A stretch of DNA of 64,000 bases from Macrostomum hystrix (taxonomy: Eukaryota > Animalia > Platyhelminthes): the NCBI GenBank assembly GCA_950097015.1, contig CATNEN010000001.1:5704001-5768000 (forward strand). The letters run 5' to 3'. Position numbers and translations under genes: made by a program. Shown piece by piece: positions 1 to 64,000 of this stretch; within the stretch, counting starts at the first letter, position 1; every line of letters begins with the position of its first letter. A model generated the notes under the pieces. That model saw only the letters and a list, made by a program, of their open reading frames with translations. It made no database searches and was not told the origin of the DNA.

Positions 1-330
1 TCATTGGGAATCTGATAAATGGGAATCTGATCATTGGGAATCTGACAAATTGGGAACCTGATAAATGGGAATCTGATAAATGGGAACCTGATCATTGGGA
101 ATCTGACAAATTGGGAACCTGATAAATGGGAATCTGATCATTGGGAATCTGATAAATGGGAATCTGATCATTGGGAATCTGACAAATTGGGAACCTGATA
201 AATGGGAATCTGATCATTGGGAATCTGACAAATTGGGAACCTGATAAATGGGAATCTGATCATTGGGAATCTGACAAATTGGGAACCTGATAAGTGGGAA
301 TCTGATAAATCGATCGGCCTGATAAATGGA
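1..330. repeat. Minisatellite of 15-16 bp units with core TGGGAA(T/C)CTGA, running off the window start
   Basis: Repeated variants TCATTGGGAATCTGA / CAAATTGGGAACCTGA / TAAATGGGAATCTGA, often in that order as a ~46 bp higher-order unit. Confidence 0.95.
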
Positions 331-1349
331 ATCAACAGGAATCTGATGTGAGCATGGTGGGAATCATAGTAGCTGGAATAACAGATCAGAAATAATAATA
401 ATAAAAGTAACAGGAGGCATTGTAGTCTGAGATTGTGAGTGACAAGTAAAAAAAATTCAGAAATTTTTAGTGTCAAAAATTGCAATGTCTATAAGAGATT
501 ATTTCGCCGTCTTATTTTCTAATAGTTTCAATTTGTTAAAAAGGCCGATCGCTTTAATTTGATTCGAGGAAGCGTGACATGGCAGATGGATATATTTTGA
601 AATTTGATTTTAATGCTCATTTAACAAGCTCAATGTAAAGAAAATCAATTTTCTATTCTTCAGCTTACGACACTTAATCAGAGGAATTTTCAACGGGGGA
701 ATTTTCAGCCTGCTATGGTATGGCCCTGCGAAATCAACTCCGTGCCGAGATAGTGGCAGTAAAACAAAATGCGCGTTTTCGCATCTCCAATTTTCTCGCT
801 ATCTAAGTCTCAAGCTGCGTCACTTGCTCACTGTTGGAATTTTAATGCAGCGTTCAACAGAGAAAGAGAGAGTAGGTGAATGCAGATGCGAAATTAAGAT
901 AGGATTTGACGATTTTTCAATCAGTTTTTTACCCTCGCCTTTTCTCTTTGTTGTCCCTATTGTTGTAGCTAGGCTGCCTAACTGCCTCCTCAAAAATTCC
1001 CAACGACACACTAGCAGCAGCTGCGCCTTGCCCTTGGCAACCGGACTGAGCGCAGAATCGCAGCGTTTTGTTGCTGGTGACAACAAACAGAAGGCGATAA
1101 TGGTGGGGGGTTGGAGGTGGGGCGTTGGGGTAGCCATCGCGAATCTGAGATTTAATAGAAAAACGGCGTCGTGCGCTAAACGCCTTCGAGGGACAGACAG
1201 TTAAGAACATCGACAGTTCTTTTTCGGATTCCAGTAAGTGTCTCAATTCATTGTTGCGTTTTATTAACCGACACACACATGGTCTCTGGTTAAACAATTA
1301 GTTAGTTAATTAGTGCTAGTGTAGTCAATGCAACACTGGGTTGTTATTG

Positions 1350-1505
1350 GAGCATTGTGGGTAGAGCGTTGGACTCACAACTTGAAGGTCGGGGGTTCCA
1401 TTCCCGACTCCACTCGAACAATTTGTGTCCTTTAGCATGACACTTAAACTCTGCATTGCTCAGTTCACCCAGCTGTTAAATGGGTACCAGCATTAGCTGG
1501 GAAGT
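1350..1505 (+). mobile_element. tRNA-derived SINE, family A (CORE-SINE-like)
   Basis: Degenerate pol III A/B boxes (GGTTCCATTCC), then GTGTCCTTTAGCATGACACTTAAACTCTGC...CAGCTGTTAAATGGG resembling the MIR/CORE domain. Matches the copy at 63.8-64 kb in reverse. Confidence 0.8.
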
Positions 1506-1527
1506 GTCCGACCGACAATTGCATTCG

Positions 1528-3426
1528 TTATTTCTTGTCCGTGAAGAGTTGTGTCAATAGATGCCTTTGAGCAATGAAGGCTTGCAGAAAGTCGTTGATA
1601 GTCCATCCTGGCTTGATCTCGTCTAATTTGATGTCGCCAAAGGGTCGAAGGTTTTTTCTGTTGAATTTGACTCTGAGATCTTCCACATCGTACAGTTCGT
1701 CTAGGATAACTTGCGTTGTCGTGACATTGCTGAGCTTGCCTGCATTGTCTACTCTGTAGAGTTCATCATTTAAGGTGACGTAACTCGCTGCATCGGTGCA
1801 CGGTCTCGGAATTGCCGTTGACACAACGACATTGTTGACGATGTCTAGGAATCCTGTTATCTTCGTTCCTGCGAAATATGCTTCAATTCTGGGTTTATCG
1901 AAGCACGTTTCCGAATGGTTGGACGCTGACAGTGTGTAGTGCTCAATTGGGATGCACTTGTATATCAGCAGGTGTCCGTAGCCTGGGACTGCCAGAACAT
2001 TTTGGATTCCTCTAATCTTCGAAATGTCAATGTCGGATTGGCATAGTAGCTTTGCCTGGCGTAGTTGAGGCTGGTCTCATGCATTCGACATGTGAGCTTA
2101 ACCTTGTTCTTGTGTAGATGATTAAGCTCCTGATGCATTTGTGCTCCATTACAGCCATTTTTGCGGCTATTAGGCGTGCTGAAAGCATGTCTGGTCTTCC
2201 GATTTCTTGTTCTGTTGCCCTTCGCTGTCGTGTTTGAGTCTGGAAGGTGCCGTCGATTATCAGGTAAAATTCTTGGTCTGTTCTACTCGTCGGTTGTATG
2301 GGGATTCCTTGTTCCGACATGATGAGGTCCTTATTTGTATTCTTGCATCTAAGATTTAGTTTCTCTGGTCTTTTAGGAAAGGTAAGTGCTAGGTCACCTG
2401 TCTTTTCCATGAAGGTGTTTGAGTACAGATCTCCACATATCGTGATCGTGTGGTATTTGATGAACTTACAGTCCACCTGTGGTTGTACTTTCCAGACTAG
2501 GTTGTACTGGCGTTCCTTTTCTATTTCCTCGTATCTTGGGTCAGCTCGGTGTTCCACTTGGTGTCTGTAGCTCTTGTGGTATGTCGGTGTTAGCGGTAGT
2601 CGGCCAATTCTGGATCGGGAAATCTCGTTCATGTACCTTGGTGTTGAGCAGAAGCCTTCGCTTTACCTACAGTTGTCTAGTGGTAACTGTAACGATGTCA
2701 TTTTCTCAAATGGATTTTGGTAGAATGGTACATTTCTGATTAGGTAGAGCTGTTGCTGGTGACGTACTTGGGTTGTGTGGTTGAGTGTAGATGCACATAT
2801 GGTCCCCACACGTTGTTGTGTGTCTGATAAAGCTGTGATCCTCCAATGTTAATGTCTTGGTGTAGTTCTCCGTCTCTTGAAAAGAGTGTTTGATTCCATT
2901 GTACGCACTCTTCGTGAGTGACGGATTCTGCTCGTTGCCAGAGTCGTATGCGGTTCCATTGCATGTACCAGATCTTGTCTGTTTCCTCTCGATCCCGGAA
3001 GCAGACAATGCCTAGTTGTCGGTGCTGCTTGATGTTGGCTTTGTACATCTCGATCGTGACTGGCAGCGGGTTGGTTTGGTTCGTCTTGAAGTAGTTGCAT
3101 TTGATCTCGCTGGGCAGTTTGTAGATTGTTGGCGTGACTTTCGAGTCCTGAGGGCAAATTAGTGGTAGTTGCGAAGCTGTTGTCGCTGTTGCTACTAGCA
3201 GTATCGTGATGAAGAAGATCCATGTTGTTGGATACTTCTTATTCGCTCTCGTCCTTATTGGCCCTGGCACTTGGTCTTGCGCCGTGGTTGGCTCCTTGTC
3301 CTGTGTAATGGGGCTTTCTTCTTCTGCGCAGAAACACTCCCGCCACCCCATTATTTGGAGAGGGGTGTGATCCGCCACTTCCAGTGCTGCTTCATGTGCT
3401 GTTATAGATAGATCCGCGGGGCGCAC
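1528..3426 (-). pseudogene. env: Frameshifted envelope glycoprotein, class III fusogen type (herpes gB/chuvirus-like), of a Gypsy element; C-terminal TM not seen
   Basis: Signal-like WIFFITILLVATATTA, then a Cys-spaced ectodomain (LICPQ..IKC..IVC..EECVQW) in pieces 2740-3426, 2027-2632 and ~1528-2020. Across frameshifts it reads NPTLTFRRL/RGIQNVLAVPGYGHLLIYKCIPI...TCFDKP...GFLD...C, recalling the gB NPxxI..V.A...GD...V..C.PV helix. Confidence 0.7.
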
Positions 3427-6400
3427 GGTGTCGAATTTCTCCGCAGTGTACCAGCCTGTGTCCTCTAATTTTCGCTCTTTTTGGTTTATTTGCTTTCACA
3501 TTTGAAGCATGTGGATCGTGAAATCTGGAACTAACTGTTCCAAATTTATTTCCTTTTGGCTCGATTCGTTGATGTCAATGGCATTTGGCATATTTTCGAA
3601 CTTGTGTTGGCTGCTTGGGGCTGTTTCCTGCCATGATCTGCAGTTGTCTTGATCCTCTGTTGTTCGGTTCGTTGTTCCGCCTTTGTTGTTCTCTTCCTTG
3701 TCCTCCTGGTTGCCATCGGTCTCGGTAGTCTTCTCGTCGATAGTACATTCCTCGCTCTTGTCGAGGTCCCCATTGCTCCTGTTGTCGTTCTCGTCCGTAG
3801 TTTTTCTGCCGATCGTTCATCGGTCGCATTGGTCCTTGTTGTCTCCTCCATGGTCCCTGTAGTTGCTTCTGCCTACATTCTGCTGCTATGTGACCCTGCC
3901 TATTGCAGTAAAAGCATGTAATATTTCTCCTAAGTCTTTCTGCTTGAATCATGTTTGTCTGGTGTATCATGGGTTCACTAGCTTCCCACAGCATGCCTAT
4001 GCGGATGAGCTGTAATTCCTCTCTATCAATATTTTCTCTCAGGAGTCGTTCCCCTAGCGCTGGTTGGGCATTGTTGATGACTTGACTTACTTGACTTAGC
4101 TGCAGGGTGCTCCTCGAACCGGCGGACGCAGCGAGGAGGCGAAGGGGACCGCCCATTCCGCTAACCCCTGGCAAACCAGACGACCTCAGGAGAGGTGGTG
4201 TTGCTCAGGGTGGCCCGTCGGACTCGCCTGCAGCGTGGTCCTCCACACTGTCGGTGGGAAGACGTTGGCTCGCCTAGTATCCCGAAGGTACCGGGCAAGC
4301 TGAGGGATGCTCTCGGGCCTGCAAACTCTCGGGAGAGAGTTGGGTTAGGCCCAAGGTGTTCAAGCCTTGCCCTGGTGAAAACTGGGCAGTGGCAGATAAA
4401 GTGCTCGGCATTATGGCTGCCCGAGCTACAAAAGGTACATTTGTCCTCCAGGAGCTGGCCCTGGAGATAGGGATGCCAAAAAAACAGCCATGTCCTGAGA
4501 GGGCCATACTGAATGCGCGGAGATCTCTGCGGTTCAGCCTTAAGAGGGCTTTGCGCAGGCGGTGAGACGGACATGGGACCGCTGCCCTGGACTGCTTGCA
4601 GTTCTGGGTCTTGATCCATCTGTCCAGGTGCTGTGCCTCCATCCAGCGCTTCAGCTTGAGGTTGGTCACAGTGACGGGGATAGGAGCGCCAGGCTCTGGC
4701 CCCGCCAGGGTGCTGGCTGCTCCAGCTTTTGCGAGCTGGTCCGCCATCTCATTCCCTCGGAAGCCAGCGTGACCTGGGACTATTTGACCTCGTTGGCCCG
4801 CGCCAGCCCGTTGAGCTGGGTGTTGCAGTCCAAGGTGGTCTTAGAGCACCACCTTGCTGCGGTCGAGGGCCCGGAGGGCGGCTTGAATGTCGGAGTGGAA
4901 AATGATCTTCCGGTCAGTGACTGGCGCAACTCTGCTGCACATGAACTGGTGGCGAGCATCTCGTTCTGAAAAACGCTGGAGTTTTTCCCAGTGTGCTGGG
5001 AGTGAGTCCAGGCGACCTCTCCTCCCTTGTAGATACAGGCTCCGAATCCCGAGATTCCCTTCATCAGGGAGCCGTCGGTATAACAGTGGATTTCAGGGTC
5101 GGTCCAGCTGTCGTTTGCCTCCTGGCGAGGCTGAATTTCGACCTTGTACCTGTGGCTCAGGATCAGAGTGGCGGGTATTGCATCGGAGAGGATGTGGAGC
5201 CCTTCGCACTCGCCCAGAATCTTGAGGCACAGATCGGAGTGGGGAGTGAAAGAGCGCTTTTTGAAGGCTCTCGAGTAATTGAAAGTCACGCCGGCATCCA
5301 TAAGGCGCCTGGTGCTCTTCGCGGCCTCTCCCTTGACGAAGATGTCCAAAGGAGTGGCTCCCAGGAAGGCGTTCATGTCTTCGAAGGGAGTGGAGGGTGA
5401 GGCGCCTATGGTCATGCGACAGGCTCTGCCCTGCACCCTCTAGGCGCTAGCCCAGACGAGGCTGGCGTACCAGATCGAAGGTCTGATGATAGTTGTGTAG
5501 ATCCACCAGAGCTTCTGGGGGGTGAGGCCCCAAGTGGTGCCAACGGCTCGCCTGACTTGCGCCAGTATCGCCAAGGCCTTCTTGGTTTTGAAACGGAGGT
5601 AGTGACTCCAGTTTAGCCTATGGTTCAAGAAAGGCAACGTGTTTGCTTGCTCATGGCGATGTCCTTGCCGTAGAGAGTGAGGGGTTTCATGGTCCAACGC
5701 AGCTTGCTGGTAAGCATGATCGCCACGGTCTTGGACTCGGAGAGTCTGAGCCTGCAGCGGGTCACCCAGCTTTCAGCTCTGTTGATGAAACCCTCGATGA
5801 GGTTCCTAGTGGTGTCCGCTGAAGGTCCCGCGCAGGTGGCGGTCACATCGTCAGCGTATCCCACTTTTTAGACCGGATCTGGCTGAGCATCCTCAAGCAG
5901 CTCATCCATGACAAGATTCCAAAGGAGAGGAGTAAGAACCCCGCCCTGCGGCCCCCTTTTTGGACTGGCGCTGAAAGCGAGTGCCCATTGAGGTTGGCCA
6001 CCACAGAGCGGTGCTGGATCATGTACATGTACTCGGTCGGCTGGGCCTCCTTCGGCCTAGGCCGGGAGTTCGACGCGTCGGTGGCGTCCACGGCCCGTAG
6101 CTTGGCCTTGAGGCGTCTGCGGCGGGCTGCTCCGGACGTGCTGCTCAGCTTGGCGTTAGGCGGCTCGTTGGGCCCGACGCTGGGGTGGGGCAGGTCCGGT
6201 GTGGCTTGGTCCTGCGGTGGTCGTGATGTTGACCGGAGAGGGCCCTTCGCGAGGCGTGGGTACCTCCTCGACCTCCATCTGATTCTTTAAATTTTGAGAA
6301 GCCATAACTCTCCGAAAATCGCTGGAATGCAAAACAAAGAAGAATAAAGGACTGCTAATGGCCGGTTTGCTCCCCGGACCTCCTAGCCCCTCGGCGCGGT

Positions 6401-6443
6401 GAGACCTTAGGCATTGTAGAGCACAAAAAGGCAGTGCCGGGCC

Positions 6444-6716
6444 CGCAGACTGGCTGCGTACCCTGTGATACCTTTGAGGTCGAAGGGTGACACCTTTACC
6501 TCAGAGCTGTGGCCAGAGGCACTTGATGGCGCACAGGTACGCGATGTTGCGGACTGACCCGCATACCCTGTTAAGGTCAAAGGGTGGCACCTTGCCCTCA
6601 GAGCCGTAGCCAGAGGTACCTGATCACGCACAGGTGGGCAAACGCTGCGGACTGGCCGCATACCCTGTTAAGGTCAAAGGGTGACACCTTTCCCTCCAGC
6701 CAGGGCTAGAGGTACC
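6444..6716 (-). repeat. Three ~96-97 nt structured tandem repeats in the LINE 5' UTR
   Basis: Units start at 6716, 6620 and 6523. Each has CCUC..GAGG, AGGU..ACCCU..ACCU..AGGGU and a terminal hairpin. Confidence 0.85.
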
Positions 6717-6746
6717 CAGTTCGGCCACAGTCATCCAGCGCTGTTG

Positions 6747-6972
6747 CCCATTTTGTCCGGCTGCCCTAGGGTCAGCCTTGAACACTCGCGAGACGTGTAC
6801 CCATGGGTCAGCTGACGGGAAAGCGTGGAGGGATTCATGTACCCGAAGGCACAGGGCTCCTTCCTGCAAAGCCTGCTCAAAAAACGACTGCATGTGTGAG
6901 GCATCGCAGACCTTAGCCCGTGGGCCTGGACTGACTCATACCTCACAGGCGCTGTGTCCCGCCCGTGCGAGC
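6747..6972 (-). ncRNA. HDV-like self-cleaving ribozyme at the LINE 5' end, with a long J1/2 insert
   Basis: P1 GCUCGC(6972-6967)/GCGAGU(6789-6784) with G1-U wobble; P2 CCCAU/AUGGG; P3 GGG/CUC; L3 UACACGU; P1.1 AC/GU; P4 GGCUG..CAGCC; J4/2 CAAA with C at 6755. G1 coincides with the TSD boundary. Confidence 0.75.
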
Positions 6973-8366
6973 CATTGTTGATGCATTATGAGATTTTGCT
7001 CTCTGTCCAGCATTCTAACCCTCTCTCTAGCTAGAATTTCCGCTTGGTTGGGGGCTGGGTGGTTGGGGTCAGGGGGTTGGGTCTGGTGCAGTCCCTTAAT
7101 AAGCTGCCGAATATCTTCCACATATGTCAGAAATGACTCAGTTAACAGCATTTTCCTATTGTGCAACTTATGCAGTAACACGGAACGATTTGTTCCGCAT
7201 CTATCGAATTGCTGTCTTAGCTGGACTACTAATGCTGGGTAGTTCTGCTGCGTCTGCGCGTCTAACTTGCCGTAGATCTCCCTAGCCGTTCCTTCTAGCA
7301 GGGTGGGTAATTAGCCTTTTCCTGCGGAGGCAGCTGATACTCGCGACAAAATAAGTCGAAGTGGTCCAAAAAGGTGGTAAAGCACTTCCGCAGATTAAAA
7401 GTTCCCGTAGTCTCCTTAATATCCCTATGCACTGACGGATTACGACGAGCTGCCATGTTATCAATCTGGTAGAACGGTAGGTCAAGATCTGGGTCTATGT
7501 GGAGCGCGTCTTCCAGTGTAGTTTACCTAAAGTGTGACTGTCTTCTTTTGACTGATATGCGGGCTTTTGTGTTTGTAGTAACTTGTACCTTTGTGCACTT
7601 GGTTGCTTTGTCACTTACTTTATCTTGCGGTGTGTTTCTCTCTGCTCGCTTGTTTTGTGCACTATTTCTGCGCTAGTGTTGATAGCTTTTTCCTTCGTGT
7701 GCTATTTGCACTCTGGCGTATACGTTTGTCATTTATCACTGAATTCCGAAGTTCTGATAAACAAAATACTAATTTAGCTGCTTCTACTCGTAGTTCGGTG
7801 CTTTATGAGCTTTGTAGTACTTTTACAGTAGCTTGATCAGGGCTGCTGTGCGAAAGATGACTTAGAAAGGGCGAGATCATCAATTGAAGAGTGGGTTTTC
7901 TCACAAAGGAAAACTCTACTCCTCACTTCTAGATTTTATTGAATCTAGGTAACTAGGTCCCCGTAGAAATGTACTACTTAGAAATTGCGCAATATATCTA
8001 TTAACTGAAGAGTCTGCCTACCTTTGTCTTTCCGCGAGGGAGGCTTTGGAAGTAGAGTCTGGCGCCGCTGAGCTTTCAGTACAAGTTCTTCTCGATACGG
8101 TCGACCTGGGTTGCGCTGCGAATAGCTTAATGAAGGTTGGAGTCTCAGGTAGACTCAAGTACTCAACTGGCGTATCAAAGTCCTACACTTGCAGCGGCTT
8201 ACTGCCACGCGCCGTTATACTAGATATATCTACCCGACGCGCGGTTGTTCCCCGTGAAAAACTATTTGGCCTTCGGTCTCTGAAACTAATTCGAGAGGAC
8301 CGGGTAACCTCCGAGTTCCTCCTGCAGTTCCTCGAAACTCGGGCTGACCTGATAATCCCCGCTAGC

Positions 8367-9014
8367 TGTATAGAGAGGAGGAACGCCCCTATACAGTAGA
8401 CACTTAGTAGAGCAACCCTGCTAAGTGTGCCTAAGATTAAAATGACTAACTCAACACAGAAAGGGTCTTAATATATTTATTGTCTGTAGGCCGGGACAAT
8501 AGACTTACGTGAAGTCGAAGATGTTTCTTGTAGGACTGGCATCTCTGGACACGCCGGGTGGATCCGATGATCTGAATCTCCGGGACTCCAGCGTGTGTGT
8601 ATTTATAGTCTTAGAGGAGTGGTTACATTCGTATGGTGCAATCACGTGATGGATCCATGTTGGTTCTAGTTTACCTACTGACAGATTGACGTTTTCTACT
8701 AAAGATGCGGAAGTTGGAGGGGTGGCTACTTGACAGATTAACTAAAGGTGTGATATCGTCATTGAGTCATTCTATTTCCGTCGTTCTATTTTTGATTCTT
8801 GTCAAGTACATGCGCAACAAATGGCTTTGTTGCGCATGCCTGTGTATAGCGTTGCTAAGATACCGTATCTATTGTCGTAAGCGTTTTACTGATTCGCATT
8901 GACGTTGTTCTACTTTCTACTATTGAAACGCGAGTAGTAGTGAAGTATGTATATGAATTTGCAATATGCAAAAATCGCACGAATTTAACTTTTACTGTTA
9001 GCGTTGACTCTACA
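8367..9014 (-). mobile_element. Candidate 5' LTR of the gag-env element
   Basis: Minus strand TGTAGAG...CTATACA termini, TATAAA at 8607-8602 and AATAAA at 8481-8476, upstream of gag. No canonical TGG PBS and no second LTR were found. Confidence 0.4.
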
Positions 9015-10293
9015 GAACCCCATGAAGGTAGAATCTAACTGGAAATTTAAGCTTTGAGATGCGATTCCCACCAGTTTCTACTCTTTTGCTAGTTCGCACT
9101 CTTGGTAAGTAAACATTTAGTCCTAAAGAGGGATTTTGTCCATCTCTCTATATAGACAAACTCTGTTGCTTAGTTGCCTCTCAACTGAAATTTGCAATTA
9201 CGGAACTATAACATAGCTCAGAGCCGCTACATTTCAACCTAAACCTTGCGCTTGGTTGAGTTGTCGGGTTTTCCACCGTCTCATTCTCATTTCCACCGAC
9301 GGCAGTGACTGCCCCTGAGAGGTCGACGGTCTCATTGGCCGTAATACTGCTTGTAAGAAACGTGTCCGTCGTCGAAGCGAGGGTAGCGACAGACGCAGCG
9401 AGGTCGATAGATCGAGTGATCGTGTCAGAACATCTGATATCGCTCCAATATCGGATGCGCGCCTCTTGCCGTTAGTCAAATACCTGTGGCAAGAAGGACA
9501 AAGCGAAATGCTAGTTGCATTCACTTTTGACTGCAGAAGTCAGCATACGCCATATTTTATAATATTACACTTAACACTGCACAGACTTTGCATCCTTGTG
9601 TCCGGTGACCTTACCAACCTGCTCAAGCAGAAACCCGGCCTCGTGCAGCTCAGTAACGACAGTGGGGCGCACGTTATGCGAGCATAATCCTTTGAAAGTT
9701 TCACGGCTCCGGCTATTTTCTTCATCATGCTGAAAAGAGTGTTGACGCCAACAGGCTTTGTGGTGAACTAAGTCTTGCTGCTCTTAGCCGCGGTAGGCAT
9801 GAGAAACAACGGCAGCTGGTCAGCTTTAACATTCGAGGAAGCATGAACAGATTCGGCACGCTTAACAAAGAAAATACGAATCTTTTCCAGCGGGCAGTGC
9901 TCACCGGACAATACTTGTGATGACAAGAGCACTGCACGTCAGATAATAAGCAAGTTTAACTTGCTCTTGAATTTGTATGCACATGTGACCGTGATTTCTT
10001 TGAGAAGGTCAGACTTTTAACAAATAGGTCACATTGTTAGTTTCAAACTATGAATTACAAAGTTAACAAATTTAGTAATTTTTGCTATGTTTTTATAACT
10101 TATGTATAATGTTTGTAATTTAGTTTGTAATATTGTACGTTTGTTATTGTGTAACTTATTACAATCTTACTTGACTTATCAACTCACAATACTTCGTAGA
10201 AGACAAAAACGAAGATAAAATAGGAAATTAGAAGACTTAGGTGGGCTCTGCCTTTTCCAGAAAATTACAGATGACTTTTCCAGGACTTTCCAG

Positions 10294-11351
10294 ATGACTT
10301 TTCCAGGACTTGGACGGCTCATGATGTCGCTACTATTACTGCTGCTGATGGCAATGTCTCTATCATGCGGCCTGAAAGTTCAATTTCAGTACATCGGCTG
10401 CTTTACTGACTTCGTTGGAGGGGTTCGAGATATGGATGGCCTACTTGGCGTCACGCAGTACGGCAAATTCGTCAAGGTCGCAAATGAAACTAACATCATG
10501 GACTCTCTTCTGACCTGGGAGTCGTGCAGCAGTATCTGTTCCATCGGCGGCTTCGCCTTCATGGGACTGCAGGCTGGAGTCGGATGCTACTGCGATAACA
10601 AGTACGGAACCCAAGGCCCGTTTGCCGGCTGCTTTTCTCTATGCGCCGGTGATTCGACAAAGTACTGCGGCGGGAACAGCAGAAACTCCGTGTTCGACCT
10701 GACCTACCTGGGTAAGGGAGTCCCTTTACCTTTCTCACATTCCACATATACGAGTATTTCACATTTTTAGGACAATAGTATATTTTCATAGTGTATGATT
10801 TGTGTCTGGAATGATCATATTAATACGTTACACCAGCTCAAATTAGGCTATATTTCACAGTCGCAGCTATCGTGCAGTGCATATGAAAGCTTGGTATGAG
10901 CTCAGTCCATGGACTTATGGGAAGAACACCCACCCTTAATTACCCCAGCTGATGTTGTTACCGATTTAGCAGGTGGGTAAACTAAAGCAATGCAGAGTTA
11001 AGTGTCTTCGGGGGAGTCGAGAATCGAACCCCTGACCTTTACGTCGTAAGTCCGAGTCGTGAGTCTGTGACTAACTGAACATTTTTCCCTGTAGATGACT
11101 TAAAACCGACCAGCCGGTTCGTGCAGTCGAGCCGCAGCGTGATCGAGCCGGCCAGTGTGGCAGTGAGGCTGGCCGGTCCGCTCTACCGAACAGTCGCCGC
11201 CCGCAGCCGAATCGTGTGCAGCAGCCTGTGCAGAGCTGGTTGCCAGGCTGTGCTGTTCGATCCGCAGCAGCGGCTGTGTCACCTGCTGCGTCTGACGGTC
11301 ATCGCTGGAGACCTCCTCGCTGAACAGGGCCTGTTCTTCGTTCGCTCGTAG
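10294..11351 (+). CDS. Secreted WSC-domain + PAN/apple-like protein, copy 1
   Basis: Exons 10294-10711 and 11095-11351 with a phase-1 GT-AG intron. Signal peptide, WSC motifs (YIGCFTD, C..IC...GFAFMGLQAG..CYC, C.GD....CGG) and PAN-like CSSLC..GCQAVLFD....CHL. Confidence 0.85.
10925..11075 (-). mobile_element. SINE family A remnant in the WSC-PAN intron
   Basis: Aligns to the 63.8 kb copy (AATTACCCCAGCTGATG...GCAATGCAGAGTTAAGTGTCTT...GAATCGAACCC). The paralogous copy is at ~26150-26325 and a deleted version is at ~21260-21380. Confidence 0.7.
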
Positions 11352-12202
11352 ATGCTTCACGCATTCTAAGAGACATGACATTTTAAACTACTTACCTGAG
11401 ATAAAGAAATGAGCATCAGAATATTTTTGTCCTTTTAAATTTTTAAGCGACAGCTTCAGCTATAGCTCACAACTATTCCCGATGGCTTGGCCCAAAATCG
11501 AGGAAAGCTCGGACAAAAAAAAATTTTCTGTGCAAATCTCACACCCTCTCACGCCGAGAAGCTGCAGAAAAGAACTGACTTTGGTACAAGTTTTTTAGAC
11601 AAGAGACTTTCTCGAAAAATCCGATTGCTTATGAATTGGACGTTAATTAGGCTTCATTTTTTCAGGTGTGGAATCTGTTGTCTATGGTTCAAATGTCTAT
11701 GCCTTTCATGTTCTCGAGGCCAGCGAAGCTTGTCATACGAGCTTATGCTTACTCTCTGTTTTGTTTACACTCGAGTGCCCTATTACTATACTTTCTACTC
11801 TCTCCCTCTAACTAAACTTATTAGCTAACATTCACTTCTCTCTTCTCTCCCTCGACTCTGATTGGCTTATCAAGAGGTACGAGTGGGCTGAAGGGTGGCT
11901 GAAGGGTAAAATGAGTAAAGACGGGCCAGAGGGTAAGAGTGATGAAAAAGAGTGGGAGTGAGGGATGAGAGACGAACAGTTAGCGAATCAGAGACCAGCG
12001 AATCAAAACAAATCAAGAAAATAGGACTATTTTAATTCATCAGAGAATGAAAAATATATTAAGGCGCAGTCAAGTCTGCGCTTTTTTAAACGATATTGAT
12101 ACTTGCTAAAGAAATATTTTAAGCCAAAACGCTTAGAACAGTTACACTTTGCGCATCTTACGCTTTTTTTCAACCTGCTTGCATGATCGGATGACAATGG
12201 AA

Positions 12203-12441
12203 CTTTACCGGTTGGGTGCCGAGCAAGTTAATGGCGGTCGATCGAGGCGCGTAGCGCCGAGATCGTAATCGCCATTTACTGCGAGGCAGCCAACCGGTAA
12301 AAGCATTATAAGGCTTCAGGCCATAGACAAATCAACTCCCCCTATAACGCTATCTGGCGGCTGTCGGTCGACAAGCAACGGCGTTATAGGGGGAGTTGAT
12401 TTGTCTATGGCCTGAAGCCTTATAATGCTTTTACCGGTTGG
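12203..12441. repeat. Foldback/MITE-like palindrome
   Basis: Perfect 61 bp inverted repeat (12290-12350 / 12381-12441, 30 nt spacer) overlapping an imperfect hairpin at 12203-12301 centred on GGCGC-GTA-GCGCC. Confidence 0.9.
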
Positions 12442-12980
12442 TAAAATACTTTAATTGATAATTAAAAGAAACAAATATAAGCGTCCAAATTTTGTCTGCT
12501 TCTGGCTCATGGCGGATTGGCGCAGTTTGTGCCATAGACATGCCATTATCGCTGAGTGATCGTTTATACCATAATACGTTGCTGAAGCCTTATAATGAAG
12601 TAAATCATAAATAGTCGCTATCCTTTCCATGTATATTTTATGTAGACTAATTATTGGATAATTGTGTGCACATCGGAGCTGCGATTCTCATAAAAAAAGA
12701 ATGTTGCTACGGCTAATACTTAGTGCAGTCACAGCAGACTGTAAACAGATTTTTTCTCGCAACCAGCTTTTTCATGTTTAGCTTATTTGGATTGGCTACT
12801 GCAAATCTGATTGATGTTTTTACAAAAAATCTGGAAAACACACATTATATAAGTAGATTATCGGCTGGTGTCGAATAAATAGGTCTGCGCATATCTCGAT
12901 GCTTTCCTGCATTAGAATTGCAGGACAAAGGAGTTGCCCCCTTTGTCAAGCCAGTGCAAGACAAGACGAAGACTACTCAC

Positions 12981-13775
12981 ATGATTTACCATGGGCTCAA
13001 TAAGAAGCTGCTTTTAGCGCGACTGCTTCTTCTGTTTTTATCGCTAGAAGCAGCTGATGGTAGTAGCAACTTGAAGGTCCAGTTCCAGTATATCGGCTGC
13101 TTCACCGACTATGTCAAATCAGTGCGTGACATGGATGGTCTGATTATAATAACGCGGTACGGTCAGTACACCAAAGCTGCGAATGGTCGTGGTATCACTT
13201 CATCAACAATGACTTGGGAGCTGTGCAGCAGCATCTGCTCCATCGGCGGCTTTGCCTACATGGGACTGCAGAACGGAGCCGGATGCTACTGCGGCAACAG
13301 CTACGGATCGTAGGGTGCGGCCAGCAACTGCAATATTAAATGTAATGGCAAGCCAGAACAACTCTGCCGAGCCAGCAGCAGAAATTCAGTGTTTTTTTGA
13401 CTTACTTCGGTGAGCTTAGCAGTAAAATAATGTGGGAATCAGTATGTACGAGCGTAGATAGTCAGTATAAAAATAAACGAACGAGTATAGCGTCAATTCA
13501 ATAACACTTCAGATGATTGGAAGCAGCCAAGCAGCTTCTTGCAGTCGAGCCGCAGCGTGATCGAGCCGGCCAGTGTGGCAGTGAGGCTGGCCGGTCCGCT
13601 CTACCGAACAGTCGCCGCCCGCAGCCGAATCGTGTGCAGCAGCCTGTGCAGAGCTGGCTGCCAGGCTGTGCTGTTCAATCCGCAGCAGCGGCTGTGTCAC
13701 CTGCTGCGTCTGACGGTCATCGCTGGAGACCTCCTCGCTGAACAGGGCCTGTTCTTCGTTCGCGAATGTTCTTAG
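12981..13775 (+). pseudogene. WSC-PAN copy 2, pseudogene
   Basis: Exon 1 (~12981-13409) has a premature TAG at 13311-13313 where the other copies encode Gln, plus indels near its end. Intron 13410-13512; exon 2 (13513-13775) is open. Confidence 0.8.
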
Positions 13776-14497
13776 TGATATCGTGTGCTGAGGGGATTCA
13801 AAATTTCTAGAAGATAGGCGTCTAAATGTCCTATCAAAAGCATCGGCGATAACAGGAATGATATACATTGCAACGAGGGAAGTTTAAACTACCTGTCTCA
13901 AATATACTGTATTAAGATTTCTTACTTCAATAAATTCTGCACAGCAATTCTTTCAGGGTAAGAAATACCCCAAAGGGACTAGATTTCCTTTTCACAATTT
14001 ACAAATCACAGCAACGCCGGATCTTGATTGAGTTGTATACTTGTATAGCTGGGGTTCAATATATATTTTGTGCTCAATAAAACTACATATTATACTTTAT
14101 TAAGCTGTTTTGTGAGTTTAAATATCAAGTGGGTGTGTTTGATAAAAGGTTTTTTTAGAGATGTGCTGTAGTAACGCATATTTATTGAATGTTTATAAAA
14201 ATATTCTACAACATTGGCATTTTTTGTCATAGTCGTCAAAATAGCATCCAATCATAGCTTTGCTTTTCGACAGGAAATGCAGCAAAAGAAAGTGAAGGAA
14301 CTGGTACTTTAAGAGTAAACAGTTAAGTATATCAATTGGCTTTAGCTTGAATAGATCCAGACGTTTAAACGCATAGTTTTAAGGGGATGAAAGTATGGGA
14401 CCAGTGCTACTTACTTACTCACTACTGGCGGGGGGCGAGACGCCGCGAATAGGCCGCGAGGCCCCTATCGCAACCCCAAGGTAAAAGGAAGGTGGCC

Positions 14498-17400
14498 TCA
14501 GCCTTGGGGGTGCGCCCACCCCACGCCAGCAGTCGGCAGGTTCGCCGGGGAGGCGTCGGCGACCTTCATCCGGCCGGTGTCACGGACGAAGGCGCGAAGG
14601 TCTCGGATGTTGTCCGGAGTCGTCAGTTCGTCCATCCCTTGCGGGTGGCCGAGGTGCCAGTTGCGCGCCTTTTCGAAGTAGGGGCAGAATGTCACGTGAT
14701 GTGCAGCGGTTTCCTTACCTATGCCACAGAAGGGACAGGTGGGGGAGCAGCCAGTTTGTAGCGAAATGTGTCTCTGGAAGAAGCCATGGCCCGTGATGAC
14801 CATGCACATCTCCCTGAGGTCAGTTCTATTAAGTGAAATCAAAAAGTCAGAGACTTTCCGGTTAATGATCGGCATGGCCATTCGGGTCTGCCTATAGTCG
14901 GTGCAGCTACTCCAGTGGAGCTGGTGTTGCTGATTTAGCCACCTGTCAACAGTGCGGTTGATGAGGGATTTAGGTACCGGTACCCTGATCGGGCGGTGGT
15001 TATTGTCCGGGTTGCTGCCATCCTTGGCGAGTTTGTCCGCGAGTTCGTTGCCAAGGATGTTGCTGTGGCCTGGGATCCAGACTAGGCTGATCCTGTTAAG
15101 GACCGCGAGTGACTGCAGGTCTCGGTGGCAGTCAGAGACCGTCCGAGTGGAGAGTTTGACGGCAGACAGAGCCTTGAGGGCGGCTTGACTGTCAGAATAG
15201 ATGCAGATGTTGAATCTGCTGACGTTGGCATTGAGGTGTTTGGCGCATTGGTTAATGGCGTAGATTTCGGCTTGGAAGACCGACGTGTTCTCACCAAGGT
15301 GAAGGCTCTCCTGAAGGAGCGCCTTACCCTCATGGAAGATGGCAATGCCTGCTCCGGCTAGGCCGTTGCTCAGCGAGCCATCGGTAAAGCAGTGGATACC
15401 CTGGCTGCGCTGGTTTACGCCGACGTCCAGCTGAGTGCTACCACGGTCAGGGATGACGGCGCTAAAACCCCTCCTGAGGATGAGGGAGGGAGGCTGGCTA
15501 TCCACATCGTTGGGGTCGATGTGGATGTGTGCAAGGTCACGGCGGACATAGTCCAGATGCGGAATGAGAGATTTGTCAGGAATAAATCCGGTTGGCGTAT
15601 TCTTAATGGATTTATCGCAGATAAGCCGGTAGGCGCACTTCATAGCCTCCGCCCTAATAAACAAATAGAGCGGAGGCATGTTTAGGATAGTATTTAGGCC
15701 CTCGTATGGGGTGGAGGGGTACGCACCTGCAATGGCACGGCAGATGCTGCCCTGCAGCTGGTAGAGTCGGTCGCGGGCGGTTTTCTGTTCCAGTACGCTG
15801 GACCAGATGAGGCTCGCATACGTAATACTCGGTCTAATGATACCGGTGTAGATCCAGCGGACCGTTCTCGGGGTGAGGCCCCAGGTCGGTCCAATGGCCC
15901 TACGAACTTGGGCGAAACAGCGTTTAGCTCGTCCGATGATGTTTCCAAGGTGTTTTGTCCAGCGCAGATCGTGCGTGAGCGTTACACCTATGTACTTGGT
16001 TTCCTTTTCGAAAGGGATGTTCCTACCATAGATGGTGAGGTTTTGCATGTCCCACTTATGTTTTCGAGTGAAGACAATTGCTACCGTCTTGGTGACGCTG
16101 ATTTTGAGGCCATGCTGGGTGGCCCAGTTTCCTGCCTTGTTGGCGAATTGCTGTAGCAGGTTACGCAGGGTGCTGGTGTCTGGCCCGCTGACCACCGCGG
16201 CGACGTCATCGGCATAGCCGGCCCTGGTGACACTGCTAGGTACATCAGCCGTCAGGAGCTCGTCCATGACGAGGTTCCAGAGCAGCGGGGTGAGCACACC
16301 GCCCTGGGCGCCACCTTTCATCACTGCGCGGGTGCAGGTGATGTTCATGAGCGTGGAGGTAACGGATCTGTTGCGGATCATGAAGTCAATCCAGCGAATT
16401 ATGCTGGGTCTGACGCCTCTGTCTGAAAGGGTGTCTCTGAAGGAGCCAAAGTTGACGTTGTCAAAGGCCCCTTCGATATCAACAAACAGCCCGAGAGCGA
16501 GTTGCTTGCTAAGGATGGCTTTCTCAATAGCAGAAGTAATAACATGGAGCGCGTGCTCGGTAGTTTTACCAGGTTGGAAAGCGAACTGGTACTTACTAAT
16601 GGGGGCTGACCGCAGGTCGCAGTCTCGGAGCCTCCATAGAATGAGCCTTTCCATCAGCTTGACGCAGAAGGAGGTGAGGCTAATGGGGCGGAAAGATTTC
16701 ACGTTGGTATAGTCGCCCTTCGCAGGTTTGGGGATGAAGACAACCCTGGAGGTTCTCCAGGTGGTAGGTATGTAGCCTGTAACAAAACAGTCAATGATCA
16801 ATTTTGAGAGAGCTTCAGAGAAACTCTGAAGTTTAAGCGCCTCCTGTAGGATACAGGGGCTGATCTTGTCCGGGCCTGGGGCCTTAAAAGGCTTGAAGGA
16901 GTCAGCCGCTAGCCTCAGCAGGCTCGGCGAGGCGCATTGCTGAAAGAGGTCGCGATCATGTGGTCTGTGGTCGTTCACCACATTTTCGGGGTTTTCAACC
17001 TGTGGAAAACAGGTAGAGAATAACAGATTTAAGGATTCTTCTGCGGTGCTGGTGTAGTTACCGTCCAGATGCAGGAGAGAGTTGCACTGAGCGAGGTTGT
17101 CGTGCCTGAGTGACCTGACCAGCCACGCCGTAGGGTGCTGACCCTCCAGGCTGGCACAGTAGGCCTTCCAGGTGTTCTTCTTCGCCCGTTGGATGCTGCT
17201 TTTGTAGATCCTTAGGGCAGAGTGGTAGTTCTCCCAGTCCACCGGGGTGTTGCTGCTGTGCGCAAGGCGTTGCAGCCGGCGCGAGGTCTTTTTCAAGCGG
17301 GTGAGCTCGGGGTTCCACCAGGGCGAGTATTTCTTCCTGTGCTTTACCTTGGGGGCGTTTTCACGAATGGCGGTATGTAACAGGTTAGTGAGAGTATTGC

Positions 17401-18298
17401 AGCGGTTTTCGATGCTGGGCAGATCAGTTCCCTGCAGGGCCTCGGTTGTCTCGGCCAGGAGGTTGCTTAGGTCTCTGCGGAACCCGGGCCAATCAGCCTT
17501 CTTCAGGTTGGGGCGGTCGGCGCAGGGCAGGCGGGATCCTTCGGCGGAGATTCGGTACTGAATGTACGAGTGATCCGAGAGCGAGGGTATGTCGTCCCTG
17601 ACCATCCAGTTCTGGACATGGTTCAGGGCGTTACTAGAGGCCAAGGTTAGGTCTATAACATCACGTCTGTTAGAAATAACAAAGGTGGGCTTTCTGCCTC
17701 TGTTGCAGATATGCATGGTAGAGGCGTTAATGAAATCAATGAGCAGGTCACCTCTCCTGTTTGTGTCACTGCTGGACCATGCAGTGTTGTGGGCATTGGC
17801 ATCACAGCTAATGATAAGCTTCCTGTTCTCCAGGTTGCAGAAGTCAGCCAGCTCTTGCAAGCGTGGTGGCGGGACCTCCTCCTGGATGTCTAGGTAGGCA
17901 GACGCCAGAATTACGTCGAAAGCAGCGAAGGTACAAATGTCCTTAGAGCAGTACATGGGCATCATGGTGACTGGTATGTCACTTTTCACGAGGGCAATAG
18001 CCCTAGGAGTTTCATCGGTACAATAGTAAAGGGTTTGGTACCCGTTTGGCAAACAGGCCGGCTTGCCTCTGCGGGTATATGGTTCCTGAATGAGGTAGAT
18101 ATCAACGTCTTTTCCATCGAAGACGCCGGTTAGATTATTGGAGGCTGCAGTTGCATGATGCAGGTTGATCTGGACAATGTGCAGATTTAGCGCGTTACCA
18201 GTAAACGAAGAAAGTGTATTACTGGTAGTATTGCGTGTTGAAAGATCATCACTGGGCTGGCCCGTGGGACACGCCCTCAGACGATCACGCCTCATCAT
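14498..18298 (-). CDS. LINE ORF2: APE endonuclease, RT, RNase H and CCHC
   Basis: Uninterrupted 1266 aa ORF with QINLHH, LIQEP, CDANAH, IDLTL, SDH; FRPISL, QGGVLTPLLWN, YADD; FTDGS, AE, SDS, WIPGH, NELAD; CPFC..ETAAHHVTFCP. Confidence 0.97.
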   Translation of the reverse strand: MMRRDRLRACPTGQPSDDLSTRNTTSNTLSSFTGNALNLHIVQINLHHATAASNNLTGVFDGKDVDIYLIQEPYTRRGKPACLPNGYQTLYYCTDETPRAIALVKSDIPVTMMPMYCSKDICTFAAFDVILASAYLDIQEEVPPPRLQELADFCNLENRKLIISCDANAHNTAWSSSDTNRRGDLLIDFINASTMHICNRGRKPTFVISNRRDVIDLTLASSNALNHVQNWMVRDDIPSLSDHSYIQYRISAEGSRLPCADRPNLKKADWPGFRRDLSNLLAETTEALQGTDLPSIENRCNTLTNLLHTAIRENAPKVKHRKKYSPWWNPELTRLKKTSRRLQRLAHSSNTPVDWENYHSALRIYKSSIQRAKKNTWKAYCASLEGQHPTAWLVRSLRHDNLAQCNSLLHLDGNYTSTAEESLNLLFSTCFPQVENPENVVNDHRPHDRDLFQQCASPSLLRLAADSFKPFKAPGPDKISPCILQEALKLQSFSEALSKLIIDCFVTGYIPTTWRTSRVVFIPKPAKGDYTNVKSFRPISLTSFCVKLMERLILWRLRDCDLRSAPISKYQFAFQPGKTTEHALHVITSAIEKAILSKQLALGLFVDIEGAFDNVNFGSFRDTLSDRGVRPSIIRWIDFMIRNRSVTSTLMNITCTRAVMKGGAQGGVLTPLLWNLVMDELLTADVPSSVTRAGYADDVAAVVSGPDTSTLRNLLQQFANKAGNWATQHGLKISVTKTVAIVFTRKHKWDMQNLTIYGRNIPFEKETKYIGVTLTHDLRWTKHLGNIIGRAKRCFAQVRRAIGPTWGLTPRTVRWIYTGIIRPSITYASLIWSSVLEQKTARDRLYQLQGSICRAIAGAYPSTPYEGLNTILNMPPLYLFIRAEAMKCAYRLICDKSIKNTPTGFIPDKSLIPHLDYVRRDLAHIHIDPNDVDSQPPSLILRRGFSAVIPDRGSTQLDVGVNQRSQGIHCFTDGSLSNGLAGAGIAIFHEGKALLQESLHLGENTSVFQAEIYAINQCAKHLNANVSRFNICIYSDSQAALKALSAVKLSTRTVSDCHRDLQSLAVLNRISLVWIPGHSNILGNELADKLAKDGSNPDNNHRPIRVPVPKSLINRTVDRWLNQQHQLHWSSCTDYRQTRMAMPIINRKVSDFLISLNRTDLREMCMVITGHGFFQRHISLQTGCSPTCPFCGIGKETAAHHVTFCPYFEKARNWHLGHPQGMDELTTPDNIRDLRAFVRDTGRMKVADASPANLPTAGVGWAHPQG

Positions 18299-18328
18299 GT
18301 TTCAGATGGCGTGATGCTGAGAACATGC

Positions 18329-18832
18329 TTACGCATCGTTCTCTGAGCCATCCGAGCTCTCGGATTCCCCTCGGCGTCGCTCGCCGCCGGTGTGCCTGCG
18401 CCTGGACAGGATGTGGAAGACGACCTTCCACGCTCCCATGTAGACGGCGAACTCGCTCCTCTGCAGGGCGGCCTCCCATTCGGCAGACAGTCCCATGTAG
18501 AGCGTCTTGCCGGCTGCATCCTTGGCGGGGACCTCCTTGAAGGCCCGGATTCCGTCCTGCGGTAGGTCGGGGTGTTTGCTGAGGAGTCGCGCACGGATCT
18601 CCTCGATAGTTCTCGGGCCCGAGTAGAAGGCTCGGTAACGCTTGCACGGTGGCGGGGGGCGGGCTCGCTCAACGACGATCTTGGGAAGGGCCAAGTCGTC
18701 GAGGTCCCACTCGATACACTGGAGGCAGGCGAGCGCCTTCTCCAGGTAAGCCTCGTCCTTAAAGGTGAGGATGATATTGCCGTTGGCGTAGCGGATCGAC
18801 TCGATCTGAATGTCGAGTGTGTCATTGTCCCA
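18329..18832 (-). CDS. LINE ORF1 C-terminal portion (5'-truncated; DUF4780-like by pattern)
   Basis: Frame is open from the truncation point ([15 protein letters not shown]...) to the stop just upstream of ORF2. Confidence 0.75.
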
Positions 18833-19179
18833 GAGGGACCAGTGCTAGATCAGAACGCTCTACAGGCTTGCGACTATTCACTACTTAATCTATCAAATTT
18901 TTGTGTATGCAAGCTCTATAAATCTGTAACGACTAAAAATAGCTTTTATAAATAATATTGATTAAGTACAGGAAGGCATGTATTGGCACTGGCAAAACGT
19001 TTAGATACGGTTCCAAATTCCATTGACTCCTAAAAATATGGTGTGCTCATTAACACAGACTTTCTCATTGTAAAACAGCATAAAATCTCAATGTGACTAG
19101 GAGGCCATTGACATAAATCACGCGACAATGCATCTACACTGACAATTTTCTGATCGCCACACACAGGTAGACGCTCTAT

Positions 19180-19800
19180 AAGTGTCTTCCAGAATGAGAT
19201 CCTTGCCATCAGCTCCTGCGCTGCAGAACTTTGTGTCAAGAGACTTGTGGCAGACAAATCGTCATCCACTCTGACAGTCAGTCAAAGCACTCTGCGAGTC
19301 GTACACCAACTCGCGGACAGTCTCTGACTGTGTCCGACATCTCAACCTGCCTGGCTGGTGAAAACACTGTCAGACTTGTTTGGATTCCCGGTCACAGGGG
19401 CTTCCCGGTCACGGTCACGTGCAACCAAGCTTGCAGACAGACAGCCATTCCAAACAAGGAGGCAGCAGCTCTTTCATGGGACCCTCGCCGGCAGCCCCCC
19501 GTCCCAACCAATGTCTTTGCAGTGGGTACTTCGTGGGTCCCTGCAGAGTGAGCTCTGCCCTCTTTGTGGCCTTGATAACGAAGATGCCCAGTACTTCGTC
19601 TGCAATTACCCGGCCCTCAACAGAGACAGGCTCTGCTACCTCGGTCCAAACCCATCCATCGATGATGTTTGCAGATCCGAGAACATCCCTCGTCTCGTCC
19701 GATTCCTGCGGGCAACCCGTCTTGCTGATTTCTTCCCAGAAGAACACGCTGCAGAGAGGACCCTCTGACGTCCCTGGAGCTAATTCAAGTCAATTCGGTC
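19180..19800 (+). mobile_element. Decayed 3' fragment of a Loa-type LINE
   Basis: SVFQNEILAISSCA, IHSDSQ, VWIPGH and CPLC motifs with frameshifts; short repeat tail. Confidence 0.8.
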
Positions 19801-20640
19801 ATCACGCAAATATCCTGAAGTTTTCTCTCCACGACAGCGCCCTAAAATTAACTTGGCATCGCAGCGGATTCGAGCTCAGGGACCTTGGTGCGTGAGGCGA
19901 ATGCATAAGCCGCTCTGCCTTGACCTTTATAGAATTTTAGTAACCGATATTTTAGAGATAATTGCTTTCTTACATGCCTTTGTGAGCTTTGTTTACGTGC
20001 TGACAATCCTGTTTTGTCTGGGTTCATATAACTTCTGGTATTTTTCATGTTTTTTTCCTGTTTCTGCTCTAGACTAGAATTAAATGTGAATTGCCCCTAA
20101 TAAAAATGCCGTGTCATGAAAATCCAGGCTCTTATACAAAGAGTGGAAAATAAGTAGCTTTTTTCTCCTAGCCGCGCTCCTTCCTGCCAAGCCGGCGCCA
20201 ATGAAAAGCATGAAGCAATTTGTATAAAACACCCATCTGAATTCTGATTGGAAAAATGTTTATAGCTAGAATCCTTCTGATTAATCAGCATTCAAATTGA
20301 AGCTGAGCATAACTGTTACACTCGTAGTTACTCATCTACAGGTAAGAATAAAGGTTTGCTTGTGTTCCTTGTTATTTGTTCTATGGTACTTGAGTGCAAA
20401 CTTGGTAAACCTTTACTTAACTTGCAATAACGTATTGTACTTCAGATAAATAAGCAATTTTAACTTGCTCTTGTATTTTTACGCACCTGTAACCGTGATT
20501 TCTTTGAGAGGGTCAGACTTTTAACAAATAAGTCTCACAGTTAGTTACAAACTGATAACTTCGACGCAAAAGGCAAAATAGAAAAAAAAGTTGGAAATTG
20601 GTAGACTAATGTGGACTCTGTCTTTTCCAGGACATTCCAG

Positions 20641-21653
20641 ATGACTTTTCCAGGACTTGGACGGCTCGTGATGTCGCTACTATTACTGCTGCTGATGGCA
20701 ATGTCTCTATCATGCGGCCTCAAGGTTCAATTTCAGTACATCGGCTGCTTTACTGACTTCGTTGGAGGGGTTCGAAATATGGATGGCCTGCTTGGCGTCA
20801 CGCAGTACGGCAAGTTCGTCAAGGTCGCAAGCAACCCTAACATCATTGATGTTCTTTTGACCTGGGAGTCGTGCAGCAGTATCTGCTCCATCGGCGGCTT
20901 CGCCTTCATGGGACTGCAGGCTGGAGTCGGCTGCTACTGCGATAACAAGTACGGAACCCAGGGCCCGTCTGCCGGCTGCTTTTCTCCATGCGCCGGTGAT
21001 TCGACAAAGTACTGCGGCGGCAGCAGCAGAAACTCCGTGTTCGCCCTGACCTACCTGGGTGAGGGAGTCCTTTTACCTTATTATTTTACATTTTAGGACA
21101 AAGTTACATTTTCTTAATGTGTTTTTGTGTCTGGAATGATAATATTAATTCGTTAGAAGCGCTCAAATTGGGCAAGATTTTGAGCTGACAGCACATTCGC
21201 AGCTATTGTGCGGCGCATAAGAAAGGTTGGTATGGTCTGTTCGGTTAATGGACAGGAGTGGGAATAACACACACCCTCAATTAACCCAGCTAATGATTGT
21301 ATCAATTTAGCAGCTGTTACCCTGACAAAAATTTAACACTTTAAGTTGTAAGACCGAGTCGTGAGTCTGAGACTAACTGTAAAGTTTTCCGTGTAGATGA
21401 CTTGAAACCGACCAGCCGGTTCGTGCAGTCGAGCCGCAGCGTGATCGAGCCGGCCAGTGCGGCAGTGAGGCTGGCCGGTCCGCTCTACCGAACAGTCACC
21501 GCCCGCAGCCGAATCGTGTGCAGCAGCCTGTGCAGAGCTGGTTGCCAGGCTGTGCTGTTCAATCCGCAGCAGCGGCTGTGTCACCTGCTGCGTCTGACGG
21601 TCATCGCTGGAGACCTCCTCGCTGAACAGGGTCTCTTGTTCGTTCGCTCGTAG
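20641..21653 (+). CDS. WSC-PAN copy 3
   Basis: Exons 20641-21058 and 21397-21653, intact. The upstream flank 20443-20540 is paralogous to 9940-10035. Confidence 0.85.
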
Positions 21654-24017
21654 ACAGTTCGGTAACTGAGTTTGTGAGTTTAGAATGTCATTAGCTGATA
21701 AGAAGCACTTTTACTGAATGATGCAAAACGACATTATGCGTCACGGATGAAATATTATGCCCTGAATTTGAAGCGTTCATGTTGCTGTCGAGTGACAAAT
21801 AAACGATTACAGTGTCTGGACAAGGTTTTGCTTTCTGAAGCGATTTTCATAAAACAAATTCTTTTTTGGGTTTGAATTTCCAGTTTTTAGTTTCTCCTTG
21901 TTTCTGATGACACAACGTTGTGCCAATCAGTTCAGCAGCGAAGTCCTCTGGCCTTAAATAAGAAGCTGTGAGCTAACTTAGCTGCCTTCAGACCGCAGAA
22001 GCAGAATAAGTCTGTTGAGTCTGTTGATTCCCACATGTCATTCCGAATCTTATCTAGATTCCAGATTCCTAGTGGCTCATGCGCTCGTATACTTTCTAGG
22101 AATATTGAGATTCTGTCATTTTTATAAACTGCACTTTGTGTTTCTATGCTTATTGCAGCGCAGGAAACCTAGCATGCCATCTGTCAAGAGTTCAAGCTTT
22201 CACTAAAAGCGAGTCAGTGTATTTTTGTGTTGAAGGCGAGTACTTCTTGAATAATGATTGAGAAGTAATGAATGCCTTTAGAGGCGAGATCAGCTAGATG
22301 CCATCAAGTCAGCCGAAGGTAGTCATTGTCAATCTACGGCTCGTAACACAAAAGAATCATATCGTTGACGATTTATCACCAGAAACTTACAGGAAGTGGA
22401 TTTCATTGTGAAAACATACCCCCTTGGACAGAAATGCCTTAAAGACAATAAATTAGTTTTTTTGTTTGAAAATGCAGCAAAAATATTTCTATATGAGAAT
22501 ATTTCATTGTGTAGGAAGCAGACATGTTTGAAGAATTTCAAAGTAGTAGGAAATATTGGAAGTAGGAAAGTAGGAAAAAAACAAATGATTATATGCACAG
22601 AAACCTCTTCGCTCAACTTTTAGTTGCGTCTGCATGCCTACAGCAGACCGAAAAAAGCATGCAGGATTCGCTTTTCCTTTCAAGCTTCGATTCGTCGCTT
22701 TGGAAACCGCTTTAGAAACAAAAGAATAAAAGTTACTTTTTAATCTGAGTTTGTGAAGTTAAACCGTCTGATCTGTTGTACTTTTTGACAAGTAAATGCA
22801 CGGAGCCTCTGCTGCTTCCGCTGAGGATGATTCCATTTTCACGTGATGAGCATGTGCTAGTATTTGGCACTGAGCGACACCTAGAAGCTTTTGAGTGTTT
22901 TACTCAGGACTCAGGACTTTACTTCTGATAGCATTGTTGCTTGCTTATTTCATGGCTCAATACTTTTCTTTTACGAGTAAATCACAGGTCTTGAGTTTCT
23001 CATAGGCTCACGGAAACGTTTTAAATCACATAGACATCGCACAGACTGTTAAAGCAGTTTTTAACGATCCTGTCATGTCACTCAAGTCACTAGCTGCATT
23101 CTGAAATGTAGAAAACTGAGTGTACTTGGAGATTGGAATTAGACGAGACGAGATGTACGCTGGCTTTTAAATAGTTTATATAATTAAGATGGTTCATTTT
23201 TGAACCGTACATTCATTTTAAGTATTCTTCTCAGACACTGCAGTTATGAAAATCTTGTGAAACCATCCAGTGAAAATGAAATGCTTTAACAAAAAACAAC
23301 GGCCTAAAAATCCTTCTAAATATACTAATTTTCACGTGTTGTTTGTCTGTCTGTCATGTTAACTAATGATAATGTTAAAGCAGCTGAGATTACATGGTGA
23401 ACAACTGAGGGGGGCGGACCCGCTCGAACGAAATTATATTTGGCGATAAAAAATTCACAGCTCCGAAAAAACGGCTTAAACGAAAAGCATTTTTAAGCAT
23501 AAGTGCAAATTTTGAAGAAAAATCTGCCAAAAAACTCGCCGGCACTCAGGCTGCAAAGCCCGCAGAGAGAACGCTTGGGGGCAGGGTCTAGAAGCATGGA
23601 CGCACCAAGGCTGACACGCAGACTCACACCGGTGCACACGCACCAAATGCACGCCGAACAAGCGGGGGATTTAAAATCAATTAAAAGCAGTTTACCTGCC
23701 TCAAACAGAATCATCAATTATAACTTTAACGATGTTGTCGCTATATTTTCTAGGCTGAATTTACTTATATTCAATGATTTGAAGGTATTTTATTTGTTAC
23801 TTGTACATTTGAAAATTACACTTTTCATTTTCGATCGCGCTTTTTGCAAGGAACGATTTTCGGGGAATTGAACCGAACGATTAATAAAACTACGATTAAT
23901 TCTATCCTACGATAAGAGTCCAAAAATAACTGATTACCAAGTCTGCTAAAGATTTTTTTATTGTTTATACATTGAGTTATATACCTCAACCCACCAACGT
24001 AGTTCATGATTGTCGAC

Positions 24018-25720
24018 TGTGACGAACTAAATAAACAAATTTATTTCTCCATTGGTATTCGAATACTTTTCTGGATATCAGGATCTTTGCACACGAATCC
24101 GAAAAAAGCCTCAATATTGCAGTGTCGCTGTTTCACTAGCGCACTTGACACACCCAGCATAGAGGCAGTTTTACCTATGTGTGTGAGCACACACACCATA
24201 CAGAACCGTACCCAGGCACAGGGCTGTAACCGTGCGAGCGAGTAAAGGTTACATTTTTTAGTGTGCCCGTGGGCACGCAGAATGAGCAGCGCGATGCGCA
24301 AACAGTCTGTGCGGCCATAGACAACTTTAGCCCTTCTGTCTGGGCCCGCCACACTGCTCCCCCACTGCATCACGCCGCGTGCCTAATTTTGCTAGTTGAC
24401 ATTACCGATGCGGCTTCGTGTTGGATGGGCAGGCAGGTTCCACTTTTAGTTCGGCCCATGTTCGCCAAGGGTGACCCCCTCGGGGTCGAGGTCGAGACCG
24501 GCCGGGTCAAAGATATCCGGTTGTGACCTATTAACGCCCAAGCGATCATGTCGAATACCTAAGTCCAGCAGAAAACTCTTGGTTTCTCTCTCTCTGAATT
24601 ACTCTAAATGATCCATCATAATGCATTTGCAGTGAAGTGCACGTTCAAACGAAGTCGAGAGCGGCGTGAGAAGCAGATGGACGGCTTCAATTGTGAGAAG
24701 TCGGCACTGGCCGGAATGCCTGCACGACCTTGAGCAACTGTGCCAGGAATTAGTTAGGCAGGCCATCAAACACTCACTAGATGCAAGTAGTCACAGTCGT
24801 GCCACCAGTGAAGCCTTCAGCTGTCTATGAAATTGCTCAATAATGCCGTTCGCCAGCGGGTGGAAAGCAATTGTTCGGGACCAAATTACACCTGCGATAG
24901 CCAAGTTCCATGACATCAACACCAAGGAGCAACTGGGGCAGGACCGAAGTACAACGAAAGAATCGCTGTACTTCTGCTCAGGGGCGCGTAGTGGCAGGCT
25001 GTAAAATGCGAGCGGCTGCCAGGCATTGCTTACATTGTGCTCTAATTCAACTCCGACAGTGAAATCAAATTCATCCACGGTGAGGCCGATGAGCTCGTCG
25101 GGGAGCGAGTGCTGACATGGCAGCGCCTGCCTGCGCCTCTTTAGAAACATTAATAACGGCAGTCATCAGTTCCGGTGTCCAGTAGACAAGCTTGTCTTTT
25201 TTGCCAGTGGGGCTGCTTAGATGGGGCGCAAACCAGGGGTAGAAGATGAAAATTCCCCATGCCAGCGAACCCCAGCAGGCCCTTGACGGTTGGGTTGGCG
25301 ATTTCGCCCCGGCCAAAATGGCACTTTGCCGAATTGATGAGGAGGCCGCTGCCATTCTTATCGCATTATCGTGGGGCTGGAATGGTGTTCGCAAGTGCAC
25401 CAGGTGCTGCTGTCGTTGCTGCGAAAAAGAAATCCAGATTCCGGCAGATAATGTCAAGTGTGCGCTGAAAAACCTGGACCTTGGTTTTTAAACCAAACGA
25501 CATTCGCAGGAATTCGAAAAGACCAAATGGGGTCTTTCGAGGCGTGTCTGCAGCCGTCTCTGGAAAAATCATGAGAAATCATGAGAAATCATGTATGTGA
25601 ATTACTGGTGACGGTCGAGAGCAGTGTTGTTGAGCCGTCTCAAATCACCTCGGCGTCGCCCGAGGTCCAGAGCTTCATGTGAAGCGGCGGAGAACCAAAA
25701 CCTCCAGCAGCAGATAACCA
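24018..25720 (-). mobile_element. Heavily deleted Gypsy LTR retrotransposon relic with 3' LTR
   Basis: RT fragment TPFGLFEFLRMSFGL, integrase fragment AFHPLANGIIEQFHRQLKASL, PPT GGGGGAGCAG (24363-24354), then LTR TGTGGCG..CGTCACA (24353-24018) with AATAAA. Confidence 0.85.
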
Positions 25721-25944
25721 ATGTCCCCCAGCAGCAATTAACCAATGTCCTCCCAGCAGCAGAGAACTAATGCCCCTCCAGCAGCAGAGAACCAACAGTC
25801 TTTGTGGCCATAGATAACTTTAGTCTTTCCGTCTCGGGCGAACACATCATTCTCAATCTGCCTAAAAGGTTGCCTTGGCCCTGATTAAGGGCGCAAATTA
25901 CATGACAAGCCTGCATGGTAGCTACTCTATGCGGCTGCAACTGA

Positions 25945-26602
25945 GGGAGCCCCTTTACCTTTCTCACATTTCATATATACGAGTATTTCACATTTTTAGG
26001 ACAATAGTATATATTCATAGTGCATGATTTGTGTCTGAAATGATCATACTAATGCGTTACACCAGCACAAATTTTGAGCCGACAGCGCAGTCGCAGCTAT
26101 CGTGCAGTGCATATGAAAGCTTGGTATGAGCTCAGTCCATGGACTTGGGGGAAAAACAGCCACCCTTAATTACCCTAGCTGATGTTGTTACCGATTTAGC
26201 AGGTGGGTAAACTAAAGCAATGCAGAGTTAAGTGTCTTGCTAACGGGCTCTGATTGTTCCAGTGGAGTCGAGAATCGAACTTCCGACCTTTATGTCGTAA
26301 GTCCGAGTCGTGAGTCTGTGACTAACTGAACATTTTTCCGTGTAGATGACTTGAAACCGACCAGCCGGTTCATGCAGTCGAGCCGCAGCGTGATCGAGCC
26401 GGCCAGTGCGGCAGTGAGGCTGGCCGGTCCGCTCTACCGAACAGTCGCAGCCCGCAGCCGAATCGTGTGCAGCAGCCTGTGCAGAGCTGGTTGCCAGGCT
26501 GTGCTGTTCAATCCGCAGCAGCGGCTGTGTCACCTGCTGCGTCTGACGGTCATCGCTGGAGACCTCCTCGCTGAACAGGGCCTGTTCTTCGTTCGCTTCT
26601 AA
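25945..26602 (+). pseudogene. WSC-PAN copy 4: intron and PAN exon only
   Basis: Near-copy of 10716-11348; acceptor at 26344-26345, exon 26346-26602 open. No WSC exon or donor GT upstream. Confidence 0.8.
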
Positions 26603-28079
26603 ATACTCAGTAAAATATTTTGCAAACAGAGAATTTAAATAACTCAAAAAGGATAAGTTCAATAAAATGCAGAAAGCATCGGATATTACAGAAAGCATCG
26701 TAGAAGCGATCATTTGTCTGTGTTAGTGTCGCTAAAAGAGAGCAAAGGTACGGGTTCAACGTGTCTCAAATCCAAAATTCGTCTCACTGAGGGAATATGT
26801 TCATTGTGCGAAGCCATGTCGAAATTCTTTCGAGATTTGTATTATCGTATATTTTATTTAGTTAACAGCTGAAAATGATATAATTGCAAGTGTTACTAAA
26901 AGGCTGCCCGGAATATTTTGTATGCACAACAAACCATTAAGCATGTAGTGCTAAGGACTATCTACTGATAAAATGGGCTTCTCGAGGGAATATTTCACTT
27001 TATTAACATCTTTTAGTACCAAAAGTAAAAAATTAGTAGCAGAGTGGCACTGGCCACACATGTCAGACTTTTTATTCTGTATGTTGATATATCACATTGT
27101 TAGGCAGCAGAGTCGAAGCTAGCGTTCATGCTGTGAATTTATCTGTCAGAAACGTTGAGACTAGATTGTATAGAATTTATCAAACGAAAAATGTAGATGA
27201 GAACTACGAGTATACTTATTAGCTCGACCGCTAGGTGTAGAAAACATTCTCGTCGAAAAAAACTGACGAGAAATCGAAAAATAAGTGCTTGATAAGCACT
27301 TAAGTAAACAAAACAGGAACAAACATGCAGGTAAATGCAAGAATTTTAGAATAGCAAGTATTGCATCAGCGAAAACAGCTTCCATGCAAATATATATATA
27401 TATATCTTCAAAAACTTCTTCAACGTCATGTTGCTTCGTTTGGTTTTGACAATGTGACGTGCAGCATATATTGGAGCCAGTTTTTTTTATCGATTTCCAG
27501 TTTCATAAGAGACTCTTTTTGAAACGCTTCTATCATAGTATAACCAAGATGCACTTTATTATAGTAAAAGCACTGTATTTTCTACAAAACATTCTCGGTG
27601 TTGCTTTACTTTCGCCAGATATCTACCTTTAAGTATAGCTATCGTATTAAAAAAAGTCCGTTTTAAACAGATTTTTAAAGTCAGTTAGCACTTTTTTCTT
27701 CCAATTTTAGAAAAGCAGTTTTTTAGTCGAGCAACAAGACCACGACCACCTGTTCATGGTGCATTGCCCTGCATCTGCTTTCGAGTGTGGTCATCCGAAA
27801 CACTGAGCTGGAAACCGAAATTGTAGTTTGCATATATATGCTCTAGATGAGCGACGAAAGTAGTCACAAGCGTATAATATGGTTTTCAGAATAATTTTGG
27901 TTGCTTTTTAACCTTCGCAGCATGCAGTTGTTGCAACTTTCACTGTCAAAATTTTCTAAACGCAAATTTGAAAGCTCTGCACGATTAGTGAGCGGTGTGG
28001 ATGATTTCAACTATAAAGCTTACAAGCTCGTAATTATTCATTTGCGATATTGCTTGCTGTACGCTCGTGCTCTGAGTGA

Positions 28080-28415
28080 CCGTCGACATCGAAACCCGAC
28101 ATCGAGACGGGCAACGGTGCTTCCGCGCTGTCAGCGGTTCGTCTACCTGAGTGATCTATTGTACCTGACGTCCGCCTTAGGCCGATTCTTTGGGCCGGTC
28201 CTGCAGTCCTATAGGCCGTACTAGATCGCCTGTGGGCGGCGCTGTTCCCGGCGGTGGTCGAGACCTGGACAATGCAGACTCACTCGAATAGCAAGTAACC
28301 CGCTGAATGCTGGCTACGACGCACCGCCTTTAAGATCACCGACGAGCGAGTCACTAACGTGGCACTCTTTCGCCGCACCGGCCTGACCCGCCTAAGTGAC
28401 ATCATGCATCCGCTT
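28080..28415 (+). mobile_element. Decayed RTE-like LINE fragment
   Basis: LPRCQRFVYL and RTAFKITDERVTNVALFRRTGLTRLSDI resemble the post-RT region of RTE-clade ORFs. Confidence 0.55.
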
Positions 28416-29754
28416 CGAGTCCTAGCCATGCAGTGTAAGAGGTGCTGCTGCTCACGCTTAATTCGAATCTCAACCGGATGGTGACAATTTGTGTCCTTGA
28501 GCCCAGGTACCACTTTTTGCATCTTTTGTCTATCACAAGCAGCTATGTACCTGAGCTTGAGTCGCGCTCCGCCACATTCATTAGGAGTGCAGCCCCGGAT
28601 ACAATTGGATTGAATGCTTGTCGTTCAGTCTACGCCTTTGGGACCAACCTCCAAGGTATATTGAGACTACTGAGTACAGTTTCTATGCGCGTGTGCTCAA
28701 GAGTCAGCGGAATGGGCACTATTCTGCATGGGTCTTCGAAGTCCCATGGGAGCCGCACTGTGCATCCGCATGGTCCCAAAGCAGAACCTCGGCTCCTGCC
28801 TATTTGCTGATCTGGTGTACGGAACACCTCAAACAGAACCTGTAGGGGGTACTTGTATGTACACTAGCACAATGTGGCCTGCTTACATATAAATTTAAAC
28901 TGAATTTACACAATTTACTTGGTAAATTTTGCCAGCTTTTTGAGCAAAAGGCACAAACACAAGTTTCATCAAAACCACTTTCAATTTTAAAACAAGCTTG
29001 AAACAGAAATGTATTTTTATGTTTGTTTTAGTTTACAGTAAACGACAATATACTATACCTTTCAGCTTATCCGCACGCACAATGTACATTTACCATGATA
29101 CACCGAATGAAAGTGAGTATTTTTATTTCCAATAATTAACCGTAAAATAATACTTCGGGTTAGTCAAGCTGTTGAATCGCCACAAAATTGCTACTTATTT
29201 TCACAACCGAATTCGCAAACTGAAAAGAGCCCAGCTATAAACTGACAGATAAAAAATTTACGGTACAGGACGAGGAGAAACAGAGCATTGTATATATAAA
29301 TTAACTTTGCGTATAAAACTTGCATGACGATGCATCGAAATCGAATATTTTATAGACAATTCATTTAAAATAAAAATCTAAGACAGATTGCCTGCAATGC
29401 AGACTTATTGTGAAGACAAAGACTGAACAGCAAGAATAAGCGAATGAAAAGTTTGAGGAAAAAATCCTATTGAATGTAAAGATAGTAAAAAAAGCAAAAA
29501 TAATTATAATAGGATGGCTTTACGAAAATTTGGCACTGAAGTAAATAAAAAGTTCAGAATATAAATTAAAAAAGAGAAGCAAGAAATCAAAGCAGATAAG
29601 TGAGAAAAATTAACTGAAGAATTGAGTTCGTTTAGGAACGGCGCGTACACAATAAGAACAAAAAAAGAATAAAAGTGTAATTACTTTATTCGCAGACGCA
29701 CACTTAGGAAAACACATACCATAATGCACGTGTTTTCTGATAGCCCAGACATCG

Positions 29755-32015
29755 TCAATTATGCCACGCAGTCACATAGCCACTCCATGGTTGTTGAGGG
29801 GCCAGAAATATTCTTCGACCGTGTTTGAATACGGACACGACTCCTTTATAGCCGCACCTAGGCACGCCGTGCTTGAAGTCAGTCATAATGCCTAAAGCTT
29901 TAGCAACTGCTATAAATGAATTCTTTGAATTATATTGAATGCGAACCGATGAAGTGTCATCGAAGCCGATAGTTGACACAGTAGTACCACCATTCAGTGG
30001 CAGTACAGGTACCATCACAATGCTCAGCGCTTCACTTACTGACTGAGCCAAGGGAAGTCTGTAAAGCACGTTAAAGTATTGTAACAATTTTCAAATACAG
30101 ATTTCTAGGCCGAACACAATGTTATAAGTAGCTCACCCATAAACCAACTCAATGAATTTTTCATCGTACTGCGCTTCCATCAGATGATCGACTCCCATTC
30201 GGGTATAATTAACATTGGTTGAATTGTACAACATAATGTGCTTCAGAAAGCGATCAAAATGTTGGCCATGACTGACGCCAACCCGACCGAATGTGTAGCT
30301 TCGAGACACTTCCGGCCGAATGCAGACACGTCCCTTGCGAATGCTCGGCTTTCTAAGATGATCGTCCCAGTAAGCGGCTGGCCATTGGGGGCGAAGCTCC
30401 AGCCACAGTTTACGCGTTAGCATCCATCCAAGGCCGGGGAAAAAGTCGGTGCGATGAAACAAGTCTGGCCTGCGGGCGTCAATCAAATCTGGCTTCCCGT
30501 TGTCATTCCAGGCTGAGATGCACCACACAGTGGGGTCTGTTGTCAGCAGCGGACTTAGATGCCGAAAATAGGCGTAAAAGTCTGGCGATATATCCAAGTC
30601 ATCCTCAACAACTATCGCCAGCTCGTATTTTAACTGAACGAAAACCTAAAAAGTTATTAAAAAAAATTTTACACCTTTATTTTGCTTTTTAAGTGGTACT
30701 CGAAACGCAGTGATTGGAGCTTCTGATATCTGAATGAGTAACAGTGAGTTGGAATTTCATCACAAAGGGAAACTTTTTGTCCTTGCACGAGCAAGAAGCT
30801 TGATTACCGATTGCTTTGGTATCGGAATCGGTATTCGATAGCTCGTGTGTTATGTCTTCTTCTTCTGTTTCAACGATGATTACTGCCTCAAGGCTATCAT
30901 CGGACATCAAAGTCTAAGGCGAAGAAGCTTGTTTATTGTACCGCAGTTCACGGCCTATAACTGCCTCTAGCGAGCGCACGCCAAGCACTTGCTTTTCGTG
31001 CTACAGATATTCGTCGGCTCTTAAAGAAATAAAAGATCCTACCCTAGACAATAGACATGCAGGAGGAAACTCAAGTGCATTAGTAAAAGTCCATCTGGTA
31101 TTTTGTCTATACATAACATCGTGCTATCACCCAGCTTGGGCAGATATTTGGGAAGGTGTGACGACACTGCCCCCTCCTCAGTCTAGACACTAAACAGCTG
31201 TAAACACGCCACGAAACAGTGGAAAATGCCCGTGTTATAAACTGTAGATCTGTCAAAATTGTCTGAAGACCTGACATTTCTATTTATCGTGGATGTACAT
31301 GTCAACAACGTCAACGCACCTGATCCAAGGCCCATCGAAAGTGCCTGGAAATGTAATAATATCCAACGAGACGTCGCTCCCGAGGTGGCGTTTTAATCGG
31401 CTTTTGATCGGGCTGATACAGGATAGCTTTTAACTGGCTAGAGAACCCAGAGACCACATACTTCGTGGCTAAATTGTTACAGTCTAGAGACACCAGAATA
31501 GGAAAGTCGAGCTCCCACTCCTTTGGACGATACTTAAGCAGCCGAGCTAGGCTACGTCTCACGGCCTGTGGTCGGTTGCAGGCCAGCAACAGCACAGCAA
31601 CATGGCTCGAATTCGAAGGGTAGACAATAGCTGAATTTTGTCTGAATATAAAAAGTAAAAAAAATTATTTATATTAAACAGATTATGTTAATACCTCTTA
31701 CTTAGGTTTTTAATTCTTATATTTTTGCTAACACATTTTTGGGTTTTACTTTTAGTAGTAAAACAAAGTCTCAACCACTTTAAATTTACATTTTCTAAAT
31801 AGAGAATAATGAGTAAAATAGAATTAAACACAATAAAGAACTTACCTGATATTTAAGCTCTGTGGATTATTTTCTTGAATTTGCAGTTCTGCAGGTCTTG
31901 CAGATCTAATTCCTTCTCTATGACTAACAAAAATGAGGTAAACTGTAAGTATGACCCAGGTAAGAAGACCAGTTACAAATAGTCGTTTTGAATAGAAATT
32001 TAGTCTTAGGGCCAT
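29755..32015 (-). CDS. MGAT1: Alpha-1,3-mannosyl-glycoprotein 2-beta-N-acetylglucosaminyltransferase (GnT-I, GT13), ~434 aa
   Basis: Exons 32015-31846, 31641-31320, 30645-30137 and 30058-29755 with consistent phases. N-terminal TM, ACNRP, VEDDLDISPDF, WCISAWNDNG, RTDFFPGLGW, IRPEVSRSYTFG, GVPR.GY.G. Confidence 0.95.
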
Positions 32016-34249
32016 TGCACACTCACAAAACAGATTCTTGGAGTTACAGATTAGCTAGGACATGTCTGAAAGAAAACTGCAACAGTAGTAACAAAGAAAT
32101 ATTTTTAAATAAGACTAACAATATAGATAATAGCCAATCAAAAAGTTTAAATATAATAACACAATTACAAAAACTATGTTGTAAATGCAAGAGCATATTT
32201 TGTTATAATTTATTTTTTTTATTAATATTAGCATTACATTATCTTATTTATCTGTAGCATCATTTACTTATAAAACAAATCTAACAACAAGCTGAACAAG
32301 AATTCAACTGATACAAAAATAGTTCATTTATATAAGCCTAAATACAAACAGATTTTTAATATACTTTTTGAAACTAAAGACTGAAACTGCTCTTTACTAT
32401 ATATTTATTTTTATAAATTAGAAACTAATTTACTGCTAGTGCTAGGTAGACCAAGCCTAGTGACCCTATCTAGTCTTAAAACAGAACAGAAAATGACAAT
32501 GATGACATGGGCATTAATCATAACAGTGAAATAAGTAATCATACTAAAAGTTGCCTAAAAAGACATTTATTATTTTGTTTTATTAAGCTGAAAGCAAAGG
32601 CAAAAAAACACACTATGACCTGCCATATTTGGCAACGCAGCAAACTAAAAAATTATAATAGGCCTATCAAAATGCAAGACATAGGCCTATCAATTTATAA
32701 CTTCACTTCAATAAAGCCTATAGTATTTGCTGCTACTGATCTTACAAACAAAAAGAACAATAACTTGCTGATAATATTAGAAATTTTTTTGCTTGTTGTA
32801 CTACCTACTAACTCGATCGAGAAAGTCTTTACTTCTATATCTAATGTGATATTTCATTTTAAAATTAAAACTTATACTAAATATTAACTGCAAATACTGA
32901 ATCGTGAAATACCGTGACAGCGTGAAGTAAAAAGGTTTTAGAGTTTTTTAATGTACATATTTTTCATTATTGACCATCCAGACAGAACAGCAGAACACTC
33001 GTCACTCGTTGGTTAAGTACGGTACGATAGTATATAACCTACGTGTACCGGGTACCAATTTATATAGAACTTAAATTCGTGCCAAATTAATTTCACTCTA
33101 TATTTAATTAAATTAGTCGGATGGACAGAAAAAAAGTTATCAATCATTTACTAGAGAACCAACGAAATTGGCAATAAGATTTTAGCGCAAAACAAAACGT
33201 TTAAGCTAACGAGCAAACAGCTCAGCTAATAATTTCATAGTTAAAACTCTCACCACGATAATATAAATTCGTACTATAATAACCAAACTAGAATAGGCCA
33301 CCTGTAAGCTGAGAAATGTAGGTAGTTTATTCACATCACTGATTTAGAGAGCAAAAGAGCCTATGCTAAAGGGAACTAAAATATTAACCGGAACTTTGTT
33401 GGAACAATGGCCGCAACACTCGATTTAAATAGTTCCGAAATAGACGTCACCTCAGGAAGCATGAGCAAACAATTCTGCCTTTTCTTCATATTAAAGACTT
33501 CGAAAAATCTAAGTATACGTATATTACAAATAAGCCAACAAATCAATCGACTTACGAAAGGGTAGAAATCCCAAGGAACACTAAAGAAGTAGGCCAACTA
33601 ATTGTGGTCCAATATAATGGTAGCTGTTGCTACGAAAAGCAATAAAATTAACCGAAATTAGAAATTATTTCTAAAGATTTATCATAATTAATGGCATAAG
33701 AAAATTAGAAGTAAACATTAAATTCAAATTGCCACATTATTTTACTGCACCAAGTCAATGCAGCACCATGATAAAAACTTTGTGATAAAGGAACAGAATC
33801 CATTATTAACTATTACATGTAAGCCTAAAAATTGATATCAAAGTCAGCTTTAGATCCTTCCTCTCGCTCACTTATTCAAACGATCTGACAGGAGTCTTGC
33901 TTTTCGTGAACTACAGGTTTATGTTAGACCAGAAAGGAAACAAATCAAGTCCAGACAAAGGCCGGGAATATCGATAAATTAGAATCCACCAGAATTTAGG
34001 ATTCGATTATACGAGCTAGAACTAACTGGGAAATCTATATATACTCGTACGCCCATAATAAAATGATTTAGGTGCCACTTATAACTTCGAATTTTTAAAC
34101 TCCACAAAGTTTTATAACAGACAGTGGGAACAGAGGACGAGACTCAGGTACATGGTTCAATTCGGTCACAAGGGGAGAGGTCGGGCTGGCGGTCAGTCGT
34201 AGAGTCGAGGAGATTCGAGTTCTCATTATAGCAAGTGCAAGCAAGTGCA

Positions 34250-34668
34250 CATCATAACTATAATAGTTAATAGTTGCAGGTGGGCTGCTGAAAATGGCAC
34301 ATCATTGGTGACATAGACAAGCAGCCAGCAAAGAGGTGATGTCTGACCATTTCGCTTACTCCCGAGTATACGCACACAGATACTGTACGCAGGCATACGC
34401 TCACACAGGTGTGTACACAAGGACAACTGAAGTTACGTTATATATGATGGACTACTTCAGTTGTCCTTGTGTGTACATCTGCCCGGACTTTCTCATCGTC
34501 AAGCAGTGTACACTTCACTGTGCCTTGGAGGTTGGCTCTCAAGGGCGTACATTACAAGACAAGCCCTCCGCGCGGCTGCACCCCAAATGGTGTGGCCTCG
34601 CCGTGGAATCGAGCTCAAGGACCTTGGTCCGAGAGGCTGACGCATTAGACCGCTATGCCACCGCCGCT
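34250..34668 (-). mobile_element. tRNA-derived SINE, family B
   Basis: Same head, body and AT-rich tail as the copies at 51.6 and 55.9 kb. Confidence 0.8.
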
Positions 34669-34883
34669 GGAAGAAGAAGAGGATTATTTAAATAAATATA
34701 GTAATTAACACCAAATATAATTAAGACTTAGAAATCTGAAGGGAATTCAAGAGAGCTCTAGGATAAAACTGGTCTAAAAATAGCAACAGCAGAGAGGGCA
34801 AGCAACTGTGAAAAGAAAGATTAGACTAAGAGTCGCCCTGAGATCACTTAATCATTTCAGCACGAACCCGGTTCGGCATGACA

Positions 34884-35030
34884 GCAGCTGTGCCGACGTG
34901 GAGCTGCCTGAAACAGGACCCGCAGCTGTGCTGACGTGGAACGGCCCGAGACCGGACCTGCAGCTGCGCTGACGTGGAGCTGCCGGAATCAACCCAGCCT
35001 GTCCCGACCCGCAGCTGCCTGCATCGACCC
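34884..35030. repeat. Degenerate 38 bp GC-rich tandem repeat
   Basis: GCAGCTG at 34884, 34922, 34960 and 35011; the first three are followed by GACGTGG. Confidence 0.7.
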
Positions 35031-35654
35031 AACCCAGTGGAAACTGGAGCCGCCCGGACCCGATCGGGAACGAGATTTGGAGGAGGCCGGGACCGCACAA
35101 GAAGACTGGATCGATGAAAGAAAAGGGGTTGGCGTGCCTGCCAACCAACTAGCTAATGACAATAACTGTACTAGACTCGAGGCTGCGACCTCACTCACCT
35201 CAAACTCTCAAGCGTACTGTTGCTATGGTATTGTCTCCCCCTCGGATCGAGGGGTTTTAAAGACACTATATATATCGGAGCGGAGCGCGGAAAAAGATTC
35301 GCCCCGCGAGTGTTAGAGAATTAGCTTTGAGCTCCGTTAAGTTTGCCAATTAGAAAATGAACTGTGTTTGTGTTTTTTCTTGATCTGATCCCGAGGTAAG
35401 AACTCGAACGAGATCACACCAGTCAGCCAAGATACTGAGAGCGATAGTCGTTAGGAGTTATAGCCTTCAAGACATCTAGACTGCAACCAATCGCTAGACT
35501 ACATATAGGAAATACTAAAACAGAAACCAAAACTTAAAGCGCTATACCAAACATTATGAACCAGGCTACATTAAAAGATCAGTAATTAAAGGGGTATAGA
35601 AAACTGCAGGTTGTTATAAACGGTATTATGTATACAAAGGAACAAGGGAGCAAA

Positions 35655-35800
35655 GTCCGGGATTCGGATCCCGATTTCACTGGAACAACTTGTGTCCTTA
35701 GCAAGACACTTCACTCTGCATTACTTCAGTTCATCCAGCTGTTAGATGGGTTCCAGCGTTTGCTTTGGTAATTGAGGGTATATGTGTGGCTTCCCCCCAA
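35655..35800 (+). mobile_element. SINE family A remnant
   Basis: TTGTGTCCTTAGCAAGACACTTCACTCTGCATT...CAGCTGTTAGATGGG. Fainter copies lie at ~40195-40385 and ~55150-55265 (-). Confidence 0.65.
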
Positions 35801-38800
35801 TCCATGGACTGAACAGATTTCAGAATTCAGTTGCGCTGCGCAATTGCTGCGGCTGTGCTGTCGGCTGCACATCTGGTCCAACTGGGGCAGGTGTAATCAA
35901 ATATTATTTGTAAATAAAGAAATTTTAATTATTACGTTCAGGAATTACTCGTGGTTTTTTACGTCAACACAGAGAAAAATAGTTTCACACAAATATCATT
36001 AAACGTTAATTAATAACGTAATTATTATTAATTAGTAGTAGCAGCCCTAACAAATTGAGTTGCAGTGATTGCTTTTGTCTAGAAAACAATGTGAAGACAA
36101 TGTCAGCTAATGAACTCAGAGAAAACACATTTTTAATTACTTATAAAGCTAAGACCAAGACTCATTCTCCTGCACTCTTTGACCCCTTGCCGCTCGAACG
36201 CCTTTATTTCTTCCGGCCTACTTTTCTGGTTAGGAAATTGCCTGAAAAGCGAAGACGAGCCTGAAACGGAGCTACACATTGACGGCCTCGGAGAGAGCAG
36301 ACGCTATTGGAACTTCGATCGCAGTGAGAGCACTTGTACGTGATTGCGAGGCAGTGATGTAAACAACGCGAGAATCCCGCCCCCTTTGAAGACCCTTTAC
36401 CTAATTCGTGCAAACATCAATAGCCAGAAGCAATACTATAACTCGGTGAAAATAAAATGTAGCCACATCATATACTCGTACGTTATCTTGCTACACTTTT
36501 TTCCGCGATTTTTGTCGCTGAGCTCCTGTTTTTTTCTTGCTGTGCTGACGAGGTCATTGGCCCGAGCATATGGACTCACAGGGATTGGGGCATGCCGCGT
36601 TCACGACAGCATTCTGCGTGTCCCATCCAGGAAATCGGCTGACTATGACCAAAGGATATCCCTTAGGTCGCCTTTGTCACTTTGATCCCCAGATTACGCT
36701 TATCGCAATGCTCGTGTCTACATGGGCTTGTACATGCATACGAAGTTACTCATTTATCATTGCTCGTTGCTCTAAATACTAAATTTTCGTACAGTTCTTA
36801 AGTAAAGATGTTTAAACTAGCCATATTTTAAATTGTACTCTGCATCAAAATTAAAAACTGTGCATACAATTTCGCTGCAAGCTTCAATATGTAGGACATA
36901 ACTCTTATTCGGTTTCTATCCTTTAAGCGATGTCGCTCTCTGTTGGCTATGTTAAATATCTCGTAAAATATAAAATATTCTTTATTAAGTTTTTAATGTC
37001 GCTTTCAGAGATATCCTGTAGTCCAGTACAGTTGAGATTCGTGAAATCCAGATAGATTTTAATCCCAAAAGCAGATGCGAGAAATAGTCGAGAGCTGAAA
37101 CACATTCAGATTCGAGTGGTCTCTGATGCTAAACGCGAAGGCTAGTTAGCAAATTGACATTCAATATGAAACTTAGCATATAACCAGTCGAGTTAGATCC
37201 TCGTTATTAAATTGATCGCATCGATGTCGCTGCATCACTTTCAGGATGTTGCCTTTAGCTGCTCGCGTTGATTTGCGTCATCAGAGGCATTAAAGTAATG
37301 AAACTTCATCAATCTGATTGCTGGCTACTTGATCCGCTCTTCCCAACCAAATATATCAAAAGCAGTGATTGGTTTCTGAGGCCTTGCACCTGTCTACCCT
37401 CAACGGTACAGTTTGATTAACGCAGTACGAGTAAAAAGACACGGGGGTATTTCAAATGCCCACGTTTTTCTTTTTTCTGCATCTCCCAAAATATTCAACG
37501 AAACAGCATGAAAATCCAGAACATGGGCTAATCCAGAACTTTCAGAGCTAAAAATTTTTTCAATAATTCTTGTCGGGGTGTAAAAAAAATATTGACATAT
37601 TTATTGTTCTCAAAATTTCATCATGTAACCATGACGAATATCATTGTTGACTATTTTAGATTGATTAAATTGTTTATTTTTTTAACAAATGTGGTGTCGC
37701 CATGGAGGTTTGTATAGAGCATTGTTAGTTGTCCTTGTCACCTGGATCTACGGCAGAAATAGCTAAATATCTCAACGACACTGACTCAGATGGCTTTACC
37801 TTTGCTTTTGCTTTAGCATTTAATGTTGACAATTTTTCGTGGAAAAATATAAATCAGCACGTGCCTGTTGATGGCGTGCTATTTAAATAATTATTTACAA
37901 GTTAGTTCATCGTAAAGGTAGTGATTTTTTAGCCGTTAATTGGACTTTCGCGAAAATCGGTCATTCGGTTTGGGATCTATCTTGAAGTAGGAAGTGGGTA
38001 TTTGAAATACCAAATGGGAGAACAATGATCGCTTCTACTGTTAAAGCTTTCGCGTTTTGATAAATATCGATTCCCAACAGCACTTTAGTCCCTTTGAAGC
38101 CGCTTGAAATAACAAAGAATTACGTGCCACGCAAACCAATTGATTGTAAATAATTTTACATAAAAGAGAGACCAGATGAAGTTCAGCTAGTGTGAGGAGG
38201 TTTAATAAAGCCACGTACATTGGACGCACAGACAAACAAGCTTAATTTCAAACGAGAGACCTGGGAGAAAATGAAACTAGGAAATGTATTGTCAAAATGT
38301 GAAATAAAAAGGAAGTGTATGAATCAGAAGCATCAGCAATAAAGAGTGATGGCACACACTAAAAGGCGAAAGCGAGGCTCAAGATAACGGGAAGCGGGAA
38401 GCGAAGGAAATGAGTTAAGAAACGGAAAGAAAATATGAAAATACAAGACTGCATGAGAATACTCAAGAAAATTCCAAGCGGAAAGTATAGGACGTGGCTG
38501 AAAGATGTGGTAGAAACAGGAGAGGATATCAAAGGAGTGAGCATGAGTCACAGAAATAGTTATAGCTGATGGTGTGCTAGAACACGCATAATTTTTCGTT
38601 CCTAGACTACACGACCTCGCAAATAAAAGTCCAAGTTTTAAAACAGAAATCTGATGGCAATAAAAATGGCAACGGGAAACTAAAAGTACCACATTTTAAG
38701 GCAACAATGAGCCTCGGCACAATTACTCAGATGCTGCTGGTTAGACGCGAAAGAGACGACTCCATTCAAACAAAAAAATTCACGAACCTTTATTGTTCCA

Positions 38801-39459
38801 AAACGTATAGCCTCTATGAAGCTGGTGGAAATTTAGGAAAGCAAAATTGTATTTTTATCCGGTTTTTTTAAATCCTTTTTAGCCAAATTCAAAGCTTTCG
38901 CACGATAAATATAGTGCTCAACATAAGTAAGACGCTTTTGCAGTTTTGAACGAAAGAAGCGGATAAGCGAATACATATTCGTTTATTACTGCTAGTTTTC
39001 TGCGGCAAACGGGCTTTTCACTTCCAAAGACTCGTGCTTGCTCAACTCAAACTCAAACGGTACGAAAACTGCATAGCGGACGAAGAGGGGACACTTTTTA
39101 CAAAAAAGCATTTACAGATAAGATAAAATGTTGGCGAACACGCAACAAACACAGAAGCACTCACGATAAAAACACAAAGTTCTTTTTTATGTAAATATAA
39201 CGTGTATGATGCTACAAGTACTTATAAACTGTACCTCGTATTTGTTTTGAGAAATACACTCAGTTAGTATATAAATAACTAATTAAGCTAAGCTTGACAA
39301 CTAAATGAATAAAATACTATGTAAAATTACTAGCAAAATATTTGCACAGTCAAGCTGCTTTTAGAAAATTATGATGAACAAAATAAATTTTTGTATTATC
39401 GAGCGACATGAATGAAGTGATGTAACAGCGAGCATTTCAAACTATTCAGTTGTTGCTCA

Positions 39460-41048
39460 TCAGCGCACCGGATTTAGTTCATCCAGCTCAACAACCGCCG
39501 AATCTCGATCTGACTTTGGCAGACTGCTTCCGTTTACACCCCGATCATGCCGACGCTGCTGCCGCCGTCGCAGCAGAAGAGCGAATGCGCAGGCAATCGC
39601 AACAGCGTCGATCATATTCTTTGACGGAACAAGGTTCTTGTGCATTGCCTGGTAGATTGTCACGTCCATTAGATCTCTGTGCACGGCGATGGCTTTGTAG
39701 ACTCCAATAGCCTCTAGAGGAAGATAGCCAATGAATGTCAGCGCTAGGAATAGCAACTCAACAACTGAGTTGACACGATTGACGAATCTGGCACCCTTGT
39801 CAAGGACTTTCTCAGTGCATTCGTCGCTCGCAGATGCTGCGGGGGCAGCGGTTGTCACGGCGCTGACATTAGCTGGTCTGGTCTTTGAAGAACCTCGGCT
39901 CAGCTTGGCCGCCCGACTGCCCAGGTCGGGAGGGCCCCGGACTAGACGAAGCAATAGTACAATTGCGCCACAGGAATTCACGAGCAGGATTGGCAGATAG
40001 ACTTCAAGAAGTACTTCGGCGATTTTCGCATAGTTGTAGAATGTTTCAAAGCCGAAATCTACTAAGCAAACCTCTTGGTAGACTGGCTGCCTGTAGGATG
40101 GGTGAGAAAATTTTTTAATTGAGATTTGGTGAAATAAAATGCGAAATAATATATATACTACTGCCAGTCAGATTCAACTTGGTCTATCAAGTGTTGGGAT
40201 AACCCTAACCCACCTAATTAACTTCTGCCTAGGATGATGCTGATTCCAAATCAACATCTTGGTGAACTGGAGCAACGGAACTGTCTAGCTAAAGGACGAA
40301 GATTGCTTTCTTGGCTACGATTCGAGCTCCAGACCTCTCAGCAAGGTGTAATTCAGAAGCTCTTTCTGCTGGGCTACAGGCTTCCCTAGATAAAGCGATA
40401 ATTAAGTAGGTACATTTAAAATAAGATTGTCGAAAGCCTAGAATCTGTAGCTTACAAGTCCATGTTGTTCATTTTGCCGGTCGCATTGCGGCTAAGACCG
40501 GGCCGCTCGGTTCCGTTTCCAGTTTGGTTCAGACTGGCGTGAGACTGCGGCACAATGTTCAGCATGGGAGCGAACACGTAGATATAGTTGATGTGCAGCG
40601 AGAAAGCGAGTACGCTGGCTATAGCAAGCCCGATGCGCAAGCGGAGGCGGCTAAACTTAACGAGGCCAACGGCTGGGTTCAGACGCATCGAGGCTCTCTC
40701 CAAAGCTAGCAAGACCAACAGCCAGTTCTGCAGTAGCATCAAAAGCGACTCTAAAGCGTGAAACAGCTTGCATGTCCATGTGGTTAGGATTCGACTGTTC
40801 ACAAGCGGCACGGCGTAGTCCAGCGCAAGGAATGCGGCTCGATGAACTATGAAAGCCACGTCAACACCGCAGATGCAGCGAATAATGAGCAGACAGCTCA
40901 GCTGACACCTGAGGAAGCGTTTCGCGCGGGACAGGGCGAGGAAGCAGGCTATCAGAGTGGCAAAAGTGACCACAGCCAGGGTGTACCAGGCAGTCAGTGA
41001 CCAGCGCTCTCTAAAGAGCGCTTGAATAGCTTCGTCTGGCTGCATCAT
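39460..41048 (-). CDS. Divergent class A (rhodopsin-like) GPCR, ~407 aa
   Basis: Exons 41048-40456 and 40090-39460 (phase 2). Seven hydrophobic segments, TM3 CK...LLVLLALER, ECL2 Cys, TM5 YLPILLVN, TM6 GYLP. Confidence 0.85.
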
Positions 41049-42711
41049 TTTCTGTAGACTATCGGTGCGTGTCCGGAGTCACTGGCAGATGTTGCGTATC
41101 GTATGGGAATAATGGGAATAGAATGCCCAGCCTTTTCTAGGCCTCTTCTCCCCTCCTGTTCGGTGCCTATATGCTGGGCTGGGAATACGGGAGATTTTGA
41201 GCGTGCCTAATTGGCTGTGCAGCTGATGGACAAATTATAGCGCTCCTTCAAGGTGCCCAATAGTTCTGTCAGTCAGTATCACGATAGAAAGAAAAAAAAT
41301 GTGACGTCTTAGACACAATCGCACGCAAGTCCGTCTTAGGTAGACAGTTACTGTCGACTAAGTGGAAATATAAATGGTAATAATGGCTAGTATGAATTAT
41401 GATTTTCAATATTGCAATCTTTAAATCCCTTCTGGCCAAATCGAGGGATAAAAAAGACTAGAACTTTGCCAAATATTTTTGTTGCTGAATAAAAAAATAC
41501 TAAATTAACAAATAACAACGCGTGATGAAATAGTACTTTTGTTTCCATGATGGATTATCTTTTAGAAAAAAGTAGGATATATTTGAGTCGAAGAAAACTC
41601 AAAGCGGCTACTTTGAAGAGAGACGGGGATAAAAAGACTATTTGCGAGCAGCATATGTACTAAGGGGATTATTATAGCAGTAGACATTTCATTCTTTTGG
41701 AAACCTAAAACAAATCAAAAGCCGCTTCTGAATCTTCTGAATCCGTGGCCAAGGTTTTCTGGTTCAACACTTATAGGAATTTTCTGGATGAACAGCGATG
41801 CCAGGAGGTGGTTGTAGAGACCTGGTGAAGCTGAGAACTGGACGTTGACCAAAACACTCGAGGGAAAGCTCGCACGTGGTAGTGATACAGCCGATTCATT
41901 TTTAACACTTATGATCTCGTCTTGACCCAGTCGTATGTCGTCGTGAGTCAGGGAAGCCAGCGCGACCAGAAAGTCTTGGAGGAAGCTCAGATTAGAGCCA
42001 CTTCAGGGCGTCCCACAATGGACCACGGCAGTATGTTTATAACGATCAATAAAAAAATTGATTGTTAACGTTTAATTAGCAAAGATCGGAAAGCTTTCCT
42101 AACACATTATATGTTGTCTACCGTATCTAAGGATATCCGATTCTCTAACAGTTGTTCAAAGTGCAGGCAAAGATGAAAGCGACGAGGCTAGATAAAGTTA
42201 ATGTGTTCCTATTTAGCAGATTAGTAAAGAAGCAACTATAAATATAGGTGTCTAAATATAGCCAAAGGCTGACCGATATTTATCGGGCTCAGGCATGTAA
42301 ATATATCACATTAGACTCGTAAAATACAAGATCACCATCTCTTACAGTTGCCATTCTGTGCCATGTGCATGCATGTATTTAAAATTGCTTCTAAACAATC
42401 AGGTTGCTTAACTATAGCTTGTATAAATACTTTGACGAAACATTCGTATGTACTCTACATTAACGTTATTTTATGGTACGAACATTGGTACTTAACCAGG
42501 CAATGCTTGATTTCCTGCAATCGTAGCCAGAATTACCAATTATCTTTCCTATAGGCAACGTGTGACCTATTTCCGGTCTCTCGAAATTTCAAGTGAATGA
42601 TTTGCCTAGCAGAGCAGCATGCATGTACGTTCATTATGTACTTTACGTACGTACTTTACGTACTTTACGTACTTTAACAAACATACTCTAGTCGTAAGGT
42701 CACTTATTCTA

Positions 42712-43320
42712 TACTCAGCAACAGCTAAACTCCCCCAACTCACGCTGTCACACGGCCCAAAAGTTTTGTATGCCATCGGTGACTCAGAAATGTGTGAAGG
42801 CTGCCGCCGCCAGACGCGAGCGCAAAGTGCGGCATGGGGGATTTGGGGAGGGGGTGGCGCAACTCAACCCACTGGTGGCTGCATTGCGCAATGGTAAACC
42901 TTTGCTACGACAACCTTTGGCGGCCCACAGAACTGCATGCTTCAAGACGACAACGCTGCGCCACATCGAGCAGCACACGTGCAGCTGCTGAAGGAGCAGC
43001 TCGGCATTCGCACATTGAACTGGCCGTCAAAGTCTCCAGACATGAACCCCATCGAGCATGTCTGGGACTTTGTAAAGCGAAGAGTTCAGCAGGATGCCCC
43101 ACAGAATGCTGAACAGTTGCGACTGGCGGTGCTGAATGCCTGGCAGCAGCTGCCCCATGAGTTCATCAACCGGCTGGTGATCAGGATGCCACGACGAGTC
43201 ACGGCACTTTTGCATGCTCGTGGTTCCTACACACGATACTGAGACTAGAATTAAAGACATTGCTTAACTTTTGTGCCCGTGTGACAGCGTGAGTTGGGGG
43301 GGTTTAGCTGTTGCTGAGTA
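42712..43320 (+). mobile_element. Tc1 (DD34E) internal-deletion derivative
   Basis: ~54 bp TIRs TACTCAGCAACAGCTAAAC..., TA duplicated at 42710-11 and 43321-22. Transposase C-terminus QDDNAAPH..WPSKSPDMNPIE has 34 residues between D and E. Confidence 0.95.
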
Positions 43321-44413
43321 TAAATACTCTTAGATACTTGTATGCCACAAATAATTGTGAACGAATAAAAAAGAAGACAAAGTGCCTCTCCTTGCTACCA
43401 AGCTGTTGATATTTTAAATGATTACCACAGTGAAAGTAGCTCGTACCGACGAGAAACCCCATGAAAATTTTTTGAATGCACCAATGCAAGTATCTGAAAT
43501 TCTAGAACAAGGTCCACCTCAAAGAAGCAATATTCAAGATTATTAGATCATTTGAATCGACAAAAATCATCGGCTTGTCGACGTCTTCAGTTTTAAATTA
43601 TTCTTCAATCTATCTCTCATCAAGCACTGAAAAATACACTTGGTCAGTTAAAATAGCTACGTTTCTTGTCATTTCTTGACAAGAAATGTCAAGAAATATC
43701 TTGTTTCTTGATTTCTTAATATCTTGTCACTGGTGCCATCAATCCCGTCGTTCGTGTATTTGGATAATTGAATCTTAGTGAAAAAATGAATCAATTCTTG
43801 AGTATTTTAATTAGCTAAGTGGCATTAAGTTCGTGTTCGAAGATTTTGAGTGTTAACTAGAGCTGTCATGTGATTTTCGCAGAATTTTAAAATAGCAGTA
43901 TGAAAATGTATATAGACGGGATGATCAAACAGATATTTACCAGATTGCAGCCTGTTCAATTGTTTAAATAGATCAAATGTTTAAACGTTCTCAACCTTTG
44001 AAATTATGACATAGTTTTGACGTGCCAAATTACCATCTGTTTTAACTTAAGATCGGATAAAAAGCTAATTTAATTTGTCATGCTGTTCTGGAAAAAAACT
44101 AATAGTGTACAGTGAGACTGTTTGCAATGCCAGGTTATGTACAATGCCAAACGTACAAAGTGCCTTCTACATGTGCCTAGATAAAATGGTTGGCTAGAAA
44201 ATGCGAAGTGCTACCTTCATTTAGTCGACTGCCTCTCCCGTCACAGGGTAGAGAATGGCAGTGAGAGAAAAGTGCTATAAAAGTACGCGGGTGCCGAGTG
44301 ACTTGATCATTCTGGTACTAGCTGCACGGGTCTACCTGTTATTTTCGTTAACATAGAATCTCTGGTTAGAGATCAACCTCTTTATATCGAAGTTGAAGAT
44401 ACACTGCTAAGCT

Positions 44414-47400
44414 ATGGCTTCTGGTAAGACCAATTGGTCCTGTTGAATCAAAGGCAGAGAAATACTAAACGTATTAGTTATAAAAAATTATCATACCTGT
44501 AGTAAGTAGTAATAATAGTAACGATAATATTCGCCGGGAGCTGTGGGCACAGCGTATCACTTAACGACAGTCGACCCGCAGTCAGCCAGGAGGCGATTCT
44601 GCCATTCCGCTGACCACTATAAGTATATACATGCACAATGATACCGTACGCAGGCAGGTGTACACTCATACAGGGGTGTACATGGAGCCCCCAAGCTTTC
44701 TCACCGCGGCAGTGGATAATTTAGCCACGACACGGATTCCATCTCAGCGACGTCGGTGTGAAAGTCAAGCTCAAACGCTCCACCACTCCACCGCTCCCTG
44801 GTTATTTGATGATAGAGACGAAAATCGAAAAAAGCTTTTTGCATTTTACGAAATGAGAGCTTTTTAGTTGCAAGATTCAATCTTTTTTCTAGGCCTGTTT
44901 TCTAAAATGGTTTTTCCCAAAAAGCACTTTTGTTCAGCAGAAATTCGAAATCAATCTACGAAACTCCAAACAGAATTCGGTAAAAGCATTCTCGAGTCGC
45001 ATTTCCCACACGTGGCAGCCACTCGAGTGACTATGCTGAATTCGGGTTCCTTCGGTCTGTCACCGAAGTCTGTCATCGACAAGAAATTGCAGTAAGTTTA
45101 GTATGTGCCAACCCTTTATTCCTATTAATATGTTTTTTAGCTAAAAAGTAACAGTGCACCAATCATGCCAGATACATCCAAGATTTCGAAAGCTACGGCG
45201 ACAACTACGTTCGCCAGGGTCTTCTGCGTCAAACTGCAGACAGTGTGAAGGCTATCGCCGACCTTCTCGGTCTTCGGGCGGAGCAGTGCGTCCTAGTTGA
45301 CAACGTCACCGTTGGCGTGTCAACCCTTCTTGACTGCGTGGCGAAGCCAAGTGACAGAATTCTGGTTAACTCATGGACCTACGGCTCTGTTAAGATGGCT
45401 GCGGAGTCCGTTGGAGAAAACTGCCTTGCAGAGACTGCAGGCGACACCAGGGTAGTTGAGATGGGCATTCGAGTGCCAGTGGCATCGGAGGAAGAAGTTA
45501 TTGACATAGTCAGAGACACTCTTGACAAGCACACGGACATTCGGATTGCTATTTTCGGTTAGAGTAAACTCCTGATTTGATTTGCACCATATTTTTTCTG
45601 AAGCCCTAAAAGCAGCTCACGCAGACATTGACTAGCAAATAGTTCTCAAAGCGCATTGCTGCTTATCTACTTGACCGAAATATGAACCCGGTGCAATCTT
45701 GATTGATCAAATCATTAGTTTCTACAGCTAATTGCAGACGGGAAAGGATTGTACAGCATACTAGTTTCTCAGCTAATTGCAGACGGGAAAGGATTGTACA
45801 GCATACTAGTTTCTCAGCTAATTGCAGACGGGAAAGGATTGTACAGCATACTAGTTTCTCAGCTAATTGCAGACGGGAAAGGATTGTACAGCATACTAGT
45901 TTCTCAGCTAATTGCAGACGGGAAAGGATTGTACAACATACTAGTTTATCAGCTAATTGCAGACGGGAAAGGATTGTACAGCATACTAGTTTCTCAGCTA
46001 ATTGCAGACGGGAAAGGATTGTACAGCATACTAGTTTCTCAGCTAATTGCAGACGGGAAAGGATTGTACAGCATACTAGTTTCTCAGCTAATTGCAGACG
46101 GGAAAGGATTGTACAGCATACTAGTTTCTCAGCTAATTGCAGACGGGAAAGGATTGTACAGCATACTAGTTTCTCAGCTATTCTATGCAGGTGCAATTCT
46201 ACCCGATACAATCAGATGTTCTAAATGTTCTAAACACAGACCACATCACGAGCTCAACGGCCTGCCTGATGCCAGTGCGGCAGCTGACTGAGGTGTGCCG
46301 CAGCCGAGACATTCTAGTCATCATCGACGGTGCGCATGCGATTGGCCAGGTGCCCGAGCTCGATATTGAAGCCATTGGCGCAGACTTCTACGTAGGCAAT
46401 CTGCACAAATGGTGCTTCGCACCCAAATCTGCCGCCTTGCTGTGGGCGGACAAGACGAAAATCGACCGCCTGAGGCCATCTGTGGTGTCCTGGCTCGCAC
46501 AAGATCCTATGGCGTCCATGCGGTTCGCTTTCTTGGGCACTCGAGACACTAGCAGCGCCTGTGCCGTCAGCGAGGCGGTCCGTTTTGTGCGCGACACCTG
46601 CGGTGGGCTGGTGAGATTTTTCGCTGCGGCGAAAAATTGATTAATACGAGCCGTAGTTCCGTGTTATTATCATACTGCAAGTCTGTGAGAGTTGTAATAG
46701 CCACGCACAAATGAAATCCCTGTAATTATTACCCATTATTGCGTTAATTTCCTGCAGGCGTAGATTATTTTTTGCTTGGTTATTAAAAAGCATACTGATT
46801 ACAACTTTGAATGTTTTAATTAGTTCAACAATGAGCTACATGACACCTATGCTGTTGGCTCGGTTACATTGTAGCTGTGTGGATTTTTGCATCTGCAGAA
46901 CTTCCTCTTAATTACAGGCTTTCAGGTAGTCGCCGTAAATATATATTAGTTGCAAAACAGTAGCTATAATAAAAATGGTTTTCTATTCGCTTAAGACAAG
47001 GATGTATAAGGAATGCTGCAATCTTTTTAACTTCTCGATGATCTGAGCAATGCGGAAATTAAAGGCTTTTACTGTCACAAAACAATGCATACACGGGACA
47101 AAAAACGGCTTTGAACAATGCTTGTTCCATTTGTTGAAAAAAGTCTGACTGAAAACAGAGACATGTGTTCAGCTGTTTGATCGTGTGTGACGTCAATGCA
47201 CTCGGAAGAAATGGACTTTTACTGTTTATATAGATTGTGACGTGCACTTTTCCTCCACTAAAGCGATATTCCTAGAAATTATTATTTTTCGAAAGATGTA
47301 AAGTTAAGGATCTCATGAAATTCACAATTCTCCCTATACGTAATAAACGTAAACCTAAACGTAATAGTTGTGTCAAAATTTTACTTTCTTTGATGGAATC

Positions 47401-49623
47401 TATTGCTAACTAACTTTTATTTTACCGTTTTCAGAACCGATTGTATTTAAAAAGTATTTGGTTTTGTTTGAAGCCAGCTAGTTAAACAAAGTTAGTGACT
47501 GACAGTCAAGTAGTTGGTTGGTCAGAAACCCAACAGGATTTTTACTCTGGACCAACATCAACTCGGTATTTATTCCTCTTTTTTGCTAAATTTACTAGGC
47601 TTCAAATAATGGAGGCCCGTGTTTTTTGCTCTGGCAAGGGGAACAGGAGAGGCTGAGGAATAGTTGAAGGATAAATCAAAGCGTGAATGGCTTCCGTGCG
47701 GCTCGCAAGGTCGCATGCTGGTCATTCTTCTGTTTCCTCTTCTGCCCTGCCGTGCAATCTTTAGACTGGCATGACGCACTTCGTTTTTTGGGCATCTTAT
47801 CCATCTGTGTTTCTGTCTTTTGCCAATCAAGCAGTCTCAAAGATCCTAGCTACTTGATTTGATCGATTTCTTCTTTTAAAATACGAACTCGTAGAGAGTT
47901 CTCTAACAGTACGAGTACAAATACATCAAGCGTGTTTTGCACCCTATGACAATCACGCTTCACAGCTAATTCGCTGACAAATTGCTCAATTTCAGAGTCC
48001 CATTCATGCTTACTGCGCTGGTCTCGCTGATGAGGCATCGAGTTATCTAGCAGCGGCCTGGAGTTCTGGCAAGTTGCCGATTCCTGCTTCAATGGAGGCG
48101 CCGTACATGCGGCTTGTCGCTTTGCCACAGCATCTGCAGTGTCCACAAATTCTTCAAATGGTGAGAATCTGTGGTCACCTCGAATCGATATTTTATCTAG
48201 TAGTGTCCGGCATAGAACAAAGTACATCTGACACTGTGCACGTTAGTTAGATGTCTGAATGATCTGACACTGTTGTGATAGCTTCAGATAATTCTCTGTA
48301 CTTATCTGAACATAGGTAAACCCGAATTAACTATCTAGTTTATTCATTTAACAAAGATGAACGGAACAAAACATAAAATCTCACACATTGTACACTCTCA
48401 CACATAGTACACTCTCACACATTGTACACTCCCATACAGCGTACACTCCACACAGTGTACACTCCCACAAAGTAAACACTCTCACACAGTGTACACTCTC
48501 ACAAAGTAAATACTCTCACACAGTGTACACTCCCACAAAGTAAACACTCTCACACAGTGTACACTCTCACAAAGTAAATACTCTCACACAGTGTACACTC
48601 TCACAAAGTAAATACTCTCACACAGTGTACACTCTCACAAAGTAAATACTCTCACACAGTGTACACTCTCGCAAAGTAAATACTCTCACACAGTGTACAC
48701 TCTCACAAAGTAAATACTCTCACACAGTGTACACTCTCACAAAGTAAATACTCTCACACAGTGTACACTCTCACAAAGTAAATACTCTCACACAGTGTAC
48801 ACTCTCACAAAGTAAATACTCTCACACAGTGTACACTCTCACACAGTAAATACTCTCACACACTGTACACTCTCACAAAGTAAATACTCTCACACAGTGT
48901 ACACTCTCACAAGTAAATACTCTCACACAGTGTACACTCTCACACAGTGTACACTCTCACACAATGTACACTCTCACAAGTAAATACTCTCACACAGTGT
49001 ACACTCTCACAAAGAAAACACTCTCAAGCTGTGAAAGACACTGAAAACTTGCTAGTGCGCCAATCACCAGTAAGTACTCGTATTGATTTATATAACGTAG
49101 GTTTTAGCAACTGGTATAATTATGTCAAATCTGTCTTCAAATAGTTGCCATCGTGGCAGTGTCGTATTCGGAAGCAGCCTGTACCATTCTTACCCTTTTA
49201 GTGAGCTAGGTAGCTGTGTATAGCTTGGGCCTAAAAATCCTAGGATATTGAATTTCACCTTCTCTAGAGCAGCTCCAAATCTTACCTTTCATGTTTTTGC
49301 TTTATTTCCAAGGCAAGCAAGATGAGTGTCCTCGATATGAAAAAATAATTTTGAATCTAAATAATTTTCGTTTTTTGCATTTTTGACCGATGTCTTAAAA
49401 CAGTCAATCGAGCTGGCTCTCATTTTAGACCAAGGAATATCGACTGATGAGTCCAATGTGGAATTTTCTGCTTAACAAGCTGAAGATGGACCTGCTGCTT
49501 TTGAACATTCAGGGCAAGCTCTACATCCGCATCTCGTGTTCCGTGATTGTCGGCATGACTGATATTCGACAGCTGGCAGAGGCAATGCTGAAGCTCACCA
49601 AAGAAGACTTTTTGAGTCCTTAG
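44414..49623 (+). CDS. PLP-dependent class V aminotransferase-fold enzyme (Egt2 / L-cysteine desulfhydrase / isopenicillin N epimerase-like), ~441 aa
   Basis: Exons 44414-44423 (tentative), 44893-45091, 45172-45557, 46240-46610, 47996-48160 and 49429-49623 join in frame. Motifs LNSGSFG, DHITS, IDGAHAIG, GNLHKW (PLP Lys), GTRD, LYIRIS. Confidence 0.9.
44500..44797 (-). mobile_element. SINE family B, diverged and deleted copy
   Basis: Shares the CCCGCAGTCAGCCAGGAGGCGATTCTGCC block and tRNA-like head with the other copies. Confidence 0.7.
45715..46181. repeat. Intronic 45 bp minisatellite, ~10 near-identical copies
   Basis: Unit CAGCTAATTGCAGACGGGAAAGGATTGTACAGCATACTAGTTTCT. Confidence 0.97.
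48380..49026. repeat. Intronic minisatellite, 34 bp dimer of 17 bp units
   Basis: CTCTCACACAGTGTACA alternating with CTCTCACAAAGTAAATA. Confidence 0.95.
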
Positions 49624-50169
49624 GCGTCAAGACAATCAACTGGAAAGTCTAATTAAGAATCCGTTTGAGACAAAAATTGACAATGACTCAGGTTACTATA
49701 AGTAGCAGTTTTTGTTTGAATTAAGTACTCGTAATTTAATTTTTGAAGTCAGTCAATTGAAGTCAATATACTTTTTACTCATACCACTTAACTCAATAGT
49801 TATACTTGCAATAGTAAATCTCACTTATTAGAAGGAGAAAGAAGACAAAAAAATTAAAATTGTCGCAGTAAAACGGGAGGTGAAAAAATATACGTAAAAC
49901 TTAATTGCAGTGATTTCAAACTTCAAGCAGGGCCTCGTTATAACGATATAACTTGTAAATCACTGTGGCTTATAAAATTGATTTGTCCATCCAGAGTCTA
50001 AACAACTTTTACTCGTAAATATAATAAATTACAGATTCATACGCTTGTATAATATATACTTCAAGCAAGCAATTCTTAGAATGAATGAAGTTAATTATTG
50101 CATGGTGAATAAACGTTCAGTTCTTTGTTATTCCTGTTATTTTTCTGCTTATGGTTCTCCAGTCCCTGC

Positions 50170-53117
50170 TCAGAAGTAGTCGCACAGAGCCACGCCGCTG
50201 ATGCTGCTGTGGCTCTCGCTGCAGCAGCGTGGACTCCTGATGCCCAACCTGCCTAAACCGCTGTCGCTACTGCAGTCAGTCAGGTCCGTGACGAAGCCGC
50301 TGGAGTTAAAAGACGAATCGGACACCTTCTTGCTGACGGTCAAACTCGTAATGTTTTTTGGTACGATTTTTCTGTCATTTACGTTGCCGCCGCTTTTTCG
50401 AAGTCGAATGCGTAGAAGGATTAGTTCGTAGACGGCCTCGATCACTTCAAACAGCACCATCACGGACATGCCGAGGTAAAGGCCCAGAATGCCACCCGTG
50501 TCGCTAATGAAATTGCTAATCTTGTAAGCCCAGGTGCGAACGATTCGTCTAATACTGCCGCGGCTCACGCTGAAGTGCAGTCGAACGAATGCCTCGTCCA
50601 GGTAGTCGTTGAGAATACGCTCATCTCTGCGGCTGGCATTCAGGAGGCTCCGATTGGCCAGATCGAAGAGGAACGACAAGCCGGGCTGCTTGGCAAGGCT
50701 GTCGCACTCGCCGCGCAGGCTTTGCACGAATCGAGCCGACGACTGGCGCCCGGGGAATCTGGCGCTTGAGATCTCAGCTTTGTACCTTACCTGAGGAGGT
50801 TGTAGTGAACAGGCCTGACTTACTGATCCGATCTTAATACGAACTAGTGATAATAGTGGCTGAGGGTACCAGTCAACCCGATGCTAGAGAGGTGGCGATT
50901 CTGCTCATTCCAATTATCCCTTGATCCCTGACACACTCATAATTTAGTGTACACCTGACCCGACTTTCTCTCATTGGCAGGTAATCTACAATCTTGCCGC
51001 TCTTTCTGTGCTTTTTGGGTTGGCCCTCATGGATGCGAATTGCATGACAAGAAAAAAACTAATAAAAATCTCACCTCACTGCACGCGCTGCGATGTACAC
51101 AGCGTTGCACCACCTTTTTACCGATGTCCAAGCTCAGAGCCGAGCCATTGTGGAACACCAATTCAACCAGCTGCTCCACCTCAGCCTGTTTTAGACCGGT
51201 TATGTTGTAGACGTACTCGAGCTCAAACGGCAGCTGACTCAAGCTGCGATTAAACAGCCGGGGATTTCTGCTGCATTTCCGCTGCCACTCTGCTACAACG
51301 CAGGCGAAGTAGCTGTAATGGTAGCTCTGCATGCTGCCATCGTATGGATCCCGGAAGTGGGGCCGTTGCATTCCCCACTTTTCTGGCGAGTTTTCATTGA
51401 CGCATTCGCCTGGAAACTCCTCCGGGTCGCGATAGTCCTCCTCGGCATGCAGACTGATCTGATGGTAAGCACCCGGAGACAAGAGGAAGTTGGCTACAAA
51501 CTGGCTCGGGTACTGACCCGGAGGCGCCAGGAACACTCGAAGACCCGGGCTGATGTAGGCAGGCGATTCTGATAATGACCTGCGCAACAATAATAAAAAT
51601 AATTGCAAGAAGGCTGCGCGCGGGCAGTGGCACACCATTTAATTTGGTGACACTAGACCCGCAGCCAGCCAGGAGGTGATTCTGCCCACTTCGCTGACTC
51701 CTGAGCAAACACGCAAACAGATACCGTACGTAGGCATACGCTCACACAGGTGTGTACATCTTCCCTGACTTTCTCATCGTCAGGCAGTGTACACTCTTAC
51801 TTTGGAGGTTGGCCCTCAAGTGCGTAAATCGCACGACAAGGTCCCAAGCCTTCTCTCTGCGGCTGCGCCCCAAATGAATGTGGCCTCGCCATGGAATCGA
51901 ACTTTAAGACCTTGGTGCGAGAGGTAAACGCGTCAACCGCTCTGCCACCGACCCCCGTGACCTGTGCAATAGATGGACTTATGAATTACTCTGCAACGAA
52001 AACTGTCTTAAAGGCCTAAAGCAAGCCTCAATTCTCACCAGTCCCACAGTTGCATGGTCTCGCTACCGTCCGGCATATAGAGAGAGCGCACTTGCTTCTG
52101 AGTTTTCCACATACTTTGCAAGCGCTCATTAGGCGGATCGAGAAACATCAGCAGTTCAACACCCGTGTTAGAATCCGAGCTGGTGCATCGAAGTGCATCG
52201 GCGGCTTCTCGGGAGAGCTGGATGCGGAAGCAGGACGGATGCGCGTGATGATGGAACTCGCTCACTGGCACTGTGCGACCCTCTTCTCCGTCGACCGGAA
52301 CAGTGCTGCGAAACTGCGCGTAGATGATGCTCTGGCTTTTGCGAGCTCCGAGCCAGTCGGCCCACAGGCGATACGGCAGAGAATAGATTGCGTACCGCGA
52401 GGCCCAGTGAGCAATGTACTTTTGCTGACTTGTGGAGTTCACTACTCTATTTAGTACGGGGTGAATTATTTTCATTGTTGCGTCCAGGCGGCTGTTGATC
52501 TCCTCAACCTTCGGCGATTGTAAAATGAGCGGTACAAAGATGCATATAATACATTGAATTGGATTTGAAAGTTTATTGTGTACCGAGTTTGTAGCCGTTC
52601 GGTTAGAGCTTCGGGCTTCTGACCAATAGGTCAGGAGTTAGATTTTTTGCCTAATTCACACAGCTGTAAAATGGCTACCATAATTTACCTGCGAATCGTT
52701 AAGCTCCATATGATAAGAGCCTGACACTGGGTGGTTGTTGCACAAGTACACGTCGGGAAACTTGAACTCGCCGCTCTGGTCGAAGTAAGTGGCGACCTTC
52801 CCGGCCATCAGACGTTCGAAAATCAGTGTCAAATTGTACAGGAAGATACCGATGCACGCACAAAAAACGGTAGCCCACATTATGCGAACCCAGGTGTGCC
52901 TTGCCCTAACTATGCGAGCCAGGCCATGAGCGTACGAGCGTCTCATAGCCGCCACAACCAGAGGCACAACCTCAGATCGTATCGATGGCTCATTCAGTTG
53001 TTGTTCTTGCTGTTGATGCTGCTGCTGCTGCTCAAGCTGCTGCTGCTGCTGCCGCTGCTGCTTTTGTTCCAGCTGCGGCTGCTTCTTATGACGCCGTTCA
53101 CGTCTTGTCTTCTCCAT
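50170..53117 (-). CDS. DEG/ENaC (amiloride-sensitive) channel subunit, ~674 aa
   Basis: Exons 53117-52689, 52508-52039, 51579-51075 and 50790-50170 in phase. Pre-TM1 HG, TM1 W, FPDVYLCN, Cys-rich thumb, TM2 SDTGGILGLYLGMSVMVLFEVIE. Start codon uncertain (frame is open to 53327). Confidence 0.92.
51588..51957 (-). mobile_element. SINE family B, full length, in DEG/ENaC intron 2
   Basis: A box TGGCAGAGCGG, B box GTTCGATTC, 3' stem-loop and (ATT)n tail; TSD at 51576-51587 / 51958-51969 (11/12 identical). Confidence 0.9.
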
Positions 53118-54796
53118 TTTCTCCGAACTATTCGACCCGAAGCGAAAGAGAGCACAGTTTTCTAGATTTTTCGATGAATTTATACACGCGGCAGATCCCG
53201 CAGCAATCTTGGACTTCAACTCCTGGCCTGTTCTAGTTAGCAGTATGTTTGTCCAAAGCAAATCTTTCCTCCGATAACATATTACAATATGCAGTCTCAT
53301 GATTTTCATCATGTTCTTTGCCGACAATCAGCACGCTATAAATAACGATACCGAACGATTTTTTCTTGGCTTTTTCTAGGCTGTTGGGCTGGCGAGCTGT
53401 CAACCAGCTGATAAGAAATTAAGGAATTAAATCAATGACCTGCACCTGAAAATTTCCGAGTATAAAAATACGAAAAATTACGTTGTATCAATTGTAAAAC
53501 GTCGTTTTCTGTCACACAAGATCTGACTAAAAAGGGAATTAAATGTTATTTAACAGTAGATAGATCCCAAACAGAATGATCGATTTTCGTGAAAGTCCAC
53601 GTATGGTTAAAAATGTATGGCCTTTACGATGAACTAACTTTTAAAACCGTCCGACGTCAGCATCGTCCAGACATTCAGCTAACATTGTCTTTAACAAATT
53701 TTTAGTAATAGTCAACACAATATATTCAGCAGTAACAACCGACATTGTTTGAATGATAAAACTTTGTAAGCAGAAAAATTATGCATAAATTGGTTGCTCT
53801 TGCCACCCGAAAACCTGACGAAAATCGTTGAATATCTCGACGATGCCGATGTTTTGTGATTCTGAAAGTTATTTCATCTGATAGAGCGGAAAAGTTAAGC
53901 CTGTGTTCTGGACTTTCATGACGATTGGCTGAATAAAAAAGGTGGTATTTGAGATACCACCGTAGTCTTTCTACCGTTACGCTCAATCATTTAGCAAGCT
54001 ATTTAGCTGGAGTAAAAAACTACACAGAAAATATAGTCTTTACTTTCTGAGTGATCATATTCGAATACGCTGTAGTAAAAAACGCAGAGCTCAATGCCTT
54101 CCGATTTCATCACTGGTTTGCACTATTTCGTCATACAAAGCAGCAGAAAATAGCAGTTGGCTATTTTTTTGCCGTCGCTTTGATAACACTCGTTCGAGTG
54201 CTAGAAACACCAAACTTAACCGGTTTGTTTGCACACCCCCTTCCTAGACGACGCACTCTAAATTTCTTTGTCATGTTTGAGTAATAGTAGGTTAGGATTT
54301 TCTCAACATTAACATTACAACGGCGTGTAATGTTAACGGCGGCCTGATAGCGCGAGCTCCCGCTGTAATAACATTAACTCTAAAAAATTCTTAAAAAACA
54401 TTGCTATGTGCTGCGCGATTGGCAGAGTGAGAAGTCGGGGCGAAGCCCCCACTTCCTATAATAAATAAAAATGTTTGACTAAGCTATTCCTTGAATGTGG
54501 TCTGCTTAACTTTAGTCTATGAACTAGAGCGACATTAATCCGCGAAAGGACATTAACGCGCATGCTACGTGCGTCCAAATGTCACCAAAAGTACACAGTA
54601 ATTAATGATACAATTAGGCAATATTTTTTCAGTTTTTATTTTGTCTATGGTTAAGAAGAAGTATAACGCAGAAGACCTAAAATGGCTAAAGATACTTGAC
54701 TATTGAATTTATAGTCCGATAGATGCGCAGCAAGAATTTATAAGTAATATTATAGCTAAATAAATACCAATTCTAGCTTAAAAGAATCTTAAAGGC

Positions 54797-57700
54797 ATGG
54801 AAAAGTCTCAGGACTATCTGTTCAACAGTGCCCAACGCAAGATGCTGATGTCTCTATTTGACGAATTTGATGCCGAAAACCGATCATCATTGTCGCCTCA
54901 CCTAAGTCCATTGGATATTGATGACTATGATTCCGACGACCTCGATGACAATTCAACAATCGAAATGGAATTGGATTGTCCTGACTCAGCTATTTCCAAG
55001 AGCTCCGGGGTTAACAATCGGCATGGGGAACGTCTAAGTGGAAGCAGGAGCAAGCAGATGCCTTCCATGACAAAAACTGACTGGTAAAATGGATCTTCTG
55101 TGATAATACAGTTACACCTAGCGATTTGGCCAGATTTATAGCAACTGATCCGTTGACTTGGGGGTGTCGCCTCACTTTGCCCAATATCTACCCCAGCTGA
55201 TACTAATATTCACTTTACGGCCGAAAACAGGCAAAAATTAATTGTCCTGCTCAATGACACAATTAAAATGAACTTAAAACTAAACTTGAACAATTAGTTG
55301 CTAAAGTTTACATTCACGCCTTTTCTTGCAGTATTGAAGGAGCAAGGGTTGCTACTAAGACTAACAGCTCAGAATTCAGCATTGCCAGTTGGTGTCCTAA
55401 CATGATGGGCCAACACCAGGCTAACACAATGCCCCTGCATTCTGTTCCGAACTCAAAAATGCAGAGAACTGTCCCTGATGTTATGAGCTTTAGCAGCTCC
55501 GTGCAGCTGGAATCGGCAGTTGACTCAGTATCGACGATACAGGCAACAGAAGTCTTCAAAGCCGGCGCGAAGTCTAAAATTCGCAGCAATGAAAACTGTA
55601 AAATTAAAGAAACGCCGGACAACAAACAAAGCACAGTGACGCAGGATGGTGTGGATAGTGGCTCAGTCAGTCAGAAGAAGCGTCGCCGGCGCACTAAAAA
55701 GAAGAAGCTGCGGCGAGCTCAACAGCCGCTATCGGCTCAACAGGAGGCCATTAAGACAGAGCTGTTCTCACAGTACCTGTGCTCTGGCTTATCGGCTGAC
55801 GAACAGAATGAGAATTTGCGATGCCTGCTCAGGACAACGCAGAATCGCAGCTTCTGCATTAGGGTATGCGGGGGTCGGTGGCAGAGCGGTTAACGCGTTG
55901 GCCTCTCGCACCAAGGTCCCTAAGTTCGATTCCACGGCAAGGCCACATTTATTTGGGGCGCAGCCGTGGAGAGAAGGCTTGGGGGCTTGTCGTGCAATTT
56001 ACGCCCTTGAGGGCCAACCTCCAAGGCACAGTAAAGAGCACACTGCCTAGATGAGACTAGACGATGAGAAATTCATGGCAGATGTACACACCTATGTTAG
56101 GGCATGCCTGTGTACTGTATCTCTGTGTGCATGTGAGCTCAGGAGTCAGCGAAATGGGCAGAATTGCCTCCTCGCTGGCTGCGGGTCTAGTATCACTAAA
56201 TGTGCCATTGCCCGCAGCCCTCCTGCGATTATTATTATTAATATTAATTAGGGTAAGGTGCAAACATAGCCTTTCACCAGTTTAAATTTTTCAGTTAAAA
56301 CCTAAAAACTTTATTTCAAGTTTTCAATTTTAAAAGTGTGGAGCAAACTTTCTTTCAACATCTCATACAGTCTGACCAGCGCAAAAGCTTCACGGATTTG
56401 AAGCTGATGGCCAATCGGCGCGAATTCCCGATACGCGTCAACAGAACAACCCAGCTGCGGCTGCAACGGCTTGAAGCCGCCAAAGATCTGCGAGTTAAAC
56501 AGGCGTTGCATCTGACTCGACATCTCAGCGAAGACAGACAGCAGAAACTGCGTCAGCAACGTCTAGAGCGCAAGCAGGCAGAGCTAAGAGATAGCGAGAA
56601 GCGTCGCAACGCCGCGGAGGCAGCAAGGATTTCCGAGCTGGAACGCAGCGAACTGCGACGTCGGGCGATGCTGCAGCATCGACAGAGGAACCGGAATGCT
56701 GTGGGCGTTTCAAACAGCAGCATGAGTGTAAGCCGCTGCGTCACAATGTCTAGTCCTAGTGGCACTAGAACAAGTTCCGATTCGGAAACGACTGTATCGT
56801 TGAATACTGTAAACATGGCGCTGGATGACGAAATCGAGGCTGTTAGGAGGGCCAAAATATTTTCGGATGAAGACGAGGATTCTTCAAAGAGCTTGCGAAA
56901 AAATCAACCAAAGCGTCGTCTGCGATCTCGAAATACTGGCACAACAGCTAGCAGCGTCAGTAGATGCAATGAGATTGAAAAGGTTGCATCGAGCTGCTCT
57001 GGTGATGTCGCATCTGCAGCGTCTGAATCTGTGGTGTTGCAAGAGCTGGAGAAACGGCAGACACAGCGATGCTTTCAGAAACAGTTGACTCCACAGAAGA
57101 CGACAGAATCAAGTTTGTAAGTTCTTTTGCTGTCATTTGCAATGATCGGCGATTGTTTTGACTGTTAATTATTTTATCAATGGCAGTAGTTTAATATTAC
57201 TATGCTGTCCTCCGCTTAAAAAACAGCGCGCAGAATCAGCGAGAGAGCAAAGAGAATGAGCAATACACGCAGCAAATTCAGTTGCAGCAAACTGGAGACA
57301 GCGATGTATTAGGAAGATCTATTAGCGAGGATCCGCCACTGGCCAATGATTTAGTATCTTCTAAAGCGTCAACAGATCTAAAGGCTATTGGTGAGCCTAC
57401 TGTTTACTAAAATATATTATTAATGCCGAACATTAATTCTTTCTTTTTTATATCTGCAGCGCTCGACCGACTTCGCAGCGACTTTTTGGATGGCGTCGAA
57501 GCCCGGCTGTTTGACGCAGCATCTGCGGCAGCGCATGACGACACTGCTGCGGACTCGGGAGATCTTACCTATTTGAGTGAACAGCTGTTTGCTGAGTTTA
57601 CTGCGCTCAAAGGTGACCTGGCCAGACTGTTGGGCGCCAAGATGCAGTGTGAGTACAATTTCTTAGCTACAAGAAAAATATTGGGTTTCTATAGCTTTAG

Positions 57701-60700
57701 GTTTGCAGTACAGTATGTAATTTGCAGTTACTCAGATTTTTCAGGAAGAGGATGATTTTGGTTCCAATAAGTTATAATAATCTAATCCTATTTATGATTT
57801 AGACTTCATTGATATCTCGGCAGATAGTAGTTTTATTTTAATTTCATATGTGTCCTTGAGTAAGTCACTTTATTCAGTACAGTATGGCAGCCTTCTCAGT
57901 ACACGGACTATACATTTAGTTGTACACAGCTTTTGGAAGCCCTTCTGAATAGCTGCGGCTATTGTTGATGTTGCTAAATTTGATCCAACTGGGCTGGGTC
58001 TAATTTATATTTCATTTTTTAACCTTTTTGCTTTTATTTCTTACCGCCCTGTCCTTACTTCAGCCATAAGTGGAGATTTATCGCCATCTTTGCAAGCCGA
58101 ACAGATCACAGAAAATCAGCGCCAACTGAATGATAAATTGCAGCAATTAGGCAGCCTTATCAAACGGCTGATGAAGCATACGGAGTCCAATGGCGGCTGC
58201 AGCAGCATCAGCAGCGGATGTCCAGGCGTTAGCGGGCTGGCTGGGACGCCGACTGCAGAGAAGGACAAGCTTAATGTGCGGATACTTTTCAGCAGTAGAA
58301 AGACCACACTAATCCCCCCACTGGGGAAAGACCATGAAGGGGATATTTCGAGTACCCACTGCCTAATTCACGAAAAATGAAAAAAAAGCATCCGCCCTTG
58401 AACATAAACTAATTTTAAAATTTTAAAATTTAAAAATCGTCCAAGTCAGATATTCCTATATTTGTGGTTCTTGCCACCAGAAATTCCGATGAGAATCGTT
58501 GAAAATCTCGACGATGCCGATGTTTTGTGATTGAAGTTGTTTAAACGGATAGAGAGGAAAATTTTAGCCAATTTTTTTTTAATTTAATGGCGATTGGTTA
58601 TATATTATAGGAGATGCAGAAACAGGAAACAAGATCTACTGTTAATGGGGTTCTTTACTAACTTTAAATTCTATTCGTACTAAGCTTTTTCATTCGTTTA
58701 GTTCGCCGCATTGATCAGCTCGGACAAGCCAGGCAAAGCAACACCCGCTTGCTCACCTCTGGTTGACTTATCATTGGCTGAGACCTACATGGCTTGCGAG
58801 AACCCAACGCCGGAGACTAGTAAGTCTTGTGATTCCGGTTCCCGATTCCGGTTCCCGATTCCGGTTCCCGATTCCGGTTCCCGATTCCGGTTCCCGATTC
58901 CGGTTCCCGATTCCGGTTCCCGATTCCGGTTCCCGATTCCGGTTCCCGATTCCGGTTCCCGATTCAAGTAAATTAACGAACTTAAGATTAAATGTCTCGC
59001 TTTATCCTCTTTTATTTCAGTTCGTCATGTGTCTGACGAAATATACAACACCGTCAATCCTTTTCCTTCAGTGTAAGAGTGTGCAGTCATGTTAATCTGT
59101 ATATCATTTAACTAAAAAAGGCAATTTAAATCATTTTCTCTTAACACGAAATGCGACAGGGACGGTGTTGCAATTCGGAAAACACCTTCGGAAGAAACCC
59201 CAGTATCGACTGACTCGACATATTCAGAACGGCCATCCACTGGTGATCCGGATCAACCTGATGAGACTGCTAGAAGAATTATTGCTCAGCTGCGTCAAAA
59301 ACTTGACATTATGCGTCGCGCCTCCCAGGCCATTTGGCCGTCGCAAACGCTGCCACAGCCGCAGCAGTCTGAGCAGACACTCGGGCAGCAACGGCAGCTG
59401 CCATGTCGCTTGAAGAGTCTCGGCGATCCTCTGGCAGCCATGGAGCATCGAAGGCGTCTATCGAGACAGCGCGCAGTGGAGCGAGACCCATCGGAGGCCC
59501 GATTTTTTCCCGTGATGTTTCGGTTTCGCAAGTGGCGTCACGATGCGCCCCAGTTTCAAGTATTCACGAATAATCGAAGCAGTTGGAAAAGTGAGTGCTT
59601 TCTCAGTGCATCAAACTTTGCTTTCACAGTGATATGATATGCTTTCATAGTGATATGCTTTCACAGTAGTGATAGCATATCACTATTCGCTATAACTATT
59701 TTATAACTATTTTATCACTATAACTATTCACTTTAATTACTATTTTATAATCATTTCTTACTTTACAACAATAGACAATAAAGGTCAATAAGAAGCAGCG
59801 AGATGTGGCATTTCGTTGACAAGAGTTGTAAAAAGCTCAATTAAAAATGTTTTTTCATCGATGCGAGGTTCATTATTCCCATTCAGAGCGCTATCAGGAC
59901 TCGGTTCTGCCGTTGTGGACAAACTCGATCAGAGCTGACCTGTCCCAACTAGAGCCGATTGAGATCTCGCTGCAACTTCTAAGTAGTAGGCTAGGCAAGC
60001 CATTATCTCCCGAGTGGGTTCTGAGCACTACTGGTTTTGCCGACGATATCTGCCCAGGTAAGACCGGATCGGAGGATAGAGAATATAATAAATTAAAGTC
60101 ACTAAGGGGCATTTTGTTAGAACCAGATCAACTAACTGCGTTAGTCAACTCTCAACCCAGGTGGAGGAGCAGTCCTGAATCTGAGGCTAACTCCTGAGAA
60201 GGCCGGCCTGAGGCCCTGGCAGACCATCTTCGTTAGCGAGACCAACTTTACTCGACAACTCGCTTCTATTCCTGCCCGAACTGTCGGCGAAATTGGTCGA
60301 GCTGGCTTGCCAAGAAGTGACATTTTGAAGAGGCCAGCGGTAGGCCAGCAGGTACTTCAGGGCCAGCCTGCTCAGCTTCAGGCACTGGACACCGGGACGC
60401 TGCAAGCCGCCTTGGCATCAGCTCAGCGGACTCTAACTGCCACTTTACCGTCGAGCGAGAAGGCTGCGGAGTTGTCTGTAAAATCGGATGATTTAGAAAA
60501 ATGTCCCATGCCGATGTTGTCCAGCAATCCGGGTAGTGTCTACGATGCGCCATCTGTGCTGGCCAAATCAGCTGTCAGCGAGGAGAAGTCTGACGATTGT
60601 GTCACTTCGGTAGTTAAATCGATCCTGTCTACGTCGTGTGCGAGTTGTCGACAGTGCGCTTGCCAGCAACAGCAGCAGCATCAGACTCAACTGCCAGAAC

Positions 60701-61883
60701 AGCATCAACAACTAAAACAGCAACGGCGATCCCCTATGAAAGGCGACATCTACAGTGATAGCCTCAGGTGAGTTGCTTTTTTAATTCATTCTGGAAGAAA
60801 ATGTGTGCAAACAATAGTATAAAGGAGTATTTTAGGAAGTTGAATTTGTGCGCCTAATTTTTGCCTGTAGATTTTCGTCAGATTCACTCGCCATATCAAA
60901 CAGCATGCTGGGTCACCGGATGCTGTCAGCTGACAGAAGCGGCGACAGCAAACATTTTTTGATCGGCAACCAACCGATTCCAGCGAAGCGATCGAGTTTG
61001 CGTCGAGAAAGTCGAGGACACGCCAGTCATTTTGAAGTGAACGAATTTTCTACGAATCGTAGCGAGCAGCTTCAACAGTCGTTTCGTGAGTTTTACCTTA
61101 CTAAATTGTGCACGTCAAGTGGGTGATTCTCTGTAGCTTATTTGACGTTGTTAGCAAACAATGCTGCTGAAACTGATAGCTCTGCTATCAAGGAAAAATA
61201 ATTATACTTTCTGGAGAGCTATGAGCACAAGCACATCATTTGGTGACACTAGACCCGCAGCAAGCGCTGACTCCTAAACACATGCGCACACTATGTGTGT
61301 ACATCAACCCAGACTTTCTCAAGCAGTGAACACGTTTACTGTGCTTTGGAGTTTGGCCTACATTGATGAGAATTGCACTCAAGTCCCAATCCTTCTCTCC
61401 GCGGCTGCGCCCCGAAACACGCCAACGAAAGCCACTGTAACTACTACCTGAACTCAACACTTCTTTCATGCTCTGTTTTGATAGCGTAGCTTTGGACCTG
61501 CAGTTCGCAACGTCACACAGGCCAGCAGTTTGTGATTTCCAATACAGAAATGGGATAAGATGCGCCTATGATCTGGGCTTTAGATTATTGTAGTTTTTTG
61601 CTCCCTAAATTGTAGAATCGAATGTTCTTACGACAAGCATGCGACAGTTTGATTCAGCGGACGACACTTTAACTTCTTCTTGTTCGCGGCAGCAGCAGCA
61701 GCCGGGACTTGGCATCTACTCCATTTCGTCAAGCACCTGCAGAGTCGGTACAAATGCCACGTCGGTTGTCAGCATCCAGTCGTCGGCGCGTACCTGACTC
61801 AGGATACTCAGGATTCAGCAGCGACGCTGTCGGTTGGTGAAGCTGTGCAGCAAAGCATCAATTATCGAGGTTTGTCGTTTTAA
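54797..61883 (+). CDS. Large multi-exon gene for an unrecognised Ser/Gln-rich, partly coiled-coil protein
   Basis: Phase-consistent exons 54797-55083, 55332-55863 and 56371-57116. Further GT/AG-bounded coding-like blocks near 57.5, 58.1, 58.7, 59.3, 60.3, 60.9 and 61.7 kb were not fully resolved; the 3' end is uncertain. Confidence 0.55.
55869..56246 (+). mobile_element. SINE family B, full length
   Basis: CGGGGGTCGGTGGCAGAGCGG head, GTTCGATTC B box, (ATT)n tail; TSD ATTAGGGTA(T/A)G at 55858-55868 / 56247-56257. Confidence 0.9.
58830..58965. repeat. Intronic 13 bp minisatellite (GATTCCGGTTCCC)n, ~10 perfect copies
   Basis: Direct reading of the sequence. Confidence 0.97.
61236..61412 (-). 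mobile_element. SINE family B internal fragment
   Basis: TTTGGTGACACTAGACCCGCAG...CCTTCTCTCCGCGGCTGCGCCCC matches the 51.6 kb copy. Confidence 0.7.
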
Positions 61884-63814
61884 CTGATCATATCTAAAGC
61901 TGCTATCTAAATTTGCTATCTATTTAACACACATTTGGTGTACTGTTTTTAATTTCATTTTGGTATATGGTTTTGTATCGTATATGGGGCCATATAGTGC
62001 GTACTCAATGGAAATGGTTGCAAGTAAAAAATGCGGAAAAAAGTTTATCCTACATCAACCATCGAATAATTCGAGTGTGACGTTTATCTACTCGGAATGC
62101 CACCAGACGAAGGAAGGCATCTTTGAGTTTTTTTAAAGGCTTTTTTACTCACAAATTCTTCAGGGATATAGTCTGAACTGCTAATTGATCATTTTAAGTT
62201 TTACCTGGCTAACTCAGCTTGCTAACAAAGCCAAATTTGTGTTTAACTTTGCCTTGAGAGAGTATCGAGTCAGACAAACCACATTTCAAATTTATTTTAT
62301 TCATCCATTTTGTCCGAAAGTGATTTCTTTGTTTACAAAAAAATTTTTGTACAAAAGACAAAAAACGTCACTCAAGGCAGTTCCAGCTACTTAGTTTTGT
62401 ATCCCAGTAGCATGCCCAAAGCCGCGTCTGAAGAACACGAGACAACACTGTTCATTTTGCTGGTCTTGTTTTTGTTTTAATTTTCTCTGCAAGGAATAAA
62501 TCTCAGAGTGCTACACATTTGCAAATATTTTCTGTTTCAAATTCCTCGCTCGGTGCTAGTAACATCCAGGGATTAGTGTTATGCCGCTGTTCGTTTTGTT
62601 CATTTCAATCAAATAAATTCCTTTCTGGAATGTGACAGCCTAGACCATAAGGAGACAGGACCAATATCAAATTACTGTATTGAAAATATGTTTTCCTTCT
62701 ATGGTCTATGGTCTATGGCTATCGGGTATCGTCAACGGCTACTACTGCTAGTAGTAGCCCTGAAATGAACTACAACCTAGCTACGGCCAATAAGCAATGT
62801 AAAATTGTGTAATAAATTGATTATTTACAAGTTAAAAAGCGTTGAAATCAAGATGTCTATTGAGAGATAACTTATTTATTACACTAAGAGAAAAAAACTA
62901 ATTAGTATTTTACAATCCAGGGAAATTTTTCGCTTAAAAACTTGTAAAAGATAAAAAAATACTCAGTATTTTTCGCGTTGGACAAGTTTGAAAGAAGAAG
63001 ATTTTGATAATCAAACCAGTTCCGTTCATTCGTGCGTTAATTCAGAAGGAGGTCGAGAACACGCCAACGAAAGCCCTGAGTATAACTACTAACTGGGGGG
63101 ATTAACAGCCGTTATAATACTATTCATGCAATCCGAGCCAAAATCTTAACAGCTGTGTCTGCAAAGTCACTGCTAAAGATCTGTCTTAAAATTTAAAATA
63201 AAAGCTTAGGACAAAGAGAAAAGGAAATCTAATAACTGTAGTTCAATTATTTGCGAAGCAAAAAAAGACTTAAGCAATCTGCCATGCCATGTCTCTACTC
63301 ACCTTCTAATTGAACTGAGCAAACGTACCAAATCGTGCCTTCGTAAGCACTTGCACATTGTTAACATTTTATGCCACACTCACGAATTAGTAGGAGATTA
63401 TAAGAAATTTGAATTTGGTAGGAATTACCTGTCAAAACCTTTCGTGTGCTTTTGTCGCTTTTCTTCACCGTCGCGTTTCTTGTCTATGGCCTTAACCGTA
63501 TTCATACAGTGTTTCCGACTATTTCCCACTGATTATTCATTGTCTATGGCACTAACGGATTCTAGCAGTGTCCATGCTGGAGTTCGATTGCCTATAGCAA
63601 ATCATATTCTGGCCATGAGTTTCAATCAAATAAACTTGTCTATGGTTAAACTGGGTCTAAGCATGTATGCGAAGGCGTGTGGGCTTATAATAATAATAAT
63701 AATTGATTACACCTGCCCCAATTGGGTCAGATGTGCAGCCGACAGCACAGCCGCAGCTAATGCGCGGCGCATCTGAAGGCTGCGTACAGCTGTTCAGTCC
63801 ACGGACTGGGGGGA

Positions 63815-63995
63815 CGCCACACCCACCTTCAATTATCCCAGCTGATGCTGGTACCCATTTAACAGCTGGGTGAACTGAAGCAATGCAGAGTTAAGTTTCT
63901 TGCTAAAGGACGCAAATTGTTCCAGTGGAGTCGGGAATCGAACCCCCGACCTTCAAGTCGTGAGTCCGACGCCCTAACCACTAGGCTACAACCTC
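63815..63995 (-). mobile_element. SINE family A, best-preserved copy
   Basis: A box TAGCCTAGTGG, B box GGTTCGATTCC, CORE-like body. Confidence 0.85.
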
Positions 63996-64000
63996 TGCTC

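What the first reader, a model, noticed from the sequence alone, without database searches (positions are those of the whole stretch)
6747..6972. HDV-like ribozyme with a non-canonical AC/GU P1.1, exactly at the LINE 5' boundary
Seen: the complete nested double-pseudoknot order P1-J1/2-P2-P3-L3-P3'-P1'-J1/4-P4-J4/2-P2' is present. The G1-U wobble falls on the first base inside the TSD, and the candidate catalytic C is at 6755. L3 is UACACGU and J1/4 is GU, so the usual CC/GG P1.1 is replaced by a compensatory AC/GU. P1 is 6 bp, and J1/2 is ~160 nt closed by ACGGG/CCCGU. Established: HDV-like ribozymes process the 5' ends of several non-LTR clades. Inference: this is a variant that strict descriptors would miss.
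Basis: partly seen in the sequence, partly recalled or inferred. Interest (0 to 1): 0.75.

Follow-up and report, generated by a model that had tools for sequence, protein, structure and literature searches.

The report
Delta-type ribozyme heading a flatworm LINE
A worn copy of a jumping gene, likely from a flatworm, begins exactly where a predicted hepatitis-delta-type RNA fold would cut itself free of longer transcripts; its core differs by one letter from the common human/sea-urchin type, so this is a small variant of a known device whose cutting is untested.

Summary
The fold is real. All HDV-like elements are present on the minus strand (G1 = 6972, candidate catalytic C = 6755). It is the only descriptor hit in 64 kb (0 of 100 shuffles with a two-pair P1.1, 1 of 100 relaxed). 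G1 is the first base inside an exact 11-bp TSD, and other copies in four studies start at 6972/6973 with unrelated flanks. Of 22 sites where relatives differ, 1 breaks a predicted pair (9.8 expected).

Two corrections. J1/2 is predicted to close with GGCGGGA/UCCCGUC, not ACGGG/CCCGU. AC/GU is better read as the CPEB3/sea-urchin core (UC/GU) with one change, U21 to A, than as a double swap from CC/GG; no double-sided covariation was seen. Non-CC/GG P1.1 helices are already crystallised, and one published descriptor accepts this core.

The element is an internally deleted, frameshifted RT-RNase H LINE (LOA-like, not firmly placed), likely from a Macrostomum-like flatworm. This copy carries seven private changes and predicted misfolds, so it may cleave poorly. 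Cleavage is untested. The scan has noted HDV-headed retroelements in at least six other genomes, but no look-alike of this sequence. Verdict: minor new variant of a known kind.

The parts
6973..6983 (-). 5' copy of the 11-bp target site duplication
   Evidence: exact match to 4069-4079, only two places in the window
6967..6972 (-). P1 5' strand; G6972 = G1, predicted cleavage between 6973 and 6972; first base of the element
   Evidence: relatives' homology ends at 6972/6973
6808..6966 (-). J1/2 domain, 159 nt: closing helix P1.2 (6963-6957 with 6820-6814, continued by 6953-6950 with 6825-6822) and a junction with three arms (6947-6895, 6892-6865, 6864-6827, the last capped by UUCG)
   Evidence: fold -66.3 kcal/mol, z -2.4, 4 of 300 shuffles as low; relatives' differences mostly keep or add pairs
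6803..6807 (-). P2 5' strand; possible extension 6812-6809 with 6743-6740 across a 1x3 loop (predicted)
6790..6802 (-). P3 (6802-6800 / 6792-6790) and L3 (6799-6793: U20 A21 C22 A23 C24 G25 U26 in CPEB3 numbering). The G.U at 6801/6791 is G-C in relatives
6784..6789 (-). P1 3' strand
6782..6783 (-). J1/4 (G, U): predicted P1.1 pairs C6797-G6783 and A6798-U6782
   Evidence: complementarity in the sequence; no difference listed in relatives; no covariation
6756..6781 (-). P4 hairpin; the three minor differences in relatives fall in its bulge and loop
6752..6755 (-). J4/2 with candidate general-acid C6755; CAAA here, CAGA in relatives, both fit CNRA
6747..6751 (-). P2 3' strand
6477..6696 (.). 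97-bp tandem repeat (2.3 copies) in the 5' UTR behind the ribozyme
6029..6305 (-). likely start of ORF1 (ATG at 6305), frameshifted, cut off by an internal deletion near 6028 with a doubled TACATG at the joint
   Evidence: ORF1 identity is inferred from position only
4258..6028 (-). frameshifted ORF2 remnant: second half of RT, RNase H, C-terminal Cys/His motif
   Evidence: six tblastn pieces, 52-65% identical to residues 607-1213 of P0006; RNase H piece E 4.5e-05
4080..4098 (-). 3' tail, two TAAGTCAAG units
4069..4079 (-). 3' copy of the TSD

Best explanation
The first 226 bases of this LINE family form a predicted HDV-like ribozyme that likely cuts between the host base and G6972, which would release the element's RNA from read-through transcripts and would explain why copies start at this base. 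Shown: the element's ends, TSD, the shared 5' start, the pairing potential and its conservation. Inferred from HDV/CPEB3 knowledge: C6755 acts as general acid with a Mg2+ ion; U6799.G6794 forms the reverse wobble; P1.1 is C-G plus A-U, i.e. the CPEB3/sea-urchin core with its weak U.U pair turned into A-U; the 159-nt J1/2 folds as its own domain whose closing helix holds P1 and P2 together as in mosquito drz-Agam-2-1. The window copy is an aged, non-autonomous (internally deleted, frameshifted) member, with seven private changes in the ribozyme, and is likely slower than the family form.
For: One hit in 64 kb, 0 and 1 of 100 shuffles, coinciding to the base with the TSD edge. Contig depth falls to the flank level or zero past 6972 in all 7 runs that cover that end; loose ends with unrelated flanks at 6972 in X2, X3/X4, X5, X11 and at 6973 in X9. 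22 variable sites: 5 keep a pair, 6 add one, 10 in loops, 1 breaks; random placement breaks 9.8 on average and never 1 or fewer in 100,000 trials. Relatives have a full G-C P3. 6-bp P1, 5-bp P2 and J1/2 of hundreds of bases are within the R2 range. Structured J1/2 activates HDV-like ribozymes (PMC4908430). G:C and C:G replace the CPEB3 U:U pair with retained activity (PMC9901934), so that position accepts Watson-Crick pairs. R2, R4, L1Tc, RTE and baggins elements carry such 5' ribozymes.
Against: No cleavage data. No double-sided change in any helix. No Rfam match at E up to 10. A competing register pairs G6783 with C6755 and is 2.4 kcal/mol more stable than native P4 by nearest-neighbour rules (-14.0 against -11.6, P1.1 not counted); these letters are the same in relatives. 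An 8-nt direct repeat (6812 and 6776) lets the P2 and P4 strands swap, and the pseudoknot-free optimum (-92.3) is not the native fold (best native subsets -86.5 and -87.9). With this copy's upstream flank the native subset lies 3.6-6.3 kcal/mol above the optimum, the TSD pairing with arm B across the cut site in 4 of 5 lengths; P2 (duplex -5.2, or -10.5 extended) is not counted there. No such ribozyme was found in 37 related metagenome LINE loci, most of which lack 5' ends. A shared 5' start is also expected from an internal promoter.
Confidence: 0.83

Rival explanations
1. The fold is of HDV descent but sits mostly in an off state: J1/4 pairs with the catalytic C in an extended P4, so cleavage is slow or switched, and the 5' end is set mainly by an internal promoter while the structure serves translation or protein binding.
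For: Alternative G6783-C6755 register is favoured by 2.4 kcal/mol and appears in the constrained folds; CPEB3 crystals show J1/4 sequestered by J4/2 including C57 (bioRxiv 2022.09.22.508989); L1Tc's 5' end is both promoter and ribozyme (abstract start).
Against: All catalytic letters (G1.U, U20, C24, G25, C75, A78 equivalents) are kept in the family; nearest-neighbour energies omit P1.1, coaxial stacking and Mg2+.
Confidence: 0.12
2. The ribozyme is active but P1.1 has one pair (C-G); A6798 and U6782 do not pair and their complementarity is incidental.
For: No covariation at this pair; natural P1.1 helices work with U:U or C:U at one position; U6782 can also stack on P4.
Against: A and U face each other at the position where CPEB3 accepts Watson-Crick swaps and rejects purine mismatches; two divergent sister contigs of X9 keep UAC at the start of L3 while other loop letters differ (loose ends; one contig each).
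Confidence: 0.2
3. A chance arrangement of complementary words in a G+C-rich 5' UTR with no ribozyme ancestry.
For: Whole-region folding z is only -0.89; no Rfam hit; the descriptor was written after seeing the site.
Against: Shuffle rate 0-1 of 100 windows, base-exact agreement with the element's end, six of seven L3 letters and J1/4 identical to CPEB3, pair-keeping variation.
Confidence: 0.03

Closest known systems
CPEB3 ribozyme (mammals) and sea-urchin HDV-like ribozymes (bioRxiv 10.1101/2022.09.22.508989, passages; PMC4836649, passages; PMC4870747 supplement parts 3-4)
   Same: 7-nt L3 with C22 and the A23-U26 palindrome, J1/4 = G37 U38, no J1.1/4 stretch, CNRA-type J4/2
   Different: A instead of U at position 21 (A-U instead of U.U, no U-turn uridine); 6-bp P1; 159-nt J1/2 domain; heads a LINE rather than lying in an intron
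drz-Agam-2-1 of Anopheles (PMC4908430, first quarter read)
   Same: large structured J1/2 with a P1.2 closing helix, short linkers, possibly extended P2
   Different: here P1.2 leads to a three-armed junction; core P2 is 5 bp with only a predicted interrupted extension, not 12 bp; activity unmeasured
5' HDV-like ribozymes of non-LTR retrotransposons: R2, R4/Dong, L1Tc/ingi, RTE, baggins (PMC3774820 passages and section 16; PMC4035085 passages; PMC6765202 passages; Ruminski et al. 2011 itself not held, not read)
   Same: G1 at the element's first base, conserved downstream and varied upstream sequence, 6-bp P1, long J1/2, internally deleted derivatives
   Different: AC/GU P1.1 not met in the passages read; likely flatworm host (the search for Macrostomum plus ribozyme gave no relevant paper); APE-RT-RNase H lineage near Lian-Aa1-named proteins
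C. briggsae and Ackermannviridae HDV ribozymes (PMC13635239, passages)
   Same: natural P1.1 that departs from two G-C pairs
   Different: theirs are U:A plus C:U or U:U; this one is C-G plus A-U, fully Watson-Crick

Membership tests
HDV-like ribozymes | nested double-pseudoknot order with pairable P1, P2, P3, P4 | tested here: met
HDV-like ribozymes | G1.U (or R.Y) first pair of a 6-7 bp P1 | tested here: met
   G6972.U6784, 6 bp; range from PMC3774820 section 16
HDV-like ribozymes | L3 with U20, C24, G25 and closing pyrimidine | tested here: met
   U6799, C6795, G6794, U6793; letters only, the reverse wobble itself is not tested
HDV-like ribozymes | P1.1 between L3 and J1/4 | tested here: met
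   C-G and A-U can form and are unchanged in relatives; formation is not shown
HDV-like ribozymes | J4/2 CNRA with catalytic C before P2' | tested here: met
   CAAA here, CAGA in relatives; motif
HDV-like ribozymes | double-sided covariation of core helices | tested here: inconclusive
   relatives at 80% or more show only one-sided changes; no distant homologous ribozymes obtained
HDV-like ribozymes | Mg2+- and C75-dependent self-cleavage before G1 | not testable with these tools
   needs a bench assay
Rfam HDV-clan models (a profile, not the family definition) | cmscan match | tested here: not met
   0 matches at E up to 10 in 3800-7400
Published RNArobo descriptors hdv-looseP4 / hdv-stemP4 (search filters) | L3 TYYHCG(N)Y, J1/2 up to 51 nt, P2 6 bp or more | tested here: not met
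   read: A at L3 position 2, J1/2 159 nt, P2 5 bp; the 'mispairs' descriptor accepts L3 and J1/4 but limits J1/2 to 15 nt; RNArobo itself was not run
Retrotransposon 5' ribozymes | cleavage site equals the element's 5' end across insertions | tested here: met
   (DNA boundary; RNA ends not seen)
LOA clade non-LTR elements | APE-RT-RNase H ORF2 | tested here: inconclusive
   RT and RNase H remnants present, APE deleted in this copy; complete in relatives P0001 and P0006
LOA clade non-LTR elements | RT groups with LOA/Lian/baggins references | tested here: inconclusive
   quick tree: RT piece sister to P0006 (97), in a clade with Macrostomum proteins (99), joined at 93 with the group holding a UniRef 'Lian-aa1'-named and an 'R1'-named protein; no curated references, careful search unfinished; that Lian and baggins are LOA clade is recalled

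The most novel reading that the evidence does not exclude
This family is a natural CPEB3-type core that keeps the ACGU dimer palindrome but has replaced the U-turn uridine by an A that locks P1.1, and balances that with a conserved off-register in which J1/4 captures the catalytic C: a switchable ribozyme that would directly test whether U21 drives the inactive anticodon-like CPEB3 state, and a first member of a purine-21 class that pyrimidine-only descriptors have skipped in LOA-like LINEs of many animals.
Probability: 0.15. Interest if true: 0.6.

Novelty: new variant of a known kind. Interest (0 to 1): 0.32.

Why it matters
It adds a likely flatworm, RNase H-bearing LINE lineage to the retrotransposons headed by HDV-like ribozymes and shows a natural, family-wide purine at L3 position 21 that the common descriptors exclude. 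For specialists it is a ready natural test of the proposal that U21 causes the inactive CPEB3 loop state. It does not change what is known about mechanism or function, and P1.1 flexibility is documented.

Tried and rejected
No own genome is held, so copies could be seen only through Logan contigs. Rfam at E up to 10: nothing. Core pattern in viral contigs: 0. P0001 in viral contigs: no relative. Alignment A1 in metagenome and viral contigs gave 159 loci; a descriptor with J1/2 up to 600 nt found 0 hits in the 37 LINE loci on either strand and 2 A+T-rich hits in 122 other loci; a looser scored scan of the upstream parts of 26 of the 37 gave best sense scores 9-16 against 21 for the focal site, no better than antisense; few of these loci hold a full 5' end, so this says nothing about the clade. 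The neighbouring LINE at 14410-18834 is 5'-truncated and has no ribozyme. No RNA holder listed; X11 is only guessed to be RNA and is not used as evidence of expression. The ACGGG/CCCGU register was rejected. The idea that G6973 belongs to the element was rejected: it lies in both TSD copies and other flanks have other letters there. Ruminski 2011 is not held. The term U21A has 0 occurrences in the 25 listed of 129 papers; single-mutant values for CPEB3 position 21 were not found in the main texts of PMC9901934, PMC8233481 or PMC7026644; their supplements were listed for two but not read, and heat-map figures are not held. ESM Atlas and cluster look-ups gave no clade name. The 'strict' mode was my recalled form and differs from the published one; the site fails both.

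Full report
Observation. On the minus strand the order P1 (6972-6967), J1/2 (159 nt), P2 (6807-6803), P3-L3-P3' (6802-6790), P1' (6789-6784), J1/4 (6783-6782), P4 (6781-6756), J4/2 (C6755 AAA) and P2' (6751-6747) is present as described. A descriptor written for this check finds one site in both strands of the 64-kb window, this one; 0 of 100 dinucleotide shuffles hit with a two-pair P1.1, 1 of 100 with one pair. The descriptor was written after seeing the site, so the stronger argument is position: G6972 is the first base inside an exact 11-bp duplication (6983-6973 and 4079-4069) that occurs nowhere else in the window. Rfam gives no match at E up to 10, and plain folding of the region is unremarkable (z -0.89), as expected for a pseudoknot.

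The element. It spans 4080-6972 (2,893 bp): ribozyme, a 97-bp tandem repeat, a likely ORF1 start at 6305, an internal deletion near 6028, then six frameshifted pieces 52-65% identical to residues 607-1213 of the APE-RT-RNase H protein P0006, and a TAAGTCAAG tail. It cannot encode its own machinery. A related LINE in the window has an intact ORF2 that is 82% identical to a Macrostomum lignano UniRef protein, so the host is likely a Macrostomum-like flatworm (inference). A quick tree of 43 RT rows puts the focal piece with P0006 (97) and the Macrostomum proteins (99), next to a group holding 'Lian-aa1'- and 'R1'-named proteins (93); the careful search did not finish and no curated references were used, so 'LOA-like' is a lead.

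Other copies. No genome is held. Eight of the 13 listed runs were laid, all contigs, from four studies plus a sediment run that covered only 37 bases; X3 and X4 look like one data set. Depth drops past 6972 in all 7 runs that reach it (X1 from 9,048 in the last bin to 87; X2 55 to 3.8; the others to 0). Loose ends with unrelated flanks lie behind 6972 in X2 (1 contig), X3/X4 (2), X5 (2) and X11 (1), and behind 6973 in X9 (1); the only listed contigs that run on (X1 record 8, X2 record 16) carry this same insertion with no difference. Table 7 is cut (50 rows not shown).

Structure conservation. 22 single-base differences fall in 6747-6972 (I left out 6702, 6722, 6733 and the indels at 6727-6729, which lie outside). 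Judged one by one against the core helices and the predicted J1/2 fold: 5 keep a pair, 6 add one beside a helix, 10 lie in loops, 1 breaks a weak pair (p 0.47). Random placement of the same changes breaks 9.8 on average and never 1 or fewer in 100,000 trials; keep-plus-add reaches 11 in 0.3%. Caveats: the fold came from this copy, differences near contig ends are not listed, and two of the 'add' calls (6913, 6914) are minor and mechanical. Seven differences are fixed or nearly fixed in relatives (6753, 6791, 6821, 6837, 6840, 6868, 6893), so they are this copy's own decay; at 6791 the family has a full G-C P3. No difference is listed in P1', L3 or J1/4; X3 record 19 spans them and its five differences are all accounted for elsewhere. 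No double-sided change was seen, so covariation is not shown.

J1/2 folded alone gives -66.3 kcal/mol (z -2.4; 4 of 300 shuffles as low) with closing helix 6963-6957 / 6820-6814 at probability 0.95-1.0, while ACGGG/CCCGU has about 0; the family letter at 6821 adds a pair to the first register. On P1.1: CPEB3 has L3 U20 U21 C22 A23 C24 G25 U26 with G37 U38 (bioRxiv 2022.09.22.508989, passages), and sea-urchin ribozymes show the same loop and junction (PMC4870747 supplement). This core is that type with U21 changed to A. In CPEB3, G:C and C:G at this position support activity and purine mismatches do not (PMC9901934, passage; the A-U value is not in the text). Natural P1.1 helices of U:A plus C:U or U:U are crystallised and fast (PMC13635239, passages), and earlier descriptors were already called too restrictive for P1.1 (PMC4035085, passage). 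Published descriptors with TYYHCG(N)Y, J1/2 up to 51 nt and a 6-bp P2 would miss this site for three reasons; the 'mispairs' descriptor (TNCNCGY, GN) accepts the core but not the long J1/2. I did not meet a natural AC/GU P1.1 in searches or in the passages read; Ruminski 2011, the main survey, is not held, and unread supplements and figures may hold one.

Mechanism. Inferred from HDV and CPEB3 work: C6755 protonates the 5' leaving group of G6972 with Mg2+ activating the 2'-OH of the upstream host base. The cut frees the element RNA from a read-through transcript, and target-primed reverse transcription to that end gives insertions that all start at G1, as described for R2, L1Tc, RTE and baggins elements. 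The J1/2 domain likely works like the P1.2 of drz-Agam-2-1, which speeds cleavage by holding P1 and P2 together (PMC4908430, first quarter); linkers here are 3 nt and 6 nt, or 1 nt if P2 extends.

Results against. An alternative register pairs G6783 with C6755 and beats native P4 by 2.4 kcal/mol before P1.1 and tertiary contacts are counted; CPEB3 crystals show a similar capture. An 8-nt direct repeat allows P2/P4 strand swapping. With 10-100 nt of this copy's flank the pseudoknot-free native subset is 3.6-6.3 kcal/mol above the optimum. These models cannot score pseudoknots, so they warn that this copy may be slow rather than show it. No homologous ribozyme was found in 37 related metagenome LINE loci, few of which have a 5' end. 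A fixed start would also follow from an internal promoter.

Earlier notes of the scan: no look-alike by sequence, none in this genome; 10 findings in at least 6 other genomes describe HDV-headed retroelements. They are unchecked and did not change my reading.

Verdict. A real, family-conserved HDV-like fold at a LINE 5' end; a known device with one unusual core letter and a four-way J1/2 domain. New variant of a known kind, interest 0.32.

Noticed in passing
window 14410-18834 (-): A second, related LINE with an intact 1267-aa APE-RT-RNase H frame, a 13-bp TSD (18835-18847 / 14397-14409) and a TAAG-repeat tail; 5'-truncated inside ORF1. Its protein is 82% identical to a Macrostomum lignano UniRef entry.
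   Followed up: partly
window 6477-6696: 97-bp tandem repeat in the 5' UTR; summed contig depth over it is several times that over the ribozyme in X1-X4, and loose ends show further units, so other copies may hold longer arrays or the unit is shared with another repeat.
   Followed up: partly
window 6727-6729: Relatives carry about 12 more bases here; by eye they complete a hairpin right behind P2' that this copy has lost.
   Followed up: no
window 6693-6879: Single contigs in X1-X4 skip 32-178 bases here, i.e. copies that lost part or all of the ribozyme core (table 5).
   Followed up: no
run X9, loose ends at 6787 and 6790: Two divergent sister contigs (81-85% alike over P4-P2') read as 8-nt L3 loops that still begin UAC; one contig each, depth 9.5 and 3.9.
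   Followed up: partly
window 3575-4078 and from 6973 upward (-): The LINE interrupts a gag-like frame with a CCHC zinc knuckle (Pfam E 4e-05), likely an LTR retroelement; ORFs at 1528-3495 behind it have no Pfam match.
   Followed up: partly
window 19154-19744 (+): A third, decayed RNase H / 3' fragment of the same LINE group on the opposite strand.
   Followed up: no
window 50170-53327 (-): ORFs matching the amiloride-sensitive sodium channel family (DEG/ENaC-like) in long uninterrupted pieces.
   Followed up: no
window 5-310, 45716-46180, 48379-49026, 58831-58965: Minisatellite arrays with 15-, 45-, 34- and 13-bp units.
   Followed up: no
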